From Bdellovibrionales bacterium (lineage in GTDB: Bacteria > Bdellovibrionota > Bdellovibrionia > Bdellovibrionales > JAGQZY01), in contig JAYUQP010000022.1 of the NCBI GenBank assembly GCA_043757265.1, forward strand, positions 8,683 through 72,682: a stretch of 64,000 bases of DNA, in the 5' to 3' direction. The first letter of the stretch is position 1. Each line of letters begins with the position of its first letter. The translations under genes and the position numbers were made by a program. The notes below the pieces were generated by a model. That model had not been told where the DNA came from and searched no databases. It saw only the letters and a list, made by a program, of their open reading frames with translations. This document shows positions 1-64,000 of this stretch, one piece after another.

Positions 1-804
1 GATGGTACTGTTCACTCGAATATCAATATTTTTGTAATCCTCTGCTAGCTTGAAAAAATTCCTTGCGTTCTTTTCGACAACATTCCACTTTGAAGGAAAC
101 CGAATATATTCATTTAATCCTCGCAGACCATCAATACTCAGCCAAAGATAAATCTTTTTGTATGAGCGCCATGAATCGAGAATCTTTTCCGCAGGCCAGA
201 CCGTGACATTCGTATAGTATGTTAATTCAATATCAGAGGTCTTTCTCTGATTTAGAAATTTTAATATTTCAAGGTGAACTTTTGACAAGAACGGTTCTCC
301 GCCCACGAATTTGACTTCTGACAACATTGGTAGGCTCTGGAAAAGTTCAATAGAGTCAGTCAGACTCATCGTCTCTTTAACCTGATATGATTTGTTTAAC
401 TTTCTAAATTCGTTCTGAATGGCTGTACTTGATTGGGGGTCACACATTAGACACCGGAGATTACACTGATCTCCTAAAAAAAATTCTAACGATTCAATAT
501 CGTTAACCTTAACTATTTCAGAAGGCAATTCAGGTGGAGCATTCTTCAAATTAGAAACTGTTCGAAGACTTGGAAGGCTTACCGATTCTAATGTTTCACA
601 CTTTACACAACCTGCAATCTTTTTGCCTTCGAAAGAGTCCCGGCGCAGCTTTACTAATTTTTGATCGTTTAAACTATTAGTAAATGAGACTGTATCACTA
701 AGATTTATGAGCGTTATAGGCTCATAAGCGGTAAAGTTGCAACAAGGTACTAATTCTTTACCCGGACGGATGCATGCGTGCTTCCAAAAGTTTGAACATC
801 TCAT
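1..804 (-). CDS. radical SAM enzyme, twitch/SPASM-like family; C-terminus runs off the window start
   Basis: Not in the ORF track because it is open at the window edge. Hand translation of the reverse strand from ATG at 804 gives MRCSNFWKHACIRPGKELVPCCNF... and later LGDQCNLRCLMC, a CxxxCxxC radical-SAM cluster motif. The frame stays open to base 1. Confidence 0.7.
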   Translation of the reverse strand, partial: MRCSNFWKHACIRPGKELVPCCNFTAYEPITLINLSDTVSFTNSLNDQKLVKLRRDSFEGKKIAGCVKCETLESVSLPSLRTVSNLKNAPPELPSEIVKVNDIESLEFFLGDQCNLRCLMCDPQSSTAIQNEFRKLNKSYQVKETMSLTDSIELFQSLPMLSEVKFVGGEPFLSKVHLEILKFLNQRKTSDIELTYYTNVTVWPAEKILDSWRSYKKIYLWLSIDGLRGLNEYIRFPSKWNVVEKNARNFFKLAEDYKNIDIRVNSTI

Positions 805-959
805 ATTTCAACGACTCTACAAAGCAATCGCGCACCAGACTTCAACTGTTCTTTGCGCCAGTTCTTTTGATCTAAAATCTTTTGTAGGCGCAGGTGAATT
901 GGTTCTTGAAACCTAGTAATAGTTCGAAGCCTTCTATTCAAGCCTTTAAATTTGAACAT
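801..959 (-). CDS. 52-codon small ORF translationally coupled to the radical SAM gene (hypothetical)
   Basis: Hand translation gives MFKFKGLNRRLRTITRFQEPIHLRLQKILDQKNWRKEQLKSGARLLCRVVEI*. A GAGG lies 9 nt upstream of the ATG. The stop TGA shares bases with the rSAM ATG (ATATGA). It is below the ORF-track length cutoff. Confidence 0.3.
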   Translation of the reverse strand: MFKFKGLNRRLRTITRFQEPIHLRLQKILDQKNWRKEQLKSGARLLCRVVEI

Positions 960-992
960 TGGTGAAGGCCTCAGCGTAATTAAGTGCCATGC

Positions 993-2207
993 TTATTTCG
1001 TTTTCACTTCTTGCTTGGTTAATTTTGACTGTGTTTTAAAATCTAATGTTTCAAAGTTGTCTTTAGGAACTGCCATACTTTTTACATCTACAACAAACGC
1101 CTTTTCCATAACTCCAATGACAGGCGAAAAATAAATTAAACCATGATCATTCACTCTTTTTCTGAAAGACGTCACGTTTTCAAAGAAAAAGATTTTCTCT
1201 TTACTGGCAGCACTATTTTTGAGGAACTCAAGATCATATAACAACTGGTGAACCAAGTTTCTATTTTGAGTGATATACTGTGCAGCACTTTTCAAGAACT
1301 GGTTCGCCTTAACCATTTCACCTGTTTGTCGCTCAAGCCTGGCTGACTCAAGGGCATGAAAAAAGATCGCCAAATCGTACGTTACGATCTCCTTGAACTT
1401 TTGCAAACATTTTTTACTTTTGTCAGTCTCACCCCTCAAGCGTAAGGCCTGTGCCGCTAAAAAATGAAACCATGGCACATCCTTCACTTCAGTTGTGCAC
1501 TTTTCGATTTCTGCAGAATTGATTTGCTTTAGCAGCCCCAGTGACTTCTCCACATCCCCATCACCTAAGTAAACGACAGCTTTCACAAAAGATATCCATT
1601 GAGGGTTCATAAATTTAACAGAGTATTTATCGAGTTTTTCTATACAACGTCGATTTTCATTCAGATATCGAATTTCGCAATAGTACTCGAGCAAAGACCT
1701 GAATTTCAAATTGGGTAACTTTGCCAGACTTTCTTCATTTGCATCGAAAAAAACCATATAATCTTTAATCCGCCCTGATGAAACTATCTTTGAGACAAAA
1801 GAAACCAAATATATTTCCTGCTGGGCATTCGACCCTGCCATTATTATTTGAAGCGCGTCTGCTGCTGACTGTTTTGACGCAACTTCATCGAGCAAGTCCG
1901 AAAAAAGTTTTTGAGAGGCCGCATCAGCACCCTTGAAAAGGGCAGCATTGGGAATTTTTTTGATAAAAATGTCGTATTGAATTTTGTCCAGCTGAGCTAG
2001 CCGTCGAAGTCCGAGTGTAACGTTGGAGACACTAGTCTGCTTTTTTAAGGTCATCTCGATATTGAGACGGCGTTCGATAATTTTGACCTCTTTTTTCGGT
2101 TCGTTTTTTTGCCGGAGGCGCTCTAAAAATTCTCCAAAAGAATTGCTTTGTGCCTGGGCGTTCTGTGTAACTAATAAAAATGCGTACAGCAAAGTTAAGT
2201 ATTTCAT
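993..2207 (-). CDS. secreted helical-repeat (TPR-like) hypothetical protein
   Basis: 404-aa ORF with signal-peptide-like N-terminus MKYLTLLYAFLLVTQNAQA/Q. Helix-rich composition and no catalytic motif recognised. Confidence 0.5.
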   Translation of the reverse strand: MKYLTLLYAFLLVTQNAQAQSNSFGEFLERLRQKNEPKKEVKIIERRLNIEMTLKKQTSVSNVTLGLRRLAQLDKIQYDIFIKKIPNAALFKGADAASQKLFSDLLDEVASKQSAADALQIIMAGSNAQQEIYLVSFVSKIVSSGRIKDYMVFFDANEESLAKLPNLKFRSLLEYYCEIRYLNENRRCIEKLDKYSVKFMNPQWISFVKAVVYLGDGDVEKSLGLLKQINSAEIEKCTTEVKDVPWFHFLAAQALRLRGETDKSKKCLQKFKEIVTYDLAIFFHALESARLERQTGEMVKANQFLKSAAQYITQNRNLVHQLLYDLEFLKNSAASKEKIFFFENVTSFRKRVNDHGLIYFSPVIGVMEKAFVVDVKSMAVPKDNFETLDFKTQSKLTKQEVKTK

Positions 2208-2270
2208 TCCATCCCGACTCGTATTGAGACACCAATTGACAAGGTGTCGAATGCGTCATCTAATTATCTT

Positions 2271-2717
2271 ATGAACAACCGTCTTACAAAGAAAAAATCT
2301 GTTGTGCTTTTGCTGTCAATACTAACGATCACCCAACTCATTGTCATTGCCTTTCGGATCGATTTTTGGCCTTTTTCTTGCTATCCTATGTTTTCCAATT
2401 CCAAAACCGTTCCGACGACTGGGGCGTATCAACTCTTTGTGACAAAAGGTAACGGTATCCTTGAGCAGGTTCCCATGGAAGGACACAAACAAACATGGTT
2501 CGTGTTGAATCGGCTCGAAACCGACGTTAATGGCGAGGCTGAAAAATTAAAGGCAGAAAAGATCATGAAGGATAACTATAAGAGCTATCGAGAAAAAGTT
2601 GGGCGATCTGGAGACGACCATAAACAGCTGCAACTCTTTTTTACTAACGTAAGCAAAAGCCAAAACGCCGACAAATTCATCCAAGAGCGCAAACTTATTT
2701 ACTCAATAGAGCTATAA
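2271..2717 (+). CDS. small membrane-anchored hypothetical protein
   Basis: The ORF track starts at a GTG (2244). The first ATG at 2271 gives MNNRLTKKKSVVLLLSILTITQLIVIAF, one N-terminal TM helix. The stop codon abuts the next gene's ATG (1-nt spacer). Confidence 0.45.
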   Translation: MNNRLTKKKSVVLLLSILTITQLIVIAFRIDFWPFSCYPMFSNSKTVPTTGAYQLFVTKGNGILEQVPMEGHKQTWFVLNRLETDVNGEAEKLKAEKIMKDNYKSYREKVGRSGDDHKQLQLFFTNVSKSQNADKFIQERKLIYSIEL

Positions 2718-2718
2718 A

Positions 2719-3525
2719 ATGCTCAAGGTATTTGACGCAGAATCGTCGGATGTCAACCTTCGCGTTTTTAGGTTTTTGTACTGCTCTTTTCTGGCTTGCA
2801 TGCTCCCGAACAGAGCATTATTTTTTTTTTTCAACTCCGATCTTGGCCTTCATAGAGGAATTCTTTTTGCCCCTACCGGAATGCCTTTAAACGTAATAAT
2901 CCCTCTATTTATTTCACTCAACATAACGTTGGGCGTGTGTCTCCTTTTGGCGGCAGTTAATTACCGTCCCCGCTGGAACCTCACTGCGGCTACCATCATT
3001 TTTCTTTTGGTGAGCCAGCCAACCGAAGCCCACTTAAACCCCTATGATTCAAATATAGTTTTCTTTAACCTTCTTGTGCTCGCCCTGAGCTCTTCGCCCT
3101 ACTGGACTCTCCAAGCGTTAAAACTAAATTTAGCACTTGTCTACTTTTCAGCCTTCGTATCAAAGATGGTTAACGGAAATGGTTTGTTTTGGGCTAGCGG
3201 AACAACTCTGCAAGGCTACTTGCTGGAACGACATCTTATGACCGGAAATATTCTAGCTGGATGGCTTGCGGAAAATCTTTGGATCTGCTTCTTCCTAAGC
3301 TGTGTAACACTCGTTGCCGAAGGCACTTTTTGGACTGTACTTATCCCTTCTCGGCTCGCACCAGCCGTAGCCCTATCTGGATTCATGATGCACGTATCGA
3401 TCTATTTTATGATGAGTATAAATTTTCGATTCTTTATGCTTAGTTATCTTGTTTTTATGCCATATGAAAAAATCATTGAGTTTGCGAGGTCTCGGTTTTA
3501 CAGACAATCTCCTCATACATTTTAA
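2719..3525 (+). CDS. polytopic membrane protein, possibly HTTM-like
   Basis: 268 aa with about 7 hydrophobic segments. The N-terminal 'DVNLRVFRFLYCSFL' resembles the start of HTTM domains, but this resemblance is weak. Tightly coupled to the upstream small membrane protein. Confidence 0.45.
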   Translation: MLKVFDAESSDVNLRVFRFLYCSFLACMLPNRALFFFFNSDLGLHRGILFAPTGMPLNVIIPLFISLNITLGVCLLLAAVNYRPRWNLTAATIIFLLVSQPTEAHLNPYDSNIVFFNLLVLALSSSPYWTLQALKLNLALVYFSAFVSKMVNGNGLFWASGTTLQGYLLERHLMTGNILAGWLAENLWICFFLSCVTLVAEGTFWTVLIPSRLAPAVALSGFMMHVSIYFMMSINFRFFMLSYLVFMPYEKIIEFARSRFYRQSPHTF

Positions 3526-4090
3526 TGAGTGAGGCGGTAGGCACTTGGATATCGTTCACAAAAAATTTTAAAATAAAAAAGGCTTCAGTTTTTTTGCAGT
3601 AAATGCCGGCATAGATTAAACGCAGCTTAAAACTTTGGTAGTCGCAAACCCCAACCGATTTTCGCTCGTTGCTATATAATAAGACTCCCTTTTTCCACAA
3701 CATTTCATTTTGTATCGCAGCAAGCTCCTGCGGCCGGTATCTCGCGGGACACGACACATTTTGAGTAATACCTCCGCCATAAGGAGCTGGGTGATCCTTA
3801 TACAGGCCCACCAATTGCTCAAACTTTTGTGTCCACAGGCGACTGGCTTCTTTATCGTCTGTGGAAGTCCTTTCCATGTGAGCAGACCCATCAAGATTCA
3901 CTAAAGAAAAACGCGTCGTTTTTTGAGTTCTTTCTTCGCGAACAATTTCCATTTTGTCGAGGAACGCACTATTAAGAACTTGTTTCGAATTTGAAGAATC
4001 TTTTTTACAAGATATAATGAGTGTGAAGAAGGCGAGTAGAATGAACTGCCTCAACTTATAAACCCGAATTATTTTGAAAAAATTGCTCAA
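3473..4090 (-). CDS. lipoprotein, hypothetical
   Basis: 205 aa with lipobox-like FFTLIIS/CKKD. Overlaps the upstream gene by 35 nt on the same strand, consistent with an operon. Confidence 0.5.
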   Translation of the reverse strand: MSNFFKIIRVYKLRQFILLAFFTLIISCKKDSSNSKQVLNSAFLDKMEIVREERTQKTTRFSLVNLDGSAHMERTSTDDKEASRLWTQKFEQLVGLYKDHPAPYGGGITQNVSCPARYRPQELAAIQNEMLWKKGVLLYSNERKSVGVCDYQSFKLRLIYAGIYCKKTEAFFILKFFVNDIQVPTASLIKMYEEIVCKTETSQTQ

Positions 4091-5090
4091 GATTGACCTC
4101 CCTCACATTGAGAATTTTATACCCTAGATCCAAAATCGGAAAAGACATCACCTCTTTCCCATTGCGGGCGATACGCTTGATTTTATTTTTTGTCGTCGTG
4201 TCCGTAAAGAGCACATTTCCGTCACTTAAAACTTCTAACCCCCCGCAAACTTCCGAGGAAAAATTTTTTTTTGGGTTTGCTTGGTATCGCCACACTGTTC
4301 TTAAGCTTTGCGGATCTAATTCAACTAACGCCGAAAAAGATTCATTCCGGTCCTTTATTTGATTTACATACAGAGCTATATTTCCATTCTTCAAAACCTG
4401 AGCATCATGGTTAAAAGCAATTGTTTTCCCGTATTTGGGAAAATACCGTCCGGTCCACAGAATGTTTTGTAAATTCTTGTCTAAAATAAAAAAATTATCG
4501 AGACCTCCTGCATGCACGATAATATTCCCTGTCTGAAAGGCAGAGTTCTTTTTAGCAAATGCATTTTCTGGAATTTCATAGGCTGAATTTGCATGCGAAA
4601 ATTCGTATTTCACATTGGGGTAGAAGTCGTTCTCCCATGTCAGGGCAAAGCCATCGGTGATGGGTGGTTTCATTTTTCGTTTTATCTCTGTTATTTTTTC
4701 AAAAAAATCAAAGCTTGAGACTATTTTTCCATCGATACCAATTTTTACCACCAAATCAAAACGAGTCATTTTACCTTTGTAATTGTGCACCGTACTTGCA
4801 AGGGCTAAAAAGGTTCCGTCAGAAAGTTGGTTCAATGTATGGTGGAAGTGGCCTTTGATCCGCCACCGCTCATTGAACTGCGCGTCTTTTAAAAAGAGCT
4901 CCCGCGTCTTACGATCACGTCCTACCCAACTACCATCTTTTAGGAAGAGACATTGCCTGCCGTCGTACTGCCGAATGATTTTACCGCCGTAGTCGTAGAT
5001 GAGACATTCGGTGACAAGAAACTTGTTACCTGTTTTGCAGCCAGTGAGAGATACAAGGCAGGCTAGGAAAACAAGAATTGGAAGGCTCAT
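4056..5090 (-). CDS. lipoprotein, arylsulfotransferase (ASST)-like beta-propeller protein
   Basis: Canonical lipobox LVSLTG/CK. The motifs 'HHTLNQLSDGTFL', 'FSHANSAYEI', 'NHDAQVLKNGNIALYVN' and 'LEVLSDGNVLFTD' resemble the repeated HHD..NGN pattern of ASST-family propellers. Confidence 0.5.
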   Translation of the reverse strand: MSLPILVFLACLVSLTGCKTGNKFLVTECLIYDYGGKIIRQYDGRQCLFLKDGSWVGRDRKTRELFLKDAQFNERWRIKGHFHHTLNQLSDGTFLALASTVHNYKGKMTRFDLVVKIGIDGKIVSSFDFFEKITEIKRKMKPPITDGFALTWENDFYPNVKYEFSHANSAYEIPENAFAKKNSAFQTGNIIVHAGGLDNFFILDKNLQNILWTGRYFPKYGKTIAFNHDAQVLKNGNIALYVNQIKDRNESFSALVELDPQSLRTVWRYQANPKKNFSSEVCGGLEVLSDGNVLFTDTTTKNKIKRIARNGKEVMSFPILDLGYKILNVREVNLEQFFQNNSGL

Positions 5091-6376
5091 TTTCTTAATC
5101 TTTCCAATGAAGTGACGAAGTTTTGGGCTTCCACATACACGTGGTGTTTTGCTCCAAGGCTCTTCTTCAATGTCAAAAGCGGAGGGACCTTGAAGCTCGA
5201 TGAGAGGCTCGCGAACGCAGCGGGGATTTCTTTAAGAAAAGATAGCGATGGTAATTTTTCCAATTGCAGCAACAAGTTTTTGGCAATATCCGACGTATTT
5301 TCTTTGTCGCCAATGAGAGCGTAAATATAAAGTCTTTCAAGATCAAACCAGATCCAAGCTTGCAGATTGCCAACCATCAAGGATCCATACTCTCTTTTGA
5401 CTTCCTCTCCGTAGCTAACTGCTTCTTGAAAGTTGTTTTTTTTTCTTAGCAACTGCAAGCGCAACGTTTTTCCATAAAGTCGTTCCCAGGGGAAAGAGCT
5501 TGTTTGCAGACGCATTTTCACTTCGTGTTTGCCGAGAGCCTCCTCAGCCTTCACCAAATTGCCTGTCGAGAGAGTCATTTCCGCAACATACAGCTCGATC
5601 CATTGAATGAGCCCTGGGTCTGCCAGTTTTAATAATTTTTTATGAGCATTTTCGAACAAATCTGAAGCTTTTTTAAGATTTCCAGCATCGCGCAAATTCT
5701 TTGCTTTTTCTAGAGCCACCAATTGGCATAATATGGAGTCCGAATTATAGCTTTTTGAAAGAATATCCAGATAACGGTCGCATTCTTGGATTTTGTTCTG
5801 AAGACGCAGTGAAAAGCATGCGACCTTGGTTATCCACAACGCCACTTCCGGATTGTCTTTCGATACCTTTTCCAAAGGCAGCCGACGTACCCTCTCCAAA
5901 AAAATCCCGTTTTGTGCAAATGCGGGCGCTAGACGCGTTGCTTGGTTAAACCAGTTCTGGTTCCAAGCTTCTGGTCTCTGATCATTCTTAATCCATGAAT
6001 TAGAAATTAATAGGATTTCTTTAAGCCAATCAGCTCTCGCTGGCTTTTCTAAAGAAACTTTCACTAGGACTGCATCCAGCTGCGCAAAAATGGGAGCTTC
6101 GTGGCCGCTAAGCTTTGCCTCCTGATGCTTTAATTGCAACAAAATTTTATCTACGTTCGCTGAGTTACCTTGTTGGAGAGATTGGAGCAATGTTTTGAGA
6201 GTTTGAGAAACATCCAGAGGACTAAGTGAAAGTGGTGAGTTTTTTGTCAGACAGGCCTCAATGTGAGGGAGACCCACTTCATCGCAATTCATATTTGCCG
6301 CCAAGATATGGTTTACAGGGCTTACGAGAAATGAAGAACCTACAACAACTGCCAAAAGAGAAATAAAGCTTTTCAT
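5087..6376 (-). CDS. secreted helical-repeat (TPR-like) hypothetical protein
   Basis: 429 aa with signal peptide MKSFISLLAVVVGSSFLVSPVNHILA/A. There is a 4-nt overlap with the downstream ASST-like gene. Confidence 0.5.
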   Translation of the reverse strand: MKSFISLLAVVVGSSFLVSPVNHILAANMNCDEVGLPHIEACLTKNSPLSLSPLDVSQTLKTLLQSLQQGNSANVDKILLQLKHQEAKLSGHEAPIFAQLDAVLVKVSLEKPARADWLKEILLISNSWIKNDQRPEAWNQNWFNQATRLAPAFAQNGIFLERVRRLPLEKVSKDNPEVALWITKVACFSLRLQNKIQECDRYLDILSKSYNSDSILCQLVALEKAKNLRDAGNLKKASDLFENAHKKLLKLADPGLIQWIELYVAEMTLSTGNLVKAEEALGKHEVKMRLQTSSFPWERLYGKTLRLQLLRKKNNFQEAVSYGEEVKREYGSLMVGNLQAWIWFDLERLYIYALIGDKENTSDIAKNLLLQLEKLPSLSFLKEIPAAFASLSSSFKVPPLLTLKKSLGAKHHVYVEAQNFVTSLERLRK

Positions 6377-6508
6377 ATTTTACCGACCTGTAAGGAACCC
6401 GTTCAATTACATTGCACAACAATGCAAACTTTTTGTCTAGCTGGTAGGCATAAATCTAATTGCAGCAAAGTCATTACTAGATATACTGGTTCTATCTAGG
6501 GGGCTGCT

Positions 6509-8965
6509 ATGAGAGTTTTCTTTATCTTCGTATCCATTCTGATTATCTCTAAAAATACACTTGGCAAATCACCGTCGGACGCGAAGCTCGATTGGCTTGT
6601 TAAAAGCTTCAGCGCCGATCATGTTGCAAGAATCGATAAAGTTCAAAGTCCGTTTGCAAAGATTCCAAACACTTACTTAGACAAAAAAAAATGCTTGTTT
6701 GATGAGGCTGTTGCCCTGGAAATTGAGCAAAGACTTATACACTCGTGGGCTGCGTCTTGGAAAGATAAAAATATTGCGGCTTTTGGCTCTCTGTTGGGAG
6801 AAAACAGCCTCATAACAGATTGGAAAATTAAAAAAGCGAAGAGCGTTTCTCCACTCTACGACTCAACTAGCTGGACCGTGGGAGCTAAAGTCTCAACTCT
6901 GGCACCTGTCACCTCATTTTTAAAAGAATTCTTCACGATCGAGTCCGTACAGCTTGATTTTGTCGACATGGAAATTCCTGTAAGTTCACGCACGAAAAAT
7001 GGGACCAATTTCGCCAAAGCAAAGCTGCTTGTGCGTTTTGATATTCGCGGAATTGCAATGGACCAAAGCCGTAGAAACGATACAGGAACCTTTTTAGTAA
7101 ATATTTTTCGTAATAGTACGGAATGGAAAATTCAAGAGATTGAAGTCACTGCGGGTCAAACGATTGCTGCAAACAGAAAACTTTTTGAGGAAAATACGCT
7201 CAATGCAAAGCTGGATTCTATCCCTACACTTGTGAGAACGGAGGCCATTCGGCGGGGAGGATTTGCTCTCTCAGTCGCAGACTTCAATAACGATTTGATC
7301 GTTGATCTATTTGTTGGAACTGAAAAAAGCAGTTATTTATTAAAAGGTCGTGCCGATGGCACTTTTGCCCTTGATACTGATAACGATTTTTCTACAGAAA
7401 AATCTGTTAAAACTGCGATGTTTACCGACTTGGATAACGACGGGTGGCAAGATCTTGTGCTTGTTCATTTCGTCTACGATAAATTAAACACAATCTCACT
7501 CTACCGGAACACAAACGGACATTTTGTTAAATCAAAAAATAATCCCGAAAAGAATCCTCCCGACTACCCAATGCCTGCAGCCATTGGAGATTTTGATGCG
7601 GATGGTTTTATCGACATGTATGTGGGATTTCCAGGTGTAAAAGACTTCACAAATCTTGATTTTAAGTACAGTGCCAAGGCGACAATACCAACTACAAAGA
7701 GCCCTGAAGGGATTTATTTCAACAACAAACGTGGCGAGTTTTTACCCGCGGTTTGGGATTTTAAGAAAAAAACCAACGACGCAAGACTCAGCTCGCAAGA
7801 GGCTCGCGCAGCAGTCTTTCCGCATTCCGCTATTGCGGTCGATTATGACAACGATGGGCACCAAGACATCATAGTAATGGATGATCGCGGAGGTATAAGT
7901 CCAGTTTTTAAGAATATCGGAAATGGAAAATTTGAACAGGTTGCTGAGAAAATTGGGGTTTCCAACCATGGGTATGGAATGGGCGTAGCTGTAGCTGACT
8001 ACAACAACGACGGCGCACAAGACATAATAATGACAAACGTCGACTTTACCGCCGCTCATCGACTTTATAATAGCTGTCGGCAAAATCATGATATCGATGC
8101 CGCCGTCAATTTTAGTCAAGGACTCACAATCTACAAAAACACGGGCAAAGGACAATTTGTTAACGACACCCGCGCTGCGAATCTTTCATGGATTGGAGAA
8201 GGCGCCGGCGGCGCCGAATTTATTGATTTCGACAATGACGGTTGGCAGGATATCTACGTCGTCAACGGTCTGTGGTCAGGGACTACCCCAACTCAAGACC
8301 TTTCAAGCTATTTTGTTAGGGCGGTATTCACAACCATGGCTTGGGACCGCCCCGATCTAGATTATGGGAGATCGCATTTTATGAGCATTCTCTCGGATCA
8401 TAATGGTCCCCTCGACAAAAGTGGAAATGCAGTCGTCCCAATGCGCTTATCCATGGGTGGATTTCAAAGAAACCGGTTATTTCACAACAACCGGGATGGT
8501 ACGTTTTCTGAGATTGGATATATAGCTGGGGTTGACTCGTTGGCCGACGGCTACGTTGTTGCCAAAGCAGACCTGAACAAAGATGGATTTATGGACCTTA
8601 TTTTGAGAAATGCCGACCCAGGTACTAAAGACTACTTGTTTTCACCAGTGCAACTGTTTTTGAATAAAGGTGTTTCGTCGAAAAAAAGTATATTGATCAC
8701 ATTGCAAGGCCGAAGATCAAACCGTGACGGCATTGCTTCAAAAATCATCGCAAAAATTAAAGGGCAAAAGCAAAGCTACGAAGCCATAGGGAACAACGGC
8801 GCAGCTCAGAGCGAAAAAACCATCCACGTGGGACTTGGCGACGCAAAAAAAGCAGAAACATTAGAAATACATTGGCCTTCTGGAGAAAAAACTTTAATGA
8901 ATAATGTTCCCGCTGGAACTATAACGATCAAGGAGCCCACATCACAGCAAGTGAGTGGACTCTAG
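6509..8965 (+). CDS. CRTAC1-family protein (FG-GAP/VCBS repeats plus C-terminal ASPIC/UnbV domain)
   Basis: 818 aa with a signal peptide. Repeated Ca-binding FG-GAP cores are present: DLDNDGWQDL, DFDADGFIDMY, DYDNDGHQDII, DYNNDGAQDII, DFDNDGWQDIYVVNG and DLNKDGFMDLILRN. The C-terminus 'SNRDGIASKI...IHVGLGDAKKAETLEIHWPSGEKT' is typical of ASPIC/UnbV. Confidence 0.85.
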   Translation: MRVFFIFVSILIISKNTLGKSPSDAKLDWLVKSFSADHVARIDKVQSPFAKIPNTYLDKKKCLFDEAVALEIEQRLIHSWAASWKDKNIAAFGSLLGENSLITDWKIKKAKSVSPLYDSTSWTVGAKVSTLAPVTSFLKEFFTIESVQLDFVDMEIPVSSRTKNGTNFAKAKLLVRFDIRGIAMDQSRRNDTGTFLVNIFRNSTEWKIQEIEVTAGQTIAANRKLFEENTLNAKLDSIPTLVRTEAIRRGGFALSVADFNNDLIVDLFVGTEKSSYLLKGRADGTFALDTDNDFSTEKSVKTAMFTDLDNDGWQDLVLVHFVYDKLNTISLYRNTNGHFVKSKNNPEKNPPDYPMPAAIGDFDADGFIDMYVGFPGVKDFTNLDFKYSAKATIPTTKSPEGIYFNNKRGEFLPAVWDFKKKTNDARLSSQEARAAVFPHSAIAVDYDNDGHQDIIVMDDRGGISPVFKNIGNGKFEQVAEKIGVSNHGYGMGVAVADYNNDGAQDIIMTNVDFTAAHRLYNSCRQNHDIDAAVNFSQGLTIYKNTGKGQFVNDTRAANLSWIGEGAGGAEFIDFDNDGWQDIYVVNGLWSGTTPTQDLSSYFVRAVFTTMAWDRPDLDYGRSHFMSILSDHNGPLDKSGNAVVPMRLSMGGFQRNRLFHNNRDGTFSEIGYIAGVDSLADGYVVAKADLNKDGFMDLILRNADPGTKDYLFSPVQLFLNKGVSSKKSILITLQGRRSNRDGIASKIIAKIKGQKQSYEAIGNNGAAQSEKTIHVGLGDAKKAETLEIHWPSGEKTLMNNVPAGTITIKEPTSQQVSGL

Positions 8966-8977
8966 TTCCTTTTCATT

Positions 8978-9709
8978 ATGGACTCCTGTAATTATTGGCT
9001 TCATCATAGGGATGAGAGCGAAGAAGCTCAGGATTTTATTTCTTTTGTTGTGCCTAGTGATTCTAACGGAGTTTTTATGAACGAAAGTTCTCGTTTTGAA
9101 TTTAACCTCGATTATATATCTGATGTTTACGGTCCAGACTTACTTGTAAGGACGTATTTAGAGCACGAAGCCTTGCGGAGTATCCTTAAGGGTCTACCTG
9201 AAAATCTGAATAACACGGCCGAGCTCGGAGCGGGTTACGGACGCATGACTCTTGTACTCAAAGAATTCTCGCAGAATGTTTTTGCCTATGAACGGGAGAT
9301 GCAATTGGTCAAAATTGGCACGAGGCTTTCTCCTCAACTCCATTTTGTTCAAGTAGAAAGCCTCTCCAAACTGCCCGCAAAAACAGACTTTTTCGATTTG
9401 CTTATGACCTTTACGTGTCTTCAGCATCATTCCAATGAGGAGCTCGATCCAGTTCTTATCGAAGCCACTCGAGTTTTAAAACCTCATGGATATCTTTTAT
9501 TGTGCGAGGAGACAGACGGCTTTTTTAAGGATAATTTCAAACCTGGCGAGTTTGGAACAATAAGCCGATCGCCTGCCGAATATGCTTCGTTTTTATCCGA
9601 ATTCGAATTCTTAAAAAGCGTATCGCGCCCTCACGAGCCCTCTTACCCACGAAAAAACGTTGGTGCCTTTATGCTATTTAGGAAACGGGCCGCCTCTCTT
9701 GACTATTAA
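8978..9709 (+). CDS. class I SAM-dependent methyltransferase
   Basis: 243 aa with motif I 'ELGAGYGRMT' and post-I/II spacing typical of the Methyltransf_11/25 fold ('LLMTFTCLQH', 'LKPHGYLLL'). Confidence 0.75.
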   Translation: MDSCNYWLHHRDESEEAQDFISFVVPSDSNGVFMNESSRFEFNLDYISDVYGPDLLVRTYLEHEALRSILKGLPENLNNTAELGAGYGRMTLVLKEFSQNVFAYEREMQLVKIGTRLSPQLHFVQVESLSKLPAKTDFFDLLMTFTCLQHHSNEELDPVLIEATRVLKPHGYLLLCEETDGFFKDNFKPGEFGTISRSPAEYASFLSEFEFLKSVSRPHEPSYPRKNVGAFMLFRKRAASLDY

Positions 9710-9733
9710 TCGCCACACGCATATTTAACTTTA

Positions 9734-10465
9734 ATGGCGCCTACGTTGAGTACTGCTCGAAAAATCAAAATTTTAGTCTTCAGCCATCATTTATTTCTGA
9801 TTATGGGCCTTTTGTATCTTGATGTGACTCACATGGCAGTGGCTTTGGTGAGCTACCTTCTTTTTGGAAAAATTGGGGGAGAGATTGCTTTGCACAGGTA
9901 TTTTGCGCATAAATCTTTTAAGACCACATATTTAATGGATAGAGGCTTTGCTGTCCTTTCCATCGGGGCGGGTTTGGGCTCTCCACTTTCTTGGGCAGCC
10001 ACGCACCGCTTGCACCATCGTCACGAAGACCAGGACGGTGATCCGCATAGCCCCCGGTTTCAGCCACCTCTCCACGTATGGATGACTTATTGGAAACCAT
10101 TTATCGTTCCACAGAAATTGATCACAGATCTTTCAAGAGATTCCTTCCACCGCTTCATTCATAAGTATTATTTTCATCTCCATGTCGCAATGTGGACGCC
10201 TGCCATCATTTTGTGCCCCACTTACTTTCCTTTTATTTTTTCTTTTCCGTGCATTTATGGTTTTCATCTTGCGGGAGCTGTCAATGTGCTAGGCCATGCA
10301 CCAGCAGTCAGAAATATCTACTGGCTGAATTTTTTCGGCCTGGGCGACGCTCTCCACCTCAACCATCATATTCACCCAAACTCCCATTCCACCGCCGGGG
10401 CAACTTTATTGGAGTTTGATCTTTCTGGCTGGATCATCCGCACCTTTTGCCGGGTAAACAAATAA
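9734..10465 (+). CDS. membrane fatty-acid (delta-9 acyl-CoA/acyl-lipid type) desaturase, paralog A
   Basis: Three His boxes: HRYFAH, HRLHHRH(EDQDGDPHSP) and HLNHHIH. Hydrophobic segments flank box 1. Confidence 0.8.
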   Translation: MAPTLSTARKIKILVFSHHLFLIMGLLYLDVTHMAVALVSYLLFGKIGGEIALHRYFAHKSFKTTYLMDRGFAVLSIGAGLGSPLSWAATHRLHHRHEDQDGDPHSPRFQPPLHVWMTYWKPFIVPQKLITDLSRDSFHRFIHKYYFHLHVAMWTPAIILCPTYFPFIFSFPCIYGFHLAGAVNVLGHAPAVRNIYWLNFFGLGDALHLNHHIHPNSHSTAGATLLEFDLSGWIIRTFCRVNK

Positions 10466-12136
10466 ATTACACATGCTCATTTCGTCAGTGGTGTCCTCAC
10501 CCCAAGCCACAGCCCGGTTCGGATCTGGGTTGGATTTATTGGATGAGGAGTTGTCGAAAGTATTCTCACAAATGATTTTTTGACCTTTTTTTACCAAAAA
10601 AACATTTCGTCTTTCATAAGTAAACTGAAATTCAAAAAGATAAGGATCTACTTCAAACAGAGTTTCGGTTTTATCCTTCGACGTCTCAAGCAAAATTCGC
10701 GAACGCTTCCCTCGCAAATGCATATGAGTATTCATAGCCATAACATACGCGTCATAGGGAATGCTCTTTTCGATCCTGTTTACGAAATTTACGGCGTGCG
10801 GTGGTATCATCACTTTTTCATCCAATAAGGTCCATTCCTCCCGGACGTGCAAAGGTTTCTTCGAAAAGGTATAAAGTCCGATACGGGTCTTATCGTCGAT
10901 TGTCGCTTCCCCGTTCGCAGCATAGTGCAGAGTTAACGCAAGTTTAGACTTTTTTGGAATAAGCGCACCCACATTGGGTGGAAAGAATTGTGCACGCGCC
11001 CCGGGAGCCCATCCAAACCGTGAGATAAAGTTGACTGGAAATTTTTCTGGTCGCAACTCGTAGCTATCTTTTAAAACATGTACGACCGCGTGGTGAACGA
11101 CCTTCGGTAAAGTCTTAAACTCAAAACCCCGAATCCAAACATCTTCGGTAAATGGATTTTCGATAATAAAATGTTGATACTCCATTGGCCCGTCAGCGAG
11201 AATTTTTACCGGCCGCGGAATTTTGATGACTTTACTTGGTTCGCCCACGGACCAAGAATCATAAGCTACGGTAGGACTCGGTTGAAGCATCCCGCTTTGT
11301 TTGGGAACAGATTTTAGCCACGGAAGGATCAATTTTTTTTCCGCGTCGGTCAGAGAAAAATCGTCAAGCCACGGACCTCCCGTTTTTACATTCCACGGGG
11401 GCATTATATTTTTTTCGATCACATATTTGATGGTTTTTGCACGCGCTTTTACGCTATCGTAGGTTGATAAATCCATCACCCCGGTTTGCGAAGTGTGGCA
11501 GGGCAAACACTTCCTTTGAAAAATGGGCGAGATATGCTCCTCGTAATTGATGGTAGCAATGTTCGCCTCCTCTTTTTTCGGGTATGCTATTATACAGCCA
11601 TGGGCCGTAGTCTCGGAATATCGTTGGATTTTTCCACCCGCTATCTCTTGCAATTTTTGCTCTAAAAAGTCGTTTGAAGCTTGGTACTTTTGTACGCCGA
11701 TTTCAAACTGATCGTCGACAGCCCCGCGATACAAAATTTTGCCATGCTTATTGAAGACCACTGCTTCGGTCGTCGTTTTTAAGCCAAGACTTTTTGCCAC
11801 TTCGAGTTTTGGGTCAGTCAGATAGGCTCCACCAAATCCGTACTTCGTTTTGTCAGCAATTGCATTTTGTATTGAGTTTATTTGTCCCACATAAAGGTAA
11901 ACAAAAGAGAATCCAAGTGAACTGAATTTAGTCTCCATTTTTTTTAACCGCGGGCCCAACTTTTCGGATATGGGACAGCCACTTTCTCTAGCCAGAAGAA
12001 CGAGCCCCTGCTCTCCGACAAGGCGGTTGAGCGGCATCCTGGATCCGGAGATGGTCAAAGCATTTATTTCGGAAAGCTCAGAAGATCCTTGAGTCATATT
12101 AAGCGAGTAAAAAAGCAAATATAAAGAAAAAATCAT
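10406..12136 (-). CDS. secreted fusion: redoxin/thioredoxin-like domain, CxxCH heme motif and Cu-monooxygenase-like C-terminal domain
   Basis: 576 aa. The N-terminal AhpC/TSA-like block has 'ESGCPIS' (CxxS). The mid region 'ISPIFQRKCLPCHTSQTG...NIMPPW' resembles Planctomycete-type cytochrome c. The C-terminus has 'HHAVVHV' and 'MNTHMHLRGK', His/Met patterns like the type II Cu ascorbate-dependent monooxygenase fold. Confidence 0.55.
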   Translation of the reverse strand: MIFSLYLLFYSLNMTQGSSELSEINALTISGSRMPLNRLVGEQGLVLLARESGCPISEKLGPRLKKMETKFSSLGFSFVYLYVGQINSIQNAIADKTKYGFGGAYLTDPKLEVAKSLGLKTTTEAVVFNKHGKILYRGAVDDQFEIGVQKYQASNDFLEQKLQEIAGGKIQRYSETTAHGCIIAYPKKEEANIATINYEEHISPIFQRKCLPCHTSQTGVMDLSTYDSVKARAKTIKYVIEKNIMPPWNVKTGGPWLDDFSLTDAEKKLILPWLKSVPKQSGMLQPSPTVAYDSWSVGEPSKVIKIPRPVKILADGPMEYQHFIIENPFTEDVWIRGFEFKTLPKVVHHAVVHVLKDSYELRPEKFPVNFISRFGWAPGARAQFFPPNVGALIPKKSKLALTLHYAANGEATIDDKTRIGLYTFSKKPLHVREEWTLLDEKVMIPPHAVNFVNRIEKSIPYDAYVMAMNTHMHLRGKRSRILLETSKDKTETLFEVDPYLFEFQFTYERRNVFLVKKGQKIICENTFDNSSSNKSNPDPNRAVAWGEDTTDEMSMCNLFVYPAKGADDPARKIKLQ

Positions 12137-12160
12137 CGAAGCATCACCTTGCTATAATTA

Positions 12161-13057
12161 TCAAAGATTAAATTCGTCCAATGCTTTCCGATCCACGCTG
12201 CTGTCGTTCAATTTGATTTCCGAAAAAGGCATGGTCGCAATGTCGGCGTGAGAAAGCTTGCGCAATGGCTGCACCGGAACCATTTCCTTTAAATCGTCTT
12301 GACCGTTCACGCAGACCCGAATCTGAAATCGTGGATCTTTTCCAAAATTAATGGCGTAGTGTTCATATCCTGCATTGATAAAATATATGCCACCATCGGC
12401 TGGAAGATGAAATTCCTCCCAACCCTCTGGGCCCTTCACTCCAATTCGAGCATTAGTATTTGTAAATACTGGAATCTGCAGCCGCGTGATGTATTCGGCA
12501 CCAACATCAAAATGGGGAGATAAATACTCTTCGGGATACAGAACAACCAAAGCTGAACGACAAGATTCGCTTTTAAACATCTGCAAGATTTCCTGAACAT
12601 ACCCTTTGCAGTACTCCGTCATTTGCGAGTAATTTCTTTCGTCGTAAAACGGATGATACATTTTGTAGGCGGTGTTAGCCATACCGTGCAAGCGTTGAAG
12701 CGGGGTCAAATCCGAAACCTTATAAGGAAGATTTTGCGCGTATATTTTTGCCTCTTTACTCAGTTCTTGCAGCCCAATAACACTGTACTTTCGATACACT
12801 TCTTCGTAATTTTTTACGAACAGCTCGCCCTTCGTATTTCGTAAATTGTAGCTGTGTTCGGTGGAGGCTGGGTCTAGCGAAAAATTTTGCGCGTCAATCT
12901 TGCGCTGATGGGTCACTAAAAGCTCGGCAACTTGTGATTGCACCCGGTCAAGGTCTACCTTGGCTGCTATTCGACCTACAAGCGGAAGTTCTCTTTTGCT
13001 CTTTCGCTGCTTTATAATTTCTGAGTAATCAACACCAATTTTGTGTGTACTTTTCAT
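12161..13057 (-). CDS. Asp/Asn beta-hydroxylase-like (LpxO/OlsC-type cupin) oxygenase, paralog 1
   Basis: 298 aa. 'LSPHFDVGAEYITRLQIPVFT...GGIYFINAGYEHYAINFGKDPRFQIRV' gives an HxD...H pattern and a context like the Asp_Arg_Hydrox family. Confidence 0.55.
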   Translation of the reverse strand: MKSTHKIGVDYSEIIKQRKSKRELPLVGRIAAKVDLDRVQSQVAELLVTHQRKIDAQNFSLDPASTEHSYNLRNTKGELFVKNYEEVYRKYSVIGLQELSKEAKIYAQNLPYKVSDLTPLQRLHGMANTAYKMYHPFYDERNYSQMTEYCKGYVQEILQMFKSESCRSALVVLYPEEYLSPHFDVGAEYITRLQIPVFTNTNARIGVKGPEGWEEFHLPADGGIYFINAGYEHYAINFGKDPRFQIRVCVNGQDDLKEMVPVQPLRKLSHADIATMPFSEIKLNDSSVDRKALDEFNL

Positions 13058-14060
13058 ATTCTTTCCGAAGAATTGCTTTTGCCTCAGGGTCGATTGGCTT
13101 GCATGGCCGATCGAGAAAAAACTGTCCGTCTGGTGAGCTTATAATAACATACTGCCAAACCCCCCTTTCAAAAATCATTTTTTCGTAAGGTACGAGGCTT
13201 TTTCGAAAATGCGCTCCAATACCGGGCGCGTACTGATTTTTTCTGAAAAGATGACGCCTTTCGCCAATGCGACGAACCGTCCACTCTAGCGTGCGCAAAT
13301 CTCCCTCATTTACAGTCAGATAGATCCGTTCCACATTCTGTCTTTCGCACCAGTCAAAAAGAGCCGGTTCAAAAAACCGATCAATGGTTGAGTGTGGAAC
13401 GCCCTTCTTTAGGTGAAGCCGTCCATAAATTTTGGCGACTTTACACCCATTTTCGATCGTTAAAATAACCGACGCCATGGCTCCGATTTTGCAGGTTTCA
13501 TCAAGCCAAAGGAAAAGTTCGCCCTGCTTGCCGTCGTAACAATTCAACCTGATTTTTTGAGCGTCACGGTTATTAGGAGGCGGATCGTCTCGGAAGTAGT
13601 CTTGAAGAATCGGCAAGAACGTTGGCCTGTAACGAACCACAGCACCTTGCTTGAAACCCAAAAATAAAGGCCACCGTTTTGTCATTTGAAATTCAACGAT
13701 AGCTTCGGCAAGAGCTAAACCTTCAAAAGTGTATTTTGCTAAGGTCTGCCACCATGGTTCGGTCGGCAGCTGATTTTCGCGGTAAAACTGAACAATCAAA
13801 TTGTGAAATTCGTAAATACCTTTTTCGAAGTCCGATAAATCCACAAATTCTAATGGTTGCATAGATTCCACATGGACAGGTAAAATTGAATTAAGTTGAG
13901 TAAACGTTTTCGTTGAAGAAAATGGTTTATATGCAAGGATGCCATACGATTCCGGAAAGTTTTCTTTTACTTTTAAAAAGTAATCCTCTGTTATGACAGC
14001 AACACCGCTGTAATGCCCTGCAAGATGGGTTAGATAAAACTTTCTTTCTGTCACGACCAT
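13029..14060 (-). CDS. hypothetical protein, first gene of the minus-strand operon 14060->10406
   Basis: The track ORF starts at 14174 but would overlap the divergent desaturase by 97 nt. The internal ATG at 14060 (MVVTERKFYL...) removes the overlap. No motif was recognised, and a GNAT/Fem-like fold is only a guess. Confidence 0.45.
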   Translation of the reverse strand: MVVTERKFYLTHLAGHYSGVAVITEDYFLKVKENFPESYGILAYKPFSSTKTFTQLNSILPVHVESMQPLEFVDLSDFEKGIYEFHNLIVQFYRENQLPTEPWWQTLAKYTFEGLALAEAIVEFQMTKRWPLFLGFKQGAVVRYRPTFLPILQDYFRDDPPPNNRDAQKIRLNCYDGKQGELFLWLDETCKIGAMASVILTIENGCKVAKIYGRLHLKKGVPHSTIDRFFEPALFDWCERQNVERIYLTVNEGDLRTLEWTVRRIGERRHLFRKNQYAPGIGAHFRKSLVPYEKMIFERGVWQYVIISSPDGQFFLDRPCKPIDPEAKAILRKEYEKYTQNWC

Positions 14061-14077
14061 GGGATAACACACTGAAT

Positions 14078-14893
14078 ATGAAGAAGACAGTGCGTTCCGA
14101 ACAAAACTTGTTGTTTGCAGCCCAAACTGTCGCTCATCTTTCAATCGTGCCAATGTTCTTCTACGCAGGCGCAAAAGATTACATGTTTTCGGCGATTATC
14201 TACTCATTGTTTTTTTGTTTTGGAATTAGCATGACATACCACCGACTGGTCTCGCACAAATCATGGACCCCTCCCAAGTTTTTCGAGCTTGTTGGCTCTT
14301 GCTTAGGTGCGCTGTGCCTGCAAGGCAGTCCATTGGCCTGGGCCGCCATGCACAGGGAACATCATCGATTTTCTGATTCAAGCAAGGACCCCCATCCACC
14401 GCATGGAAACGTTTTGCGTGCTCATTTTTTAAGCATGTACCACGAGCCTAAACTCCGATACATCTTGGATTACAGATTTGATTTGTTCCAGCAATGGTTA
14501 CACAGGAGATATTGGACTGTGAATTTGTTTTACGCTGGCTCTCTTTTTATCATAATTGGCCCTTTCGCAGTGGTTTCGCTATACCTTTTTCCCGCCGTTC
14601 TCAGCTGGCATGGCGCAAGCTTTGTTAATACTTTCTGTCACCTGCTAGGGTACCGAAATTTTCGCACGAAGGACAACAGCACCAATTTGTGGTGGGTGGC
14701 TTTGTTTAACTTTGGGGAAGGCTGGCATAACAACCATCACTCCGATCCTCAGAACCCGTACTTTGGACGAAAGTATTGGGAAATCGACCCATCTGGAATT
14801 CTCATTCGTTTATTCAATAGGGATGAGAAAAAGCAAAAAACCCGAGAGCCTACAGCTATTTTAAAGCTCGAGTCTCAATCTTATAAGAGCTAG
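14078..14893 (+). CDS. membrane fatty-acid (delta-9 acyl-CoA type) desaturase, paralog B
   Basis: His boxes HRLVSHKSW, WAAMHREHHRFSDSSKDPHPP and GEGWHNNHHSDP closely follow the stearoyl-CoA desaturase family consensus. Confidence 0.85.
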   Translation: MKKTVRSEQNLLFAAQTVAHLSIVPMFFYAGAKDYMFSAIIYSLFFCFGISMTYHRLVSHKSWTPPKFFELVGSCLGALCLQGSPLAWAAMHREHHRFSDSSKDPHPPHGNVLRAHFLSMYHEPKLRYILDYRFDLFQQWLHRRYWTVNLFYAGSLFIIIGPFAVVSLYLFPAVLSWHGASFVNTFCHLLGYRNFRTKDNSTNLWWVALFNFGEGWHNNHHSDPQNPYFGRKYWEIDPSGILIRLFNRDEKKQKTREPTAILKLESQSYKS

Positions 14894-15242
14894 TAAGCGC
14901 TCTTCGGTTAAAAATCTTTAGAAGATCTTTTTGTAAAGTCCAATATGCAAATATGATAAGCGAACTAAATTCATACGTGTAAACAGCTTTATCACTCAAG
15001 TAAGTGTATTTTATATTCTTAATCCAGCCTTTTTTTACGAACTTTTTATTGAGGTCAACAAGACGATTCATATCCATCAGACTGTGTTCTAAGGTTGCCG
15101 CCTGACTGGGGCCCACCGATGGTGGATAATGCCAAACGAATTGAACAGGATAATTAGACGGTGATTCTTTCTGATTCAAAAGCGCAAAAGAAGGTGTAAA
15201 AAACAACAGTCCCTGAATCAACCTTCTACGCTTTGATTGCAT
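14856..15242 (-). CDS. small hypothetical protein
   Basis: 128-aa ORF with a hydrophobic N-terminus (LIQGLLFFTPSFALL). It overlaps the 3' end of desaturase B by 38 nt (convergent) and starts 21 nt from the divergent cupin gene. Confidence 0.35.
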   Translation of the reverse strand: MQSKRRRLIQGLLFFTPSFALLNQKESPSNYPVQFVWHYPPSVGPSQAATLEHSLMDMNRLVDLNKKFVKKGWIKNIKYTYLSDKAVYTYEFSSLIIFAYWTLQKDLLKIFNRRALTSSYKIETRALK

Positions 15243-15263
15243 GGTTAATTATAGGCGGTGAAA

Positions 15264-15923
15264 ATGGGAAACTCCAAGAAAAATCAAATAGACTTGAGAT
15301 CAATTCCAATCTACCGTAGAAATGTGGATCTGTTTGAGACTATAAGCCCGCCTAACAAAGCCGAATTCTTAGTTCAGCTAAAACACAACTCCATCATACC
15401 TTGGTCTCTAGCAGAAAATTTACTAGACCTGTCCCTGTCTGCAAGTGTGTCGTATTCTTTTGGAGTTGCGAAAGGCATAGACATCGGATTACATCCAATT
15501 TACTCGGAAATAGCCAACCAATTTAACCTCAAAACCCGTATTTTTGTGATCCACATGCCAGCTGAATTTCATGCTTTACCGATTCATATTGATGGACATG
15601 CTGATAAGAATAATGCTGCAAGTATCATCTGGCCTTTGTACGGATGCGACGAACGGTCTCCCACAAAATGGTTTGAGACAAAAACCCATGAATTTGAGTT
15701 TGTAAAAAACAATTATTTTCTAAAAAATGCAGAGGGGCTTAAAGTTTGCCATAGTCAATCGATGCACTCTTCGGAAAAATCACCCTACCTTTTCAGAAGC
15801 AATATTCTTCACTGCGGCTATAATTTTTCGGGAAAAGAAAAAATCATCGTTAAATGGGAAATGAATTCACCCAATTGGACTGAAGCAAATGAATTTTTTA
15901 GAACCTTGGATCTGATTGCTTAA
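15264..15923 (+). CDS. cupin / Asp-Asn beta-hydroxylase-like oxygenase, paralog 2 (divergent)
   Basis: The ATG at 15264 is 2 codons inside the GTG-started track ORF. 'LPIHIDGHADKNNAASIIWPLYGC...YLFRSNILHCGYNFSG' gives an HxD...H pattern in the same context as paralog 1. Confidence 0.4.
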   Translation: MGNSKKNQIDLRSIPIYRRNVDLFETISPPNKAEFLVQLKHNSIIPWSLAENLLDLSLSASVSYSFGVAKGIDIGLHPIYSEIANQFNLKTRIFVIHMPAEFHALPIHIDGHADKNNAASIIWPLYGCDERSPTKWFETKTHEFEFVKNNYFLKNAEGLKVCHSQSMHSSEKSPYLFRSNILHCGYNFSGKEKIIVKWEMNSPNWTEANEFFRTLDLIA

Positions 15924-17004
15924 TGGGGCCTTGTATTAGAGGTAGTATATTTTTGCTCACATCATCATCGCCGCTGCGATAGATGAGTCCGTCCACCAAA
16001 TAATGAGATATAGATAAGATGGGAATTAGCAAAGTTATTAATAAAAGTGGCGGATAAAAAGAAAGAAATTTTTCCACTTGCTCGCCTGTGTTTGCACTCA
16101 TCAGCTCGATAATGTTGTAGAATAATATAAAAGCCAAATACGCTGAGGCAACGCGCAAAAGACGACAGTATACATTGGGATGAGAGCGGAACATCATTTT
16201 ATGAATAAGAGCGATGTACTCATGTCCGTGAACGATACCGATCATCAGTTTAGCCACCCAGGAATACCCAGCCATGGGCCAAAAAAGCATTCTTGCCGAA
16301 AATTGGAGTTTATCTGTTCCGTCAAATGCCCGGGCTTTTTTAACTTCGAAAAATAGGCAAAAAGCACACACTGCTGGAATCGTAAAAAGTATTGGAATTA
16401 ATAAACTGGGGATGTGAAATTCCAGTTCCTGAATTCCTTGTACTACGAGGGCAACTAATGTCGAAATATAGAGAAACAAAAGAATTTTCCGCTCCTTCTG
16501 AGTAAACTTAGTAAGTTCTCTTTGGTCTTCCGTCGAAACGTTGGTGTAAATGGCTCTACTATAGAGAATTCCTAGACCTCCACTTTGTCTCAACCCGTGT
16601 ATGGTTGGTAAAAGAATCCAAACCCAAAAAAATATGGATTTTGTGTTTTTTTGAGCAAATGAAAAAATCCAACCCTTTTCAATAACCAGCATCAGCAATA
16701 TCAAAGACAAAATTGAAAATAAAATGAGTCTATTTCTCGTTGAATGTTTACCCCGCATTTTGGATGCGAGCAGCTGTCGAAACTCGGGCACAGTCGATAA
16801 CAAAACAAATGGAAAAATTAAATGTGTCGCGTTTAGAAAAACCAGATTATATACGAATCGCAGCTTGCTTGGCTCTAGCCCTTCAAGAAGATTCCGGAAA
16901 AAAAGAATTTCTATAGCGGCTCCGATGATCCCAATTACAGGCAACCAAAGGCAGAGAAACCAATCGCGCGGTAAAAAAAACGGTGCTGTTTTTATATTTT
17001 TCAT
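15898..17004 (-). CDS. polytopic membrane protein, hypothetical
   Basis: About 10 hydrophobic segments. The ATG at 17004 (MKNIKTAPFFLPRDWF...) is preferred over the track start at 17058, which abuts the divergent gene. Confidence 0.5.
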   Translation of the reverse strand: MKNIKTAPFFLPRDWFLCLWLPVIGIIGAAIEILFFRNLLEGLEPSKLRFVYNLVFLNATHLIFPFVLLSTVPEFRQLLASKMRGKHSTRNRLILFSILSLILLMLVIEKGWIFSFAQKNTKSIFFWVWILLPTIHGLRQSGGLGILYSRAIYTNVSTEDQRELTKFTQKERKILLFLYISTLVALVVQGIQELEFHIPSLLIPILFTIPAVCAFCLFFEVKKARAFDGTDKLQFSARMLFWPMAGYSWVAKLMIGIVHGHEYIALIHKMMFRSHPNVYCRLLRVASAYLAFILFYNIIELMSANTGEQVEKFLSFYPPLLLITLLIPILSISHYLVDGLIYRSGDDDVSKNILPLIQGPIKQSDPRF

Positions 17005-17060
17005 TTTTACAGTCCTATTATTTCCGACAAAAGTGACGACGTCACTGCTGCACAGCACTG

Positions 17061-17789
17061 GTGGTTTTTCGGTGCAGGTCGGAAAGCTTACTTGACAAAA
17101 AGTGGGCCCTTGAACATCCTTCTTTAGTGAATTCCCCAGACCTCCACAAAATTAATCTTGAACTTCAGTACAATTCTCTAGTCACACTCGGAAATTTTTA
17201 CGGGCTCGATATTTATTTCGATTGGCAGGCAATCAACGAGCAGTTACGTCCATTTGAAACTGATTGGAAACAGTACAACCCACGTAAAAGCCACATCCCG
17301 AGATTTGGCTTGAGTCTTACATCTTTGGACGGTGGACTCTCCGGTTACCCAGATTTAGATTCAATAACAGAATATAATAAGAAGAACGACACTTTGTTAA
17401 ACGAAGAATCTTTCACAACGGCGACCGAAGTCTTAAAGCAATGCGGAGCACTGAGAAGCCACATTGAACCGTTTCTTCCATACTTAGGGCGTTCTCATTT
17501 GATCCGCCTCAACGAAGGTGGATATTTCCCATTTCACCGTGACAGCCAAGCTTTTGGTGCCGGCACATTTCGTCTTATAAGCCCCTTAAATAATTGCAGC
17601 TCAAATTCGTTTTGTTTTCTATACAATCAGCAAAGAATTCAACTCAATGAACATCAGCTTTATTTTATGAATACAAAAATAGATCATGCTCTCTTTTCTT
17701 TTCGAGACGATGCTGTACTGCTTGTCTTAAATGTGATTGTTAGCGAAGAAAGTACGAATTGCGTACGAAGGTACTTAGCTGCTAATTAA
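17061..17789 (+). CDS. cupin / Asp-Asn beta-hydroxylase-like oxygenase, paralog 3 (divergent)
   Basis: GTG start, so the start is uncertain. 'LIRLNEGGYFPFHRDSQAFGAGTFRLISPLN...LYFMNTKIDHALFSF' gives an HxD...H pattern in a cupin-like context. Confidence 0.4.
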   Translation: MVFRCRSESLLDKKWALEHPSLVNSPDLHKINLELQYNSLVTLGNFYGLDIYFDWQAINEQLRPFETDWKQYNPRKSHIPRFGLSLTSLDGGLSGYPDLDSITEYNKKNDTLLNEESFTTATEVLKQCGALRSHIEPFLPYLGRSHLIRLNEGGYFPFHRDSQAFGAGTFRLISPLNNCSSNSFCFLYNQQRIQLNEHQLYFMNTKIDHALFSFRDDAVLLVLNVIVSEESTNCVRRYLAAN

Positions 17790-17826
17790 TAAATCTTTTT
17801 TGCGATGAAAAGCGTCTCCAATCGGT

Positions 17827-18186
17827 TTAGGCGTTCTCCCTGCTGCTTTTAGGGTCGGAGTCAGCCCAGGGACAATGACGACATCCGCTAAGGCAGCAGT
17901 GTCCGCGTTTCTGAAGGTAGCTTTTTGTAAAAACCATCAGATTTTTTTCGAAGTAAAAATTTTCACCCTCGACCAGTTCTGTTGAAATGCCTTCTTTAGA
18001 GTCGACTTTGCGAAAAGAATTTAAACATGGCGGGCAAAGACAGTCTACGTACCGAGAAGGAATGGATGATAGCGTTGGCATATCAAAACACCAGCAAGAT
18101 TTATCGGCTGATTCCATTCCGCATTCAAAGGGTCGTCCACACCGTTCGCACACGTTCATTATCTTGATCATCTCAGGAGGATTCAA
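17827..18186 (-). CDS. cysteine-rich protein (CWC-type N-terminal half plus DUF5522-like C-terminal half)
   Basis: 119 aa. The N-terminal half is '[11 protein letters not shown]...CWCFDMP...CLCPPCL' and the C-terminal half is '[31 protein letters not shown]'. There is a 4-nt overlap with the glnS stop. Confidence 0.55.
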
Positions 18187-19877
18187 CGTCCCGATGCAAG
18201 ATCTACAATGCGATTTAAAACAGGAAAATCGGGTCGCGAGTCCTGATCAAGGCAAAAATAGCCAACGCGCTCAAATTGATATCGAAGGTCGGGCTTCATG
18301 TCTTTCAAGCTCCACTCTAATCGAGCTGTTTTTATGACCTTAAGCGACTCATGATTGAGGTTGTCTTTAAAATCTTTTCCGGTGGGAACATTTTCTGGAT
18401 CCGCAACGCTAAACAGCCTTCCGTAGATACGAACCTGCGCAGGAATGGATTTAGTCGCCGATACCCAATGAATAACACCTTTGACTTTACGTCCGTCGGA
18501 GGTGGGCTTTCCACCCAGCGTAGCGATATCGTAATCACAGCGAAGTTCAGTTATATTGCCGGTCGCATCTTTTATGATTTCTTTACATTTAACCACATAC
18601 GCATTTCGCAATCGTACTTCTTTGCCAGGAGCCAGTCGAAAAAAATCGGCATCGGGATTTTCCATAAAGTCTGCACGATCGATGAGAACCTCTCGACTGA
18701 AATATAATTTACGAGTTCCCATCTCCGCGTTTTTTGGGTGCACGGGTGAGTCGATTTCCTCTTCGCTATTTTCGGGATAGTTTTCGATAACTACTTTGAT
18801 TGGATCAAGAACAGCCATAGCTCTATGAGCAACAGCATCAAGATCCTCACGCACACAATTTTCTAAGATGTCGTATTCGATCACGCCCTCCGCTTTGGAA
18901 ACTCCGATTCGTTTTGCAAATAATCGGATAGATTCTGGTGTGTAGCCACGACGACGAATTCCCGAAATGGTCGGCATTCGTGGATCATCCCACCCGCTAA
19001 CCAAGCCTTCTTTAACCAACTGCAAAAGCTTCCGCTTGCTCATCACCAGGAATGTCATGTTCATGCGTGCAAATTCGTACTGTCGTGGTTTTCCAGGCGT
19101 CGGGAGGTTTTCGATGCACCAGTCGTAAAATGGCCGATGATCCTGAAATTCGAGAGTGCATATAGAATGGGTGACTTGTTCGATGGCGTCTGAAAGCGGA
19201 TGAGCGTAATCGTACATCGGATAAATGTTCCACTCGTTGCCGGTGCGGTGATGCTTCACTTTTCGAATGCGGTACAAAAGAGGATCGCGCATATTCATGT
19301 TTGGTGACTGCATGTCAATTTTTGCGCGGAGCACATGCTGCCCTTCTTCAAACTCGCCCGCTTTCATACCACGAAAAAGCTTTAGACTTTCCGCTATAGT
19401 GCGCTGACGAAACGGACTGTCTTTACCCGGTCGTTTAAAGTCACCGCGATACTCGCGAAGTTCATCTTCGTTAAGACTGCAGACATAGGCTTTGCCGTCA
19501 TTGATCAAATACTCAGCCCAATCGTATAGCTGCTGAAAATAATCGGAGGCAAAATAGAGGTGTTCGTTCCAGTCAAAGCCCAACCATTTCACATCTGCTT
19601 TGATCGACTCGACGTATTCAGTCTCTTCTGTCTCCGGATTGGTGTCATCGAATCGTAAATGACATTTACCATGGTAATCCTTTGCCAGCCCAAAGTTTAA
19701 GCAAATTGATTTTGCATGTCCAAGATGAAGATACCCGTTAGGCTCGGGAGGAAAGCGCGTAACTACCTTTCCCCCGTTCTTTACTGCCGCAACGTCTGTT
19801 TCAATAATTTGTTTTAAAAAATTGGGAGCGTCTACCGGGTTCTTGTGCTGTGCTTTAGGATTTGTAGGTTGCGCCAT
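18183..19877 (-). CDS. glnS: glutamine--tRNA ligase
   Basis: 564 aa. '[17 protein letters not shown]' is the HIGH motif and 'LVMSKRKL' is the KMSKS motif. Full-length class I GlnRS-like sequence. Confidence 0.95.
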
Positions 19878-20149
19878 TACAGCCTCCTCCGAAGTTTCTC
19901 AAGTGGCTAATATCAGCAATGTTGCGACTGGTGTCAATGTGCCCCTGAGTTAACTACAAACAGGCTCATTCTCGGCTCGGCTGTAGCGTCTGGCAAAGTA
20001 TAAGTCGCATTTAATTAAGGTGCCGATTGCCGTAGTTAACCTACTGTTCCTTAGATATTTGGAATTGGCCGCAACGAAAGTCTGGGGTCGCGGGTCGTGT
20101 TCGTTGACGTCGCATTGACCAAATTGCTCAATCCTATCAATACTTGAGT

Positions 20150-20902
20150 ATGCGAAGAAATTTTTTACTTTCAAGCGCGTTTTGCTTGGGTTCACAACTT
20201 GTGAATGTGGTACCTTCTTATAGACCATTGAAGAACGTCTTTTATGCCTCTGAGAAGGATTACAGAGCTACTTTCTCAAAAGTTCAGTCTCTTCTCAAAA
20301 ACCCTAATAGCTGCCTCACTCAACTTCTTTGCATGCATACGAGCTTTCAAGCAAACGAAATTAGCAAAGCTCAACTATTTTATGACAAGCGAAAGATCAG
20401 CTGCAATTTAGATATCGTCCCGCAGCTTTTGGGAAAAATTGTTCAACAAAACATTGCTGATGGCCACGACACCTACTTACATTGCAATTCTATCAACTCA
20501 GTTTGGATGGATCAAAACAACCGTAAAGTTTTAGGTCAGGTTATTAGTTCGCAAGTCCGCGCAACACCGAAAGGCAGAATTTTTCCCCAAATTCGCATTT
20601 CTTACGACGGCACGAACATGCAGCATGGATTTTTTGCAAAGCAAATTATCGCTCGACTTCGATCGGCGGACATCCCTGGCTCCGAAAATCCGCTCGATAC
20701 AAAAACGTTTCTTCAACAGTCGAAGCACTTGGAATTTCCCATTCTTGATTGGGAAGCCATTGGGCTTGAGCCAAAATTGTTGGCTCAGTTAATGTTCGAT
20801 GAGAATTCGAGCTGGTCATTGAAAAATGCCCAAAAACTCGTAAGTAATTCTCGCTCAGAAGATGCGTCCGAGTTACACGATTTAGCTTTCAAGATTTCCT
20901 GA
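20150..20902 (+). CDS. hypothetical protein
   Basis: The first ATG is 2 codons inside the TTG-started track ORF. The N-terminus MRRNFLLSSAFCLGSQLV is weakly signal-like. No motif recognised. Confidence 0.4.
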   Translation: MRRNFLLSSAFCLGSQLVNVVPSYRPLKNVFYASEKDYRATFSKVQSLLKNPNSCLTQLLCMHTSFQANEISKAQLFYDKRKISCNLDIVPQLLGKIVQQNIADGHDTYLHCNSINSVWMDQNNRKVLGQVISSQVRATPKGRIFPQIRISYDGTNMQHGFFAKQIIARLRSADIPGSENPLDTKTFLQQSKHLEFPILDWEAIGLEPKLLAQLMFDENSSWSLKNAQKLVSNSRSEDASELHDLAFKIS

Positions 20903-20911
20903 TTGCGCCCT

Positions 20912-21820
20912 TCAAATATCAAAAAATAGATCCGTTGCCGGTTTTACACCTACGAACTGAAGACCCAGTCCCAACTTTTGGTTCAGGATATCGACAGCGA
21001 TGTTTGTCATATCGGGGCACAAAACATCATCGGGCTCGTGAATAAACAGGAACACCCGACGCAAACCGTGCTGCTGCAATTGTTTAATCTGATCTGCCCA
21101 CAGCTGCATTCGCAAGGTGTCACTTAAATGCAGGCTGTTGCCGATAAAACGAATCATGGTGAAATCGCTGGTCACTGTCGAATGCAGCACATCGCGGCGG
21201 CCTGCCACATCCGTAATCACAGTTCCAACTCCCCGCTGAAAAAGATACTCACTCAACAGTGGCAAAACAGAACCGTTTTCGAACCAGGTTGAATGACGAA
21301 ACTCTAAAGCGAGTTTGAACTCCCGAGGCCACTGCTTAAGAAACTGGTGCAGCTCAGATTTCTTTTTGTAATCAAAAGATGGAGGCAATTGCAAAAAACA
21401 TGGACCGCAATTTGTGCCTAGACGCTCGAGAAAAGACAGCCAGGATTTCAGGAGCACATCATCCTGCAGTCCATTTGAGCCGTGGGAAATTCCTTGGTAA
21501 ACCTTGGGACAGAACAAAAAATCGGCAGGAATTTTTTCGAGCCATTTTGTTGTTTGTTGAAGAGTGGGAATTTGATAGTGAGATGAATTAAATTCTAAGG
21601 TGCCATATTGCCGTGAATAGTGATGAAGGAATTCGGGTGGTTTGCTTCCTTGAGGATAGAGCTTCCCCACCCATTCGCGATGCGCCCAAGCGGGCGTGCC
21701 AATGCGCAGGTTAAACATTGGGCTTGAGGGCTGCTGATTTAAATAGTGTATTGTTTTCTCTGAGACAGCAGGCAAAGTCCAATCAACGTGCTCGAAGGCT
21801 TCAAGTTTTCCAAATTCCAT
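20912..21820 (-). CDS. DUF72 (UPF0759, YecE-like) family protein
   Basis: 'LRIGTPAWAHREWVGKLYP' and 'TLEFNSSHYQIP' match the characteristic DUF72 N-terminal motifs. 302 aa. Confidence 0.7.
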   Translation of the reverse strand: MEFGKLEAFEHVDWTLPAVSEKTIHYLNQQPSSPMFNLRIGTPAWAHREWVGKLYPQGSKPPEFLHHYSRQYGTLEFNSSHYQIPTLQQTTKWLEKIPADFLFCPKVYQGISHGSNGLQDDVLLKSWLSFLERLGTNCGPCFLQLPPSFDYKKKSELHQFLKQWPREFKLALEFRHSTWFENGSVLPLLSEYLFQRGVGTVITDVAGRRDVLHSTVTSDFTMIRFIGNSLHLSDTLRMQLWADQIKQLQQHGLRRVFLFIHEPDDVLCPDMTNIAVDILNQKLGLGLQFVGVKPATDLFFDI

Positions 21821-21867
21821 TCAAACTCTCTATCGCTGAAGGGAGTTCCCAGTCAACACTCACATTC

Positions 21868-22662
21868 CTACTCATAAGAGGCGTGATAGATGTAATAAAG
21901 AGAGCCATTTTTTGTCTTGGCCATAAAACTTTTTATATTTCCTTTAGATACAGCGGGACAACCCTGGCTTCGACCCATTTTGCTTAGCCCTGGATCGACG
22001 TACGAGGCGCCATGCACAACAATGGCCCGATCTCGCACGTTGCTATTGCGGCTTTCGAGGCCATCTAGTTTAAAAGATTCGCCATGTTTACCAAAGTAAG
22101 TTTCTGCGGTGAGCATAAAACCCAATGACGACATATTCGATCCGTTGGTATTTGAAAACCCGTTTGCCACGCCATCGTGATTCGCATCAGAGCCATTTCC
22201 GTGGGCCACGTGCATCGATTGCACAGCCCCTGAATTAAGATCAATCAAAAATAAGCGCCGTTGACCGGAGTGCTGTCCTATATCAAAGATACTCATATAT
22301 TTTTTGTTGCGGATAAAACTTTGCTTTTTATTATAGAAGGCGAAGGCTTTATCAAGAGCCCTCTGCGGCACCCCTGAGGCCATCAACACCTTGTCGCGAA
22401 GGCTCATCATTTGAGTTGGGTTTGTATTGTCTGGGCCTTGTGGCATAGTCCCCTGACTTGAAACGACAGGACTTTCGTCGGCTTCCACAAACATTTCACC
22501 ACCTGGTTCGTGGCTATCGAAAGAGGCCGAACCGGAATCAACTGGGACCATTTTTTCGTTTAAATCGACCGGAGATTCAAAAGAACCGCCGCACGCCGAC
22601 AGTGCAAATGCTAGAAATGCAAAAAGAAACGGATTGTTTGCTCGACCTAAAAACATAAACAC
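21868..22662 (-). CDS. lipoprotein with L,D-transpeptidase catalytic-domain-like (YkuD_2) fold
   Basis: Lipobox FALSA/CGGS. 'MHVAHGNGSD' and 'IVVHGASYV...GRSQGCPAV' give the His and Cys active-site context of L,D-transpeptidase-like proteins. Confidence 0.65.
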   Translation of the reverse strand: MFMFLGRANNPFLFAFLAFALSACGGSFESPVDLNEKMVPVDSGSASFDSHEPGGEMFVEADESPVVSSQGTMPQGPDNTNPTQMMSLRDKVLMASGVPQRALDKAFAFYNKKQSFIRNKKYMSIFDIGQHSGQRRLFLIDLNSGAVQSMHVAHGNGSDANHDGVANGFSNTNGSNMSSLGFMLTAETYFGKHGESFKLDGLESRNSNVRDRAIVVHGASYVDPGLSKMGRSQGCPAVSKGNIKSFMAKTKNGSLYYIYHASYE

Positions 22663-22742
22663 CTCTTAAGGAATTGTGGATAACTTTCATACATCGGCGT
22701 TTCGTAAAAAACGCCGAGGCTAGTTTTGTGATGAGCTAACCA

Positions 22743-22777
22743 TAAAAAAAAACGGCTGACTTTTTAGAGTCAGCCGT
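22743..22777 (-). terminator. rho-independent terminator downstream of the repeat-rich lipoprotein gene
   Basis: A 9-bp perfect stem, acggctgac (22752-22760) with gtcagccgt (22769-22777), and an 8-nt loop. On the minus strand it is followed by a run of 9 T (A-run 22744-22752 on plus). Confidence 0.6.
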
Positions 22778-22805
22778 CAATTTCCCCGCCAAACCTGCTT
22801 TCATA

Positions 22806-25154
22806 TTACTTTTTGTAATTAAACCAAAGATCGAAAATCAGATCCAACGAACCGTCCTGGTACTGAATGACCGATTTATAAACGGTTTCATTGCCATGAG
22901 CATCACGCTCATAAAAGCCCGGATCGTAATTTAAATCGATATTCTTCACACTCATTTGATCAAGGGACACGAGTTCATTCCGAGTTCCGATACCATCAAA
23001 GTTTTTATCTTTCCACAGTCGTAGCGACTTAAAAACGGAATCCTTACTATTGATAAGCCCATCTCCATTGCTATCAAATTTGGCAAGAGCTAAGAAGCCA
23101 TTAGCCGAAAAGTCTTTGTCTGGACCGCGAGTGTTGTCACCGAACATTTCGTCAACACCTTCAACGCGTCCTTTTTTATTCGGCTTTACAAGGAACATAT
23201 ACTGATCCGTGTTCAACCAACTGATCTGGTGCCGAGCATTCTTTCGTGGCTCCGCATTAAATCCTAGGATGTTAAATTGAATGCCATCGGCAATCGAGGA
23301 CAATTCTACGTAGCGTGCCACATCGTGCTTCGGATTCACGTGGACGATCAATGGCGATGCCTTCATATCGCATTTTTTCTTATCCACCTTCGAATTAAAA
23401 TCAGGATTATCGTCGATGATCACCTGAATTTTTTCCGACAACCTAGCAAAGCGTACATCGCGAGATCCATACATGATAAAGCTGATCTCTTCCTTGCCGC
23501 GCTTGTCTGAGTCCTTAGCAAAGAGGCGAACGTTTTCGTACTCGCTACTTTTAACCGGCAAGTCTCCACCCACCACTGGCGAGAACAGTGTCACGTAAAG
23601 TTCCGACTTTTTATGGCCAGAAATATCACAATCGGAAAGATCTAAGCGTTTTTTATTAATCACATCGTTTTTAATTTTATCGGTGTTGCGTGACTCACAA
23701 ATTGGTACCATGGAAACAACTTTTTTCTTTTCCATTTTGCAAACGACTTTTTTGTGCTCGTGTTTGCAACTCGCTTTGTGCGTGTGCGAGTCATTATCAT
23801 CATCGTCGTCATCGCCCGATCTTATCCAGCCAGTGCGTTGCGCCTTACAAACTTCAACCTCTTGGACAGTTTCTACGCGTTTAACAACTCGCATAACAAG
23901 CTCTAGACGGTCATTTAGTTTAAAGCGACCGCTGCTTGTGCGAATTCTTGAACAAACTCTGTCGACTGGAACATTCCAAGGTGCGCACTTTTTAAATTGC
24001 GCTTCCTTCTGCAGACCTGGAATCAAATTCATTTCGCAATCGTCAGGTGGACACTTTTGACCAGGAACACCGTCATCATCTGTTCCATCACCATTATTCG
24101 AGCGTCCTGGATTCGAAGAATCATTTCCATCCCTATCATTTCCATGACCATTGTTGCCCTTTTTGCATTCGCCACCGGTTGAACCACCCGACGTCGATCC
24201 ACCAGTTGAACCTCCAGTAGTCGACCCACCAGTGGTAGACCCACCTGAAGTGGAGCCGCCAGTATCGCTTCCTGTGGTTGATCCACCAGAGGTCGTTCCA
24301 CCTGATATTGTACCACCAGTATCACTGCCAGAAGTTGCTCCCGCAGTTGTGCTACCGCCAGTATCGCTTCCGGTAGTCGATCCACCTGACGTAGACCCAC
24401 CTGATATTGTACCACCAGTATCACTGCCAGAGGTTGCTCCCGCAGTTGTGCTACCGCCAGTATCGCTTCCCGTAGTCGACCCACCAGAGGTCGTTCCGCC
24501 AGTGTCACTGCCGGAAGTTGCTCCCGCAGTTGTGCTTCCACCAGTTTCGCTTCCTGTGGTTGATCCACCAGAAGTCGTTCCGCCAGTGTCACTGCCGGAA
24601 GTCGCTCCCGCAGTTGTGCTTCCACCAGTTTCGCTTCCCGTAGTCGACCCACCAGAAGTCGTTCCACCAGTGTCACTGCCGGAAGTTGCTCCCGCAGTTG
24701 TGCTTCCACCAGTTTCGCTTCCTGTGGTTGATCCACCTGTCGTGGTTGCTCCAGTGGTGCTTCCACCCGACCCGCCGCCAATAACTAAACAGTAGTCGCC
24801 GTTTGCATTGGGCACATAACCAACTGAGATCAAATAGGCAAGGTCGGTGTCATCAACAAAAATTTCGCGTATGCAATTGGATACAGTGCTATCCCCATCA
24901 TCTGTATCTATAGGTGGCAAACAGTACTCGTTGTTCGGAGACACTGTGTATCCTTGACGATCTAAAAGAGGAATGTCTTCTTCGTCCACAATTGCGAGTG
25001 GCAAACATTGTTGCTTGACGCTCGCGAGTATTACTGTGTTCGAAAGCAACTCTCTTTTAGCTGTGGCATCAATTTCCGAACCGCCGTTAGAACATGCGGA
25101 AACAGCAAACAGACAAAGGCCTAAAAACTTCTTGTTTATATTGAGTGCATCCAT
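22806..25154 (-). CDS. large surface/secreted lipoprotein with a Gly/Ser/Thr tandem-repeat region and an EF-hand-like Ca-binding C-terminal domain
   Basis: The ATG at 25154 is preceded by AAAGAAAGAGGTG and gives MDALNINKKFLGLCLFAVSA/CSNGG (lipobox). There is a ~200-aa GGSTTGSxTGGSTTAGATSGSDTGG repeat and a poly-Asp stretch (SGDDDDDDNDSH). The C-terminus carries 'FDSNGDGLINSKDSVFKSLRLWKDKNFDGIGTRNEL'. Confidence 0.8.
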   Translation of the reverse strand: MDALNINKKFLGLCLFAVSACSNGGSEIDATAKRELLSNTVILASVKQQCLPLAIVDEEDIPLLDRQGYTVSPNNEYCLPPIDTDDGDSTVSNCIREIFVDDTDLAYLISVGYVPNANGDYCLVIGGGSGGSTTGATTTGGSTTGSETGGSTTAGATSGSDTGGTTSGGSTTGSETGGSTTAGATSGSDTGGTTSGGSTTGSETGGSTTAGATSGSDTGGTTSGGSTTGSDTGGSTTAGATSGSDTGGTISGGSTSGGSTTGSDTGGSTTAGATSGSDTGGTISGGTTSGGSTTGSDTGGSTSGGSTTGGSTTGGSTGGSTSGGSTGGECKKGNNGHGNDRDGNDSSNPGRSNNGDGTDDDGVPGQKCPPDDCEMNLIPGLQKEAQFKKCAPWNVPVDRVCSRIRTSSGRFKLNDRLELVMRVVKRVETVQEVEVCKAQRTGWIRSGDDDDDDNDSHTHKASCKHEHKKVVCKMEKKKVVSMVPICESRNTDKIKNDVINKKRLDLSDCDISGHKKSELYVTLFSPVVGGDLPVKSSEYENVRLFAKDSDKRGKEEISFIMYGSRDVRFARLSEKIQVIIDDNPDFNSKVDKKKCDMKASPLIVHVNPKHDVARYVELSSIADGIQFNILGFNAEPRKNARHQISWLNTDQYMFLVKPNKKGRVEGVDEMFGDNTRGPDKDFSANGFLALAKFDSNGDGLINSKDSVFKSLRLWKDKNFDGIGTRNELVSLDQMSVKNIDLNYDPGFYERDAHGNETVYKSVIQYQDGSLDLIFDLWFNYKK
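24171..24780 (-). repeat. in-frame 84-bp (28-aa) tandem repeat tract, about 5 full units plus degenerate ends
   Basis: The unit GGSTTGS(E/D)TGGSTTAGATSGSDTGGT(T/I)S is repeated. Two units are separated by 15-bp GGSTS/GGTTS inserts. The DNA copies are near-identical with synonymous differences. Confidence 0.9.
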
Positions 25155-25621
25155 ACACACCTCTTTCTTTAAGATAGTATGGAAGAAAATGTTTGAATAC
25201 TCCATGGACATTCAAAATAAATCACAAAGTGTTCTGTATGAATGCGAAATAAGATCCATAATGACTGCCCGAAAGTTTTTCGTTTTTCCAACAATTATTT
25301 CCGTCAAAAAGTTACGCATTAAACGGCAATATTTTGATTGGGCAATTATTGATTTTTTACCGACTTTTTTTTGGTTTGATTTTCTCGGAAGCTCTTCGGA
25401 CAGGTAAAATGAAAAAAGATAGTTCGCTAAAAAACGACATTTTTTAATCTGTTCGCTAGGTCAGATCCGATAGTAAATGCAAACGAAAAAAACCAATGTC
25501 TCGTTTTGAAACACCAAATTTCTTACTTTTTTAACTTCCAATTAAGGATACAATTATTTCGTTATTTCTACTAAGGTCTTGGAATGAGATTTCCGATAAG
25601 AAATTATCAGGGGGCTGATGT

Positions 25622-27175
25622 ATGTACGCTGGTTTTAAGGTCTTCATAGTTGGAATCTTTATCACGCAGAATATTCTCGCCGAAGATGTTCAATATTTAA
25701 CTAACACCGAGCATTTTGCAAAATGCTACGCAAAACTCACCGACCACCCAGCCGATCCAACTTCCAATCTTTACATGCAAGTCCTGCAAGGCACTTTGAC
25801 TCCAGTGGACGCCTGCATGAGCGTTTTCGATAAAGCCATGTTCAGCCCTTCAAGCCGACGACTTAGGGATGCTAACGATCCTATCGCCAAAGCCATTGTA
25901 CAAAACTTTCATCGCTTTCATCTCAGCTGGTTAACGATTCCATTTAGTCAAAACATCGACGCTTCAATCTTTTCTCTGCTTGATAACGATGAGCCGGCCC
26001 TTTACATCACTGAAGCCTTATTTATGAATCGACATTACAAATACATAGTTACAGCTAACCAATCGCTTCGTGGTGTGCGCGAAACCTCGAATCCAGACAC
26101 TTACATGCTAAATAATATCAACTTCACCAACCGGCAACTTGTCGTCGGTCCTATGAAAACCACCGTTACCGAGCCTGACCCTTTGAAAAATTACTATGAA
26201 ATCAAAGGGACACGGGTTTCCGTTGGTCCTCTTATTGGCGTGCAAGATACACCGTCGCTCGTCTATCAGCTTCCACTCTCCCATCGCTCTGACATACCAT
26301 TGACTGAAGCAACGCTGCCTTCACGCCGACTTCCTGCCACCACGTACGATATCAGTTCACATCCAGGTGGCGGAGTCATCGGCAGTAGCACAACGTTTCT
26401 CAATGCCCGCGAAAGTGTATCAATGCCAGATGGTGGCTTGTATGTTCATCGACGGCTTTCTAATAACTTCTTTTACGACTTTATGTGCTCTAAACTGCCG
26501 ACATTTAAAGACTCCGATCCACAAGTGGTTGCAGAACTCAGTAAGTTTGCTAAATCTGATATCCCTTTTCGGAAGAGCGCAACCTGTGTTGCCTGTCACC
26601 TAACACTCGATAACTTTGCTCATACCGGCCGTAATATCATCTCAACAAGAGGTCTCAATCCTACATTTCGTCGACAACTAGCGGATGCTGGCCTTGTCGC
26701 TCCAACAAATTTGGAGATGGTTCACCACTATCCACCTGTGAAGGCGGCACTGGTTGACCCAATCGATAAAGATACCCTCTACCACCGTCGACAACCAGAC
26801 GGCCGCCTCATTTATCGCAATTACGCTGGCAATCTTGTAAATCAAGATGTGCGCGGCTTATCTGCTATGGGCGCAGCTGTTGCCGCGCAAGACGACATTT
26901 ATATGTGCGCCGCCAAGCGATACTACAATTTCCTAACCGGGGTAAGTATCCCACTCGATCCAATCCCTTTAGATACAATTACTAAAAAGCCTAAAGACCC
27001 ATCCAATAATTTTATATTTTATCACCGCCAAAAAATTGTGAGCTTAGGCGCTACGCTCAAAAAAGGGACTGACGTTGAGGGCAAGCCGTGGAATTTACGC
27101 AATCTAGTCCGTGAAATTATTAAATCTAACGCCTTTCGAGCTAAAAACCCGGCCGTTGTAGGAGATTCCTTATGA
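25622..27175 (+). CDS. secreted CxxCH-motif protein (DUF1588-like partner of the following gene)
   Basis: 517 aa with signal-like N-terminus MYAGFKVFIVGIFITQNILA/E. 'SATCVACHLTLDNFAHTGRN' parallels 'SACISCHSYINPYGFAIEAYD' in the canonical DUF1588-type protein at 55605. Confidence 0.55.
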   Translation: MYAGFKVFIVGIFITQNILAEDVQYLTNTEHFAKCYAKLTDHPADPTSNLYMQVLQGTLTPVDACMSVFDKAMFSPSSRRLRDANDPIAKAIVQNFHRFHLSWLTIPFSQNIDASIFSLLDNDEPALYITEALFMNRHYKYIVTANQSLRGVRETSNPDTYMLNNINFTNRQLVVGPMKTTVTEPDPLKNYYEIKGTRVSVGPLIGVQDTPSLVYQLPLSHRSDIPLTEATLPSRRLPATTYDISSHPGGGVIGSSTTFLNARESVSMPDGGLYVHRRLSNNFFYDFMCSKLPTFKDSDPQVVAELSKFAKSDIPFRKSATCVACHLTLDNFAHTGRNIISTRGLNPTFRRQLADAGLVAPTNLEMVHHYPPVKAALVDPIDKDTLYHRRQPDGRLIYRNYAGNLVNQDVRGLSAMGAAVAAQDDIYMCAAKRYYNFLTGVSIPLDPIPLDTITKKPKDPSNNFIFYHRQKIVSLGATLKKGTDVEGKPWNLRNLVREIIKSNAFRAKNPAVVGDSL

Positions 27176-28794
27176 GTTTGAAAAATAAATCTCGCAGAAA
27201 ATTTTTTAATGATGCTGGTAAATTCTCTGTCGCCACAACTGGATTTTATGGGCTAGAAAGCCTTTTACAAATTCTGTTTCAACAAGCTTACGCGCGCGCT
27301 GCTGACTCCAATACCTACGACTACAACTACGTTAGTTTGATGACGCCTTCAGCTCCGCCAAGATGGTACTTTGATCAACCATTAAATCCCGACAACCAGA
27401 GTGCTAACTTTATTCCGGGTAGTTTTGGTACGGAAATTAAAAAATCAGGAAACCTGTGGCTACCTGATTACAAAAACTATAAACAACGCTTTGGCGCCGG
27501 AGACGTTTATCTGCCGCCGGTATGGAATTTAAAATCTGCGGCTGGTGAAAACTTTTCTTCACTGCTTAAAGAAATGATCATGGTTCGGGGTGTCGATATG
27601 GAAATCAATTCACACTTTCTCAATCAAGAGCGCACCGTGCGCCCATTTTCAACCTCAGCTAGTATTTCTGGACTCGTAGGAAATGCATCTTCAGCACCAA
27701 CACCCTCCATTGGCTTTACCACTTCTCGTACAACAGAGGTCTTCCGCGGAGTAGGTTCTGCAGCCGGGATTGCAGTAGCTCCTGGGAATCCGATCCCTGG
27801 AATTACCACTCCCTTCAATGTTAGCAAAGTTGTTAAGCAAGACGATCTTAATTATTCAATCAAACAAGCTCTTTCCGAAATGGATAAATACGCAAAAAAT
27901 AACAATCTTCCTTCAATCGGCGCAGAGAACAATCTGAATAAAACATACGATATGTTTGAAAGAAACTTGGCAAGTTATCAAAGCAACTACACGGCTATTT
28001 TTAATAAGTATAAAACCATACTCACCCAAGAAACCGCACTTGAAATTCCTAATGTCAGCGATAGAAGTTTACTTAATACCATAAAGCCTGCAGGAGAAGC
28101 CGTATTCGGAACAGCTCCTTCCAAAAGGCTCAATGGCTCAAATTTTAAATCGATCTATGAGGCCGGCAGTGCACCAACGCAAATTGCATCAGCATTTGCG
28201 TTTTGTGAGTTTGCACTTTCCGAAAAATTAACATCGTCGCTCACTTTGGACCTCGGCACCACAACTTATATGAATGTTGATGGCGTGGCTATGCCCTGCG
28301 ATCAGCATTATGCCGGAGCAGTGGCCTCAATCGTTTTCACCAACACATTTTATCGTTGTATTCTTGCCTGCATGTTAGAGCTGCGCAAAGCTTTGAAAGC
28401 AAAAAATATGTACGACAAAACACTCTTTCATTTCTCATCGGAGTTCAGTCGTACTCCGCAAAAAGATATGGCCGGTAGCGACCACGGCTTCAACTCTGCC
28501 TCAACCTCGTTCATCAGTGGTCGAATCACACCTGCCGGCGCCGGCTTAGTGGGTAACATTCATAAAGAGTCAGACAATGCCAACGAAAAAAGCCTCTATC
28601 CTGGAACGTGGGGAAAAAGCGCGCCAACAAAATTCAACGATGGAAAATCACGTCGCATTATTAATGATGATATCGTGAGTACGATTTGCGAAATCATGCA
28701 AGTTCCTAAAATAGGAACCAAAGGTCAGTCGCTCGTTAAAAATGACAATGGCGTTGTGTCTTTGTTAGTTAAGGAGAAAAAAAATGTGGCCTAA
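27172..28794 (+). CDS. Tat-exported DUF1501-like (sulfatase/alkaline-phosphatase superfamily) protein
   Basis: ATGA overlap with the upstream gene. The twin-arginine N-terminus is 'KSRRKFFNDAGKFSVATTG'. The C-terminal 'FSSEFSRTPQKDMAGSDHGFNSAS' matches the DUF1501 'EFGRTP...G(T/R)DHG' signature. Confidence 0.6.
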   Translation: MSLKNKSRRKFFNDAGKFSVATTGFYGLESLLQILFQQAYARAADSNTYDYNYVSLMTPSAPPRWYFDQPLNPDNQSANFIPGSFGTEIKKSGNLWLPDYKNYKQRFGAGDVYLPPVWNLKSAAGENFSSLLKEMIMVRGVDMEINSHFLNQERTVRPFSTSASISGLVGNASSAPTPSIGFTTSRTTEVFRGVGSAAGIAVAPGNPIPGITTPFNVSKVVKQDDLNYSIKQALSEMDKYAKNNNLPSIGAENNLNKTYDMFERNLASYQSNYTAIFNKYKTILTQETALEIPNVSDRSLLNTIKPAGEAVFGTAPSKRLNGSNFKSIYEAGSAPTQIASAFAFCEFALSEKLTSSLTLDLGTTTYMNVDGVAMPCDQHYAGAVASIVFTNTFYRCILACMLELRKALKAKNMYDKTLFHFSSEFSRTPQKDMAGSDHGFNSASTSFISGRITPAGAGLVGNIHKESDNANEKSLYPGTWGKSAPTKFNDGKSRRIINDDIVSTICEIMQVPKIGTKGQSLVKNDNGVVSLLVKEKKNVA

Positions 28795-29491
28795 AAAATG
28801 GATATTTTTCTCGATAATTTTTAGCTTTTCGGCAAGTCTTTTCATCTTTCAGAACTGCGCACCGCCAAGCTCTGGTTTTGGCACCATGAATCAAGGGAGC
28901 CTAGACCTCCCCGACGAAGAGGATCCCGTAGACCCACCAAATAAAGTGGAGAAAGCCGAAGTTTCAGCGCAAAATGCCAACAAAGTTCTGACATCGAATA
29001 TCTTGCTCTCGGTGTTTGGTCCCACTGCAAAAAATATTATCATGACTTATATTTCTAACAACACGGCTGATTTTGGAGCCGCAAATTCGATTTACGATCG
29101 GAATATAAAAGCAGATTGCACCACCAATAGCGCTCCTGGCGTTGTGTGCAGCACATCCACTCCCCTCGCTTTACAAACATCCTCAAATGTGGGGCTCAAT
29201 ATTCGGCGCGAGGGCTGGCGCTTACAAGCCTGTCATGAGATCACTAAAAGAACAGATGCACTTCGAGCAGCATTTCAGAAAATAAATACGAATCAATCAA
29301 CTGCGACCCCGCAAGTTACGGCAGTGACGGTCAACAAAGCTTTTTCACTGTTTTACATCGGAAAAATAACCCCCCCCGGAGCGGTCACCGACTCTCTTCG
29401 CATTATCGCGCAAGATGAGAGTGCGACAATTGAGCAGTGGCGAGATATTCTTCTAACTCTTTGTTTGAGCCCTCACTGGCAGGTGCTTTGA
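28784..29491 (+). CDS. lipoprotein, hypothetical (FQNC lipobox)
   Basis: AAGGAG RBS at 28771. The N-terminus is MWPKKWIFFSIIFSFSASLFIFQN/CAPP. Overlaps the upstream gene by 11 nt. Confidence 0.5.
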   Translation: MWPKKWIFFSIIFSFSASLFIFQNCAPPSSGFGTMNQGSLDLPDEEDPVDPPNKVEKAEVSAQNANKVLTSNILLSVFGPTAKNIIMTYISNNTADFGAANSIYDRNIKADCTTNSAPGVVCSTSTPLALQTSSNVGLNIRREGWRLQACHEITKRTDALRAAFQKINTNQSTATPQVTAVTVNKAFSLFYIGKITPPGAVTDSLRIIAQDESATIEQWRDILLTLCLSPHWQVL

Positions 29492-30081
29492 TGCTGATAC
29501 TTCTATTGAGTTGCTTTTTCACTGCGATAGCTCACGGGCAAACCTCGCCTTACAAAATCATCTCGCTTTATCAAAAAGACGCACTTCTCACCGAAAGATT
29601 TTTGCCATTTCAGATTTTAAATCTCAATAACGAACCGGTGGTGATCGAATCCGTCAGTGCCGCAAGTCCCTGCTACGCCATGGTGGACCCGCATCGCGCG
29701 CACATCGCTCTTTTTTACTGCACAGAACAAACTTTGAGCTCTTTTTCTTTAAACGTTCGTGATCGCGGCCAACTTCAAATATTTAAAACACCCGAATTTA
29801 ACATTCAAAAACTTGCCATTTTGAGCTCCACTCCAGACCCCGATAAACCAAAAGAGCCGGATTCTCCAGGGAAGACTTTGTACAACACAAACTGCGCTAG
29901 TTGCCACAATTCTTCCAATCGAATGGTTGAGACCACAACAGTAACCCATTTAAAAAACCTCTTTGCTGGACGGGTAAATGATGATCAAGGGAACCCTATT
30001 GTTTCGATGACCAAATTTAATAATCTGTTCGGTGACAAACAGCTGAATGACCTCGTTAAATATATTAATGAGGAGCTGTAG
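29491..30081 (+). CDS. secreted protein with C-terminal mono-heme c-type cytochrome domain
   Basis: Start taken at the ATG overlapping the upstream TGA (TGATG), giving MLILLLSCFFTAIAHG/Q. 'GKTLYNTNCASCHNSSN...IVSMTKF...LNDLVKYINEEL' gives CxxCH plus a distal Met, a class I cytochrome c layout. Confidence 0.55.
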   Translation: MLILLLSCFFTAIAHGQTSPYKIISLYQKDALLTERFLPFQILNLNNEPVVIESVSAASPCYAMVDPHRAHIALFYCTEQTLSSFSLNVRDRGQLQIFKTPEFNIQKLAILSSTPDPDKPKEPDSPGKTLYNTNCASCHNSSNRMVETTTVTHLKNLFAGRVNDDQGNPIVSMTKFNNLFGDKQLNDLVKYINEEL

Positions 30082-30082
30082 A

Positions 30083-30544
30083 ATGAAAAAATTTATACCT
30101 CTTGTAATTCTCATTTGCGCGCTTTCGGCGATTCTTTTTTTCCAAAACTGTTCGGGATCTAAGCATTCAATAACATCAGGAGAAAAGGTTAGTTTGAGTA
30201 GTATTTATCCCTACTATGAACAAAAACCAGAATTTTTTGAAAATATTCAACTTACTACCGCCTTCGAAGATAACGGAATATGGAAGTATCAGTTTGTTGC
30301 AAGCGTGGTTTATGTGGACGTTCCAGGTGAGGAGATCGATGTTGAGATTCGTATTTACGATCAAAACCAGAATGTACTTTGCCCGCGAAGAACTGCCCGT
30401 GTCAAAAACACCAACAATCACATCTTGATTCCCGACTGCCAAAGCTCGCAAAAAGCAACCTTGGCACGAATAGAAATCTTTGCAAAATTAGCAGTGGCGA
30501 CGCCTCTTAAAAAAATCAGCAGCTACACTTTTGTTTTGAAATAA
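30083..30544 (+). CDS. lipoprotein, hypothetical (FQNC lipobox)
   Basis: AGGAG RBS at 30071. The ATG at 30083 gives MKKFIPLVILICALSAILFFQN/CSGSK. It starts 1 nt after the upstream stop. Confidence 0.5.
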   Translation: MKKFIPLVILICALSAILFFQNCSGSKHSITSGEKVSLSSIYPYYEQKPEFFENIQLTTAFEDNGIWKYQFVASVVYVDVPGEEIDVEIRIYDQNQNVLCPRRTARVKNTNNHILIPDCQSSQKATLARIEIFAKLAVATPLKKISSYTFVLK

Positions 30545-30574
30545 GGTGTCAGATCCCTTATAGTTTCGGCATCT

Positions 30575-31852
30575 ATGATCTTCTATTTTTTCCTCCCCAT
30601 ATGGTTCACAGTTTCTTGTGTTGCAGCACCACCGGTTGTTCCCCTGAAGCCCGAGATGAAATCGGTTTATCTAACGTGGAACTCGCCCGATACATCCTCT
30701 CATATAGCAATCAACGTACTTACGTTGCAAAAGGCCACATCTGTCGAAATTAAATTGGCTGACAAATTGGCTGACAAATTGGACGACCGATTGGACGACC
30801 GATTGGACGACCGATTGGCTGACCATTTGGCTGACAAAATCGAAAAACAACCTCGTCACAAAGATCTCAAAGGGACACCATTTCATCTCTACACTTTCGA
30901 ACTCAAAAACTTAGCACCCCAAACGCTTTATGCATTTGAAATCTTAATCGACGGGCAGTCAGTAAAAACGCCTTACAAATTTAAAACGCTGCCCAATGAC
31001 AACACGCCCATTGAATTTGTAAGCGGCGGTGACTTAAGCCCGCACGAAGATGTGGCAACGATCGCTAAGCAGGCTATAACAACGAATACAATGGCTCTTT
31101 TTTTAGGTGGTGATTTAGCCTACGAGGACGGCAATATTAAGCGCTTCGAATTATGGTTAAAACTTTGGGATTACCTCAATCAAGCAATGCTCTCACCCGA
31201 TGGGCGATTAGTTCCTCTGGTGGTAGCGATTGGCAATCATGAAACTAATAATTTGAAGACTGTTAATCTTGAAGAAAAAGCGCCGTTTTATTATTTATTT
31301 TTTGAACAAAACGAAAAACTCACCTACTTTCAACGAAATTTTGGGAAACACACCACACTTCTGACATTGGATTCCGGACATTTTGCTGAGCATGATAAAC
31401 AACAGGAAGAATGGCTTAAAACCGAACTGCAAAAGGAAGTGAACAAGCCGCACTTAATTGGTCTTTATCACGTTCCACTCTATCCATCGTTCCGTCCCTA
31501 TGACGACAAACGATCGGTAAAAGGTCGAAAGGCCTGGCTTTCGCATTTTGATAAGTTTCATCTCGATGTTGCTCTGGAAAATCATGATCATGCTCTAAAG
31601 CGCAGTCAGCTCCTAAAAGGCAATAAAGTGGTTTCAAAAGATGGTACAATCTACGTGGGCGATGGCGCATGGGGTGTGGCCCCTCGCCCCGCCGCGCCAG
31701 ATCGCTGGTACTTGCAGATTGTAAAGGTTGAAAAGCATCTTTGGCGAATAAACGCGTCACCGAAAAAATTAAGTTTTCAAGCGATCAATAAAATGGGACA
31801 AGTTCTCGATTCATTTACTCTTAAAAACGGAAGCGTACTCACCTATGAATAA
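30575..31852 (+). CDS. metallophosphoesterase (purple-acid-phosphatase-like), lipoprotein-type N-terminus
   Basis: Calcineurin-like motifs 'GGDLAYEDGN', 'AIGNHETN', 'YHVPLYPS' and 'LENHDHALKRS'. The N-terminal PAP-type beta-sandwich ('VYLTWNSPDTSSHIAINV') is interrupted by a LADK/LDDR repeat. Confidence 0.8.
   Translation: MIFYFFLPIWFTVSCVAAPPVVPLKPEMKSVYLTWNSPDTSSHIAINVLTLQKATSVEIKLADKLADKLDDRLDDRLDDRLADHLADKIEKQPRHKDLKGTPFHLYTFELKNLAPQTLYAFEILIDGQSVKTPYKFKTLPNDNTPIEFVSGGDLSPHEDVATIAKQAITTNTMALFLGGDLAYEDGNIKRFELWLKLWDYLNQAMLSPDGRLVPLVVAIGNHETNNLKTVNLEEKAPFYYLFFEQNEKLTYFQRNFGKHTTLLTLDSGHFAEHDKQQEEWLKTELQKEVNKPHLIGLYHVPLYPSFRPYDDKRSVKGRKAWLSHFDKFHLDVALENHDHALKRSQLLKGNKVVSKDGTIYVGDGAWGVAPRPAAPDRWYLQIVKVEKHLWRINASPKKLSFQAINKMGQVLDSFTLKNGSVLTYE
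30755..30838 (+). repeat. in-frame 12-bp tandem repeat, 7 units
   Basis: Units are ttggctgacaaa x2, ttggacgaccga x3, ttggctgaccat and ttggctgacaaa. They encode LADKLADKLDDRLDDRLDDRLADHLADK. Confidence 0.95.
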
Positions 31853-32891
31853 TATAATGACGAACAATAAAACGACTTTTATGCAGGCTTTTGGCTTTAC
31901 GTTCTTTTTGAGTTTTCTCGGTTTGCTCCTTGCCGGATACTTGGGATTCTTGGAAGGCCACAGTTATACAAATGCATTGCATTTTATGCTCATTGCCGGC
32001 GTTTTGGCTATTCTCGAAATTACCATTTCTTTTGATAACGCTGTCATCGACGCATCCATCGTAAAGCAGATGACTCCCCTGTGGCAAAAACGCTTCCTTA
32101 CTTGGGGAATATTTATCGCGGTGTTTGGAATGCGACTTGTGTTCCCTATCATCATTGTATCCGTCGCGGCTATGGTGACTCCCTGGGAGGCAATAAAGCT
32201 GGCGATCTTCGAGCAAAAGCAGTACGCGCAGATCATGCAGTCCATTCATCACCAGGTGGCGGCTTTTGGTGGAACCTTCCTTGCTTTAGTCAGTCTTAGT
32301 TATTTCATAAACCACGAGAAGGACACTCACTGGGTGGCTCCAGTGGAGAAATTTTTAAGTCGACTGGGTGCACTCAAGTCCACCGAAGTGGGTCTCATTT
32401 TGCTATTTTTATGGTGGTTTTCGGGAACGCTCCCGGTCGAAGAGGGATTCCCTGTTTTTAAAGCCGGCGTTGCGGGCGTACTTACATTTTTAGGTGTAAA
32501 ATTGATCGGCGATATCTTAAGTGTTCCAGAAGGTAACCAAGTGAATCTTGAACGTCACAGCTTGGGGCTATTTTTGTACGTTGAGGTGCTCGACGCTTCT
32601 TTCAGTTTCGATGGAGTGATCGCGGCTTTCGCCATCACCACAAATCCGTTTTTAATTGCAATTGGTCTTGGGACTGGGGCGCTGTTCATGCGGAGCTTTA
32701 TTATTCTTATGGTAAAACAAGGAACGCTTCAGGCTTATAAATATCTCGAACATGGTGCCTTTTGGGCCATTGGCTTATTAGCCGCCATGATGTTTATTGG
32801 TATTCACGTACACGTGTCCGAAGTCATCACTGGTGGGGCCGGCCTTTTAATCATAGGCTCGGCCTTTGTACACAGTCTTCGCAAAGCGTAA
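31845..32891 (+). CDS. DUF475 (TerC-related) integral membrane protein
   Basis: 348 aa and polytopic. 'LEITISFDNAVIDASIV' and 'LDASFSFDGVIAAFAITTNPFLIAIGLG' are characteristic DUF475 motifs. Overlaps the upstream gene by 8 nt. Confidence 0.75.
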   Translation: MNNIMTNNKTTFMQAFGFTFFLSFLGLLLAGYLGFLEGHSYTNALHFMLIAGVLAILEITISFDNAVIDASIVKQMTPLWQKRFLTWGIFIAVFGMRLVFPIIIVSVAAMVTPWEAIKLAIFEQKQYAQIMQSIHHQVAAFGGTFLALVSLSYFINHEKDTHWVAPVEKFLSRLGALKSTEVGLILLFLWWFSGTLPVEEGFPVFKAGVAGVLTFLGVKLIGDILSVPEGNQVNLERHSLGLFLYVEVLDASFSFDGVIAAFAITTNPFLIAIGLGTGALFMRSFIILMVKQGTLQAYKYLEHGAFWAIGLLAAMMFIGIHVHVSEVITGGAGLLIIGSAFVHSLRKA

Positions 32892-32896
32892 GCTGC

Positions 32897-32969
32897 CGGT
32901 TAATCTAGCTGACGCCTTTTACCGTCGGCCTTCTCCTCGGCTAATCTAGCTGACGCCTTTTACCTTCGG
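32897..32969. repeat. two 32-bp direct repeats (2 mismatches), 41-bp period, in a convergent intergenic region
   Basis: Copy 1 is cggttaatctagctgacgccttttaccgtcgg (32897-32928) and copy 2 is cggctaatctagctgacgccttttaccttcgg (32938-32969). Confidence 0.85.
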
Positions 32970-32993
32970 TTTTACCAATGAACGCCGCCTCGG

Positions 32994-33406
32994 CTACCCA
33001 ATGACGAAGGCTTGTGCGGCGGAATTTACTACGGCTGCTATGCGAATCGACGACTGGATAGTCTCCGAGGTCGCACCGGCTTTTCTCAACTCATGAACGT
33101 GGGCCACGATACACTTTCCACATCCTTCGATGGCCGAAATCGCCAGCGATAACAATTCAAAGTCAACTTTTGCAATTCCAGGTTTGCCAATAAAATTCAT
33201 ACGTAATCGCGCGGGCATTTTTGAAAACTCAGCCGCCGCAGCTTCGTCGTCTTCGAGCAGATTGCATAAGCGCTAGCCAAAGCAAGGGCTGTGATTTGCA
33301 TCTCCGATAAGCCAGGGGCTCCTTCTTCGGATAACACACTGTCCAGATTCAACCTTACATCTTTAGCGTAATCTTTTATTTGCGATTTTAAATTTTCTAA
33401 ATTCAT
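32994..33406 (-). pseudogene. ahpD: alkylhydroperoxidase AhpD (carboxymuconolactone decarboxylase family), frameshifted and apparently internally shortened
   Basis: Two abutting ORFs. The N-terminal part is 'MNLENLKSQIKDYAKDVRLNLDSVL...ALALASAYA'. The C-terminal part is 'MPARLRMNFIGKPGIAKVDFELLSLAISAIEGCGKCIVAHVHELRKAG', with the AhpD CxxC active site. The frames differ, and adding one A to 'gcaatc' near 33260 would fuse them. The fused length would be ~137 aa against ~175 aa typical. Confidence 0.6.
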
Positions 33407-33420
33407 ATTGGTCCTTTATT

Positions 33421-33456
33421 TAAAAAATTAAGTTTGATCGGTGTCACCGATCAAAC
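33421..33456 (-). terminator. stem-loop between ahpC and ahpD (terminator/attenuator-like)
   Basis: Near-perfect palindrome gtttgatcggtgtcaccgatcaaac (33432-33456). On the minus strand it is followed by TTAATTTTTT. Confidence 0.4.
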
Positions 33457-33530
33457 CATTTAAGTACAAACGTTTAAAAATTTGCGTTTACTGACTAAAC
33501 GATAAAAGAACGACCACTCTATATGGCTAT

Positions 33531-34067
33531 CTATGCGTTGATAGTCTCTTGACCCTTTTCCCAGTTGCATGGACAAAGCTCATCCGTTTGTAGACCATCT
33601 AAAATACGCAGCACCTCTTTTGGGTTACGTCCCACGCTCAAATCGGTCACGTAAACAAAACGAATTATTCCCTGTGGATCCACGATGAAAGTGGCTCTCT
33701 GTGCGACTCCCTCGTTTTCGTCAATGATACCGAGGGCTGTTGAAAGCTCTCGTTTGATATCCGACAACATTGGGAATGGAAGGTTGTTTAAATCCTTGTG
33801 GTTTTGTCGCCACGCCAAATGCACGAATTCCGAATCTACACTTGCGGTTAACACTTGCGCATCACGATCACGAAATTGACCGTTAAGGTCCCCAAAACCT
33901 TTAATTTCAGTGGGGCATACAAATGTAAAATCCTTGGGGTAAAAAAACAATACTAACCACTTTCCCTTGAACGTGTCTTGATTGATGTCCAAAAATGCAG
34001 TTTTGGCGTCGTTTGAAACCACTGCCTTAAGTTGGAATGGGGGTAATTTCTTTCCTACACTTAACAT
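33531..34067 (-). CDS. ahpC: peroxiredoxin (alkyl hydroperoxide reductase C, AhpC/TSA family)
   Basis: 178 aa. 'WLVLFFYPKDFTFVCPTEI' holds the peroxidatic Cys motif and the C-terminal 'ELCPCNW' the resolving Cys region. ahpD lies downstream and oxyR is divergent. Confidence 0.9.
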   Translation of the reverse strand: MLSVGKKLPPFQLKAVVSNDAKTAFLDINQDTFKGKWLVLFFYPKDFTFVCPTEIKGFGDLNGQFRDRDAQVLTASVDSEFVHLAWRQNHKDLNNLPFPMLSDIKRELSTALGIIDENEGVAQRATFIVDPQGIIRFVYVTDLSVGRNPKEVLRILDGLQTDELCPCNWEKGQETINA

Positions 34068-34159
34068 TAATATCTCCTTTGTGCTGATTGACTCTCATGA
34101 CTTAGCAGCAAATTACTTGATCTTGCGGACTATGGCCAAGACAACCTTTCGATAGAGCG

Positions 34160-34174
34160 ATAGGAAAAAACTAT
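34160..34174. promoter_or_regulatory. putative OxyR/LysR-type half-site (ATAG-N7-CTAT) in the ahpC-oxyR divergent intergenic region
   Basis: 'ATAGgaaaaaaCTAT' matches the ATAGnTnnnAnCTAT OxyR half-site spacing and the T-N11-A LTTR box. The second half-site is poor. Confidence 0.4.
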
Positions 34175-34206
34175 CATTTGGCGAGAAAATAAGCTATTTT
34201 TAGCAA

Positions 34207-35160
34207 ATGGCAACTATCACCCAAATTCACTACATCGTCACGGTCGAGCGACTCAAACATTTTGGCAAGGCTGCCGAGGCCTGTCATGTTTCGCAACCCA
34301 GCCTCAGTGCACAGATCCATAAAGTCGAAGAGGAGATTGGCTTTCCCATTTTCGACCGCAATAAAAAGCCCATAGCCGTCACCAGCCGTGGAGTGAGTTT
34401 TATCGAGCAGGCAAAAACCGTCCTGCGCGAGCATACCAAACTGCTAACGATCTCAAAACATTCACAAACCGAATTGATGGGCCCTATCAGTTTAGGAATT
34501 ATTCCTACCGTAAGCCCATACATAACTCCATATTTTCTTGGTCATTTCGCCAAAAAATATCCTAAAATTCAATTGCAAATTGAAGAGTTAAAAACCGAAA
34601 ATATTTTACGTGCATTAAAAAACAATGAGCTCGATGTAGGGCTTTTAGCAACTCCGTTAAAGGAACCGCAACTCATCGAGAAACCAATCTACTACGAAGA
34701 TTTTATGGTTTACATAAATGCCTCACACCCGCTGAGCAAAAAGAAAATCGTTAATGAACATGATCTTGACGGAAGCGATCTGTGGCTTCTTGAAGATGGA
34801 CATTGCTTTCGAAATCAAATTGTTAAGCTCTGCACCTTAAATAAGGAAGCTCCAGTTTTTAAAAATATCTTTTTTCAAAGTGGCAATCTCGACACACTTC
34901 GGCTGCTTGTAAAAAACAACGGCGGCTACACAATTTTGCCTTCTTCTTTGGTGAAGACTCTCTCCGCCGACGAAGTTCGCAAACATATTCGCCCTTTCAC
35001 CAATCCCGTACCAACCCGCGAAATAAGTTTAGTTTATTATAAGACTCAATGGAAAACAGACCTTATCTCAGCCCTAGCTCTATCAATTTTTGAAAACTTA
35101 CCAGAAAATTTACAACGCAAAATCACCGACAAAAAAAATAACGTTCTAGATCTGGAATAA
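34207..35160 (+). CDS. oxyR: LysR-family hydrogen-peroxide-sensing regulator OxyR
   Basis: N-terminal wHTH 'IHYIVTVERLKHFGKAAEACHVSQPSLSAQI'. 'LLEDGHCFRNQIVKLC' reproduces the OxyR redox pair (C199/C208-type spacing of 9). Divergent from ahpC. Confidence 0.85.
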   Translation: MATITQIHYIVTVERLKHFGKAAEACHVSQPSLSAQIHKVEEEIGFPIFDRNKKPIAVTSRGVSFIEQAKTVLREHTKLLTISKHSQTELMGPISLGIIPTVSPYITPYFLGHFAKKYPKIQLQIEELKTENILRALKNNELDVGLLATPLKEPQLIEKPIYYEDFMVYINASHPLSKKKIVNEHDLDGSDLWLLEDGHCFRNQIVKLCTLNKEAPVFKNIFFQSGNLDTLRLLVKNNGGYTILPSSLVKTLSADEVRKHIRPFTNPVPTREISLVYYKTQWKTDLISALALSIFENLPENLQRKITDKKNNVLDLE

Positions 35161-35240
35161 CGGTAAAAGTCAGGACCTCTGGCGAGGTTCTTTACGCGAG
35201 AACAATTGGATTCCCCGCCGAGCCTGGATATAATGTTCTT

Positions 35241-36230
35241 ATGGCGACAGCAAATAAAATGATCAAATTGGCTAAGGGCGATTACCTTTTTCGCGAAGGT
35301 GATCCGAGTGATTGCATGTACCTGATAAAATCGGGTCGCATGGCAATTACAAAAAAAACTTTCAACGAGGGCGACGAAATCGTCCTCGCTGAAAAAATCA
35401 ACGGGGAGCTCATCGGCGAGATGGCATTTTTTGACAGCAAACCCCGCTCGGCAGGTGCCCAAGGACTGAGTGTTTGCGAGCTGATCGAATTGCCGTTTGC
35501 ATCCTTACAAGAACAATTTAATTTGTTTCCAATGTGGATAAAAGTTTTGATGAAAACCACAGTGGGACAAGTTCGAGATGCAAATACGCGCATCAAAAAT
35601 CTCGAAAACATAACCTCCGATACCAAAGACAAGTTGGGTCCGCACATTCTGCTTCGCGTGTGTGCTATCATCGATCTTCTCAGGCACAAAGCCGAAGAGA
35701 CCGACGACGGCTTTGAATTTCCATACAAGGAATTGCATTTTTATTGCAATCAGGTGTTTCATCAAACCACTCCTAAAATTATCCGTTGCGTGAAGGTTTT
35801 GCAAAAGCTCGAGATCATCAAAGTTGACGAAACCGAGGGCGCTCAAAAGGTAACTTTGATGGAGCCCGATCTCCTTGCTGCTTTTACCGTTTGGTACAAC
35901 ACCTTTATCTCGACCAGCCAAAGCGATCAGGTGCAAATCGACGAAAAAGAATTATCGCCACTCGAAGTTCTTGCTCATTATGGCGGAGAGCTTCCTGCTA
36001 AAAACGGACTTGTAACCCTTCCCTTAAAACAAGCAGAGGAAAATGCTTTCGATGACATTGATATAGAGTTTAAAGCTGACAGTGTGGATTCATTGGTGAA
36101 AAAAGGGGTCATTAAAGACAAAACTGTCGAAAACGACAAGCTCGTTGTTAAGTACAACCCCGAAGAAGTCCAACGATTGGCAGCCTTTTGGAAAATCATC
36201 CACACCTACAATAAGCATACAACTATGTAA
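35241..36230 (+). CDS. cyclic-nucleotide-binding (CAP_ED) domain protein with an uncharacterised C-terminal domain
   Basis: 'GDYLFREGDPSDCMYLIKSGRMAI...GELIGEMAFFDSKPRSAGA' is a canonical cNMP-binding cassette. I recognised no Crp-type HTH in the ~200-aa C-terminal region. Confidence 0.7.
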   Translation: MATANKMIKLAKGDYLFREGDPSDCMYLIKSGRMAITKKTFNEGDEIVLAEKINGELIGEMAFFDSKPRSAGAQGLSVCELIELPFASLQEQFNLFPMWIKVLMKTTVGQVRDANTRIKNLENITSDTKDKLGPHILLRVCAIIDLLRHKAEETDDGFEFPYKELHFYCNQVFHQTTPKIIRCVKVLQKLEIIKVDETEGAQKVTLMEPDLLAAFTVWYNTFISTSQSDQVQIDEKELSPLEVLAHYGGELPAKNGLVTLPLKQAEENAFDDIDIEFKADSVDSLVKKGVIKDKTVENDKLVVKYNPEEVQRLAAFWKIIHTYNKHTTM

Positions 36231-36303
36231 GCTCTTTACACCCCCTTGTGAAACGAGGATGGTTCAAGTAGTGTGCCCCCTTCAAACCTAATTTGGGGGC
36301 CCC

Positions 36304-38265
36304 ATGCGAGTTTTGTTGTTCTTAGCTTTTACGGTTTCGGCAGGATCCGCGTTCGCAGATGTTTTACAAGGAATCACGGACCAAATCCAAGACGAGTGGG
36401 AAAACTCAACCCTCAAGGCTCACCCCACTCTAAAAACCGGCTGGAATGTGGGCAGTCTATCTTCTCTTACCGGCCAGATTGGCTATACGTTTTCTGTTTC
36501 GCCCGCCTATGTTCAAGATCGCCATCAACGCGTCGACGCCTATGCAATCAAGCTGGGCGCTCATATTGGCGATGCTCTCGGAGTCGGAAGATCGGCTGAG
36601 GCTCAAATTTCCTTTTCGCGGTTGTTCAATCGAAAAAACCAAGCACTGTTCGCCGCTCCCGTGTCCCCTCGCAGTTTTCCATTCACCGCCGAGACGGCTT
36701 TGCAAAGCCTCGAGCGCGGCTCGGCCGCCCGCCTCGAATTAGCAACCGACGGGCATATTGGCGCAAGCTTTTCTCACATCGCAAACACCGGTCTCGGTGT
36801 GTTCCCCGCACAGTTCAGCGCGGCCGTTCGCCGGGGCACGCGTTACATCATCGATGTTTATCGCTTGGATCAGTACCGCGTGCGTCTTCGCATGGTCGCC
36901 ACCCGCAACATGGGTACGCTCGGCGCAAAAACCAGCGTGACGCCTTTGACTTCGCTCAATTTCGGTTCGGGTTTTGTCGACACTATTTTAAATCAACTTT
37001 TTCGCTGCGACCTCATCTCGATCGAAGGCGAAAAAACAGCCACCAATAAACTTCCGGTGGACAGCATGATGGTGGACTATGTGCTTTATCTAGATGCCCC
37101 ACTTGGCGCCGACAGTTATAATCAATTTTTTGCCCAAATTTTGAATATGGATGTGGTTAATCACCTCCGACTTTTTCAAACACCCGAACAATTTCACAAT
37201 TCGGTTTGGAACTATGCGCAGGTTATCAACAATGCTTACGAGAAGGAAAAACTCGTAGCGGCACCACAGTATCGAATTGTACAGAGGGAATTTATCGGTC
37301 GGACGCTCACAGATTTTCGTAAAATTTCGGTGGGCTCTGGATGCTTTAAACTTTGGGATGTGGACCGCGAAGTGTATCATGGAACATCCGGTGTCCGTTC
37401 GGTGAACGATAATAATCAAATCGAAGATTATTTTTACCTGCGAACTCAGCAATTTCAGGAATTTAATTTTCTCTTTGGACTCTTCGACGAGGAGCATGCC
37501 CTCGAGGTGAACACTCTGTTTCGTGCTCAGCGGCTCGACGAAAAAAATCCCCTCTCGCTCAAACCAGTGGCGCTCTCAGATCTTGTACTGACTCGCTCGT
37601 TCAAGGATAAGAAGTTTTTAGGAAAAGGCACGCTGATCAACGAAATTCGCACGTACCGGAAAGACCTTGAATATCAGTATCCGCAGTTTTTTTCCAACAT
37701 CGACTGGACACAGTACACAAATACAAAACAGTTGGCCTATTCCAAAATCGAAATGATTTTTGACGCCCGCACGGTGACGTTGCTGCGCCAGCAAAACTTT
37801 TCCGAAGATCAGCTGAAACGACTTTTACAAAATTACATCACTCGTTACCCATATAAGAATCATCTTTCCACAACGGATGGCGGCACACACGATGATTCAA
37901 AAACCGGCTTTGAACGTTTTAAAAAAGACACAGCCGTTATTGCTCGTCGCCTCACCCTGATATTTACGCCAGGGACCACAGTTGAAGTGGCAGTAAAGGC
38001 ATTTAGTTCCCTGCGGAAGAATGCGTTGTTTCAAGATGTGGGCGCAGGCTTCGTTCTGACCTTGCTTCCGCAGAATCAAGTTCGAGATCTTGTAGAAGCG
38101 ACATTAACGATTGGTGCGAAAGACACACCCACAATCGAAATTGTAAGCCACTCGGCTGGCATGTCCCACCTCTACAAACAGGTGGAACATATCCTCAACA
38201 CCATCAACGACAGAAGCTTTGATCTACGCCTGCACAAAGAGATCGGCCCCGTTCAAGATCAATAA
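36304..38265 (+). CDS. secreted hypothetical protein
   Basis: 653 aa with signal peptide MRVLLFLAFTVSAGSAFA/D. No motif recognised. Confidence 0.5.
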   Translation: MRVLLFLAFTVSAGSAFADVLQGITDQIQDEWENSTLKAHPTLKTGWNVGSLSSLTGQIGYTFSVSPAYVQDRHQRVDAYAIKLGAHIGDALGVGRSAEAQISFSRLFNRKNQALFAAPVSPRSFPFTAETALQSLERGSAARLELATDGHIGASFSHIANTGLGVFPAQFSAAVRRGTRYIIDVYRLDQYRVRLRMVATRNMGTLGAKTSVTPLTSLNFGSGFVDTILNQLFRCDLISIEGEKTATNKLPVDSMMVDYVLYLDAPLGADSYNQFFAQILNMDVVNHLRLFQTPEQFHNSVWNYAQVINNAYEKEKLVAAPQYRIVQREFIGRTLTDFRKISVGSGCFKLWDVDREVYHGTSGVRSVNDNNQIEDYFYLRTQQFQEFNFLFGLFDEEHALEVNTLFRAQRLDEKNPLSLKPVALSDLVLTRSFKDKKFLGKGTLINEIRTYRKDLEYQYPQFFSNIDWTQYTNTKQLAYSKIEMIFDARTVTLLRQQNFSEDQLKRLLQNYITRYPYKNHLSTTDGGTHDDSKTGFERFKKDTAVIARRLTLIFTPGTTVEVAVKAFSSLRKNALFQDVGAGFVLTLLPQNQVRDLVEATLTIGAKDTPTIEIVSHSAGMSHLYKQVEHILNTINDRSFDLRLHKEIGPVQDQ

Positions 38266-38429
38266 AGCAAAAAGTACTTCGAATCTAATATAGCAAAAGG
38301 TACTTCGTACTTTTTGTGTTCGAGCAGAAGTTACGGCGCACTTTTTCAGGACGCGATTACTGGTTGTGCGTAAAGAGGAGTTGGTGCCGGAATAAACAGG
38401 ACCTGGCACCGGATTTCCCTGAATACCGA

Positions 38430-38912
38430 TTACCGGCCGATTGTGACCGGTTCGTCTAAGGCTGCTCCACCCGATGCAGGTGCAGTCGTTGTTGTGGTTC
38501 CGCCGTTTTCGCGTTCACACTGTCTTTGACCAGCGGCTTGACCGATGGCTCCGCCAATCATGCCGCCAAAAAGTAATAAAAAGAGAGGTGGTGGTACGGC
38601 GTGGGCGCGCGGAATAAAGATCGCTTCCAAGGCAGCCGATTTTTTCCCACCGGCTCTGTAAGCCATCTGTGTCTTGTCGTACACAGACTCAAGAGTGTCG
38701 GTGTTTTTAAAGATCACATCTTTGCCGTTCAACTTAAAATGAGTGCTACCAACTCTTTCGACGGTGAGGGTTTCGCCTTTGTAAACAAGCTCGGTCATTT
38801 TATTGTTGATACTGGTGATTGTAAAATCCTTCAGACCCATGGCTTGAATCGGCGCTGCCGACGCCACCGTTTGGCTTAAAAAAATCATCGTTACTAAAAT
38901 TGCCTTAATCAT
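38430..38912 (-). CDS. small exported protein with a C-terminal TM segment, hypothetical
   Basis: Signal peptide MIKAILVTMIFLSQTVASA/A. The C-terminal 'PPPLFLLLFGGMIGGAIGQAAG' is hydrophobic and is followed by a Thr-rich tail. Confidence 0.45.
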   Translation of the reverse strand: MIKAILVTMIFLSQTVASAAPIQAMGLKDFTITSINNKMTELVYKGETLTVERVGSTHFKLNGKDVIFKNTDTLESVYDKTQMAYRAGGKKSAALEAIFIPRAHAVPPPLFLLLFGGMIGGAIGQAAGQRQCERENGGTTTTTAPASGGAALDEPVTIGR

Positions 38913-38958
38913 TTTTGCTCCCTATCGTGCCACTTCAAGCTTTCGCTCACGGCCGTTA

Positions 38959-40335
38959 TTAAATGTCAAAAAACGTATACGTTTTATTCGCAATCAACTC
39001 GTGAATTTGCCCATCAAACGGTGTCGCAAGCGGCGTCGATACGCCATTCTGTAACTGAAAAAGATAGCCATCTTCTGTCAGCCCTAGTGTTACGCTACCA
39101 GATTTATAAATGCGTTTAAAGGCCTGGTCATACTGAAGGCTTGAAGTTTTCATGTAGGGGTTCTTCTTGGCGTCGCAACCGAACTCGACGATAGACCCGT
39201 TATCCATCTGCATATAGCCCACGAGGCTCAATTTGTCGTACCCATTCGGGTAAATGATCGAAGTCGGAGTGCCCGAAGTGATGCTTTGTTCTACTTTTGT
39301 TCCGCTGCCGTACGGATCGCAAACAAACCGCACCTTATCCAGGGTGACTTTCGCCGACCATAAACCACCGTAGTGAATGCCAACAAGCTTAGCTTTTTCC
39401 TCGGGAGTTTGGTTATTGTACTCAACAGCATCGGCTCCAGCCGGTTGGTTTAACTGCCCTTCGTCTTTGGTAAAAACGTAGGTCGCAGGAAGAGTTTTAT
39501 CATCTGGAAAGAGCACATAATAATCACGACGAATCGCGATCTGTCCAAGATGCGGCGAAGAACCCTGCCTGGTGATTTTCGGAGTGGCTTGATCGAAGAC
39601 TAATTTATGAAATCCTAGGTCTTTATTCAAAACCAAAAAGTCTGGCGAAAAACTAATGCTCACTGGAAATTCAAAAGCCTCAAATGCATACACCAACGCG
39701 GAAGCTTTTGAGTAGGCCTTCATCGCTGGATGCACGTTTTGCGAGTATCGCGCGATCTGTGCGTAGGTTTCCACCGTTACGGCATATGAACCCGAGTCAG
39801 TAATGCGCGTGTCACACGCCCCTTGGATTCCTTTTCGAGGACCGTTCGTACACGTAGTGTGCGGAAATCCATCGATGTGTCGCGCCTCGTGCATATAAAC
39901 GCTTGCACTATCTAATGCCGAAAACGCATCCGACAGCATCAGCGGACACACATACATAGTCTTACTACCAAAGGTCGGCATTACAAAAGCACCGGCGCCT
40001 TTAGGGCAGTTCGCCTGGATATTGAACTTGTTAATTCTACCGGTAAAATAGGTCCACCAGTTTGTGGCAAATTTTCCGGAGAACATTTGATCTTTGCTCA
40101 CTGGCATTGATGCGTCGAATTTTGTATCGCGCATAAACATAATTCCAGCCATCAAGCGTGAAATGTCTGTATTGTCATAGCAATATTCTTTACCCGCTAA
40201 ATTTTGAAACTGGGTAAATTTTTTGGCAATCTCGCTCATATCAGCTGCAGATATGCACTCGGCTGCTTGAACACTTGCTGTTAATATTTGAACACTAAAG
40301 AATAGTCCGAATAGGACGCGTTTTGAAAAATCCAT
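38959..40335 (-). CDS. secreted protein with HExxH motif (putative zinc metalloprotease)
   Basis: Signal peptide ...FFSVQILTASVQA/A. 'SVYMHEARHIDGFPH' gives HExxH plus a downstream His. The RBS is AGAGGGGGA. Confidence 0.45.
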   Translation of the reverse strand: MDFSKRVLFGLFFSVQILTASVQAAECISAADMSEIAKKFTQFQNLAGKEYCYDNTDISRLMAGIMFMRDTKFDASMPVSKDQMFSGKFATNWWTYFTGRINKFNIQANCPKGAGAFVMPTFGSKTMYVCPLMLSDAFSALDSASVYMHEARHIDGFPHTTCTNGPRKGIQGACDTRITDSGSYAVTVETYAQIARYSQNVHPAMKAYSKASALVYAFEAFEFPVSISFSPDFLVLNKDLGFHKLVFDQATPKITRQGSSPHLGQIAIRRDYYVLFPDDKTLPATYVFTKDEGQLNQPAGADAVEYNNQTPEEKAKLVGIHYGGLWSAKVTLDKVRFVCDPYGSGTKVEQSITSGTPTSIIYPNGYDKLSLVGYMQMDNGSIVEFGCDAKKNPYMKTSSLQYDQAFKRIYKSGSVTLGLTEDGYLFQLQNGVSTPLATPFDGQIHELIANKTYTFFDI

Positions 40336-40450
40336 TTAATCCCCCTCTTCTATCCATAGAAGACTTTAAATAAGGGTTACAGAAAACACGGCATAGGACA
40401 AGGAGTATTTTATTTGAGCAATTCAATTTGAATCAGCCAGAGGCTCTACT

Positions 40451-41140
40451 TCAGAGTTCTGATTGCAATTCGGACTGCTTACGCTGCGCGTAGTTTTTCA
40501 CTGTCATGTCGTCTTGTCGATTGATAATTTTGCGAAGCTCATCAATTCGCAAGCTCAACGGACGATCGCTTTCGGCAATGGCATCAATGGCGATGATGGC
40601 TTTAGCGCGCTCTTGATTATTTTGTAATTCTTGAATCGAATGTGGTTCTGCAGGCTCGCCATTCACCGGTCGCGAGGCCACTTCGCTCAAGCTACCAAAT
40701 GTTGCGTCTCCGCCGAGCGATAGCAAGTAGGTCGCAAGAATCCTTTCGTTATGGGACGCCGAAGAATTTGTTACTGCTCTTTTCAAAAACTCAATCTGTG
40801 GCGCCGTAAAAACCTTTGCTGCCTGACGAAGCTCAGCCTCCTTTAAATTAACATCAAGATGGATTGAACTCATCTGCTTGATCTCTTCGCGAAACCACCC
40901 ATTAAATTTTGCACCCACCCCGGCATCATTCAAATTTGCAGGGCTCCGATCTAAATTCGACTTTTGCTGTATTTGTGCTGACTCGTTTTCTTCAGACTCA
41001 TTTGTTTTAAAGTAGTCTGAGGTTTCGACGATAACTTCGCCGACTGTCTTCTTCTTATCGATCACGAACCGATTAAAGGATGTTGCCGCCACAACGATCA
41101 ACAAAACCACCGCAAAATAAAGCAAAAGACGCTTCATCAT
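40451..41140 (-). CDS. membrane-anchored hypothetical protein
   Basis: 229 aa with N-terminal TM MMKRLLLYFAVVLLIVVAATSF. It starts 2 nt after the rhodanese gene stop. Confidence 0.45.
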   Translation of the reverse strand: MMKRLLLYFAVVLLIVVAATSFNRFVIDKKKTVGEVIVETSDYFKTNESEENESAQIQQKSNLDRSPANLNDAGVGAKFNGWFREEIKQMSSIHLDVNLKEAELRQAAKVFTAPQIEFLKRAVTNSSASHNERILATYLLSLGGDATFGSLSEVASRPVNGEPAEPHSIQELQNNQERAKAIIAIDAIAESDRPLSLRIDELRKIINRQDDMTVKNYAQRKQSELQSEL

Positions 41141-41142
41141 GC

Positions 41143-41526
41143 TTAAGCGTCTTTCTGCGTCCAGCCTTTTATGCCGGGTTTAAAATGCTTAATGTTTTTG
41201 TAATTCAATTTACAGGCTGCTACGGCCGCTTTTTTCCAAGCTGTGCACATTGTTCCACCGCAATAAGCAACGATCACACCGTCTTTGCTCTTCGGCAGAA
41301 CCTCGGCAATATTTTTTTGCGACTCAAAATGAACAGCACCGGGAATACGTTGTTTGTCGAACGATGTTTTTGGGTTAACATCTAAAATGACTGCAGTTTT
41401 GTCATCGATCATTTTTTGCAATTCAGCTTTAGTAACTTCTGGGTAGTTCGCGTCTGAATCGCAATTGGTGTTTGCAGAGGCACTTGGTACGAGAACAGTG
41501 AGAACTAGGATCATGAGACTTTTCAT
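41143..41526 (-). CDS. periplasmic rhodanese-domain protein
   Basis: The ATG at 41526 is preceded by AAGGAG and gives MKSLMILVLTVLVPSASA/N. 'VILDVNPKTSFDKQRIPGAVHF' and active-site loop 'AYCGGTMCTAW' are present. Confidence 0.75.
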   Translation of the reverse strand: MKSLMILVLTVLVPSASANTNCDSDANYPEVTKAELQKMIDDKTAVILDVNPKTSFDKQRIPGAVHFESQKNIAEVLPKSKDGVIVAYCGGTMCTAWKKAAVAACKLNYKNIKHFKPGIKGWTQKDA

Positions 41527-41950
41527 TATCAACTCCTTGATGTTAAACGCTCCAACCTTTGAGCGGCGATAGAACCTATAATCGAATAGGTTACCGAAAC
41601 GTAAGCGTAGCAGAAGTTTAAAAAAAATCAAAGGGGTTATTAATTGGCGCATTTATCAGTTCGGACAGTCGCGCGCGTAGCGCCTTCTTCCCAATAACTT
41701 GATCAGTGAAAAAGTGGGCGCATAGCAGGATTTTCAAACTGGCTTGTATATTATGGTTTACCTCTTAAAATTTTTCGCACCGACAACATCTTTACTTTCT
41801 TTACAAATCAAAAAGTCACATTTCACCCGCTTAGACAAGTAGCCGAAAAACTCACGCTCCGCGCTCATTCCGCTAACCGTTTCCGATGTCAGAAAACCGT
41901 AAACCAGTTATCTGGTAACCGGTATCAAGATATCAGCTATCCGAATTTGT

Positions 41951-42463
41951 CTATTTGCCAATTGGAACGTACCCAAACTCAAATGAAAATTCTGGCGCTT
42001 GCTCTACCGGAGTCAACCGTAGGTGCAAAACTTTGCCTTTAATCGCCTCGGTTAAACATAGTGCCGACTCCACGTCATACAGGTGGTCTTTGTGGCCCTG
42101 CTTCAAGTCTCTAATAGATGCCACGGCCCTCTTCTTGGCCTCCGCTTCGCTGTCTGCCACCACAAAAACATTGCGGTGGATTTCGGTGAATTCTTGCGGC
42201 GAATAGGCGCCTAAATTTACAAAGTATAATTTTTTGGAATCAGCTGCAGGGGCTTCGACGAATTCAAGCTTGTGACCGTCGGCGTACTCGAGCGCCCCCC
42301 AGCAGTCCAAGTGCAGACTCTCAGGTGTTCCCCACCACGTTTTTTTTAACTCGCCGTAAGTTTCCTCAATCCGCGTTGCGACGACAAAGCGCATATCGTG
42401 AAGCTCGATCAAAGATTGGGTAGTCTTCCCACCGATATAAATCACAAATAGTTTGTTGTTCAC
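41951..42463 (-). CDS. DUF1543-like protein
   Basis: 'LFVIYIGGKTTQSLIELHDMRFVVA...LHLDCWG', with a second half 'LYFVNLGAY...EIHRNVFVVA', resembles the duplicated DUF1543 motif (GG...ElHD.rF). Confidence 0.5.
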   Translation of the reverse strand: MNNKLFVIYIGGKTTQSLIELHDMRFVVATRIEETYGELKKTWWGTPESLHLDCWGALEYADGHKLEFVEAPAADSKKLYFVNLGAYSPQEFTEIHRNVFVVADSEAEAKKRAVASIRDLKQGHKDHLYDVESALCLTEAIKGKVLHLRLTPVEQAPEFSFEFGYVPIGK

Positions 42464-42627
42464 ACGAAACCTCCGTTAATCCCCAGACCTATAAATTGAA
42501 TTATTTTCTCTGGATACCTAAAAACGCGGATTTCTAATTATTTTTCTTAAGACTATGGTACATCCGTTTTGGGCCAAAGAAGCATCGGGGATTCTAAAAA
42601 TTAAGGTATCTAAAACAGGGGGCTGTT

Positions 42628-43266
42628 TTGCTACAATTTTCATCACTCTTTTTATCGTTATCATTGTTGTGCACTCAAAGTTTTGCGGCCGACGGGATCG
42701 GGACGAATTCGCAAGGGACTGGAGCGAACGGAATCGACGCGCATATGACCGACGCGCACGGCACGGGCGCACAAACAACCAACGCGCACTGGACGGACGG
42801 GTATGAGCTCACCACCTTGCAAATCAACTTGCTCCTAAAATGGGAAGGCGAACAAAAGTTTGACCACGAAAAACTTGTGGGCTTCGCCAAAAGTTTCGAG
42901 AAGCACAATCTTAAAGCAGAACCCTATGTACCTCCTCACACGTTTGCCGAACTTATCGAAGTATCAGCATGGGCTGAGGGCGCAGCTTTCGCGACATTTG
43001 CTGAATATGCAGGTTACACGTTCGACAACGAGGCCTACAACGCCGCTTGCCCCAACCGTGTGCTGTTTAATTTCGGCTATGCCACAGGCAAGGAATACTT
43101 TCGGGTTGATGTTCTTGTTCAGTACATGAGTCTGTTTGATTCATTGCAAATTACCTATGCACTACATCCTTCGACCTTTCCGCAGAAGTATTTGGAGTTA
43201 GCCAAATCCCGCGGCTTCGACGTGTATTTGAGAACCGCCGTCGAGATGGCGCAAAACTCGTATTAG
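42628..43266 (+). CDS. secreted hypothetical protein (TTG start)
   Basis: AGGGGGCTG lies 2 nt upstream of the TTG. Signal peptide MLQFSSLFLSLSLLCTQSFA/A, followed by a degenerate T(D/N)AH repeat. Confidence 0.45.
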   Translation: MLQFSSLFLSLSLLCTQSFAADGIGTNSQGTGANGIDAHMTDAHGTGAQTTNAHWTDGYELTTLQINLLLKWEGEQKFDHEKLVGFAKSFEKHNLKAEPYVPPHTFAELIEVSAWAEGAAFATFAEYAGYTFDNEAYNAACPNRVLFNFGYATGKEYFRVDVLVQYMSLFDSLQITYALHPSTFPQKYLELAKSRGFDVYLRTAVEMAQNSY

Positions 43267-43583
43267 AGAGTGCGCTGTACTTTAAAGTTGGTTTTCGTCT
43301 GGTTTCAATTGAGAGATACTTTTGTTAACCACAGAGCCAAACGGCGAAAGTACTATATAACCCATCGCGTAGAATTGCCGAGCTAAACACACAGAATTTT
43401 CGAGCTGAAAAGCCAATTCCCCTCAGTTTCTTCAGATTGTAGTCAATTCTAAAAACATTAAAATATTTTCAATTCTCCGCATAGTTTTGAATCATTTGCA
43501 GAGGGTTGGTAACGCATTAACTTATCTAAAATAAGTCAATGTTCGGGGTTTGATTACGGCTTTTTTTATGTTGGGGAATTATC

Positions 43584-46500
43584 ATGAAAGTTCAAAAAAT
43601 ACGCTTTGCAGCCTGTTCGCAATTTCTTTTCTTATTTTTGTTTGCCCAATCATTTGCCGATATCAATGAATCGTCGGCGCTAAAAACCTACAAAGAACGG
43701 CTGCGAGTGATAGAAAACAGCCTTAATCCTGCCGAAATGTACGAGGCGACGAAAGATCTTGTACCAACCAACGAATCTTTCGAAATCCTAAAACAGACCC
43801 TGGCACATCTTCCCGACCGACACAATAACGGCGACTTCGAGAAAGCTTTCAATCCAGAAAATACGATTATGATTCTTCTGGAGGCTTTTGAAAAACATGC
43901 CTCTTCCGTAGACATCGAACTCCTTGCCGATCTCAATCGATGGGCAGATCTTTCCCACCTCGAAGAAGTTGTGCAGCAAAAGATAATTCAAACTGCTATT
44001 TACCTCAAAAATATAAGCTCGGCACGCAAGCTTGTTTCGATGAATACCCTATACCCCTCAAGCGGAATACGCCCTTCCCCGACCACACTTCGCCTTGCAG
44101 GACCAAGTCCACAAAAAATCAGTGATGCACACCAATCCGCATTGATTGAAATTGAGCGCTTTTACCGGAGCATGAAAGATCGCGTTGTTGGACAAGATGA
44201 TATTCTTAAATCCTTCCGCTCCCTTTACATCAGTGACCTTATTAGCGGAGGTCGCCGTATTGAGCCAGAAGTTTTTTATCTGATGGGTCTTCCTGGGAAT
44301 GGCAAAGACACCATCGCCGAGGCCTATATTGATGCTCTTTGGAATATGCGAGACGCTCACGTTTCGCATATGTATCGCATCAACATTCGCACTAAAGAAG
44401 AAGCGTGGAGTTTATTTGGTTCTAGCAAGGGATACGTCGGCTCAGCTGACCTCCCCAGTTTCTTAAAGTTCTTGGTTGAGCACTCGGGCGGTAAATACAT
44501 ATTGGGCAGCGAGGCGACACCTCAAGGGACCCGAACTATTGTCGAAAAAAATACGACATGGAAGGCTGACGAATTCACTTTAAGAGCCCCGTCCCATAAG
44601 GCTGTTATTTTTGTAAACGAAGCTCACAATATCCCTCGTGCAGTAAAGGACAATATTCTCAAACAAGCCATCGAACGTGGTATTTTTCCAATCACCAATC
44701 CAGGCTCCACTCCCAACGCTGTTTCGCAAATTCAACTGCCCGTAACTTTTATCTTCGCATCCAACGAGGGAATTGATCTGCTCGAACCGCGCGAAAAAAA
44801 CGGAGCGCGCCTTGGTAAACCTTTATCCTTTGATCGTTTGCTTGAAAATTATGAACGCGTCTTTAAAGATAAAGAACGCCTGAAACAAGCAATCATGAAG
44901 GGCAATGGCGAGCTCAATAATCCAAATCATCCGGATCAACCAGGAACCTCAGAAGAGTTTCTCAATCGTTTCCCTGACCATCGCGTTCACCTGTTACGTC
45001 CACTCAGCCCAGAAAACCTCCAGCGGATCGCTGAAATATTAATTAAAGCTGAAAGTAACAAACTTAAAAATGCGAGCGGACGCCTTGGACAATACACCGT
45101 CACATTGTCAGAGGAAGCCATTCGCTTTATCACTCAATATGATTCTATTCCTTCTGAAAACTCTCGTCCGATCAAGGCTCGACTGAAAAGTTTTGTCTTT
45201 GATGAAATTTTTCAGGCCATTGAAAGCAAAGAAATTAAACCATCTTCGCTTGTCCAAGATATTTACGTCGACATTCAACTCAATCCGGATGGCTCACGCT
45301 CCGCTCATTTTAAAATCACTGATTCAAATCCAACCTCTTATGAGTTTTGGAGCGTTATCGATCAAACCCTCAAAGATGTTCCCCAGGAACCCTTGTCACG
45401 AGACCGCATAGAGGCAATTTTAAAAATGCGTCAACAAATTCTCGATAATGTGTTCGGTGTTGAACACATCGTCGATAAGCTAATTGAGGCCGCGATTGTT
45501 TCCGAAAGCGAATCACGCAATGCCGGTGAGTCAAAAAGGCCTGCCACGGTGATGGCTTTTTTAGGTAAAACTTCCACTGGAAAAACAGAGACCGCAAAAC
45601 AGTACGTAAAAGCTCGCTATGGAACTCACGAACGGCTTGAAACAATCGACTTCAATGGGATCCGCGATCTCCAAGCGATGAACGCAAGAATTCTTGGCAC
45701 CTTTGATGCGCGAAATAATCCTATCGCCTCAGATTTCATGAAGGCCTACGACCGTGCTCCCGATGGAAATATTGCATTTATCTTTGATGAGGCCGCAAAT
45801 TCACCAAGGGAGTTGTTAAAAGGTCTGTATGAGATTTTGCGAGAACCGGTTGTTTCTGGTTTTTCTGACGGAAAGCCACGTCCCATGAAAAATGTAACTA
45901 TTATTTTGACGGGCAATGCCGGTGAACAAATCTACAACTTGATTCCAAAAGATCTTCCAACCGATGTTTACGAACGCGCCATGCGCGAGGTCTTTCGAAT
46001 TTTCCTGAATAACGCCGACCTCCAGCAACGAATTTTAGCAGAGACTTTCCCAGACGCGTTCATTGCGCGTCTGGGAAATAATGTTTATCATTTCGGCCCC
46101 TTGAAAGACTCAGGCAAGCGGCAAGTGGCGCAGTTGAAACTCCTCAAGGGACTTGAAGGACTAAAGCCTAAAAACAGTGAGCGTGGCTGGAATATGGTCT
46201 TTGCTAAAGAGTCCGATATTTTAGACCTCTTCGACCTTATCGAAAAAGAAGGGTTTAACAGTGCCCACCAGGGCGCCTCGATCGACTCCTTTGTTCGGCT
46301 TTCCATCATTGATAAAATCAAAGCCAAACTGCTGAGTGAAAATGTCGCTAATGGACAAGATGTCATGATTGAAGTTGCGAAAGAATCTATCGTACGGTCC
46401 GACCGCGACGTTTCAAATTCCTTTAGACACATGAAAATTATCACCGAAGCTGGTCAAGAATTTATCGTCGAAATCCCAATTTCGAAAAGAACGACTTCGA

Positions 46501-47624
46501 TGGCGGTTAGCGACGTGGATCGAATTTTAACGGCCTATCACGAAGTGGGCCATGAGATTGTTTCAGAAGTTTATTTTGGTGATCGCGTACGCCCGAAATA
46601 TATTTCGATCATCGAAGGCGTGACTCTTATTGGAGCTTCCTTTGTCCACTACGCAGGAATCCGCGTCGGGCAACCCCTTTCCGCCGGTCCGCGCACAAAA
46701 CAGGTTGTTCTTCGCGAAGCTGCTGTTTTGTATGGTGGCTATGTGGCCCAGCAGCTGGTTACGATAGGAGGTCGTCATGACTCTGGGAAAAAGAATGATT
46801 TCCATCGTGCCACACGACTTATTCAAAATGCCATTCTTCGCGATGGACTCTCGGACGAGTGGGGGAAAAGGTCCATTCCAGACAACGTAAAAACTGGCGA
46901 CTACATTGATCAAGAACTTTCTCCCGAGGAAAAAGCCAAACTCAATCACATCACAGATCGTTGGATGAGCTACGCTGAGCAATTTGCACGCGAAGCTTTA
47001 TATGTGAACATGGATCGACTTTTTGTGGTTCTCGGCAAGCGTCTTTCGGAAAAAGGTTTCCTAGATCAAAAAGCAATTTCTGAAATTCACGATCGATTTT
47101 CTCCGGTCACTGAAAGAACAGTAGACTTTGCCGGCAAATTAGATGAAGTGCGCAAAGTCATCGCACTTATTGAGCAGAGCGGGGCTAACGTAGGATCGGT
47201 TCTTGAAAACAAATTCCGCACAAGAGCCTACAGCGTTGATAACGCCCACGAGGCCTTTAACCTAGTAATGAAAGCGTCGAGGAAAGCAGGTTTATTTGAA
47301 AAAGTCCGTACGTACTTTTTTCCTCCCTGGGATAAATTGACGGAGCTTCAAAAAACTGTTGCGGCCTCTTACCTTGGAAACAAAATATCTGATTTGAGTC
47401 GTGATGCACGCATCGCCGGCGAATACTGGATGCCAGAATCTGTTGCCAACATTGATGAAATCATCAAAGAAGAGCGCCTTCGCGAAACTCGTCCCGTCAC
47501 TGATTTAGCTCGCTTTGAAATCTTAAAACAAGATTTAATGGTTTCGGAAGAGACCATCGAAGACATTCAAAGATCAGTCACCCAAAAATCAACAGCGGCG
47601 CTTTCTTGTAAAAACATTTTCTGA
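43584..47624 (+). CDS. fusion protein: export-type N-terminus, two Clp/Hsp100 D2-type AAA+ modules and a C-terminal FtsH-type M41 zinc peptidase
   Basis: 1346 aa. Module 1 has 'GLPGNGKD' and 'IFVNEAH' (degenerate Walker A/B). Module 2 has 'GKTSTGKT' and 'FIFDEA' (canonical). The C-terminus 'TAYHEVGHEIV...ISIIEGVTLIG...LYGGYVAQQLV...KKNDFHRATRLIQNAI' parallels FtsH M41. Confidence 0.8.
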   Translation: MKVQKIRFAACSQFLFLFLFAQSFADINESSALKTYKERLRVIENSLNPAEMYEATKDLVPTNESFEILKQTLAHLPDRHNNGDFEKAFNPENTIMILLEAFEKHASSVDIELLADLNRWADLSHLEEVVQQKIIQTAIYLKNISSARKLVSMNTLYPSSGIRPSPTTLRLAGPSPQKISDAHQSALIEIERFYRSMKDRVVGQDDILKSFRSLYISDLISGGRRIEPEVFYLMGLPGNGKDTIAEAYIDALWNMRDAHVSHMYRINIRTKEEAWSLFGSSKGYVGSADLPSFLKFLVEHSGGKYILGSEATPQGTRTIVEKNTTWKADEFTLRAPSHKAVIFVNEAHNIPRAVKDNILKQAIERGIFPITNPGSTPNAVSQIQLPVTFIFASNEGIDLLEPREKNGARLGKPLSFDRLLENYERVFKDKERLKQAIMKGNGELNNPNHPDQPGTSEEFLNRFPDHRVHLLRPLSPENLQRIAEILIKAESNKLKNASGRLGQYTVTLSEEAIRFITQYDSIPSENSRPIKARLKSFVFDEIFQAIESKEIKPSSLVQDIYVDIQLNPDGSRSAHFKITDSNPTSYEFWSVIDQTLKDVPQEPLSRDRIEAILKMRQQILDNVFGVEHIVDKLIEAAIVSESESRNAGESKRPATVMAFLGKTSTGKTETAKQYVKARYGTHERLETIDFNGIRDLQAMNARILGTFDARNNPIASDFMKAYDRAPDGNIAFIFDEAANSPRELLKGLYEILREPVVSGFSDGKPRPMKNVTIILTGNAGEQIYNLIPKDLPTDVYERAMREVFRIFLNNADLQQRILAETFPDAFIARLGNNVYHFGPLKDSGKRQVAQLKLLKGLEGLKPKNSERGWNMVFAKESDILDLFDLIEKEGFNSAHQGASIDSFVRLSIIDKIKAKLLSENVANGQDVMIEVAKESIVRSDRDVSNSFRHMKIITEAGQEFIVEIPISKRTTSMAVSDVDRILTAYHEVGHEIVSEVYFGDRVRPKYISIIEGVTLIGASFVHYAGIRVGQPLSAGPRTKQVVLREAAVLYGGYVAQQLVTIGGRHDSGKKNDFHRATRLIQNAILRDGLSDEWGKRSIPDNVKTGDYIDQELSPEEKAKLNHITDRWMSYAEQFAREALYVNMDRLFVVLGKRLSEKGFLDQKAISEIHDRFSPVTERTVDFAGKLDEVRKVIALIEQSGANVGSVLENKFRTRAYSVDNAHEAFNLVMKASRKAGLFEKVRTYFFPPWDKLTELQKTVAASYLGNKISDLSRDARIAGEYWMPESVANIDEIIKEERLRETRPVTDLARFEILKQDLMVSEETIEDIQRSVTQKSTAALSCKNIF

Positions 47625-47761
47625 GTTTGTGTGTTTTACGTTGCGCCTAGCTCATCATCCAAAATGAGCTAAATAAAAAATGGCACCGTTGCTACCTTGA
47701 GGACGGTACGACTCAACGACATTGGAACAAGGGGTGCGAAAACACACAATTCTTTGTTGCC

Positions 47762-49003
47762 TTAAGGTACGTAAGCTATGGTGTTTCTCGTGGTGTAACC
47801 TAAATCAGTGCATGCCGTGACATAAATTGAAGCCATAAAGCGATTTGTCGTCGGATTCCAACATCTGTACAAGGGTTTAGTCGCGAACAAAGTGGCAACG
47901 GTGGATGCGTATCCGATCAAGCTTGCCGTTTCCGTCGTTGAATTACAGCCCGTTGCAATCCGAGTATTTTTAGTTGTATTTATTTGACAGTTAAAAAGAG
48001 CCGTCGAATTTTGCGGTAGCGCCTGGTTGTAAGCTCGAAAGCTTATAGTCTCTGCTACATAAAGGACAGGAGTCGCCGCTCCGTCAGGCAAAAACAGATA
48101 AAATTTTGAAGCCGGGTTTTGAAACTTTCGGATGTTTCTTTGACCTGTGGGAGCAGCGCCGGCTATTTGGTAAGGCTTAGGTCCGTACATTTGATAGACG
48201 TATCGTTTGTCCTCAGAACTTAATGCTCCTCTCACTGTAACCGCTGTTCCGATAATATCATCGTATTGGCCACTGGGAGTAAATATCGTTTGCAAGCCCG
48301 GTTTAGAGCCACTGTTTTTAGTGTAATGCATAATTGAATAATAATCGTAGGGGCCCGACCGAGTTATTTCTATAGCGCTATAAATGTCGAATGCCGCAAT
48401 CGACTCGGTTCGAACATTGTTGAATTCAACTCGAATATAGCTATTGCGGTCTGGTCTTGCATGTTCGTGAATAAGGCCAAGTAAATGGCCGAATTCGTGT
48501 TGGATGATGCCACCATTAGGTGCCGTAAAACAACGGGCCGGATCTAAATTTATGTACGCAACGTTTGTTGTCGTTTTAAACCCATAGGTCGAACTGCAAC
48601 GACCGGTTTCACGAAAAATGTATACGATCGGTGTTGGTTCAGAGCTCTGCCATCCTGCTGACACGATACATTTTAAATTGGCCCACTTAGCCCATGCATT
48701 ACAGGCGGCAATAATCGTCGTTCGCTCAGCTGAAGTAAACTCACTGTGAATCCACATTCGTACTTCGCCGTTAGGCCACCTTGGTGCTGTGGCGAGTTTT
48801 GCTTTACCATCGAGGCCAGTTTGGTTTTCATCAAAGATGTACATATCGTCGCCGACAAGAGTCGTTCCTATTTGTTGCTCTGCAAGGCCCATCGAACCAG
48901 CAATCGACGAAGTCGTCGCATCTCTCCCACAATTGTTAAAGAGCGGAAAAAAAACGAAGCTGAAACCAGCCATCAGCATGACAAGTATGTTTTTCTTATG
49001 CAT
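47762..49003 (-). CDS. astacin-family (M12A) zinc metalloprotease lipoprotein with a C-terminal repeat domain
   Basis: Lipobox-like FPLFNN/CGRD. 'HEFGHLLGLIHEHARPDRNSYI' is the astacin HExxHxxGxxHE signature and 'YYSIMHY' is the Met-turn. The C-terminal ~150 aa has three 'YR.(W/Y)N...' repeats. Confidence 0.85.
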   Translation of the reverse strand: MHKKNILVMLMAGFSFVFFPLFNNCGRDATTSSIAGSMGLAEQQIGTTLVGDDMYIFDENQTGLDGKAKLATAPRWPNGEVRMWIHSEFTSAERTTIIAACNAWAKWANLKCIVSAGWQSSEPTPIVYIFRETGRCSSTYGFKTTTNVAYINLDPARCFTAPNGGIIQHEFGHLLGLIHEHARPDRNSYIRVEFNNVRTESIAAFDIYSAIEITRSGPYDYYSIMHYTKNSGSKPGLQTIFTPSGQYDDIIGTAVTVRGALSSEDKRYVYQMYGPKPYQIAGAAPTGQRNIRKFQNPASKFYLFLPDGAATPVLYVAETISFRAYNQALPQNSTALFNCQINTTKNTRIATGCNSTTETASLIGYASTVATLFATKPLYRCWNPTTNRFMASIYVTACTDLGYTTRNTIAYVP

Positions 49004-49266
49004 TTTGACTCCTCAAACCCTAGCGCACTAATCGGAGATTCCGCTGGGGAAATCAAGAGAATGAATCAAAATAAATTGAATATGGCATGCGACGTGAATG
49101 AATATGATGAGGACATATCAGGAAATAAATGGACTACAATTTTCTCAGATCGGGACACTCACAATGACACAAACTCATTTTTTCGATTTTAATTGGAAAC
49201 TGAGGCACTTCGTCAACCGCTGATGGCTCGCGTGTTCCAAACAATCGATGCCATTGCTAATACTGC

Positions 49267-50658
49267 TCAGACAAGCAAGACTTTCAATTTAGAACCTTTG
49301 ATTTTAGAAGAACCTAATTTCTTAAGTGCTTTTTCTACCTCAGAGGATTTGATCGCAACATAGCTAAACCGTTCATGGACTTCAATCTTACCCACGTCGG
49401 ATCCCTCTAAGGCGTCAGGCTCTGACGTCAGTGTCCCCAAAATATCACCAGGGCGCAGTTTGTGGCTTTTACCACCTGAAATATGCAGCGTGCGATTCAC
49501 TGATTTTTGCATTTCGGAAGAAAACGCCACATCGCCTTGCACTTCAAGCATGGGACGGATCATTTTGACGCCAGTTGTTTCTTCGATGTCAGCAACCATT
49601 GGGATCTCGTAGTCCGTGGCGATGGAGACTGCCGTGCCTTTTCGACCTGCGCGTCCCGTGCGACCAATGCGATGCACATAGATCTCGGTGCTTGATGGCA
49701 TATCCATATTGATCACAAGCTCCAACGTATCGATATCCAGTCCGCGAGCTGCCACGTCGGTGGCCACAAGAACTCGTAAACTTCCATTTCGAAACAGCGT
49801 GGTTACTTTATCGCGATCAAACTGCTCAAGATCCCCATGTAGAACTCCGCAGCTCACCTTGTGCTTAGCCAATTGCTGTCCGATTTGCGCCACCGTTGTT
49901 TTCATCCGGCAGAAGATCAAAGTGCACTGCGAGGGGTGGTTTTTGAGAATTTGCAAAAGTGTTTGTTCTTTTTGCGGATTTTCGCTTGCATATAAATACT
50001 GTTCGATCTGCGGAGAGGTTTTTAGATTTGTCTCAATCGTAATTCGTTCGGCGTTTTTTTGATAGCGGTCCGATAAAACCTCCACACCTTCAGGAAAGGT
50101 CGCCGAAAAAAATACGGTTTGTCGATCCACAGGTAGCAGTTCGATAATGGCCGTGAGCTCGTCGGTGAAGCCTTCTTCCAACATGCGATCGGCTTCGTCC
50201 AATACGAATATTTTTAGCCGATCCACCTGAGCATTTCGCTCTTTGAGGTGCTCTAGAGTTCGACCAGGAGTTCCTACAATCAACTGCGCACCTCGCTCCA
50301 GAGCTTGAGTTTGTGGAGGGTAAGGTTGTCCACCCACGAGGGCCACGGTTTGCAGCCCCGGAAAGGCTTTTGAAAACTTCCGGCACTCCCGCAACACCTG
50401 ATCGCTCAGCTCTCGCGTGGGGCAAAGAATTAGCGCCTGTGCGTGCATCTGGTTCACTTGGATTTTTTCAAGAATTGGAATTATAAATGCGGCAGTTTTT
50501 CCGCTTCCAGTTTGCGACTGCCCCACAAGATCTTTTCCCGCAAGCAGCAGCGGCAAACTTGCAGCCTGAATGGGTGTCATTTCCGAAAAGCCCATTTCGG
50601 CAATCAGTTTTAGAAGGGCTGGTGACAGCGGGAGCGAATTAAAGTTTTTAAAGCTCAT
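49267..50658 (-). CDS. dbpA: ATP-dependent DEAD-box RNA helicase DbpA
   Basis: Q-motif 'MTPIQAASLP', 'SQTGSGKT', 'VLDEADRML' and 'SAT' are all present. The C-terminal DbpA RNA-binding domain is 'GGKSHKLRPGDILGTL...IGKIEVHERFSYVAI'. Confidence 0.9.
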   Translation of the reverse strand: MSFKNFNSLPLSPALLKLIAEMGFSEMTPIQAASLPLLLAGKDLVGQSQTGSGKTAAFIIPILEKIQVNQMHAQALILCPTRELSDQVLRECRKFSKAFPGLQTVALVGGQPYPPQTQALERGAQLIVGTPGRTLEHLKERNAQVDRLKIFVLDEADRMLEEGFTDELTAIIELLPVDRQTVFFSATFPEGVEVLSDRYQKNAERITIETNLKTSPQIEQYLYASENPQKEQTLLQILKNHPSQCTLIFCRMKTTVAQIGQQLAKHKVSCGVLHGDLEQFDRDKVTTLFRNGSLRVLVATDVAARGLDIDTLELVINMDMPSSTEIYVHRIGRTGRAGRKGTAVSIATDYEIPMVADIEETTGVKMIRPMLEVQGDVAFSSEMQKSVNRTLHISGGKSHKLRPGDILGTLTSEPDALEGSDVGKIEVHERFSYVAIKSSEVEKALKKLGSSKIKGSKLKVLLV

Positions 50659-50700
50659 ATAATAAATCCTTAAATTAATCTTCGGCGAACAGTTAAGTCT

Positions 50701-51429
50701 TTAGGAGCACTTCATTTGTTCTCGACGGTACTGGCCCGTTTCGGACTTCGCATTCGATTCTATGATAAAGTGCAGTTGCCGTTCGACCATATACTCAAAG
50801 GCAGTCAAAAGTCGATCATGAAGGCGGCTTTTTACATCAAAGCCCCGCGATTCGCCCACAAGCTCTATAGTGTGATGAATGGCCTCAATCGTTGAGTAGC
50901 ATTGGGGATGGGGCTGTTTACGCACGCGGAAGTTGGAGGGTTTCGTTGGCGAAAAACAAACTCGCGGCAGATATTTTAGATTTTCACTTAGGCGCACCAT
51001 CTTCCGCGCGGTTGCCCAAGTTCCATCCACCACAAACACACGCAACTTTTTGTTTTTTGGAAACATTTGTGCTTTCTGTTCTTCTTGCAACAGCGAAAAA
51101 TTTTGCGACGTGGGCCCTGGGTATAACACAACGGAGTGATAATCTTTGTCGTCGATAAGCTTATTTACGATCGGGTCGTCGGAGTAGTTCTGGCCTTTGA
51201 TCAAAAAAGAGTTTTGCAGCGTAAGGTGTGACATTCTCCCCGTAGCGATTCGCCGTTTCACTTCAATGGGATGGATAAGTACGACAAAACTAATACGCGG
51301 ATCGAAGGTAGATATTTGCGCACAGTAACAACAAAAAACTGGCTGCGTGCAGGTTTCACATCGCTCACGGTGTTTGGGCTGCTGTAAAAGCAAGTTAGCC
51401 CGGTTTATTTTGTACTGCGCGAGATTCAT
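50701..51429 (-). CDS. DTW-domain protein (tRNA-uridine aminocarboxypropyltransferase family)
   Basis: The ATG at 51429 is preceded by AAGGTGATG. 'CETCTQPVFCCYCAQ' and 'VFVVDGTWATARKM' (DTW motif) are present. The track's longer start overlaps the upstream gene and reads through a repeat. Confidence 0.8.
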   Translation of the reverse strand: MNLAQYKINRANLLLQQPKHRERCETCTQPVFCCYCAQISTFDPRISFVVLIHPIEVKRRIATGRMSHLTLQNSFLIKGQNYSDDPIVNKLIDDKDYHSVVLYPGPTSQNFSLLQEEQKAQMFPKNKKLRVFVVDGTWATARKMVRLSENLKYLPRVCFSPTKPSNFRVRKQPHPQCYSTIEAIHHTIELVGESRGFDVKSRLHDRLLTAFEYMVERQLHFIIESNAKSETGQYRREQMKCS

Positions 51430-51528
51430 GACATCACCTTTTTTTCCAGCATAAGGGAAAATCACAAACTTCTCAATACAGCAAAAATTTAACTCTCTAA
51501 GACGATCATTGGTCAGGACGTTGAATTG

Positions 51529-51564
51529 AGTCGGACAGTTAGTCGGATGGTTAGTCGGATGGTT
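51529..51564. repeat. 12-bp tandem repeat, 3 units, intergenic
   Basis: Units are agtcggacagtt, agtcggatggtt and agtcggatggtt. They lie immediately 3' of the stop (51566) of the lipoprotein gene and upstream of the DTW gene. Confidence 0.85.
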
Positions 51565-51565
51565 A

Positions 51566-52771
51566 TTAGTACCGTGGACCCGTATTAGAACTTCCAGGCC
51601 GCTTCGGCGATGCGTTTTGTAACTGCGAAAGATCCTTGAATTTTGCAAGACTCGCTTTTACACGCTCTGCCATATCCGGAATAAGTTGTATATCGGGATG
51701 GGACGAAAGGGCCAAGTGCTCAAGTTGTGCATAGCACTTGATCGCCACGGGCGAATGCGGAGAGTTCTCGATACAAGTTTCTAAATAATGTTCTCCAAGT
51801 TTCCATACATCCACAGTCTTAAGCGCTTCGGCCGTGACTCCCGCAAAATACAAAGCCGACGAATATCCAGCCCCCTCTCGAGAACTTTCAAGCAACTCGT
51901 GCAAGATTCCGGATGCCCGTAAGTAAATCATAAATCCCGATTGATTTTGGGCATACTTTGGGGACCTTGCTTGGTCTAATAATCTTTTAACAAACTCTAA
52001 TTTTTTCGGGCTCTTAACGGATTGTTTATCTTCCATCTGCCAATCTTTTAGACTCGTAAGCCACGCCTTCATATCAACCATGAGATACGCTGGAAGGTTC
52101 TTCGCTGATAGAGCTAAGCTTACTAATTTTTGCGCCCGCGGAAGATCCTGTTGCACGCGGACCATCACTGCGAGATCTTTTTGAAGTGATAACATCCACA
52201 TGTTGGGATCGGCTAAAAGTATAGAATCATTTTGGATAATTTTTTCTGTTTCTAAGTGAGCCGTTTCGTACTGACGATTGGCAAGGTAGTAAGTAATTTT
52301 TTGCGTGGAGTTGAGGTGCGAAAGGTTGCTTGCCCACGGCAAAGGAAAATTTTTGCTCCCACGGTCGGCACGGCTATGGCAACTGATGCAATAGTTACCA
52401 AGATGCGAAAGCGTATAATGGGCCGGCCGCAGTTTAGCGCTATCCAGAGATTGACTCGCAGCTTTTAACTCGTTTGAAAACTCCTCTGCTGTAAATGCAA
52501 TTATTGGATCGGCGTTTGGTGCGGTGGTGTCTTTGGTCATTTCAACGGAGGCCTTCATCATTTCGTTGGTTTTTTCGCGAATAAAGGAAAGGTTTTTGGG
52601 ATCATAAAATTCTTTGGGATCCGCTAAGATTGGAGTGAGCGCCGAATGATTCACCGATAACCGGTGCATGGTTTCGTACCAACTGGCACCTCCAGTGGCA
52701 CTTTTTGACGAATTGTCCGTAGTGCATCCTAAGAAAAAACTGATTATGAGAGATAGACGTAAAACGCGCAT
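51566..52771 (-). CDS. lipoprotein with CxxCH heme-binding motif and helical-repeat C-terminal region
   Basis: Lipobox SFFLG/CTTD. 'LGNYCISCHSRADRG' carries the CxxCH motif, followed by a TPR-like helical region. Confidence 0.5.
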   Translation of the reverse strand: MRVLRLSLIISFFLGCTTDNSSKSATGGASWYETMHRLSVNHSALTPILADPKEFYDPKNLSFIREKTNEMMKASVEMTKDTTAPNADPIIAFTAEEFSNELKAASQSLDSAKLRPAHYTLSHLGNYCISCHSRADRGSKNFPLPWASNLSHLNSTQKITYYLANRQYETAHLETEKIIQNDSILLADPNMWMLSLQKDLAVMVRVQQDLPRAQKLVSLALSAKNLPAYLMVDMKAWLTSLKDWQMEDKQSVKSPKKLEFVKRLLDQARSPKYAQNQSGFMIYLRASGILHELLESSREGAGYSSALYFAGVTAEALKTVDVWKLGEHYLETCIENSPHSPVAIKCYAQLEHLALSSHPDIQLIPDMAERVKASLAKFKDLSQLQNASPKRPGSSNTGPRY

Positions 52772-52957
52772 AGGACCCCTTTTGTGAATCTGCTTTCAAC
52801 GTCTCTTTATATGCCATTTTTTTCGAAGTGCTATGAATAGTAATCCACATGGAGATTACTTATAGCGTTTTGACTGAATCTTTTACATCAGGTAACGAGG
52901 ATCAAGAAATTCTAAATACTTATTTACAAATTCGTTCGCTGTCGGCGCTGGCGAATC

Positions 52958-54628
52958 CTACGGCTGCACACATCGCCGCGCATTGGTCAGATATTGCATG
53001 GGTTGATCCAGAACTCGGTTATTGCAGTACACCTGATTGTTTGGCGCATCGGTCGATTCACGATGAAGGTAAATCAGCATTCGATCAGGACTGGTGTTGT
53101 TGAGCTCGCCAGTATTATTGTCGAAAATATTAAAATTTCCCTGCCCCGGAGTTAAAACGATCTGCTTAAAACCCCGCACAGGAGTGTTTCGACCCATGTT
53201 GTTTTTAATAACCCAATAGTTGCCTTTGATATTGACCCACGACTCGGCAGAGTTTACTTGCGAGATACCACGCCCATCAAACTGATTGCCTTCGATAAGA
53301 CCTCGCGACGTAAACTCTTTGATGTCGATGTGCTCAGCTGTGATTCCCGGTCCAAATTGATTATTTAAAATCTGATTGTAATCACTGGCGTCTTCGATGC
53401 CTTTGTTGAGAGAAGATCCGATGTAAACTCCCTCGCCAATACCTTCCGCACCCCGTTCAAGTCCGGTGTTGTAAAACCGGCTATTTTCGATCACGTTATG
53501 GTGACTCCACAGCATAAGATGGAGAGCTTCGTGTCCCACATCGTGGACCACGAGGCGTTCGAAGCGGCTGAAGTTTGTCCCCTCGGCCATGAGACCTTTC
53601 ATCCCTAGCGAAAAATCAATTTGTGAAACACGAACGTACTGACTATTTTTTAAAGTTAAAATTCTTTTTCCAGAAGTCGCACCGGGACCTACGATTTTTG
53701 CAGCGCCATCACCACACAAGGTGATCATTTTTGTACTTGTGCCGCGCAGATTTTCGAACACCACCGAATCTAGAAGATAAGTTCCTGCAGCAAGGACAAA
53801 TAAATCTCCAGCCACTGCACGTGTTGGGAGCGCCCGTAAATCTGCAACATTCGAGATGACAATTTTTCGATCATGCGGGTAACGATCGCAACTTGAGGAC
53901 GTGGGCGGAGGCGGAGGAGTTATCGGCGGTAGAGGCTGCTGCGGGAGGACCGTACAGGCTGCAAAAGAATGGGCCGTATTCCCACCGAGAACTCCGTTTG
54001 TGCAAGTGCGATTGCTGCTAACACAAGTAGCGCCAAAACTGACTGTGCCACTGGCATAGGCTACAACTGAGGAATTGTGCGCAACCGTTTGCCCATTGAA
54101 TGTACAGGCAAGGGGTGCATCTACGGAGCAGCTAGATCTGGTATAAGTGCCACTGAGAATTCCATCATTGCAACGTCTTTGCTCTTGCATGCAGACCTGC
54201 CCGTAGACCACTCGGCTCGAGAGATACGCACCCACAGTTGCATCATGTGCAATTGTTCTTGTGTTGAATAGACAGGAATTTTTACTTTCTGGAAGGGTGC
54301 TGCAGCTTGCGAAGCCAAAAGAGCCAGAGAGAACTCCACCAGAGCAGGTGCGAGTTTCTTTTTGCGCACAGCTAGCGGAAACGCTTACCTGGTACGCCTC
54401 GACCGATGCACCGTCTGCCAACACCGACCCATTGAATAAGCATTGCAGTACGGTTGGCTCCTTGATTACCGGCTCGGTAATGACAGGCATGCATGTTTCA
54501 CCCTCGCAGCTGTTCTGGCTCTCTGAAGAACTTGTGAAAGTCTCATAGCCTTGACCGCAGTTTTGGAAGGGTAAAAAACAAACCAGAACTAAGATGATGA
54601 TAAAGCTTTTTTTTCTGATTCTACGCAT
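52958..54628 (-). CDS. lipoprotein with three Cys-rich ~50-aa repeats, a Pro-rich linker and a right-handed parallel beta-helix domain
   Basis: FQNC lipobox (LPFQN/CGQG). Repeats follow 'C.FNG..(A/V).(D/H).(A/S).V.AY......C....R.C..G.LSG....SC'. The linker is 'PLPPITPPPPPT'. PbH1-like turns are 'NSRFYNTG', 'NNQFGPGITAEHIDI' and 'GNQFDGRG'. Confidence 0.65.
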   Translation of the reverse strand: MRRIRKKSFIIILVLVCFLPFQNCGQGYETFTSSSESQNSCEGETCMPVITEPVIKEPTVLQCLFNGSVLADGASVEAYQVSVSASCAQKETRTCSGGVLSGSFGFASCSTLPESKNSCLFNTRTIAHDATVGAYLSSRVVYGQVCMQEQRRCNDGILSGTYTRSSCSVDAPLACTFNGQTVAHNSSVVAYASGTVSFGATCVSSNRTCTNGVLGGNTAHSFAACTVLPQQPLPPITPPPPPTSSSCDRYPHDRKIVISNVADLRALPTRAVAGDLFVLAAGTYLLDSVVFENLRGTSTKMITLCGDGAAKIVGPGATSGKRILTLKNSQYVRVSQIDFSLGMKGLMAEGTNFSRFERLVVHDVGHEALHLMLWSHHNVIENSRFYNTGLERGAEGIGEGVYIGSSLNKGIEDASDYNQILNNQFGPGITAEHIDIKEFTSRGLIEGNQFDGRGISQVNSAESWVNIKGNYWVIKNNMGRNTPVRGFKQIVLTPGQGNFNIFDNNTGELNNTSPDRMLIYLHRESTDAPNNQVYCNNRVLDQPMQYLTNARRCVQP

Positions 54629-54763
54629 TGGACTTCCCCCTCAAATACCTATAACTTCTATTGAATCATATTTTCAGGTTTAAGAGCCGAAATTGTCGCG
54701 TTCTTTCTAATACTGAGACGGACGAAAGTGTGGCTCAAAATCATACAAAAAAGGAATTGAATA

Positions 54764-55426
54764 ATGCAAATTTTAACCTCCCTCCTGTTTTTGGTTTGTC
54801 TATCTCATGCGCAATCGCAGCCATCTTCTAAGGCCGCTCATCAAGGTCACCACCACCATGATATGGCTTTTAAAAATGCAGAAAAGTGGACGAAAAATTT
54901 TGATCATCCATCGCGCGACGAGTGGCAAAAACCTCAGGAGCTGATTAACGCGCTTAAGATTTCCGAAAGTGAAGTCGTTGGTGATCTCGGTGCGGGAACG
55001 GGTTACTTTAGTGTTCGTTTGGCAAAACAGTTTCCAAAAGCCACCGTCTACGCCATCGATAATGAAAAAGACATGACCGTTTTTTTGCGAAAACGCGCGG
55101 GTAAGGAAAAGCTAACAAATCTTATCCCGGTGCTCTCGCAAAATGACGGTTTCACCGTCGAGAGTCCTTTAGATCTGCTTCTCATTGTCGACACCTATCA
55201 TCATCTTCCCGACCGCGAAAAATATTTCCGAAATATTCTTTCGCAGCTAAAGCAGCAAGCAAGAATTGTCATCGTCGATTTTTTGCCCTCATCTCCCGTG
55301 GGACCGCCGATAAAATATCGCTTTCAGCCTCCACAAATCGAGGAAGAGTTAAAAGTTCTGGGCTTTCGTAGAGACCAACTTTTTGAACTCCCCAGACAAT
55401 TTGTTCTGGTTCTAAAACGTCAATAA
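54764..55426 (+). CDS. class I SAM-dependent methyltransferase with signal-like N-terminus
   Basis: N-terminus 'MQILTSLLFLVCLSHAQS' followed by 'GHHHH'. 'VVGDLGAGTGYFSVRLA' is motif I. Confidence 0.75.
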   Translation: MQILTSLLFLVCLSHAQSQPSSKAAHQGHHHHDMAFKNAEKWTKNFDHPSRDEWQKPQELINALKISESEVVGDLGAGTGYFSVRLAKQFPKATVYAIDNEKDMTVFLRKRAGKEKLTNLIPVLSQNDGFTVESPLDLLLIVDTYHHLPDREKYFRNILSQLKQQARIVIVDFLPSSPVGPPIKYRFQPPQIEEELKVLGFRRDQLFELPRQFVLVLKRQ

Positions 55427-55604
55427 CGAATAAATTCTCCGCAGCTAATGCTTCAAAATGAGAAATGGTTTTCACATCTAATACTTTATCTCTCCCATCT
55501 CATTTTGATGAACTTATTAAGTTAAATCAATTTTTTGCATGATTTTTGATAAACTAAAGCCGAAGAAGCCATGTGTGAAAACCACCTGGGGACGTCGGGG
55601 GATC

Positions 55605-57362
55605 ATGTTTAAAATTTTTTTAAAGTATTTATCATTGCTATCGGTAAGCGGAATTGTATTTCTGTATCAAGCATGCAGTCCCAGCCATGTGACCACATCT
55701 GAAAGCGCGCTTGCCACGAGTTCGGAAGCTCTTTTTAAGTGCCGCCCAAACCAAAGCGAACCCATCACGAATATGCATCGCCTGTCCAAATTTGAATATG
55801 CAAATACTTTACAGGACCTCTTAGCACCACTGACCGCAGCGGAAAAAACGTCCACCATAAATAAAATCAGAGTTGAGCTCGCGAACTTACCCGACGACAC
55901 CACAGGACAGTACGAAAAAATGGACACGCGTGTGAGCGACATCCATATTTCTAGCCAATACAAAATTGCATACTCTTTCGCCAACTCCGTAAACTCCGCG
56001 ACCAATCGATCTGTTTTTTTTGGCTCTTGCATGTCGGCAACCACGCCGACTCAAGCTTGCGTGCGAACGTTTATTTCTGATTTTGGCTTGAAGGCTTACC
56101 GGCGTCCATTAGATCAGGCAGAAATTGATAGCCTTTTTATTTTCTACAGCAATCGCGGAACAACGAAGACTGTGGATCTGGTAGCTCGATTATTAATGTC
56201 GCCCTATTTTCTTTACCATGTTGAAAATCGCGGCCAAGCAATTTCAGCTGATACGTATAAATTAACTAACTACGAAATGGCGTCTCGGTTGTCCTATCTT
56301 TATCTGGCCACTATGCCCAATCAACTTTTACTTGATGCTGCAGCAGCTGGAAAACTGAGTGCAATTTCCGACATCAAGGTTGTCATCAATAATCTTTTTC
56401 AACAAAATCAAACTCAGGTTAAAGCAGTGCTTGATAAATATATTTCAGAGTGGTTAGATTTTAAAAACAAACCCGATTTTTCATCAAATCCAGCTATTCG
56501 ATCTCTTGCAACTTTGCGCCCAGGCGTTGGCATACCTGACGCTCAGTTGAAAGCAGAAATGTTACAGGAACTCATAGATTTGGTTTCGCATTACACGTGG
56601 ACCAAACCTGATGGACAATTTAGCGAAGTGCTAACTTCCAATATTTCTTTTGCAAAAACGGATCGCCTGGCGGCTCTTTACAACATTCCAAAATGGTCCC
56701 CTGGGCTGCCTAATATCTTTTTTGCAGGAAGCGAAAGATCCGGACTTTACACGCGAGCCGGGACTCTCTATTCTGGAACAGAAAAAACTTCACCGATTAT
56801 TTATGGAGTTAATACGATCCGTAACACTCTTTGTGATTCCATTCCAGATCCCTTACAATCCATTATCGACGATCCAACACGACTTACTAACATCAATCAG
56901 GTGGCGCAGACTGAGCGTGAAATAGTCCATACAATGACATCGCAGTCTGCCTGTATATCGTGCCACAGCTATATCAACCCTTATGGATTTGCGATAGAGG
57001 CTTATGATTCCCTCGGCGGCTTTCGGGCGAACAAACTCGAATATAAATTTGATAACAGCGGAACTATCATCAACTCCCTGCCAATCAACTCACAGACAGA
57101 TGCTAGAATTTTTTCAACGCAAACAGTTTCTGTGAGTGGTGCCGTCGAACTGAACGAGAAAATGAGTGCGAGCGGTAAAGTTCATGCTTGTTTTGCCCGT
57201 AACTTTTTTAGGTTTACAAATCGCCGCCAAGAAAACCCAGCAACGGATGATTGTCAGATAGAACGTAATTATCAAGAGCTCATAAAGGCCGGTGGCGGGC
57301 TAAAAAATATGTTTCAATCGGGAGGCTCAGACCCAAGCTTCCTAATTCGAAGAATCAATTAG
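55605..57362 (+). CDS. DUF1587/DUF1592/DUF1588-type CxxCH lipoprotein
   Basis: The ATG at 55605 gives MFKIFLKYLSLLSVSGIVFLYQA/CSP. 'RLSKFEYANTLQDLL' is DUF1587-like, 'FISDFGLKAYRRPLDQAEIDSLF' is DUF1592-like and 'SACISCHSYINPYGFAIEAYDSLGGFR' is DUF1588-like. Confidence 0.75.
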   Translation: MFKIFLKYLSLLSVSGIVFLYQACSPSHVTTSESALATSSEALFKCRPNQSEPITNMHRLSKFEYANTLQDLLAPLTAAEKTSTINKIRVELANLPDDTTGQYEKMDTRVSDIHISSQYKIAYSFANSVNSATNRSVFFGSCMSATTPTQACVRTFISDFGLKAYRRPLDQAEIDSLFIFYSNRGTTKTVDLVARLLMSPYFLYHVENRGQAISADTYKLTNYEMASRLSYLYLATMPNQLLLDAAAAGKLSAISDIKVVINNLFQQNQTQVKAVLDKYISEWLDFKNKPDFSSNPAIRSLATLRPGVGIPDAQLKAEMLQELIDLVSHYTWTKPDGQFSEVLTSNISFAKTDRLAALYNIPKWSPGLPNIFFAGSERSGLYTRAGTLYSGTEKTSPIIYGVNTIRNTLCDSIPDPLQSIIDDPTRLTNINQVAQTEREIVHTMTSQSACISCHSYINPYGFAIEAYDSLGGFRANKLEYKFDNSGTIINSLPINSQTDARIFSTQTVSVSGAVELNEKMSASGKVHACFARNFFRFTNRRQENPATDDCQIERNYQELIKAGGGLKNMFQSGGSDPSFLIRRIN

Positions 57363-57378
57363 GATAGAGGATGCGGCA

Positions 57379-58944
57379 ATGAAATACGACAAATCAACGC
57401 GAAGAATGTTTCTAAATGGATGTGGAAAATCGATGCTGGCAATTCCGCTTTTGCCATCACTATTACCGCGCATTGCTCAGGCACAAGCATTAAATATTCC
57501 CCCAAGGTATATGTTCATGTTTCTTACCCATGGGCCGGTGAAAGATTATTGGTACCCAGCCGATCGATCGACGCTTAACAAGCAAGTTTTGTTCCCTGCG
57601 AATGGGCAGTCGCCAATTTACGAAATCGCCGCTGGTCCAATTTCATCAAACGCAACAACCGGGATGTCCTACCTATTTGATCAAAAGTTTCATGCGTACC
57701 GAGCAAAAATGACATTCCTGCAGGGTCTTGATACTCCCACTCTAGGAGGGCACCACTGGGCCTCAGGGGTGATTGGCAATTTAAACGGAGCTCACGCTAG
57801 TAACTCACAGTATAAGGCTATGCCAACAATAGATCATATTATGGCTTATGCTCCGGGATTTTATCCAAATGGTGGCAATGGCTTTGCTCGACAAATTTTA
57901 ACTGGGTTTCAAACTAAAAATGAGTTTGCGCCAATCAAGTACAATTATATGTCGCATGGTTTTCAAAATGCCTTGCAACGTTCCGGTGCCGTAACTCCTG
58001 TTGATTCAATTTACTATGAAAATCCGTTAAACCTTTTTAATTACATTTTTAGTGGGTTTGCACCACCTACTGGTCCGGCTCCGACCACGAGCACTCCCAT
58101 TGTTGACGAAGTGCTTGCAGATTATAGAAGTCTACGCAACGGGCGAGCTATTTCGAGTAGCGACAGACTTTTGCTCGACACGCATATCGACTTGCTTGCT
58201 CAGTTGGAACAAAAACTTACCACTCCGCCGCCTACACTTTCTTGCACCTTACCTCAGGCTCCTGCGAGCATGCCTGGTTTTAGTGATTCCACTGATCCCA
58301 ACGATCTTACGAGGCGCATCCCCATCATCAATGACATTATTTTTGCTGCCTTTCGTTGCGGAATCACCCGTCTAGCAAGTTTTCAATTGTCCGTTTTCAA
58401 TACTGTAGATAACGGCACTAGCCTCCATCGACATGCTGGATCCGTTGGTTACGACGACCTTCATACTCGTCAAAAAGTGGCGTCTGATCTTGCGGTCTAC
58501 GACATGGTTCGAAAACTAGATTCAGTTACAGAAAGCAATGGGAGAACAATGCTAGATAATTCGATTCTCCATTATGCAGCAGCTACTGGTCCTGCAGCCC
58601 ACATTGGAATGTCCCACCCTTGCGTTTTATTTGGCAGTGCTGGTGGGCGAATAAAGACCAATCAGTACATTGACTACCGAATGCAAAATCCCGTTAACCT
58701 GAACACTGGAATTTATGCCAATGGCTTATTACAAAATCAACTTTTGGTTACAATCATGCAACTGATGGGGCTTCCTCCCAGTGCATATAATATGTCGAAC
58801 CTTGGAATACTTCCAGCTGGCTACGACCCAGCGACCACAACCTACGGTGAATTTGCCGCTGACAACGACGCCACCATGCAAAGGCGCTATTACAAGTACA
58901 CCGATCCAATAAAGATCGCTGGAAACATTTTACCGTTGCTTTGA
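57379..58944 (+). CDS. DUF1552 family protein (Tat-type N-terminus)
   Basis: 'STRRMFLNGCGKSMLAIPLLPSLL' is the typical DUF1552 N-terminus. It is paired with the upstream DUF1588-type gene, the usual arrangement. Confidence 0.75.
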   Translation: MKYDKSTRRMFLNGCGKSMLAIPLLPSLLPRIAQAQALNIPPRYMFMFLTHGPVKDYWYPADRSTLNKQVLFPANGQSPIYEIAAGPISSNATTGMSYLFDQKFHAYRAKMTFLQGLDTPTLGGHHWASGVIGNLNGAHASNSQYKAMPTIDHIMAYAPGFYPNGGNGFARQILTGFQTKNEFAPIKYNYMSHGFQNALQRSGAVTPVDSIYYENPLNLFNYIFSGFAPPTGPAPTTSTPIVDEVLADYRSLRNGRAISSSDRLLLDTHIDLLAQLEQKLTTPPPTLSCTLPQAPASMPGFSDSTDPNDLTRRIPIINDIIFAAFRCGITRLASFQLSVFNTVDNGTSLHRHAGSVGYDDLHTRQKVASDLAVYDMVRKLDSVTESNGRTMLDNSILHYAAATGPAAHIGMSHPCVLFGSAGGRIKTNQYIDYRMQNPVNLNTGIYANGLLQNQLLVTIMQLMGLPPSAYNMSNLGILPAGYDPATTTYGEFAADNDATMQRRYYKYTDPIKIAGNILPLL

Positions 58945-59115
58945 GGTAAGGAATAGTTCCGCACGCAAGTAGTCAGTCAAACGGTCTGTAAGCTGATTGC
59001 AACTGACCCAATTACGATTTATCGACTCACGCAAGGCCACATACGTCGTAAGGTAAAAGCTCGTGAGTAAGAAGAAAAAAAATAACTTCATCGCAGTCTC
59101 CGCAATGGTGAGTAG

Positions 59116-59340
59116 CGCTTCCTGCGATTTTAATAAACCTACTGTTTTATGCTTACCTGAGAATCTTTGCGTACGCGATTTGGTCTGCCTGATAGGATTT
59201 CACTTCGGGCTCCTGCCCTCGCCCCTGCGGGGTGGCTTCGCCAGAGTTAAAATCGCTTCCTGCGATTTTAATGAACCTACTTTTTCATGCTTACTTGATA
59301 ATCTTGGCTTAATTTCTAATTGGTCTGCCTGATAGGATTT
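59116..59340. repeat. ~85-bp direct duplication that includes the 3' 20 nt of tRNA-Pro plus downstream flank
   Basis: Copy 1 (59116-59200) and copy 2 (59254-59340) are roughly 80% identical by eye. Both end in the identical 20-mer tggtctgcctgataggattt, which in copy 2 is the tRNA 3' end. Confidence 0.85.
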
Positions 59341-59397
59341 GAACCTACGACCTCAACCACCCCAAGGTTGCGCGCTACCAAGCTGCGCCACAGGCAG
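59321..59397 (-). tRNA. tRNA-Pro (anticodon GGG), CCA encoded
   Basis: I hand-folded the 77-nt sequence CTGCCTG-TG-GCGC-AGCTTGGTA-GCGC-G-CAACC-TTGGGGT-GGTTG-AGGTC-GTAGG-TTCAAAT-CCTAT-CAGGCAG-A-CCA. The features C1:G72, A73 and G37 are typical of bacterial tRNA-Pro. Confidence 0.9.
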
Positions 59398-59513
59398 AAA
59401 GAACATTCTTAAAGGTACGCCGATACTATTTGCGACTGCCTGCAGAATGCAACCATTACTCAAAACTGCGTTATTTTGCATGCAGTCGCAAAAAGGATCG
59501 GCGTACCTTTTTG

Positions 59514-60137
59514 TTAGATGGCGCGGGCAAGGCGTTTTTTGGCCTGTCGAATCTCTTCGATGAGATAATCCACCGATGACGACCAGTACTGGTGCAATTC
59601 GCGCTCGCGCTGTGCAACGGCCTTTTGTAGCTGATCGGCCGTTGGTAACGATGCTGATTTATTGAAGACCACTTCAGCGGCTGGTTGATGCGCTTCCACC
59701 ACTTGCTCTTGTGTGGTGCCCGCGGCGATGGGCTGCACTTGTGATTTTTGCGATTTCATTTTCTTCAGAACCGCGCGCGCGCCTTCGATAGAAAATCGGT
59801 CTTCATGTAAAAGTTTGCGGATGGTTAGTGCCATCTCGATGTCTTTTCGGGTGTAAAAACGCTGACCGTTGTTGGATTTTTTAGGATGTAGGGCCTCGAA
59901 TTCAGTTTCCCAGTAGCGAAGTACGTACTGCTTTACGCCAACATATTTTGCCACTTCGCCGATTTTAAAACCCATTTTATTTGGAATAGAACTGATTCGC
60001 TCTTTCAGCTCGCTTTGCGCAGCCTGCGCGGGAGTCGATTGAACAGATTGGTTACTCGTCTGATTATTCGTCTGATTATTTGTCGGACTACTCGTCGGAC
60101 TACTCGTCGGACTACTCATCGTCAAACTCATCGCCAC
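59514..60137 (-). CDS. MerR-family transcriptional regulator with a repeat-encoded low-complexity N-terminus
   Basis: '[45 protein letters not shown]' is a MerR HTH. The N-terminus is [23 protein letters not shown]. The start is uncertain (60137, 60131 or 60119). Confidence 0.8.
60049..60120 (-). repeat. in-frame 12-bp tandem repeat, 6 units
   Basis: Plus-strand units are tggttactcgtc, tgattattcgtc, tgattatttgtc, ggactactcgtc x2 and ggactactcatc. Confidence 0.9.
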
Positions 60138-60459
60138 CCGCTACACCAGCATCCTTACCGTTGAGCATGGCCTTGAGCACCTGACTCGGACTGAAGTTGA
60201 GAACTCGGCGTGCCGAGATGGTGATGCGATCGCCCGTCTGTGGGTTTCTTCCGACGCGTTCCTTTTTTTGTTTCACTTCGAATTTACCAAAGCCAGAAAT
60301 TTTGACTTTTTCACCGTTTACAAGAGTGCCGCGAAGAGCATCAAACACGATTTCAACAAGATCGGAGGCTTCCTTTTTTGAGAAGCCAATTTTCTCATAA
60401 ACCCGATCGACGATATCTGCTTTAGTGACCGTCGAGTTCGAAACGTTTTTACCAGCCAT
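60112..60459 (-). CDS. ihfA: integration host factor alpha subunit / HU-family DNA-binding protein
   Basis: The ATG at 60459 is preceded by AGGAGG. '[31 protein letters not shown]...[37 protein letters not shown]' is IHF/HU-like. Its position downstream of pheST is typical of ihfA. It has an acidic C-terminal tail. Confidence 0.8.
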
Positions 60460-60527
60460 GGCACCCTCCTGAGGGCACAAGAGTCCCTACCTTTAAATGC
60501 TAGCAAGTACTTGAAAACTTTCAACTT

Positions 60528-62954
60528 TTATCTAAGCTGTATCCCCAGTTTATGACTTACTGAGTCAATAACTTGCTGCATAAGCTTCAGAACGTCTTCA
60601 TCGGCCAGAGTGCGGTCGTTGCTTTGAAATTTAAGACGGAAGGCCAGCGATCGTTGATCAGCTCCTAAAGATTCGCCCTCGTAAAGATCCACTACATTTA
60701 CGTCGGTCAAAAGAACACCGCCGGTTTTTATAATTTCTTTTTGGATGTCGTGCGCACGCAGTGTTTTTGGAACCACAAACGCAAGATCTTTCTCTACTGC
60801 TGGATACGCGGACATCTCCCGGTAGCGTGGAACTTTCGGGCTTGTGAATAAAGCAGAAAGATTAAACTCTGCAAAAGCCACGTCTTCACGCCACTTCCAC
60901 TCTTTGGCTTTTTGTGGGTGCACTGACCCAATAAAACCAACGGGTTGCCCCTGTAAAACCAACTGCACCATTTGGCCTGGATGAATAAGCGCAAGCGGAA
61001 CCTCTAACCCTCGCCACTGCCACTTTCCTCCAGGAACAAAAACCTCAAGTAAGTTCTCAATGAACGATTTCAAACGATAGACAGCCGGAACTTTTTGCGC
61101 CCACAAAGCCTGCGGCGCGCCCCACATGGCAAAACCCAGGCGTTGATCTTCGGCGTAGTTTCCGTTGAGACGAAAATGCCCTTTGCCCACTTCAAAAAGC
61201 TGTCCGTGCAAATTTCCATGTCGAAGATTATGCGAAACATTTTGCACAAGGCTTGTAAGCGTTGACATCCTCATCACTGCGAAATCCTCGCTGATGGGAT
61301 TTCGCACTGCTATTTCTTCTGTATCGAGTAAGCCAAGCGCAGCGCGCTCTCCAGGCAGACCTAGCACGGCATTCTGCAACGACTTGTTCACGAAGGCATA
61401 GTTCACTGCCTGATAAAAACCCTGAGCAGATAAGTACGATGAAAGCTTACGGTGATTTAAATATTCAGGATTGTGCTTAGTTGGCTCTTCCACAAGTTTC
61501 GGCAACTTCTCAAGCAAATGCTCGTAGCCGTAAACGCGCGCGTATTCTTCGATGAGATCCTCAGGAATAGATAGGTCCCAGCGGTGCATGGGTGGCGTAA
61601 TTGTAACAAGATCCGGCACATTCCCAGCTCCGCTCACTGCGCAGCCCAAGCGTTTCATCACAGCCGAAAAATCTGCGTCTTTCACGGCGTACCCTAAGCG
61701 TGCTTCCACTTTGCGCACATCCACCGATATGGCAGTCTTGGTCAGCGGCTTTGGATACACATCGTAAAAATCGCTCGCAACTTCGCCGCCCGCCACCTGT
61801 TGGATCAATTCACAGGCGCGCTCCAGTGCCAAAACTGTTTGCTCAGGATTTACTCCGCGCGAAAATCGATAGCACGAGTCTGTATCAATTCCTAAGCAAC
61901 GAGAAGTGCGGCGCACCGTTTGCGAATTAAAAAAAGCAGCCTCTAGAAAGAGGTCTTTTGTTTCATCTGTTACGCCGGAGCTGAGTCCGCCGACCACGCC
62001 CGCCAGCGCCACGACTCTTTTTTGATCGGCAATGACAAGCTCTTCACCTGTCAAAATCAATTCGGTTCCGTCGAGAGTTTGAAACTTTTCACCTTTGTCA
62101 GAACCGCGAACGATAATTTCGCCGCCGTTGATTTGTGTCCAATCAAAGGCGTGCAAAGGCTGTCCGTAATCAAACATAACATAGTTTGTGACATCGACCA
62201 CGTTGTTGACCGAACGCAAACCCACGCTCTCTAAACGTTTTTTGAGCCACGTTGGTGATGACCCAATTTTCACTCCACGAATCATTCGCCCCGCATAGCG
62301 AGGACAGCGCTGCGGATCGCGCAGTGTCACTTTCGAAGAGTCTGTGGTTTTAAAGTTTCCAATTTTAAATTCTGCCTTTTTCTGCTTAAGCGGACGATCT
62401 AACAGGGCGCCCACTTCAAAAGCCAAACCTAGATGACTCAGGCAATCTGCGCGATTGGGCGTAACGTTGATTTCGATAACCACATCATCAAAACCATACA
62501 GCTCGCTCATCGGCTGGCCGGGTTTTCCAGATTGCATGGTGATAATTCCTTCGCCCTCAGCACTTAGCCCCAATTCTTTTTGCGAACAGAGCATTCCCAA
62601 AGAGTCCACGCCTCTGATTTTGGATTTTTTTATTGCAAAATCTCCTGGCAAGACGGCGCCAGGCAGGGCGGCGATCACATAGTCGCCGGCTTTATGGTTT
62701 TTAGCTCCACAAACAATTTGTCTTGGTGATCCATCGCCAGTGTCTAACTGACACAGAGTTAATTTATCGGCGTCGGGGTGTTTGTCTACGGACAAAAGTT
62801 TTCCCACAACGACGTGATCAAATTGTGCTTTTTGATCGGTGATGGCTTCCACTTCCAGTCCGGCCTGGGTGAGAATTTTGCCGAGCTCTTCAATTTTATT
62901 TTGATAATCTGAAAGGTCGATATAATCATTGAGCCATTTAAACGAAATCTTCAT
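60528..62954 (-). CDS. pheT: phenylalanine--tRNA ligase beta subunit
   Basis: 808 aa. The N-terminal tRNA-binding domain is 'VVVGKLLSVDKHPDADKLTLCQLDTG', and the B3/4, B5 and C-terminal FDX-ACB regions are present. There is a 4-nt overlap with pheS. Confidence 0.95.
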   Translation of the reverse strand: MKISFKWLNDYIDLSDYQNKIEELGKILTQAGLEVEAITDQKAQFDHVVVGKLLSVDKHPDADKLTLCQLDTGDGSPRQIVCGAKNHKAGDYVIAALPGAVLPGDFAIKKSKIRGVDSLGMLCSQKELGLSAEGEGIITMQSGKPGQPMSELYGFDDVVIEINVTPNRADCLSHLGLAFEVGALLDRPLKQKKAEFKIGNFKTTDSSKVTLRDPQRCPRYAGRMIRGVKIGSSPTWLKKRLESVGLRSVNNVVDVTNYVMFDYGQPLHAFDWTQINGGEIIVRGSDKGEKFQTLDGTELILTGEELVIADQKRVVALAGVVGGLSSGVTDETKDLFLEAAFFNSQTVRRTSRCLGIDTDSCYRFSRGVNPEQTVLALERACELIQQVAGGEVASDFYDVYPKPLTKTAISVDVRKVEARLGYAVKDADFSAVMKRLGCAVSGAGNVPDLVTITPPMHRWDLSIPEDLIEEYARVYGYEHLLEKLPKLVEEPTKHNPEYLNHRKLSSYLSAQGFYQAVNYAFVNKSLQNAVLGLPGERAALGLLDTEEIAVRNPISEDFAVMRMSTLTSLVQNVSHNLRHGNLHGQLFEVGKGHFRLNGNYAEDQRLGFAMWGAPQALWAQKVPAVYRLKSFIENLLEVFVPGGKWQWRGLEVPLALIHPGQMVQLVLQGQPVGFIGSVHPQKAKEWKWREDVAFAEFNLSALFTSPKVPRYREMSAYPAVEKDLAFVVPKTLRAHDIQKEIIKTGGVLLTDVNVVDLYEGESLGADQRSLAFRLKFQSNDRTLADEDVLKLMQQVIDSVSHKLGIQLR

Positions 62955-63973
62955 CGGAACTGCTCCAAGAAACGCACGTCATTTTCCATAAACAAACGAA
63001 TATCACTCACGCCGTATTTAATAATTGCCATGCGTTCAATTCCAAATCCAAAAGCAAAACCCTGCCACTCATCGGGATTGATACCCACAGCTTTCAACAC
63101 ATGAGGATGTACAAGACCACTCCCACCAATTTCAATCCATCCAGTGTGCTTGCACATCTTGCAACCTTTGGCTTCGCACAATGGACACGAACAGTCCACT
63201 TCGGCTGATGGCTCAGTAAATGGAAAAAAACTGGGGCGAAATCGAGTTTTAATGTTTTTGCCAAAAAACTCTTTGATAAAATACGAAATGGTTCCTTTGA
63301 GATCTGCCATGGAAACATTTTTATCCACGAGCAACGCTTCGATTTGGTGGAAGTGCGGCGAGTGCGAAGCATCGTAGTCGTGGCGAAAAACTCCGCCCGG
63401 CGCTAAAATGCGAATGGGCGGTTTCTCCGTTTCCATGGTGCGAATCTGAATGGGACTGGTGTGTGTGCGAAGCACATGGGTTTCGTCGATGTAAAACGTA
63501 TCCTGCATATCACGCGAGGGATGATCGGCCGGGATGTTTAACGCCGAGAAATTATGAAAATCATCTTCGATAAACGGACCTGTTCGTACTGAAAAACCAA
63601 TGCGCGATAAAATATCCACGATCTCGTCAATCACCACCGGAATCAGGTGCTTTGCCCCCACCGACATTTGCGGCCCGGGAAGCGTCAAATCCAAGGAGTC
63701 TTTGGCAAGCTTTGCGAGCATTTCTTTTTGTGAAAGCTCAACAAGTCGCGCATCGTGCAGCTTGGTTAAAGCGTCACGTACTAAATTTACCTCTTTACCA
63801 AACGTCGGACGTTCTTCTTTGGGGAGGTCCCCCATATCTTTCATGATCAGCGTGAGCTCACCCTGCTTGCCAAAATATTTCACTTTAATTTGGTAGAGTT
63901 CGTCGGACGTGAGAGCCTTTTGCAGCTCAATTTCTGCACTTTTATTAATATCTTGGAGCTTTTGTTTTGACAT
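62951..63973 (-). CDS. pheS: phenylalanine--tRNA ligase alpha subunit
   Basis: The ATG at 63973 lies inside the TTG-started track ORF. Class II motifs are 'FRPSFFPFTEPSAEVD' and 'GFAFGFGIERMAIIKYG'. Confidence 0.95.
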   Translation of the reverse strand: MSKQKLQDINKSAEIELQKALTSDELYQIKVKYFGKQGELTLIMKDMGDLPKEERPTFGKEVNLVRDALTKLHDARLVELSQKEMLAKLAKDSLDLTLPGPQMSVGAKHLIPVVIDEIVDILSRIGFSVRTGPFIEDDFHNFSALNIPADHPSRDMQDTFYIDETHVLRTHTSPIQIRTMETEKPPIRILAPGGVFRHDYDASHSPHFHQIEALLVDKNVSMADLKGTISYFIKEFFGKNIKTRFRPSFFPFTEPSAEVDCSCPLCEAKGCKMCKHTGWIEIGGSGLVHPHVLKAVGINPDEWQGFAFGFGIERMAIIKYGVSDIRLFMENDVRFLEQFR

Positions 63974-64000
63974 GAACAAAATATGATTGCCTCACGGGTT

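Follow-up and report, generated by a model that had tools for sequence, protein, structure and literature searches.

A predicted exported bacterial relative of PHM and dopamine β-hydroxylase fused to heme c and thiol-redox domains

PHM, dopamine β-hydroxylase (DBH) and TBM are generally regarded as eukaryotic enzymes, and enzymes of the PHM/DBH type use two copper ions ~11 Å apart (CuH and CuM) for O2- and reductant-dependent C-H hydroxylation. Long-running questions in the PHM field concern the route by which electrons reach CuH, the crossing from CuH to CuM and the replacement of ascorbate. According to a 2022 study of double jelly-roll folds, PHM is widespread in eukaryotes (PMC8812541), and a 2025 specialist review (PMC12164859), examined by term search, names DBM, TBM and plant BURP cyclases as PHM relatives; in that search, the term “prokaryot” is absent and “bacteria” occurs once, unrelated to PHM. 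Here, we describe a gene in a 64,000-nt stretch of DNA (the whole stretch analysed, hereafter the window) whose 576-aa product is a bacterial relative of PHM and DBH, predicted to be exported, that is fused to heme c and thiol-redox domains.

The gene is an intact open reading frame in the ORF list of the window (Table 1), with an AAGGTGA Shine-Dalgarno sequence 7 nt 5′ of its ATG, and its product is identical in sequence to a public protein (P0001). An earlier note on this DNA had read the product as a single secreted polypeptide on the strength of several motifs, and every string that it quoted was located in the translation: ESGCPIS (aa 51–57, including C54), ISPIFQRKCLPCHTSQTG (aa 202–219, including C210xxC213H214), NIMPPW (aa 243–248), HHAVVHV (aa 348–354) and MNTHMHLRGK (aa 468–477). 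Sequence profiles, an AlphaFold2 model (pLDDT 91.8, pTM 0.89), Foldseek comparisons and residue conservation support the assignment of three modules. Conservation was scored in 121 homologues of about 30% identity, and co-conservation in 267 relatives with lengths of 480 aa or more.

Table 1 Positions in the window of the three-module gene, its domains and motifs, and its upstream partners
Feature	Position	Strand	Remarks
Complete three-module gene	10406..12136	(-)	576 aa, ATG start; end 10406 includes stop codon
Hydrophobic segment MIFSLYLLFYSLNMTQG, aa 1–17	12086..12136	(-)	Probable Sec signal peptide
Thioredoxin-fold “redoxin” domain, aa ~24–185	11582..12067	(-)	PRX-like, 2YWI/2CVB/3U5R type
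Cys54-Pro55, active-site-position cysteine (CPIS)	11972..11977	(-)	Conservation and alignment
Gly180-Cys181, C-terminal edge of redoxin domain	11594..11599	(-)	Candidate resolving/partner Cys
Monoheme class-I cytochrome c-like domain, aa ~196–285	11282..11551	(-)	Weak Pfam and PDB sequence matches
C210-L-P-C213-H214, covalent heme c attachment motif	11495..11509	(-)	Invariant
M245-P-P-W248, Met245 probable distal heme ligand	11393..11404	(-)	Invariant
PHM/DBH-like N-terminal beta-sandwich (CuH domain), aa ~295–430	10847..11254	(-)	Foldseek and profile alignment
His348-His349, CuH ligands (PHM H107, H108)	11090..11095	(-)	121/121; profile alignment
His404-Tyr405, His404 third CuH ligand (PHM H172)	10922..10927	(-)	H404 121/121; profile alignment
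PHM/DBH-like C-terminal beta-sandwich (CuM domain), aa ~431–563	10448..10846	(-)	Pfam, Foldseek and profile alignment
His471-Met-His473, CuM ligands (PHM H242, H244)	10718..10726	(-)	121/121; profile alignment
Glu552-Met553, Met553 CuM ligand (PHM M314)	10478..10483	(-)	M553 120/121; profile alignment
298-aa Fe(II)/2-oxoglutarate-type cupin hydroxylase-like protein	12161..13057	(-)	Operon partner upstream
343-aa orphan protein, first gene of putative operon	13029..14060	(-)	Possibly GNAT-like fold

The best PDB matches of the model in Foldseek were PHM (~30 entries) and human DBH (E 8e-15 to 1e-12), followed by thioredoxin-like proteins; the PHM/DBH alignments reached TM 0.6–0.69 relative to the target over 270–316 columns, corresponding to both beta-sandwich domains. 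The C-terminal part, which the earlier note had likened to a copper monooxygenase from its His/Met pattern, thus models as a PHM-like beta-sandwich, and the His/Met residues are conserved among the 121 aligned homologues. Of the Pfam models that had been proposed for this region, Cu2_monoox_C (PF03712) matched aa 456–561 with 33 bits (cut-off 23), and PF01082, the CuH-domain model, gave no match at E ≤ 0.1 in the window protein and was likewise missing from the domain annotations precomputed for 120 homologues. By profile alignment, positions 36–279 of the C-terminal family profile align to PHM residues 35–281, and the HH...HxH...M pattern proposed as a CuH/CuM ligand set holds for all six residues, the family HH, H, HxH and M facing PHM H107-H108, H172, H242-H244 and M314, respectively. 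The surrounding residues follow in the same alignment: family “vvHHvlvf” against PHM “tVHHMLLF” and DBH “lVHHMEVF”, “elHYt” against PHM “QVHYG” and DBH “EVHYH”, “pHmHlRGk” against PHM “RVHTHHLGK”, and “dEMl” against PHM “SDEMC”. Judged by these alignments and by the model, aa ~295–563 form the whole of a two-domain copper monooxygenase core of the PHM/DBH type.

PHM itself (rat PAM catalytic core; 1PHM, 1OPM, 1SDW, 3MLL) has the two beta-sandwich domains and the CuH/CuM ligands in common with the 576-aa protein at a sequence identity of only 15–17%, and was matched by the whole-family profile at E 1.8e-5 among PDB sequences. PHM is a eukaryotic, ascorbate-using enzyme with neither a heme nor a thioredoxin-like domain, whereas the window protein is bacterial, predicted to be exported and fused to both. 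Furthermore, PHM Arg240, which anchors the substrate carboxylate together with Tyr318 and Asn316, has no counterpart in the profile alignment, where it faces a variable position (Asn469 here), and Tyr318 faces Asn557 in the window protein and a Tyr in most family members. Identification of the protein as PHM in the strict sense was rejected on these two replacements. Since Arg240 lacks a counterpart, the substrate would not be a glycine-extended peptide bound in the PHM manner. Two family-specific elements are missing from PHM, namely an invariant Arg475 (R475 and G476, following His473, occur in 121/121 homologues) and a conserved DNSxxNPxNPDP loop; Arg475, two residues past the second CuM His and on the same strand, may assume substrate anchoring. 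In profile searches, the copper domains were matched best by DBH (E 1.6e-8 to 1.9e-9), and DBH/tyramine beta-monooxygenase (human DBH, 4ZEL) has the catalytic core and ligand sets in common with them. DBH is likewise multidomain with an extra N-terminal module, and differs in having DOMON and dimerisation domains and using ascorbate, in place of the PRX-like thioredoxin fold and covalent heme c found here.

The missing Arg240 anchor would also fit a protein that is not a monooxygenase, in which the PHM-like domain serves as an oxidase/dehydrogenase or copper-handling module and electrons run outward from substrate or copper through the heme to the respiratory chain, or a protein whose main activity is that of a periplasmic peroxidase; where a cytochrome c domain is fused to a bacterial periplasmic dehydrogenase, it is usually an electron acceptor. 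We consider such a function very improbable, given that the non-coupled binuclear O2-activating site has complete and invariant His3 and His2Met ligand sets, that Foldseek finds the entire two-domain catalytic core retained, and that no PHM/DBH-family member is known to be a dehydrogenase.

Between the thioredoxin fold and the copper core lies the heme domain, which Haem_bd and Cytochrome_CBB3 matched weakly in a Pfam scan of the whole protein and, once the domain was excised, with scores of 24.9 and 18, respectively (cut-off 27 for both). Excised heme domains of 20 family members behaved similarly, with 19/20 matching both models and 11/20 matching Cytochrom_C, all below gathering scores; the best E value against cytochrome c models was 7e-7. 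PSCyt1 (PF07635), the heme model that had been suggested beforehand, did not match the window protein and was found in only 1/20 family heme domains (E 0.14). The nearest PDB sequences were all c-type heme domains, from hydrazine synthase alpha and the monoheme cytochromes c 3CP5 and 4RLR. The CxxCH motif (C210, C213, H214) and M245-PPW are each retained in 121/121 homologues and both in 267/267 relatives, and Met245 is the probable distal heme ligand because it lies 31 residues after the CxxCH His and is invariant. A similar pairing is known from bacterial Sco1/SenC-cytochrome c fusions (cytochrome domain 2L4D), which combine a thioredoxin-fold thiol/copper domain with a monoheme cytochrome c and in which the heme reportedly exchanges electrons with the thioredoxin-fold domain. 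The name of this fusion appears among the weak PDB matches of the heme domain (E 2.4); it differs in having no monooxygenase domain and in its Sco copper site, made of CxxxC plus His and not of a CP...GC pair.

Export by the Sec pathway is probable from the N-terminal segment, whose Kyte-Doolittle hydropathy averages 2.0 over 10 aa and which is modelled by AlphaFold2 as a helix (aa 2–15) followed by a dip in pLDDT. A comparable hydrophobic stretch begins 110/115 homologues. The n-region is weak, with no basic residues, and a lipobox Cys was not found in aa 1–17.

Taken as a whole, the protein is probably an exported, ascorbate-independent copper monooxygenase of the PHM/DBH type in which the fused heme c feeds CuH, along an electron path that we infer. 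Following export by Sec and attachment of heme in the periplasm, the two copper sites would, like those of PHM and DBH, activate O2, with hydroxylation of a substrate C-H bond taking place at CuM. Since the periplasm is without ascorbate, the fused heme c would act as a built-in one-electron donor to CuH, and would in turn regain electrons from periplasmic or respiratory carriers. The concept of a heme as dedicated one-electron donor to a copper monooxygenase, replacing a small-molecule reductant, has a parallel in fungi, where the cytochrome domain of cellobiose dehydrogenase feeds lytic polysaccharide monooxygenases; that likeness is functional only, as the folds are unrelated (a heme b cytochrome and a histidine-brace mono-copper site) and donor and monooxygenase are separate proteins.

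In the N-terminal module, the proposed Redoxin model (PF08534) matched with 29.6 bits (cut-off 26.6). The family profile found, among PDB sequences, 2YWI (1e-27), 2CVB (2e-26) and 3U5R (1e-25) well ahead of ResA (1e-13) and of CcmG/DsbE and TlpA (1e-5 to 1e-7), and Foldseek gave TM 0.72–0.76 for the former three and ~0.75 for ResA. 2YWI (Geobacillus kaustophilus), 2CVB/2YWO (Thermus thermophilus) and 3U5R (Sinorhizobium meliloti) are PRX-like proteins of unknown function that share with the redoxin domain the fold, a single Cys in a CP motif, a YRGxxDD motif and a C-terminal GC cysteine; they are stand-alone proteins of ~190 aa, whereas here the fold is the N-terminal module of a heme/copper protein. 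C54 and P55 (119/121 and 120/121 homologues) fall on CP(F/Y)V in 2YWI, 2CVB and 3U5R, and G180 and C181 (120/121 and 119/121) on their GC. Position 57 is taken by S, A, C, G, V or T across the family, CxxS being the commonest form among the 121 members and Cys (CPxC) occurring in only 19/121. The earlier note had described the site as CxxS with the resolving Cys absent. Since the conserved pair of the family is Cys54 (CP) and Cys181 (GC), its CxxS stands, as the family norm, and the absence does not: the near-invariant Cys181, conserved as in 2YWI, 2CVB and 3U5R, had been overlooked, so that a candidate partner exists elsewhere in the sequence. The C-terminal Cys of 2YWI has itself been considered a resolving-Cys candidate (PMC3091736).

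Within the preferred reading, that of a heme-fed copper monooxygenase, the thiol domain would have an accessory redox role, either handling peroxide or disulfides or keeping cofactor sites or substrate reduced. A more specific version, with heme and PHM parts acting in the same way, makes the redoxin domain a built-in maturation or protection factor: like ResA, CcmG or TlpA, it could hold the CxxCH of the apocytochrome or residues of the copper sites in the reduced state so that cofactors can be inserted, or, like a peroxiredoxin, it could clear H2O2 arising from uncoupled copper turnover. The profile and structural matches to ResA and the profile matches to CcmG/DsbE and TlpA speak for the former, and the resemblance of the N-terminal and C-terminal Cys to a peroxidatic/resolving pair (PMC3091736) for the latter. 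By far the best matches, however, are the PRX-like structural-genomics proteins of unknown function, and the CxxC on which ResA, CcmG and TlpA rely is missing from most members; we therefore regard this specific role as possible and somewhat doubtful.

The three sites are conserved together. C210, C213, H214, M245, H348, H349, H404, H471 and H473 are each present in 121/121 homologues, and C54 with C181, CxxCH with M245 and the six copper ligands occur all together in 250/267 relatives, in a redoxin-heme-PHM order that is fixed across the family; motif conservation of this extent is far beyond chance. On this co-conservation, a self-contained electron-delivery and oxygenase unit, as the earlier note had proposed, is plausible. 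Its full form would be a thiol-to-heme-to-copper relay, in which a DsbD/CcdA-type membrane reductase recharges the Cys54/Cys181 dithiol, and the dithiol stores the two electrons needed per turnover and passes them singly via the heme to CuH, so that the enzyme draws on the thiol-reducing pathway of the periplasm. Joint retention of the sites and the fixed domain order are consistent with such a relay, and the two-electron capacity of a dithiol would equal the two-electron demand of PHM-type turnover. Direct one-electron transfer from thiol to heme with no flavin or metal mediator is, however, chemically unusual. Moreover, 11/267 relatives have lost one or both Cys and retain the heme and copper sites, and some relatives (P0211, P0230, P0198, P0236 and P0246) were matched only from about aa 182–195 onward and appear to consist of heme and PHM parts with no redoxin domain. 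DsbD/ScsB-type transporters are known to keep redoxin-like proteins of the periplasm in the reduced state (PMC3322552); no DsbD/CcdA gene was found linked within the window or the related loci. We hold the full relay to be unlikely.

Within a large bacterial family with three co-conserved cofactor sites, the window protein is a divergent, Bdellovibrionales-like member. At E ≤ 1e-30, 1,086 representatives of 50%-identity clusters were recovered, with matches that in nearly all cases run from aa ~25 to ~555. Family members occur in at least 596 species genomes, mainly of Planctomycetota and Verrucomicrobiota, and 434 word-indexed homologues share the redoxin-heme-PHM architecture; cultured carriers include Zavarzinella formosa DSM 19928, Singulisphaera sp. 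Ch08, Undibacterium sp. TJN19 and Alienimonas chondri. Database labels for the family are only “redoxin family protein” or “peroxiredoxin”, an annotation that the present assignment would correct, and a literature search found no published study of the redoxin-heme-PHM family. In this family, a complete CuH/CuM core is preceded by a covalently fused heme c; the family would provide a genetically tractable, spectroscopically tagged model for electron transfer between sites, and would define a new kind of oxygenase chemistry in the periplasm of Planctomycetota, Verrucomicrobiota, Acidobacteriota and relatives. A broader and tentative reading, to which we give less weight, joins these elements: a prokaryotic, ascorbate-independent PHM/DBH form with a dithiol store and heme c wired to CuH would be a self-sufficient hydroxylase, possibly the ancestral stock of the eukaryotic enzymes, with a Bdellovibrionales-type tailoring subfamily. 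If true, a widespread periplasmic family of self-sufficient, O2-activating hydroxylases could be the bacterial stock behind the eukaryotic neuropeptide and catecholamine enzymes, and the Bdellovibrionales-type subfamily, changed beside the CuM His ligands, would have been recruited to a tailoring pathway for an unknown metabolite.

At the locus, the gene layout is as the earlier note had described, with the 343-aa ORF, a cupin and then the 576-aa gene last on the minus strand. The 343-aa ORF overlaps the 298-aa cupin ORF by 29 nt, and 24 nt separate the latter from the 576-aa gene. The cupin ORF matched Pfam Asp_Arg_Hydrox below cut-off (E 1.4e-3), among solved structures it is closest to the caprazamycin beta-hydroxylase Cpz10 (7V4F, E 3.6e-5), and it is co-located with a homologue of the 576-aa protein in loci L004 (75% identity) and L003 (55%). 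Its supposed paralogy to a second cupin of the window was not borne out, the two having no significant similarity. The 343-aa orphan, represented by only 4 clusters among 5.8 billion, had no Pfam or PDB sequence match; its low-confidence model (pLDDT 64.7) gave weak Foldseek matches to GNAT proteins (E ~3e-4), and a GNAT-like fold is possible. Outside the small clade of the window, a conserved gene neighbour was not found for the family, so the context points to no substrate. In the source genome, the 576-aa protein would probably take part in the tailoring of a small molecule, lipid or peptide, with the co-transcribed 2OG-type hydroxylase and the GNAT-like orphan as likely partners, together with the desaturase-like, methyltransferase, arylsulfotransferase-like and radical-SAM genes that lie near the operon. 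The operon and its gene island are kept in locus L004 and partly in L003.

The gene at 10406-12136 encodes, in one polypeptide, a thioredoxin-fold cysteine pair, a covalent-heme motif with an accompanying methionine and the complete copper-ligand set of peptidylglycine monooxygenase (PHM) and dopamine beta-hydroxylase (DBH) on a PHM fold. All of the motif strings cited in the earlier note were located in this reading frame at the residues listed in the table. The ATG is preceded, at a spacing of 7 nt, by an AAGGTGA ribosome-binding site, and no second copy of the gene was found elsewhere in the 64-kb window. The encoded protein is identical to P0001, a protein that NCBI and Logan assemblies already contain, and no NCBIfam family model matches it. 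Its N-terminus carries a hydrophobic segment without a lipobox, and because a similar segment is seen in 110/115 homologues, export of the protein is likely, as judged from sequence.

Coordinates of the target gene, its neighbours, its motifs and the departures seen in the window clade
Feature	Position	Strand	Remarks
Radical-SAM gene	1-798	-	truncated by the window's left edge
Arylsulfotransferase-like gene	4056-5090	-	
Class-I methyltransferase gene	8978-9709	+	
Target ORF	10406-12136	-	576 aa, uninterrupted, ATG start
Cupin ORF (putative operon gene 2)	12161-13057	-	298 aa
343-aa ORF (putative operon gene 1)	13029-14060	-	
Second so-called cupin	15258-15923	+	no Pfam match
ESGCPIS	aa 51-57 of target		
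ISPIFQRKCLPCHTSQTG	aa 202-219 of target		
NIMPPW	aa 243-248 of target		
HHAVVHV	aa 348-354 of target		
MNTHMHLRGK	aa 468-477 of target		
Family vvHHvlvf	PHM H107, H108		PHM tVHHMLLF
Family elHYt	PHM H172		PHM QVHYG
Family pHmHlRGk	PHM H242, H244		PHM RVHTHHLGK
Family dEM	PHM M314		PHM SDEM
Clade departure	Pro470		Thr, Ser, Ala or Val; directly ahead of first CuM His
Clade departure	Trp503		Phe or His
Clade departure	Pro497		Asp or Asn
Clade departure	Pro342		Thr
Clade departure	Ala250		Val or Met

Assignment of the C-terminal half to the PHM/DBH family was supported by structure and by ligand conservation. An AlphaFold2 model computed from an alignment of 86 homologues (mean pLDDT 91.8, pTM 0.89) was compared with the PDB using Foldseek, and the first tier of matches consisted of ~30 PHM entries together with human DBH (E 8e-15 to 1e-12), whose alignments spanned both beta-sandwich domains over 270-316 columns at a TM of 0.6-0.69 relative to the target; the PHM-like beta-sandwich anticipated for this region is thus borne out. 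A whole-family profile likewise matched PDB sequences of DBH (1.6e-8) and PHM (1.8e-5). Aligning a profile of the family's C-terminal half alone to PDB sequences placed family motifs on each of the PHM copper ligands (see table), and the corresponding DBH residues fell on the same motifs. When 121 homologues, most of them ~30% identical, were aligned with MAFFT, H348, H349, H404, H471 and H473 were kept in every sequence and M553 in 120, as the earlier note would require of true metal ligands. The two copper-monooxygenase profiles that it named fared differently in the target: Cu2_monoox_C (PF03712) scored 33 against a curated threshold of 23 over aa 456-561, but PF01082, the profile of the domain bearing the CuH copper site, went undetected by the Pfam scan, so that homology of this domain is based on the profile-to-PDB alignment and Foldseek. 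Thus the target belongs with PHM and DBH by structure and ligands, though not by the Pfam N-domain profile, and in peptidylglycine binding it departs from PHM in the strict sense. The substrate would probably not be bound in the PHM manner, because PHM Arg240 has no counterpart and Asn469 occupies its place. Candidates for the substrate site, as suggested by conservation, are the invariant Arg475, two residues past the second histidine of the CuM copper site on the same strand, and a conserved, family-specific DNSxxNPxNPDP loop ahead of the Met ligand.

The middle domain bears the motifs of a class-I cytochrome c. C210, C213 and H214 of the proposed CxxCH heme motif, and M245 with its following P-P-W, were kept in 121/121 homologues, and the nearest PDB sequences of the domain are c-type heme domains. 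Pfam matches of Haem_bd and Cytochrome_CBB3 around CxxCH were weak when the whole target protein was scanned; on excised middle domains, Cytochrome_CBB3 and Haem_bd matched 19 of 20 members and Cytochrom_C matched 11, all below the curated thresholds. The PSCyt1 profile (PF07635) put forward for this domain did not apply, as it found no match in the target and matched a single one of the 20 members, at E 0.14.

For the N-terminal block, a thioredoxin fold was confirmed by a Pfam Redoxin match (29.6 against a curated threshold of 26.6, aa 49-143), by whole-family profile matches to the stand-alone PRX-like structures 2YWI (1e-27), 2CVB (2e-26) and 3U5R (1e-25), and by a second tier of Foldseek matches comprising 3U5R, 2YWI and 2CVB/2YWO (TM 0.72-0.76); the domain falls within this PRX-like group. 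The earlier note had read the active site as CxxS with the resolving cysteine absent. The first part holds, residue 57 being Cys in only 19/121 homologues and otherwise Ser, Ala, Gly, Val or Thr, but the second does not: C54 and C181 are each kept in 119/121 homologues, and Cys181, in a GC motif common to 2YWI, 2CVB and 3U5R, is the conserved partner of C54 and a candidate resolving cysteine by sequence. The equivalent residue of 2YWI was treated as a resolving-cysteine candidate in an earlier paper (PMC3091736). What this domain contributes may be read in three ways. It could be the point of electron entry, making the protein the self-contained relay that the earlier note envisaged; it could handle peroxide or disulfides; or it could mature a cofactor site in the manner of ResA or TlpA, ResA itself being matched at 1e-13 by the family profile and ranking below the PRX-like structures in Foldseek.

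Losses across the family bear on how the three modules are coupled. Of 267 relatives with lengths of 480 aa or more, 250 retained C54 and C181, CxxCH with M245 and all six copper ligands together; a cysteine was lost in 11 and a copper ligand was missing in six, and the heme motif was retained in all 267. Four of the six (P0237, P0241, P0243 and P0271) were matched only to ~aa 430-480 and therefore lack the M553 region. Furthermore, a few relatives were matched only from ~aa 182-195 on and appear to lack the redoxin domain while retaining the heme and copper parts. Because the heme motif is never lost and these few relatives appear without the thiol domain, heme and copper core seem the most tightly coupled of the modules. 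We propose that the copper core would activate O2 and hydroxylate a C-H bond at CuM, by analogy with PHM and DBH, with the fused heme c serving as one-electron donor to CuH in place of ascorbate and being recharged in turn by periplasmic carriers.

The architecture is widely distributed. An exhaustive HMMER search over 1.84 billion cluster representatives returned 4,100 matches at E <= 1e-10 and 1,086 proteins at E <= 1e-30; with few exceptions the latter share the three-module architecture, since their matches span ~residue 25 to 555. When one genome per species was screened with 10 sequences, at least 596 genomes proved to carry a relative. These are mainly genomes of Planctomycetota and Verrucomicrobiota, joined by Armatimonadota, Acidobacteriota, Gemmatimonadota, Bdellovibrionota and a few Burkholderiales. 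Among the carriers available in culture are Zavarzinella formosa, Singulisphaera sp. Ch08, Undibacterium sp. TJN19 and Alienimonas chondri. Many planctomycetotal and verrucomicrobiotal members (P0010, P0012, P0014, P0055 and others) carry C-terminal EF-hand repeats, and some members, extended by additional N-terminal regions, are 900-1250 aa long; the target has neither. Source databases label these proteins "redoxin family protein", "peroxiredoxin", "thiol-disulfide isomerase" or "mono/diheme cytochrome c family protein". A full-text literature search, with most subscription journals outside its coverage, turned up no study of a bacterial protein that joins redoxin, cytochrome c and PHM modules. 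PHM was called widespread in eukaryotes in 2022 (PMC8812541), and in a 2025 specialist review (PMC12164859), which names DBM, TBM and plant BURP cyclases as relatives, a term search found no "prokaryot" and one occurrence of "bacteria", unrelated to PHM. The family is therefore visible in databases but, within the literature covered, functionally unexplored.

Clustering of 913 neighbouring ORFs from 83 loci of the wide family revealed no conserved gene neighbour, the commonest cluster occurring in 8 loci only. Because recurrent neighbours resemble abundant PVC-type families (PSCyt/PSD-like, DUF1501-like and sulfatase-like, representatives being judged by eye), no partner emerges; in general the gene stands alone, and its context reveals no substrate.

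In the window itself, the gene follows the 343-aa ORF and the cupin ORF on the same strand, in the order previously described. The 29-nt overlap between these two ORFs and the 24-nt gap before the target are consistent with a single transcript; scanning 9600-15400 for consensus promoters and terminators gave counts not above shuffled controls and hence no evidence of operon boundaries. The operon cupin finds its best solved relative, a distant one, in the 2OG-dependent caprazamycin beta-hydroxylase Cpz10 (7V4F, E 3.6e-5), and it shares no significant BLAST similarity with the second so-called cupin, so the two cannot be upheld as paralogs. The 343-aa protein is a near-orphan: a collection of 5.8 billion protein clusters yields only four relatives, and neither Pfam nor PDB sequences give a match; weak GNAT-fold matches of its shallow AlphaFold2 model (pLDDT 64.7) offer a possible GNAT-like fold as a lead. 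Membrane fatty-acid-desaturase-family genes flank the operon at 9734-10465 (+) (243 aa) and 14078-14893 (+) (271 aa); their products are 29% identical to each other, with His boxes (HRxxSH, HRxHHR, GEGWHNNHH) that are stearoyl-CoA/DesC-like by eye. The first and the target overlap convergently at their 3' ends by 60 nt (10406-10465).

The target's own clade is small, with only about eight sequences reaching 36% identity to it. The best genomic relative, on a Bdellovibrionales MAG contig (L004), encodes a 68% identical homologue among the same neighbours in preserved order; the convergent overlap with the desaturase gene is also kept there, at 54 nt. On this basis the window probably derives from a bacterium related to the source of L004. 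The departures of this clade listed in the table were scored at family residues otherwise conserved at >=85%. A more distant metagenomic contig, L003, holds two full-length paralogues of the target (10001-11761 and 13511-15220) surrounded by TauD, 2OG-Fe(II) oxygenase and aldo-keto reductase genes, and its homologues of window genes include the cupin (55% identical), the 343-aa orphan (45%), the second desaturase (44%), the arylsulfotransferase-like gene and the left-edge radical-SAM gene, in an order different from that of the window. Because several window genes recur there, L003 suggests that the clade has a tailoring gene island in common. A further metagenomic contig, L002, also has two full-length paralogues (5497-7164 and 10001-11794); on these contigs the two copies lie 2-4 kb apart, and besides the oxygenase and reductase genes just named their surroundings include cytochrome P460 and radical-SAM genes and one, transcribed divergently, for a TPR-like protein of ~520 aa, together forming an oxygenase-rich island. 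Elsewhere in the window, most other large ORFs (e.g. 22806-25211, 25622-28794 and 36304-38265) are without any Pfam match, and recognizable products include an 818-aa FG-GAP/ASPIC-UnbV protein (6509-8965, +), an astacin-family metalloprotease (47762-49003, -) and a PSD4/PSCyt3/PSD5/PSD2 'planctomycete-type' protein (55539-57362, +).

Follow-up and report, generated by a model that had tools for sequence, protein, structure and literature searches.

A probably exported fusion of two Clp-type AAA+ modules and an FtsH-type M41 peptidase in uncultured Bdellovibrionota

FtsH-type M41 proteases are membrane-anchored, with their catalytic domains on the cytoplasmic side, and to our knowledge no previously described bacterial machine that combines an AAA+ motor with a protease carries a conserved export signal. 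Torsins are AAA+ ATPases of the ER lumen whose Walker A motif reads GKN. HSP101 (ClpB2) of Plasmodium PTEX is a ClpB-type AAA+ protein that follows the secretory route and acts in the compartment separating invader from host (PMC7355975, PMC6550532); its presence in the parasite's vacuole provides a precedent for a secreted ClpB-like AAA+ protein. Cys-containing sorting signals of the MYXO-CTERM/JDVT-CTERM type are processed by Rce1-like CPBP proteases (10.1101/2023.06.07.544157).

Here we analyzed a gene from a Bdellovibrionales bacterium, at positions 43584-47624 (+) of the window (the whole stretch of 64,000 nucleotides under study). A preliminary description of this DNA had reported one uninterrupted frame encoding a single chain with a leader, two AAA+ modules of the Clp D2 type and an M41 peptidase. 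We found this to be accurate: the frame is a single unbroken ORF of 1346 aa with an ATG start, every motif quoted lies where it had been placed, and the order is Sec-type leader, helical N-domain, two ClpB-NBD2-like AAA+ modules, M41, helical C-terminal extension, and a tail with a lone Cys (Table 1). The family, in which two Clp-like motor modules and an FtsH-like zinc protease occur with a conserved, predicted export signal, was found only in predatory Bdellovibrio-like bacteria.

Domain composition and active sites

Profile and structure comparisons establish the domain composition. Pfam Peptidase_M41 matched residues 974-1168 at 52.6 bits (cut-off 29.9), the NCBIfam FtsH model aligned to residues 966-1163 (E 2e-11), and the D2 part of the NCBIfam ClpB model aligned to residues 598-936 (E 5e-18). 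Phmmer against the PDB placed ClpB NBD2 on residues 598-807 and Hsp104 NBD2 on residues 164-296 (module 1). AlphaFold2 models of residues 26-620 (pLDDT 91.8) and 590-1346 (pLDDT 90.8) both matched ClpB NBD2 in Foldseek, with target TM-scores of 0.72-0.80 and 0.72-0.77, respectively, and the second additionally matched FtsH structures 3kds and 7tdo over AAA2 plus M41. The Pfam hits that had been predicted were obtained only in part: Peptidase_M41 exceeded its cut-off, but with the fusion sequence alone AAA_2 (18.4 bits) and ClpB_D2-small (16.5 bits) stayed under the gathering score and AAA_2 did not match module 1, so the AAA assignment stands on the NCBIfam, PDB and fold evidence. We regard the architecture as secure and an AAA+ protease function as highly likely. 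The N-domain (residues 26-150) drew no Pfam match, and hhalign against the Clp_N-bearing N-termini of ClpB and ClpC gave a probability of 0.2%. No family match was obtained for the C-terminal extension (residues 1171-1318), which is modeled mostly at pLDDT >80.

Table 1. Features of the fusion gene and its product, in window coordinates.
Feature	Residues	Position	Strand	Basis
Shine-Dalgarno-like GGGGA, 6 nt 5' of the ATG		43573..43577	+	read from sequence
Sec-type leader (predicted)	1-25	43584..43658	+	heuristic leader scoring, family comparison
Family-specific helical N-domain, ~8 helices	26-150	43659..44033	+	AlphaFold2, high confidence
AAA+ module 1, ClpB-NBD2-like	186-595	44139..45368	+	Hsp104 NBD2 match, Foldseek, motif conservation
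AAA+ module 2, ClpB-NBD2-like	596-965	45369..46478	+	NCBIfam ClpB 598-936, PDB ClpB NBD2, Foldseek
Peptidase M41; H986-E987-x-x-H990, Asp1072 in G-K-x-N-D	966-1170	46479..47093	+	Pfam
Helical C-terminal extension; conserved R-D-A and V-A-N-I motifs	1171-1318	47094..47537	+	AlphaFold2, alignment consensus
Tail, ends S-C1342-K-N-I-F	1319-1346	47538..47621	+	AlphaFold2 low confidence; family consensus

Motif conservation was read from alignments of 74-78 family members, with identity down to ~25%. Module 1 has a variant Walker A (G-L-P-G-N-G-K241-D242-T), a variant Walker B (N345-E346), a G-Y284-V-G pore loop, sensor-1 N394, Arg finger R462 and sensor-2 R528, and its lid is D2-small-like with added beta strands (Pfam ClpB_D2-small at residues 474-555, sub-gathering). 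The two magnesium-contacting residues are swapped in this site, the Walker A Thr to Asp and the Walker B Asp to Asn. These motifs had been called degenerate and the module a pseudo-ATPase, a claim that we cannot uphold. GKD[TS] is present in 78 of 78 aligned members and NE in all except three, and Lys241, Glu346, Asn394, Arg462, Arg528 and Tyr284 are invariant or nearly so; near-invariance of the variant motifs over that range of identity speaks against a decayed pseudo-ATPase. The alignment instead indicates a constrained variant nucleotide site, one that may bind nucleotide without hydrolyzing it. Module 2 has canonical motifs (Walker A K667/T668, Walker B D735/E736, sensor-1 N778, Arg finger R829); it is this module, rather than module 1, that is missing the aromatic pore loop and the sensor-2 Arg, with Ser899 at the position expected for the latter. 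In the peptidase, the H, E, H and D of the active site are invariant throughout the family alignment, and Asp1072 aligns with the Asp of S-N-D in E. coli FtsH. Such (near-)invariance of AAA+ and M41 catalytic residues argues that both ATP use and proteolysis are under selection.

The same residues bear on the possibility that the protein is exported and works without ATP turnover, its AAA+ rings forming a nucleotide-independent or nucleotide-stabilized scaffold or holdase from which loosely folded proteins would pass to the M41 ring. Such a scaffold, in the predator periplasm or outside, would suit the absence of ATP from the periplasm (PMC4174580), the non-canonical Walker motifs of module 1, and the losses in module 2. 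However, across this wide divergence both modules keep the Walker A Lys, Walker B Glu, sensor-1 Asn and Arg finger unchanged or almost so. Without nucleotide hydrolysis such conservation would be difficult to account for, and we regard the scaffold explanation as unlikely.

Distribution and gene context

The full architecture is common to more than 100 sequence clusters (~110 at 50% identity) from independent assemblies; every named cluster comes from an uncultured Bdellovibrionota genome, and all family members are from uncultured genomes. Of the 401 Bdellovibrionota genomes sampled, 32 (G000 among them) have full-length homologues free of internal stops, a few of the frames being truncated, and one genus of 26 genomes has none; this patchy spread argues against a core predation function. 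Among 185,579 species genomes there were 55 loci, all in Bdellovibrionota assemblies (54 titled so and one record titled only "bacterium"). A sister form in other Bdellovibrionota families has a leader, two to three canonical AAA modules, M41 and the Cys tail. The preliminary description had allowed that the protein might be an ordinary member of a widely annotated FtsH subfamily. Family members are annotated only as "hypothetical", "AAA family ATPase", "ClpA" and the like, and with the FtsH model (TIGR01241; cut-off 600) the fusion reaches 43.6 bits. We found no literature on the fusion, which appears to be a type of self-contained ATP-dependent protease not described before.

Because the source genome is a draft of 133 contigs, one could suspect a misassembled or miscalled fusion of Clp-like and FtsH-like genes, a concern raised at the outset, or an over-extended start that creates a false leader. 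Both are effectively refuted by the stop-free, full-length architecture in dozens of independent NCBI, ENA, JGI and Logan assemblies, by the Shine-Dalgarno-like motif before the ATG, and by a leader that homologues keep in function but not in sequence.

The immediate context is as had been described, with a leader-like N-terminus on the 212-aa ORF upstream, a convergent astacin gene downstream (47762-49003, -) and an AT-rich intergenic region 5' of the fusion gene (GC 36.9%, compared to 44.2% window-wide); a promoter scan of the region gave no more sites than shuffled sequence. No neighboring gene is kept alongside the fusion gene across 21 loci, which fits an autonomous machine. The source genome retains canonical FtsH, ClpB and ClpP, and the fusion gene is thus an extra.

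Leader, C-terminal tail and proposed site of action

In the leader, a positively charged n-region (K2, K5, R7) precedes an uncharged stretch of 18 residues (also the family median), with S-F-A at -3 to -1 and an acidic residue directly after. Leaders of this type were scored in 72 of 80 family members and 0 of 36 ClpB/ClpC controls by a heuristic that is permissive, flagging about one third of the genome's ORFs. Mean net charge in the family is +1.8 ahead of the hydrophobic stretch and -0.9 across the following 15 residues. The fusion contains no 19-residue window of transmembrane strength whereas the genome's canonical FtsH has two, in agreement with the earlier view that the leader is not a two-helix FtsH anchor. 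Between leader and tail, 59 of 78 members have no Cys at all, and the frequency of Cys is 0.024%, as compared to 1.27% in window ORFs and 0.26% in ClpB controls; selection against extra thiols would be expected in an oxidizing compartment.

Most of the last ~27 residues are modeled at pLDDT ~50 or lower. The last Cys lies within 20 residues of the C-terminus in 144 of 150 full-length members, with the consensus [ST]-C-x-x-[LIV]-[LF]. Neither this conserved tail nor the scarcity of Cys elsewhere had featured in the preliminary description. A C-x-x-[LIV]-[LF] tail also ends 31 of 31 homologues of a leader-bearing amidoligase and 42 of 43 homologues of a leader-bearing 5'-nucleotidase-like enzyme, a classically periplasmic type; both families are unrelated to the fusion, and the common tail would group it with a class of exported proteins. 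The tail has no match among NCBIfam models, and the source genome has one Rce1-like gene. Probably the tail serves, as in other exported enzymes, as a tag for sorting or attachment after Sec export.

From the conserved leader, the Cys-poor mature protein and the tail held in common with leader-bearing enzymes, we infer that the fusion is probably exported; as had been suggested, it may be envelope-anchored or delivered into prey. A membrane-tethered quality-control protease facing the cytoplasm, an FtsH paralogue in function with the leader as its uncleaved anchor, seems to us a rather doubtful alternative. It would have the topology usual for FtsH-type M41 proteases and would dispose of the ATP paradox, the predator cytoplasm being rich in ATP, and cleavage of the leader is a heuristic prediction. 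However, the charge bias predicts an N-in/C-out orientation, the short uncharged stretch is unlike the helices of the genome's FtsH, small -3/-1 residues followed by acidic ones are typical of cleaved leaders, and both the near-total depletion of Cys and the tail shared with the 5'-nucleotidase-like family would be left unexplained.

Our best reading, with a probability of roughly 0.5, is that of an autonomous hexameric unfoldase-protease that is Sec-exported and active outside the predator cytoplasm, perhaps where prey ATP exists. If ClpB/ClpA and FtsH are a guide, the mature chain (~residues 26-1346) would assemble as a hexamer of three stacked tiers (AAA+ ring 1, AAA+ ring 2 and a ring of FtsH-type zinc protease), with the helical N-domain on top engaging substrates. 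In the threading order presumed here, ring 1 would use its conserved Tyr pore loops to take hold of the polypeptide and pull it through. ATP would be hydrolyzed in the fully canonical site of ring 2, and probably in the conserved variant site of ring 1 as well, and this would force the unfolded polypeptide into the M41 chamber, where it would be cleaved processively. A cleavable Sec leader on the nascent protein would direct this work outside the predator cytoplasm. Since the periplasm of a free-living cell is without ATP, a prey-derived compartment (breached prey cytoplasm or the bdelloplast) would be the most likely place, with prey ATP as the presumed energy source and prey proteins as the presumed substrates during predation. 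Action in such an ATP-containing prey compartment is a tentative proposal, and we know of no route that would take the fusion from the predator periplasm into prey.

An exported motor of this kind might instead unfold other proteins of the predator and drive them through a prey membrane, M41 serving as a processing peptidase, much as HSP101 in the parasitophorous vacuole drives export into the host cell (PMC7355975), and the C-terminal tag common to the fusion and other exported enzymes could be seen in that light. We consider this improbable, as no conserved pore or adaptor gene was found beside the fusion gene at the 21 loci and a complete, invariant M41 site lies directly below the motor, the FtsH-like arrangement that processive degradation uses.

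Comparison with described systems

An unfoldase-protease outside the cytoplasm would share features with several described systems. Like torsins, the fusion is Clp-D2-related, has a (predicted) signal sequence and departs from the canonical residue that follows the Walker A Lys (GKD), and the Pfam Torsin model matches it weakly (19.7 bits, under the cut-off of 27). Torsins, however, are eukaryotic single-module proteins with no protease and no Arg finger, whereas both fusion modules keep one. HSP101 is likewise eukaryotic and without a protease domain, and it works docked to EXP2/PTEX150, a membrane pore dedicated to it, whereas no pore partner gene lies beside the fusion. The tail resembles MYXO-CTERM, JDVT-CTERM and similar signals in being a short C-terminal signature with an invariant Cys, carried within one lineage by leader-bearing proteins that belong to many unrelated families. 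Those signals are tripartite, however, with the motif followed by a transmembrane segment and an Arg cluster, whereas just 4-19 residues follow the Cys in the fusion family, too few for a membrane span.

The two parts of the machine have closer relatives. As in ClpB, ClpA, ClpC and Hsp104, two AAA+ modules are stacked; each in the fusion consists of a D2-type large domain with a D2-small lid, and each is matched best, in sequence and in fold, by ClpB NBD2, with module 1 having the G-Y-V-G pore loop. Unlike class I Clp/Hsp100 proteins, the fusion has a leader, no D1 (both modules are D2-like) and no detectable Clp_N, its peptidase is fused rather than a separate ClpP, module 1 has GKD/NE where GKT/DE is usual, and the score against the NCBIfam ClpB model is 64.7 bits (cut-off 1232). 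With FtsH (an AAA+ zinc metalloprotease, MEROPS M41) it has in common an ATPase in cis, N-terminal to an M41 domain that contains HExxH and, further downstream, an Asp ligand, and, by analogy, an expected hexamer with the protease ring beneath the motor. However, where FtsH has two N-terminal transmembrane helices and one classic-clade AAA module, the fusion has a short, predicted Sec-type leader with no segment of transmembrane strength, two Clp-NBD2-type modules, a 150-residue C-terminal extension and a Cys tail.

Domain architecture and catalytic sites

The fusion (P0001) is encoded by one stop-free reading frame of 1346 codons with a GGGGA motif 6 nt upstream of its ATG (see table). Its product comprises a leader (residues 1-25), an N-domain (26-150), two AAA+ modules (186-595 and 596-965), an M41 domain (966-1170), a C-terminal extension, and a Cys-bearing tail (1319-1346). 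The preliminary description, made from sequence alone, had proposed a leader, two Clp D2-type modules, and an M41 peptidase, and Pfam, NCBIfam, PDB, and AlphaFold2/Foldseek comparisons bore this out. Among the Pfam families it anticipated, Peptidase_M41 (PF01434) exceeded its cut-off (52.6 bits versus 29.9; residues 974-1168, profile positions 2-191 of 191; 55.9 bits in a scan of the whole genome), whereas AAA_2 (653-785) and ClpB_D2-small (474-555) were weak, sub-threshold matches on the fusion sequence, as was Torsin (612-679); many homologues do have precomputed AAA_2 (PF07724) matches. In NCBIfam, residues 598-936 corresponded to the D2 half of the ClpB model (E = 5e-18) and residues 966-1163 to the protease part of the FtsH model (E = 2e-11), both far under the full-length cut-offs, and PDB sequence matches paired residues 598-807 with ClpB NBD2 and 164-296 with Hsp104 NBD2. 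When the protein was modelled by AlphaFold2 on family alignments as two overlapping parts (26-620 and 590-1346), pLDDT was 91.8 and 90.8, respectively. Foldseek matched both AAA modules to ClpB NBD2 and ClpC D2 (target TM-scores 0.72-0.80), and module 2 plus M41 to FtsH (3kds, 7tdo). Fold comparison and the PDB and NCBIfam alignments thus agree on two D2-type modules. A recent tandem duplication was rejected, as the two modules shared no significant BLASTP match. The N-domain is helical, and its reading as a divergent Clp_N was rejected (hhalign of its profile against Clp_N-bearing N-termini, probability 0.2%). The extension (1171-1318) is confidently modelled as helical, followed by a disordered tail. 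The fusion is a member of peptidase family M41 only through its catalytic domain.

Module 2 had been called canonical, and its Walker A (K667, T668) and Walker B (D735, E736) residues, sensor-1 N778, and Arg finger R829 are indeed in place, and all are invariant or nearly so in the family alignment (T668 nearly invariant), as expected of a functional AAA+ ATPase site. An aromatic pore loop is missing, and Ser899 occupies the expected sensor-2 Arg position. Module 1 lacks the canonical motifs (GK[ST] and DE), reading GKD[TS] and NE, and had been described as degenerate. That description did not hold, because every one of the 78 family sequences aligned has the Walker A G-x-P-G-x-G-K-D-[TS] and 75 of them have the Walker B N-E, and the rest of the site (P-loop Lys241, Glu346, sensor-1 Asn394, Arg finger Arg462 in F-L-N-R, and sensor-2 Arg528) is invariant or nearly so, as is pore-loop Tyr284 (G-Y-x-G). 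The module departs from a canonical site only at two residues that normally contact magnesium, and since the exchange (Thr to Asp, Asp to Asn) is reciprocal and frozen across the family, module 1 looks like a constrained variant ATPase site rather than a decayed or dead one. For the study of how AAA+ sites coordinate magnesium, the conserved swap is an experiment made by nature. In the M41 domain, the HExxH motif (H986, E987, H990) and the downstream Asp noted earlier are invariant; this Asp, Asp1072, aligns with the S-N-D aspartate of E. coli FtsH, the third zinc ligand in FtsH structures.

Distribution and genomic surroundings

A search of 5.8 billion proteins found ∼80 full-length homologues (1250-1430 aa, 30-87% identity), named only along the lines of "hypothetical", "AAA family ATPase", or "ClpA", and when 1.84 billion cluster representatives were searched with a profile, 121 clusters were recovered at E ≤ 1e-30, ∼110 of them family members. 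A pattern scan of one genome per species (185,579 species) yielded 55 loci, 54 of them in records titled as Bdellovibrionota metagenome-assembled genomes (Bdellovibrionales, Pseudobdellovibrionaceae, Bdellovibrionaceae, Bacteriovoracaceae, and Oligoflexia) and the remaining one titled only "bacterium". The gene is present, and free of internal stops, in 32 of 401 sampled Bdellovibrionota genomes, which answers the earlier concern about an assembly fusion: the family is real and conserved, and misassembly is excluded. Its spread is patchy (10 of 27 and 9 of 20 genomes in two families, 2 of 53 in another, and 0 of 26 in one genus). The source genome holds a single copy and also encodes canonical FtsH, ClpB, and ClpP; an apparent second copy at the edge of contig C88 (ending S-C-K-E-L-F) was unrelated to the fusion by BLASTP. 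Composition gave no signal of recent horizontal transfer (gene 44.9% GC, window 44.2%), and membership of an anti-phage defence family was rejected, PADLOC returning only weak partial AAA matches.

A sister family (P0083, P0084, P0247-P0276) consists of 1150-1550-aa proteins with a leader, few cysteines, two or three canonical Walker A sites distributed over AAA_2 modules and a single module of the PF00004 type, an M41 domain with HExGH near residue 1200, and a Cys near the C-terminus. One sister query had full-length matches in ∼35-40 of the 401 genomes, mostly in families without the two-module form, and both forms occur in three genomes (G029, G090, G349). Multi-AAA/M41 fusions with predicted export are therefore a theme that recurs in the phylum.

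The gene has no conserved neighbours: when ORFs within ∼8 kb flanks of 21 loci were clustered, only the fusion gene itself was common to them. The context described earlier was recovered in the source genome (a 317-bp AT-richer 5' spacer, a 212-aa ORF with a leader, and an astacin gene in convergent orientation), and this arrangement is unconserved elsewhere. Many ORFs of the surrounding 16 kb begin with a leader-like or lipoprotein-like N-terminus; most have no Pfam family, and none adjoins the fusion in the other genomes examined. Promoter and terminator scans of the region gave counts equal to those of shuffled sequence and were uninformative. The terminator scan flagged an inverted repeat with a 14-bp stem (8 G-C pairs) in the coding sequence near the module 2 Arg finger; such sites are no more and no less numerous in shuffled sequence, and there is no T-run 3' of the repeat.

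Coordinates of the fusion gene and associated features (w, window; C, contig of the source genome; G, other sampled genome)
Feature	Location	Strand	Remark
Fusion gene	w 43584-47624	+	P0001
Fusion tail	w 47538-47621	
Inverted repeat	w 46046-46078	+	
Leader- or lipoprotein-like ORF	w 38959-40335	-	
Leader- or lipoprotein-like ORF	w 40451-41140	-	
Leader- or lipoprotein-like ORF	w 42628-43266	+	
Astacin	w 47762-49003	-	Pfam family; 9 cysteines, no Cys tail
Leader- or lipoprotein-like ORF	w 51566-52771	-	
Leader- or lipoprotein-like ORF	w 52958-54628	-	
Tail-bearing ORF	C15:201-1850	-	among L035-L044
Tail-bearing ORF	C31:23311-24714	-	among L035-L044
Tail-bearing ORF	C35:12685-14169	+	among L035-L044
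Tail-bearing ORF	C53:19915-20778	+	among L035-L044
Tail-bearing ORF	C67:53508-54635	-	among L035-L044
Tail-bearing ORF	C88:2-673	+	among L035-L044
Tail-bearing ORF	C89:55213-56382	-	among L035-L044
Tail-bearing ORF	C91:91753-92898	+	among L035-L044
Tail-bearing ORF	C119:1491-2522	+	among L035-L044
Tail-bearing ORF	C124:40792-41973	-	L044; Amidoligase_2 family; P0121-P0151
Rce1-like gene	C80:7456-7713	-	within 534-aa open frame
Sister family example	G208:C6:322234-326433		L101
Sister family example	G172:C5:717071-721057		L102

Predicted export leader and C-terminal cysteine tail

A leader was called in 72 of 80 family members and in 0 of 36 cytosolic ClpB/ClpC controls by a heuristic that flags about one third of all ORFs; the eight exceptions mostly look N-terminally truncated. 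That of P0001 carries three positive charges, then 18 uncharged residues in a row, with S-F-A ahead of Asp26, and the typical family leader is similar (1-4 positive charges, a median of 18 consecutive uncharged residues, small -3/-1 residues, and acidic residues after). RR is rare, only 10 of 150 members having it among residues 1-25. These are the features of a Sec-type cleavable signal peptide as judged heuristically, in agreement with the export-type leader of the preliminary description. It had also distinguished this leader from the two-TM anchor of FtsH, and indeed the fusion contains no 19-residue window with a mean Kyte-Doolittle value of at least 1.6, versus two in the genome's own FtsH (3-21 and 108-126). 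Mean net charge in the family is +1.8 ahead of the hydrophobic stretch and -0.9 over the following 15 residues, so that by the positive-inside rule the bulk of the fusion is predicted to be translocated. An anchored protease facing the cytoplasm would have ATP at hand, but given this charge bias and the lack of a TM-strength window we consider it unlikely. F-A-A-C at residues 8-11 was rejected as a lipoprotein motif, its Cys having no preceding hydrophobic region and the motif being unconserved among homologues.

Between leader and tail, cysteine is absent from 59 of 78 members, and its frequency there is 0.024% (versus 1.27% in window ORFs and 0.26% in ClpB controls). The last Cys lies 4-19 residues (median 6) from the C-terminus in 144 of 150 full-length members, within the motif [ST]-C-x-x-[LIV]-[LF]. 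About 12 other ORFs of the source genome share this ending (C-x-x-[ILV]-[FL], then 0-12 residues); ∼11 bear a leader, and most have one or two cysteines. They include 5'-nucleotidase-like, FAD oxidoreductase, amidoligase-type, DUF7790, and weakly trypsin-like proteins, and leader and tail occur together in 31 of 31 amidoligase-type and 42 of 43 nucleotidase-like homologues. Because the combination is common to unrelated families, the fusion would thus be one of a class of proteins that are exported, contain a single thiol, and carry a C-terminal tag, and we consider its export probable.

The tail has the look of a sorting or attachment tag that spans the lineage and is undescribed, NCBIfam having no curated model for it; it may single out an entire class of predator effectors and a new route of sorting. 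The reading of its Cys as a zinc "cysteine switch" acting on M41 is disfavored, as the tail also occurs on non-protease families, and AlphaFold2 does not position it confidently. A eukaryote-style CaaX box does not fit, since at least four residues follow the Cys and never three. The tail shares a Cys motif with the C-terminal sorting signals of the MYXO-CTERM type described by Haft but differs from their definition in having no transmembrane segment or Arg cluster and only 4-19 residues after the Cys (10.1101/2023.06.07.544157). In other phyla, Cys-containing C-terminal sorting signals are processed by Rce1-like relatives (10.1101/2023.06.07.544157). The genome has a single Rce1-like gene (CPBP, type II CAAX-protease family), which is a candidate for the tail-processing enzyme, although the family is common in bacteria and this is only a lead.

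One tail-bearing protein, of the Amidoligase_2 family (L044), has a conserved export-type leader, and its enzyme class uses ATP. It would thus be a second presumably ATP-dependent, exported-looking enzyme in the source genome, so that the fusion is not alone in posing the paradox of an ATP user outside the cytoplasm.

Proposed site of action and relation to known proteases

Two ClpB-NBD2-type rings, an intact M41 site immediately downstream as in FtsH, no partner genes, and selection on ATPase and protease residues together support the view that the fusion is an autonomous AAA+ protease. By analogy with ClpB/ClpA and FtsH hexamers, it would form a hexamer with three tiers. The Tyr loops of ring 1 would thread the polypeptide, and its delivery to the protease chamber would be powered by ATP hydrolysed in ring 2 and probably in ring 1 too. 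Of the three rival readings, an export motor is in our view the least probable, since the M41 site is kept invariant.

The leader, the depletion of thiols, and the shared tail indicate action outside the predator cytoplasm. Because the ATPase is under selection, the protein appears to be exported, and the periplasm contains no ATP (PMC4174580), the simplest reconciliation is a compartment fed by prey ATP, which we infer to be where the fusion acts with a probability of roughly 0.4. An exported scaffold working independently of ATP would suit an ATP-free periplasm but would leave the selection on ATPase residues unaccounted for, and we think it slightly less probable than the anchored, cytoplasm-facing form. 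In current models of predation, the prey inner membrane is breached and lytic enzymes are exported into the prey (PMC12428579), and Plasmodium HSP101 provides the precedent of a ClpB-like AAA+ protein active in the vacuole around an intracellular parasite (PMC7355975). More tentatively than its use of prey ATP, the fusion could be the first bacterial ATP-dependent protease to work outside the producer cytoplasm: a Sec-exported Clp/FtsH chimera, delivered by Bdellovibrio-like predators into breached prey by means of an as yet unrecognised lone-Cys sorting tag common to other exported enzymes (including the ATP-dependent amidoligase type) and burning prey ATP to unfold and digest prey proteins. 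If export is real, the rule that extracytoplasmic bacterial proteolysis is ATP-independent would be challenged, and an open question of predator biology, how prey cytoplasmic proteins are dismantled, would gain a concrete molecule; functional evidence for predator hydrolases is still limited according to a recent review (PMC12428579).

Literature searches turned up nothing specific on this architecture, on exported AAA+ proteins in Bdellovibrio, or on the Cys tail. The known energy-dependent proteases comprise only a few architectures (FtsH, Lon, ClpXP/ClpAP/ClpCP, HslUV, and the proteasome together with its ATPases), none of which is known to operate away from the ATP of its own cell. The fusion resembles FtsH in having a motor fused above an M41 ring, and ClpA/ClpC-ClpP in having a double Clp ring that feeds a peptidase. 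However, it lacks the two-TM anchor flanking a periplasmic domain that defines FtsH (TIGR01241; 43.6 bits versus a cut-off of 600, aligned only over M41) and has no PF00004 match corresponding to the single classic-clade AAA module of FtsH. It likewise lacks the Clp_N and PF00004-type D1 of Clp/Hsp100 class I, module 1 matching NBD2 and not NBD1 (ClpB model, 64.7 bits versus 1232; ClpA model, 33.2 versus 993). With model scores 10-20 times below the cut-offs, the sequence falls outside both families. Nor is the fusion a torsin (19.7 bits versus a Pfam cut-off of 27); torsins have no Arg finger, which both modules conserve. Whereas ClpA/C/X engage a separate ClpP by a docking loop and ClpB has no peptidase, the fusion carries its peptidase in cis, and ClpP is encoded elsewhere, unlinked. 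The family thus adds a new architecture, Clp-type tandem motors joined to an FtsH-type protease and coupled to a conserved export leader; it is an AAA+ protease with a substantial chance of categorical novelty in where it works.

Follow-up and report, generated by a model that had tools for sequence, protein, structure and literature searches.

In FtsH (MEROPS M41; TIGR01241) and the m-AAA enzymes exemplified by AFG3L2, an M41 peptidase lies in cis behind a AAA+ module, and FtsH itself uses a classic-clade AAA motor (PF00004) and is tethered by two TM helices that flank a periplasmic domain. Clp ATPases recruit ClpP as a separate protease. The i-AAA enzyme Yme1/YME1L joins a single classic AAA module to M41 and stays anchored in the membrane with its catalytic domains facing a periplasm-equivalent compartment, the intermembrane space, which gets ATP through porins. 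To our knowledge, all characterised bacterial AAA+ proteases face the cytoplasm and, as far as we know, the eukaryotic torsins, which reside in the ER lumen, are alone among well-known AAA+ groups in having a signal peptide and acting outside the cytosol. Here we describe a gene from a Bdellovibrionales bacterium (GCA_043757265.1 JAYUQP010000022.1:8683-72682; draft assembly of 133 contigs), located in a window (the whole stretch of DNA analysed) of 64,000 nt, which encodes two AAA+ modules of the ClpB NBD2 type and an M41 peptidase behind a predicted signal peptide (Table 1).

Table 1. Features of the protease gene and its product (coordinates counted from the first nucleotide of the window)
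Feature	Residues	Coordinates	Strand	Basis or remark
Upstream spacer, 317 bp		43267..43583	+	G+C 0.37 vs 0.44 for window
Whole gene	1-1346	43584..47624	+	1346-aa precursor, stop codon included; mature protein about 149 kDa
Predicted Sec-type signal peptide	1-25	43584..43658	+	sequence rules, family statistics
Helical N-terminal domain and linker	26-174	43659..44105	+	AF2 model; differs between subfamilies
AAA+ module 1, ClpB NBD2 type	175-595	44106..45368	+	motifs, searches, AF2 fold
Module 1 Walker A GLPGNGKDT	235-243			
Module 1 pore loop GYVG	283-286			
Module 1 Walker B VIFVNE	341-346			
Module 1 sensor-1; Arg finger; sensor-2	N394; R462; R528			
Module 1 D2-small lid	474-555			
AAA+ module 2, ClpB NBD2 type	596-965	45369..46478	+	motifs, searches, AF2 fold
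Module 2 Walker A GKTSTGKTE	661-669			
Module 2 Walker B FIFDE	732-736			
Module 2 sensor-1; Arg finger	N778; R829			
Peptidase M41 domain	974-1168	46503..47087	+	Pfam PF01434, 52.6 bits vs 29.9-bit cut-off
M41 zinc site; third ligand	H986-E987-x-x-H990; D1072			
Helical C-terminal extension, family-specific	1169-1340	47088..47603	+	conservation, AF2 model
Cys tail S-C-K-N-I-F	1341-1346	47604..47621	+	conservation counts

A previous sequence-only reading of the window had proposed that a single uninterrupted ORF encodes an export-type leader, a double Clp/Hsp100-type AAA+ stack and, fused in cis, an M41 peptidase. This proposal was borne out: the ORF begins with an ATG preceded by a GGGGA-like RBS, every motif quoted in that reading lies where it had been placed, and the domains are shown by Pfam, family profiles and AlphaFold2 (AF2) folds. 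The draft state of the assembly was the one observation found in favour of regarding the ORF as an artefact, arising from a chimeric assembly or from separate genes run together. Against this, the full-length architecture recurs in more than 110 cluster representatives drawn from independent assemblies and many sources, the homologue matches are free of internal stop codons and the stretch is present in four sediment metagenome runs. Furthermore, purifying selection extends along the entire ORF, with dN/dS values of 0.042 for the whole gene compared to its closest orthologue (87% identical) and of 0.02-0.04 in each AAA+ module and in M41. We therefore consider the likelihood of an artefact to be virtually nil, and an assembly fusion was rejected on the strength of the identical layout of these independent homologues. 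The AT-rich upstream spacer previously noticed is indeed present and is presumed to be the gene's own promoter region; no promoter-like site above chance level was detected on its + strand. A downstream astacin gene was likewise confirmed; however, neither this gene nor that of the 212-aa protein, to which the same reading had turned for context, is a conserved neighbour, and no gene neighbours are conserved in the relatives.

The assignment of the C-terminal domain to the FtsH-type M41 peptidases, with HExxH and a downstream Asp, was upheld by a Pfam match above the cut-off, and none of 111 sequences (23-88% identity) deviates at H986, E987, H990 or D1072. Of the further Pfam matches that had been anticipated, AAA_2 (residues 653-785, 18.4 bits) and ClpB_D2-small (474-555, 16.5 bits) were obtained from the single sequence only below threshold. 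Further comparisons place both modules with the Clp/Hsp100 proteins: family profiles gave E-values of 1e-26 to 1e-30 for ClpB/Hsp104 and of 1e-24 for FtsH, and the M41 profile matches the protease domains of FtsH and YME1. In searches against PDB sequences residues 164-296 match the NBD2 of Hsp104 and residues 598-807 that of ClpB, and the NCBIfam ClpB model matches residues 598-936 (E 5e-18). In two AF2 models (pLDDT 93.6 and 93.8), both modules superimpose on ClpB NBD2 by Foldseek with target-normalised TM-scores of 0.71-0.81, and module 2 together with M41 aligns to FtsH/AFG3L2 over about 560-620 columns. The N-terminal domain is all-helical in the model and aligns weakly, by family profile, to the stretch preceding NBD2 in ClpB/ClpC; the linker (residues 163-171), residues 1327-1338 and the C-terminal tail are of low confidence. 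The C-terminal extension carries a conserved R-D-A ... P-x-x-V-A-x-I stretch and, with a dN/dS of 0.106, is the least constrained part of the protein.

The two modules depart from the canonical AAA+ site in different ways. Module 1, which also contains a three-stranded beta domain, had been recognised as following the Clp D2 block, in agreement with the profile and structural matches above, but had also been read as a degenerate pseudo-ATPase, since Asp replaces the Walker A Thr and Asn the Walker B Asp compared to canonical sites. Conservation argues against the latter. Across 29 sequences G235, G240, K241, D242 and N394 are invariant and T243, Y284, N345, E346, H348, R462 and R528 are kept in at least 90%, the dN/dS of the module (0.033) indicates strong purifying selection, and the GYVG loop, both sensors and the Arg finger are kept. 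Module 1 is thus not decayed, and its deviant GKD/NE motifs are, by sequence comparison, a conserved property of the family. Module 2, which had been called canonical, is so in its Walker A and B motifs, sensor 1 and Arg finger; however, a conserved N-P-I stretch occupies the GYVG position, leaving it without an aromatic pore loop, and the sensor-2 position (QGASI) has Ser in place of Arg. That neither module is fully canonical would fit an exported protease or holdase that works independently of ATP and uses its AAA+ modules as an oligomerisation scaffold and substrate-binding platform, as would a periplasm with no known ATP. We consider such an enzyme very unlikely, because none of the 111 sequences departs from G661, K667, E736, N778 and R829 of module 2, among them the Walker A Lys, Walker B Glu, sensor-1 Asn and Arg finger (D735 is at least 90% conserved), and because the dN/dS of this module (0.021) is the lowest of the whole protein, a degree of conservation not expected of a scaffold.

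The leader comprises a basic n-region (K2, K5 and R7), a hydrophobic core and S-F-A ahead of a predicted cleavage site between A25 and D26; in a rule-based check it fits the pattern for cleavable Sec signals, which asks for a basic n-region, a hydrophobic core of 7-15 residues and small residues at -3 and -1. The same type of N-terminus is present in 102 of 112 family members, in which the net charge is +2.7 before the hydrophobic stretch and -0.9 after it, with A/S/G at -1 and A/S/V at -3. Residues 8-25 form the only hydrophobic segment, and no second TM-like segment was seen, the highest 19-residue hydropathy beyond residue 70 being 1.32. The previous suggestion of an export-type leader in place of the two-TM anchor of FtsH is thus supported by the single segment, the positive-inside bias and the small residues, and the leader is predicted to be a cleavable Sec-type signal peptide. 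Alternatively, it could be an uncleaved signal anchor that holds the protease on the predator's inner membrane in the topology of Yme1, with the AAA+ and M41 domains in the periplasm, where they would clear away or remodel envelope proteins of the predator itself with ATP reaching the periplasm during feeding. A single hydrophobic segment with positive charges in front of it would indeed orient the protein N-in, C-out, the M41 profile also matches YME1, and FtsH-family enzymes are as a rule membrane-tethered. Nevertheless, we regard an anchor as unlikely: across the family the uncharged stretch, c-region included, is short (median only 19 residues) and in most members ends in the small residues at -1 and -3 that cleaved signals typically show, and an anchored enzyme would face the same problem of ATP supply as an exported one. 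The charge bias is, moreover, the opposite of that required for an N-out anchor. This bears on the possibility that the protein resides in the predator's cytoplasm, its N-terminus being an N-out anchor or not used, and, driven by a Clp-type motor, serves as a protease of the FtsH kind in quality control or regulation. Its need for ATP would be most easily met there, and the orientation of the characterised bacterial enzymes counts in favour of this location; the retention of a signal-like N-terminus in more than 100 members and in a sister group counts against it, and we consider it quite unlikely.

The extreme C-terminus has a feature on which the sequence-only reading did not comment. The mature protein has a single Cys, C1342, which is shared by all of 29 sequences and by at least 90% of 111, within a family tail pattern [S/T]-C-x-x-hydrophobic-[L/F]. 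Of 152 superfamily members, 142 have their last Cys 3-14 residues before the C-terminus, 120 of these 142 tails fit C-x-x-hydrophobic-[LFIMY], and exactly one Cys is present in the mature part of 75 of 112 members. A mature protein that is nearly Cys-free apart from one conserved terminal Cys is as expected in an oxidising compartment and is difficult to reconcile with a cytoplasmic location. The same tail occurs in the same genome on unrelated signal-peptide proteins, including an ATP-dependent Amidoligase_2 enzyme, a 5'-nucleotidase-like and a trypsin-like protein. Amidoligase homologues down to 27% identity keep the tail, the signal peptide and the single Cys, as does a second unrelated family. 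This recurrence points to an undescribed C-terminal tag, and our reading is that exported proteins share it for sorting, anchoring or latency; no NCBIfam model matches it. That soluble-looking enzymes carry it suggests a common fate beyond the inner membrane, which argues further against a signal anchor. A CaaX box was rejected, as it has exactly three residues after the Cys. MYXO-CTERM and its relatives are presented, in bioRxiv 10.1101/2023.06.07.544157 and PMC11980579, as tripartite signals that combine a Cys motif with a transmembrane helix and a basic cluster. The likeness consists of an invariant near-C-terminal Cys that, in a single lineage, occurs on Sec-exported proteins from many unrelated families; in contrast, the 3-14 residues that follow the Cys here leave no room for a TM helix, and the tail is not tripartite.

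We next considered the distribution of the family. Searches returned about 80 full-length homologues and 112 representatives at E <= 1e-30. The named relatives are all Bdellovibrionota MAGs, in line with the earlier suggestion of a predator-like genome, and as far as seen from sequence the family is uncharacterised and restricted to this phylum. Since all members come from uncultured MAGs, the predatory lifestyle is assumed from taxonomy. Occurrence is patchy (26 of 301 phylum genomes), and among these genomes no member was found in the 18 of genus g10; if g10 is, as we presume, the well-studied Bdellovibrio genus, predation does not generally require the protein. A sister group (30 of 301), not mentioned previously, has an extra ClpB-D1-like module, giving three modules, and also keeps a signal-like N-terminus. 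The genome analysed here also encodes a 657-aa FtsH with the two-TM pattern, ClpP and four AAA_2 ATPases, with ClpXP, ClpA/B-like ATPases and HslU all represented, which together with the patchy occurrence indicates that the protein is accessory and not housekeeping; this equipment also counts against a further protease in the cytoplasm.

Overall, the best explanation as a whole, to which we give about an even chance, is an accessory, self-contained ATP-dependent protease that is exported through Sec and unfolds and digests folded prey proteins. The precursor would be cut after Ala25, and the mature chains would assemble, by analogy with ClpB, FtsH and Lon, into a hexamer in which two AAA+ rings sit one upon the other on top of an M41 ring. 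Module 1 would grip the substrate with its GYVG tyrosine loops and bind nucleotide via its charge-swapped site, module 2 would be the main ATP-hydrolysing motor, and the unfolded chain would be fed into the HExxH/Asp zinc sites and cut. This division of labour between the rings is guesswork, given the missing aromatic pore loop and sensor-2 Arg of module 2 and the Asn in the Walker B motif of module 1. With its ATPase residues so strictly conserved, the enzyme must have access to ATP at its site of action; if a bacterial predator exports it, this suggests the prey cell itself or the compartment, derived from the prey, that surrounds the predator while it feeds. In short, we infer export, hexamer formation and action on prey. 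We know of no ATP in the bacterial periplasm and of no route for a 149-kDa protein into the prey cytoplasm, which count against an exported ATP-driven protease and against delivery into prey, respectively. Prey-derived ATP near the predator is nevertheless plausible: the reference list of PMC13689555 includes a title (Ruby and McCabe 1986) that names an ATP transport system in B. bacteriovorus 109J. A bolder proposal, which we regard as doubtful, is that predatory Bdellovibrionota export a set of Cys-tagged enzymes, otherwise free of Cys, that includes a 0.9-MDa double-ring Clp-type unfoldase-M41 protease, delivered to the prey and run on prey ATP. If true, this would be the first bacterial AAA+ protease to work outside its producer's cytoplasm, and the tag would mark out a sorting or anchoring pathway not known before, along with a whole list of effectors aimed at prey.

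In comparison with known systems, the protein shares with FtsH and AFG3L2 an M41 domain with HExxH and an Asp ligand in cis behind a AAA+ module, but differs from FtsH in its two ClpB-NBD2-type modules with no match to PF00004, in its one cleavable-looking leader and in its extra 170-residue C-extension plus Cys tail. With ClpB/Hsp104 and ClpA/ClpC it has in common the NBD2 fold and D2-small lid of both modules and, in module 1, the pore loop and an Arg finger in an F-L-N-R context; however, there is no Clp_N and no NBD1 match, two NBD2-type modules stand in tandem with the departures from the ClpB site described above, and the protease is fused. Scores of 43.6 bits against the 600-bit equivalog cut-off of TIGR01241 and of 64.7 bits against the 1232-bit cut-off of TIGR03346 (ClpB) agree with the sequence-only reading that the architecture falls outside characterised families. 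Torsins are likewise Clp/Hsp100-related and have a non-canonical Walker A (GKN), and residues 612-679 give a weak Torsin match in Pfam that lies below the cut-off (19.7 vs 27 bits); in contrast, torsins have one module and neither an Arg finger nor a protease domain. Yme1 combines AAA+ and M41 behind one N-terminal hydrophobic segment, as here, and although it has a single classic module and keeps its anchor, it provides a precedent for the predicted N-in/C-out orientation.

The 1346-aa protein is encoded by an uninterrupted ORF with an ATG start behind a GGGGA-like ribosome-binding stretch, and combines an N-terminal leader with two AAA+ modules (module 1, residues 175-595; module 2, residues 596-965), an M41 peptidase domain and a short cysteine tail. 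When the single sequence was compared with Pfam, Peptidase_M41 matched residues 974-1168 at 52.6 bits (curated cut-off 29.9 bits); the other two domains expected in the sequence-only reading, AAA_2 (residues 653-785, 18.4 bits) and ClpB_D2-small (residues 474-555, 16.5 bits), stayed below their cut-offs, as did Torsin. The NCBIfam models for ClpB (residues 598-936, E 5e-18) and FtsH (residues 966-1163) aligned with 64.7 and 43.6 bits against equivalog cut-offs of 1232 and 600, respectively, and a PDB sequence search placed Hsp104 NBD2 on residues 164-296, ClpB NBD2 on 598-807 and FtsH on 950-1126. A word-indexed search returned ~80 full-length relatives of 1250-1430 aa (87-30% identity), rarely named and then as ‘hypothetical protein’, ‘AAA family ATPase’ or ‘ClpA’ (JGI). 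When 1.8 billion cluster representatives were scanned exhaustively with HMMER, residues 560-1346 as query matched 112 of them at E <= 1e-30; almost all of these are 1200-1470 aa long, and the match lies at a constant position. Since the same layout recurs across this family, a chimera or assembly fusion has virtually no probability as the source of the ORF, which is accordingly a genuine gene of a large family. The gene is under purifying selection: compared with its 87%-identical orthologue (L015), dN/dS was 0.042 overall, with synonymous sites near saturation, and 0.033, 0.021 and 0.035 in module 1, module 2 and the M41 domain, 0.061 in the leader and N-domain and 0.106 in the C-terminal extension.

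We assessed motif conservation in a 29-member alignment (87-27% identity) and in two deep alignments. The motifs cited in the sequence-only reading were all present where it had placed them. In module 1, the Walker A motif reads G-L-P-G-x-G-K-D-T (G235, G240, K241 and D242 invariant, T243 nearly so) and the Walker B motif h-h-h-h-N-E (N345, E346 and H348 at least 90% conserved); the module retains a pore loop as in ClpB, G-Y-V-G, in which G283 is invariant and Y284 conserved to at least 90%, together with an invariant sensor-1 N394, an Arg finger (R462 in F-L-N-R) and a sensor-2 Arg (R528 in A-R-P-I). Given this conservation, the GKD and NE deviations are a fixed feature and not decay. The two changes are paired: Asp replaces Thr behind the P-loop Lys, and Asn replaces Asp in Walker B. 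Together they shift the acidic group and leave the net charge of the Mg site as it was, which we infer to be a sign of retained nucleotide binding. Module 2 is canonical in Walker A (G661...G666-K667-T668-E669), Walker B (D735-E736), sensor 1 (N778) and Arg finger (R829), with G661, K667, E736, N778 and R829 invariant in 111 sequences and G666, T668 and D735 at least 90% conserved. At its GYVG position there is a conserved N-P-I stretch with no aromatic residue, and at its sensor-2 position, Q-G-A-S-I, Ser replaces Arg, so neither ring is fully canonical. The earlier description of a pseudo-ATPase plus a canonical ATPase is thus oversimplified: it holds for the Walker motifs, sensor 1 and Arg finger of module 2, and not for decay of module 1 or full canonicity of module 2. 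In the M41 domain the catalytic residues are intact: H986, E987, H990 and D1072, the FtsH-type zinc ligands and catalytic Glu established for M41, are invariant in 111 sequences, and an active metalloprotease is to be expected.

Two AlphaFold2 models, built from family alignments of 109 and 111 sequences, were both confident (mean pLDDT 93.6 for residues 26-600; mean pLDDT 93.8 and pTM 0.88 for residues 560-1346). Using Foldseek, both AAA+ modules were placed on NBD2 of ClpB, ClpC, Hsp104 and Skd3, with TM-scores of 0.71-0.81 normalised to isolated T. thermophilus ClpB NBD2, and module 2 together with the M41 domain aligned with FtsH and AFG3L2 over ~560-620 columns. Family profiles likewise matched ClpB/Hsp104 (E 1e-26 to 1e-30) and FtsH protease domains (~1e-24). 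BLASTP of module 1 against module 2 gave no significant match, so the kinship of the modules rests on profiles and folds. In the models, each AAA+ module is closed by a D2-small lid and a small three-stranded sheet; residues 26-165 are all-helical and align by profile with the ClpB/ClpC stretch before NBD2, and residues 1169-1340 form a family-specific helical extension, of which 1327-1338 are of low confidence.

In the leader (residues 1-25), three basic residues and a hydrophobic core are followed by S-F-A, just ahead of Asp26. A strong hydrophobic window near the N-terminus occurs in 102 of the 112 family members, and another TM-like window in only 3. The mean net charge of the family is +2.7 before this window and -0.9 over the next 15 residues; the uncharged stretch spans 19 residues at the median, with A, S or G as best fit at position -1 and A, S, V, L or T at position -3. 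This pattern makes a cleaved Sec signal with N-in/C-out orientation a well-founded prediction and bears out the earlier view of an export-type leader, with a single hydrophobic window and signal-like charge bias in contrast to the two-TM anchor of FtsH. An FtsH-like role in the cytoplasm is decidedly unlikely, as the charge pattern of the leader is the opposite of that required by a cytoplasm-facing anchor. A periplasmic protease tethered in the manner of Yme1 would share the N-in/C-out orientation, and YME1 was among the profile matches; set beside the signal-like -1 and -3 residues, we regard it as unlikely. A lipoprotein variant of the leader was set aside, with one plausible case in 152 sequences.

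Absent from the sequence-only reading is the cysteine tail (residues 1341-1346): the last Cys lies 3-14 residues from the C-terminus in 142 of 152 superfamily proteins, C-x-x-[ILVMFAY]-[LFIMY] fits 120 of these 142, and Ser or Thr usually precedes the Cys. All 29 members of the smaller alignment have C1342, and in the 111-sequence alignment its conservation is at least 90%. The mature part contains a median of exactly one Cys, where ~13 would be expected for its length in this genome, and the tail Cys is the sole one in 75 of the 112 members. The genome of the window has an excess of signal-peptide-like proteins whose only Cys lies 3-12 residues from the end (11 observed, 4.7 expected; Poisson p ~0.009), whereas proteins without a signal-like N-terminus show no such excess (8 against 8.0 expected). 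In eight of the 11 the tail reads C-x-x-[ILV]-F with 0-8 residues behind it. Their Pfam matches comprise Amidoligase_2 (ATP-dependent as a family), a DAO-type FAD oxidoreductase, a metallophosphatase/5’-nucleotidase, a weak trypsin-like protein and a DUF7790 protein, with several unmatched. Homologues of the amidoligase (L112-L122; 11 genomes, 5 genera, identity down to 27%) all have a signal peptide and end in a similarly built tail, and in nearly all of them the mature part has just one Cys. The amidoligase is the second enzyme here that looks exported and is expected to depend on ATP. A second unrelated family (381-aa) shows this pattern of leader, single Cys and tail in three genomes. Apart from the amidoligase, about ten signal-peptide proteins of this genome that have one or two Cys carry C-x-x-[ILV]-F plus 0-8 residues at the C-terminus, among them the 5'-nucleotidase-like, DAO, trypsin-like and DUF7790 proteins and unmatched ones; a fragment that ends S-C-K-E-L-F (G000:C88:2-673) was ruled not to be a second copy of the gene. 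The C-x-x-[ILV]-F ending looks like an undescribed C-terminal tag, and we conclude from these sequences that the Cys tail is probably a tag, of unassigned chemistry, common to several exported-looking proteins. It is too short for the tripartite MYXO-CTERM signal and is not a CaaX box, and no NCBIfam model matches it. The genome encodes one Rce1-like CPBP and no ICMT; CPBP proteins are common in control genomes, so this presence says nothing on CaaX-like processing. Capping of the M41 zinc by the tail Cys (a ‘cysteine switch’) was considered as a possible role; the modelled tail is of low confidence.

The weaker matches of the 1.8-billion-representative scan (E 1e-16 to 1e-26; 1370-1540 aa) form a sister group that shares the leader, the M41 domain and the Cys tail but has three Walker A motifs (P0215, P0223, P0229, P0236, P0237, P0240, P0244 and P0247; loci L105-L110). 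The first of the three modules is ClpB-D1-like (G-E-A-G-V-G-K-T-A, h-h-h-h-D-E), the middle module is NBD2-like with a normal GK[ST] and a Walker B h-h-h-h-N-E, and the third is an NBD2 with Walker B D-E. P0215 shares 23% identity with the 1346-aa protein over 783 residues. The sister type was found in 30 of 301 phylum genomes, partly of different families, and both types in two. Given the D1-like module of its sister group, the 1346-aa family looks like a derivative that lost D1, in which the Walker B Asn would predate the Walker A Asp. The ESM Atlas cluster of the protein (‘hypothetical protein’, 68 members) is from Bdellovibrionota, and its feature neighbours are unnamed proteins with M41 and a ClpB_D2-small lid from phages, Campylobacterota and Pseudomonadota, in clusters of 580-720 aa mostly labelled Uroviricota and of 790-900 aa in the latter two phyla; tblastn against phage records gave two weak FtsH-like matches only. 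This suggests, as a lead only, that families other than the 1346-aa one also join M41 to a motor that is not of FtsH type.

In a species-representative genome collection, the named full-length relatives were all Bdellovibrionota MAGs (Bdellovibrionales, Pseudobdellovibrionaceae, Bacteriovoracaceae, Oligoflexales/Oligoflexia), and all matches in other phyla were plain FtsH protease domains. The gene is patchy within the phylum (26 of 301 sampled genomes at E <= 1e-60) and, by the same search, absent from 18 of 18 genomes of one genus (g10), presumed to be Bdellovibrio proper. The window’s genome (2.98 Mb, 133 contigs, 96% complete) also encodes an ordinary FtsH (657 aa, two TM segments, GSPGTGKT, HEAGH), a ClpP adjoining a ClpX-sized AAA_2 gene, and further AAA_2 proteins, two large (840- and 783-aa ORFs) and one HslU-sized; this makes the 1346-aa protein an accessory enzyme. 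The stretch was found in four sediment-metagenome DNA runs of a single study, and no RNA dataset was listed. The gene has its own 317-bp upstream spacer of lower GC, as noted earlier, and a promoter and terminator scan gave matches no better than chance; the inverted repeat picked up by the terminator scan (14 bp, perfect-looking, 8 G-C pairs) is probably coincidental. Its neighbours encode a 212-aa protein that has a signal peptide and matches nothing in Pfam, a convergent astacin, DUF1543, a rhodanese, a DbpA-type helicase and a DTW protein. The first two had been pointed out before and are present. None of these neighbours of the gene recurs in 52 related loci; an operon or partner gene was dropped as an explanation, as ORF clustering found at most 7 of these loci sharing any neighbour family, and the gene appears to act alone. 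The region around the astacin gene is rich in secreted, function-unassigned proteins. The 556-aa signal-peptide protein in the window, which likewise has a Cys close to its C-terminus, does not match the tail motif at the hydrophobic-[L/F] positions.

Locations of the gene and associated features (G000, the window’s own genome; C-numbers, its contigs)
Feature	Location	Strand	Remarks
Gene of the 1346-aa protein	window 43584..47624	+	
Inverted repeat	window 46046-46078	+	within module 2 Arg-finger coding stretch
Signal-peptide proteins without Pfam match (653, 458, 229, 212, 401 aa)	window 36304-40335, 40451-41140, 42628-43266, 51566-52771		
Astacin	window 47762-49003		adjoins Pfam-less signal-peptide proteins
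556-aa signal-peptide protein	window 52958-54628	-	Cys-repeat-rich; Cys four residues from C-terminus (R-R-C-V-Q-P)
Amidoligase_2 protein (L101)	G000:C124:40792-41973	-	signal peptide, single Cys, tail Q-C-R-Q-V-F-A-K
C-x-x-[ILV]-F tail protein	G000:C15:201-1850		
C-x-x-[ILV]-F tail protein	G000:C31:23311-24714		
C-x-x-[ILV]-F tail protein	G000:C35:12685-14169		
C-x-x-[ILV]-F tail protein	G000:C53:19915-20778		
C-x-x-[ILV]-F tail protein	G000:C67:53508-54635		
C-x-x-[ILV]-F tail protein	G000:C89:55213-56382		
C-x-x-[ILV]-F tail protein	G000:C91:91753-92898		
C-x-x-[ILV]-F tail protein	G000:C119:1491-2522		
C-x-x-[ILV]-F tail protein	G000:C88:2-673		fragment

To our knowledge, characterised bacterial AAA+ proteases all work in, or face, the cytoplasm, because ATP is there. 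Strict ATPase conservation and a secretion signal in one family challenge this rule: because of that conservation, an exported enzyme would have to meet ATP outside the cytoplasm. An exported protease that works independently of ATP would agree with the leader and is highly improbable in view of the same residues. The amidoligase, from a second ATP-dependent family with leader and tail, points the same way. An ATP transport system of B. bacteriovorus 109J is recorded in a title (Ruby and McCabe 1986, in PMC13689555), which makes prey-derived ATP beyond the predator’s inner membrane plausible. We give an even chance to an exported ATP-dependent unfoldase-protease that acts outside the predator’s cytoplasm on prey-derived ATP. 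By analogy with ClpB, FtsH and Lon, such an enzyme would be a hexamer with two AAA+ rings on top of an M41 ring and would pass its substrate through an axial channel, with module 1 as a gripper, via its Tyr loops, module 2 as the chief ATP-hydrolysing motor and peptide cleavage at the M41 zinc sites. Its site of work, as judged from the leader, would be outside the predator’s cytoplasm, and its ATP would come from the prey cell or from prey contents released round the feeding predator, as no other source is obvious.

No paper that describes the family, an exported bacterial AAA+ protease or the tail turned up in a literature search; the predicted location is unusual for an AAA+ protease, and the C-terminal tag may itself be new. 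The protein offers a specific and testable possible answer to how predatory bacteria break down the folded proteins of their prey, and the single-Cys tail, if a new tag, could list the exported ‘toolkit’ of uncultured predators from their genomes. The family also amounts to a natural motor-swap experiment, in which two Clp-NBD2 rings, one with a charge-swapped nucleotide site and the other without an aromatic pore loop, would feed a fused M41 ring. Overall, the 1346-aa protein resembles FtsH and Lon in that an unfoldase is fused to a peptidase, yet it differs from FtsH in motor type, membrane anchor and equivalog score, and from ClpB in domain set and score, and by these comparisons belongs to neither.
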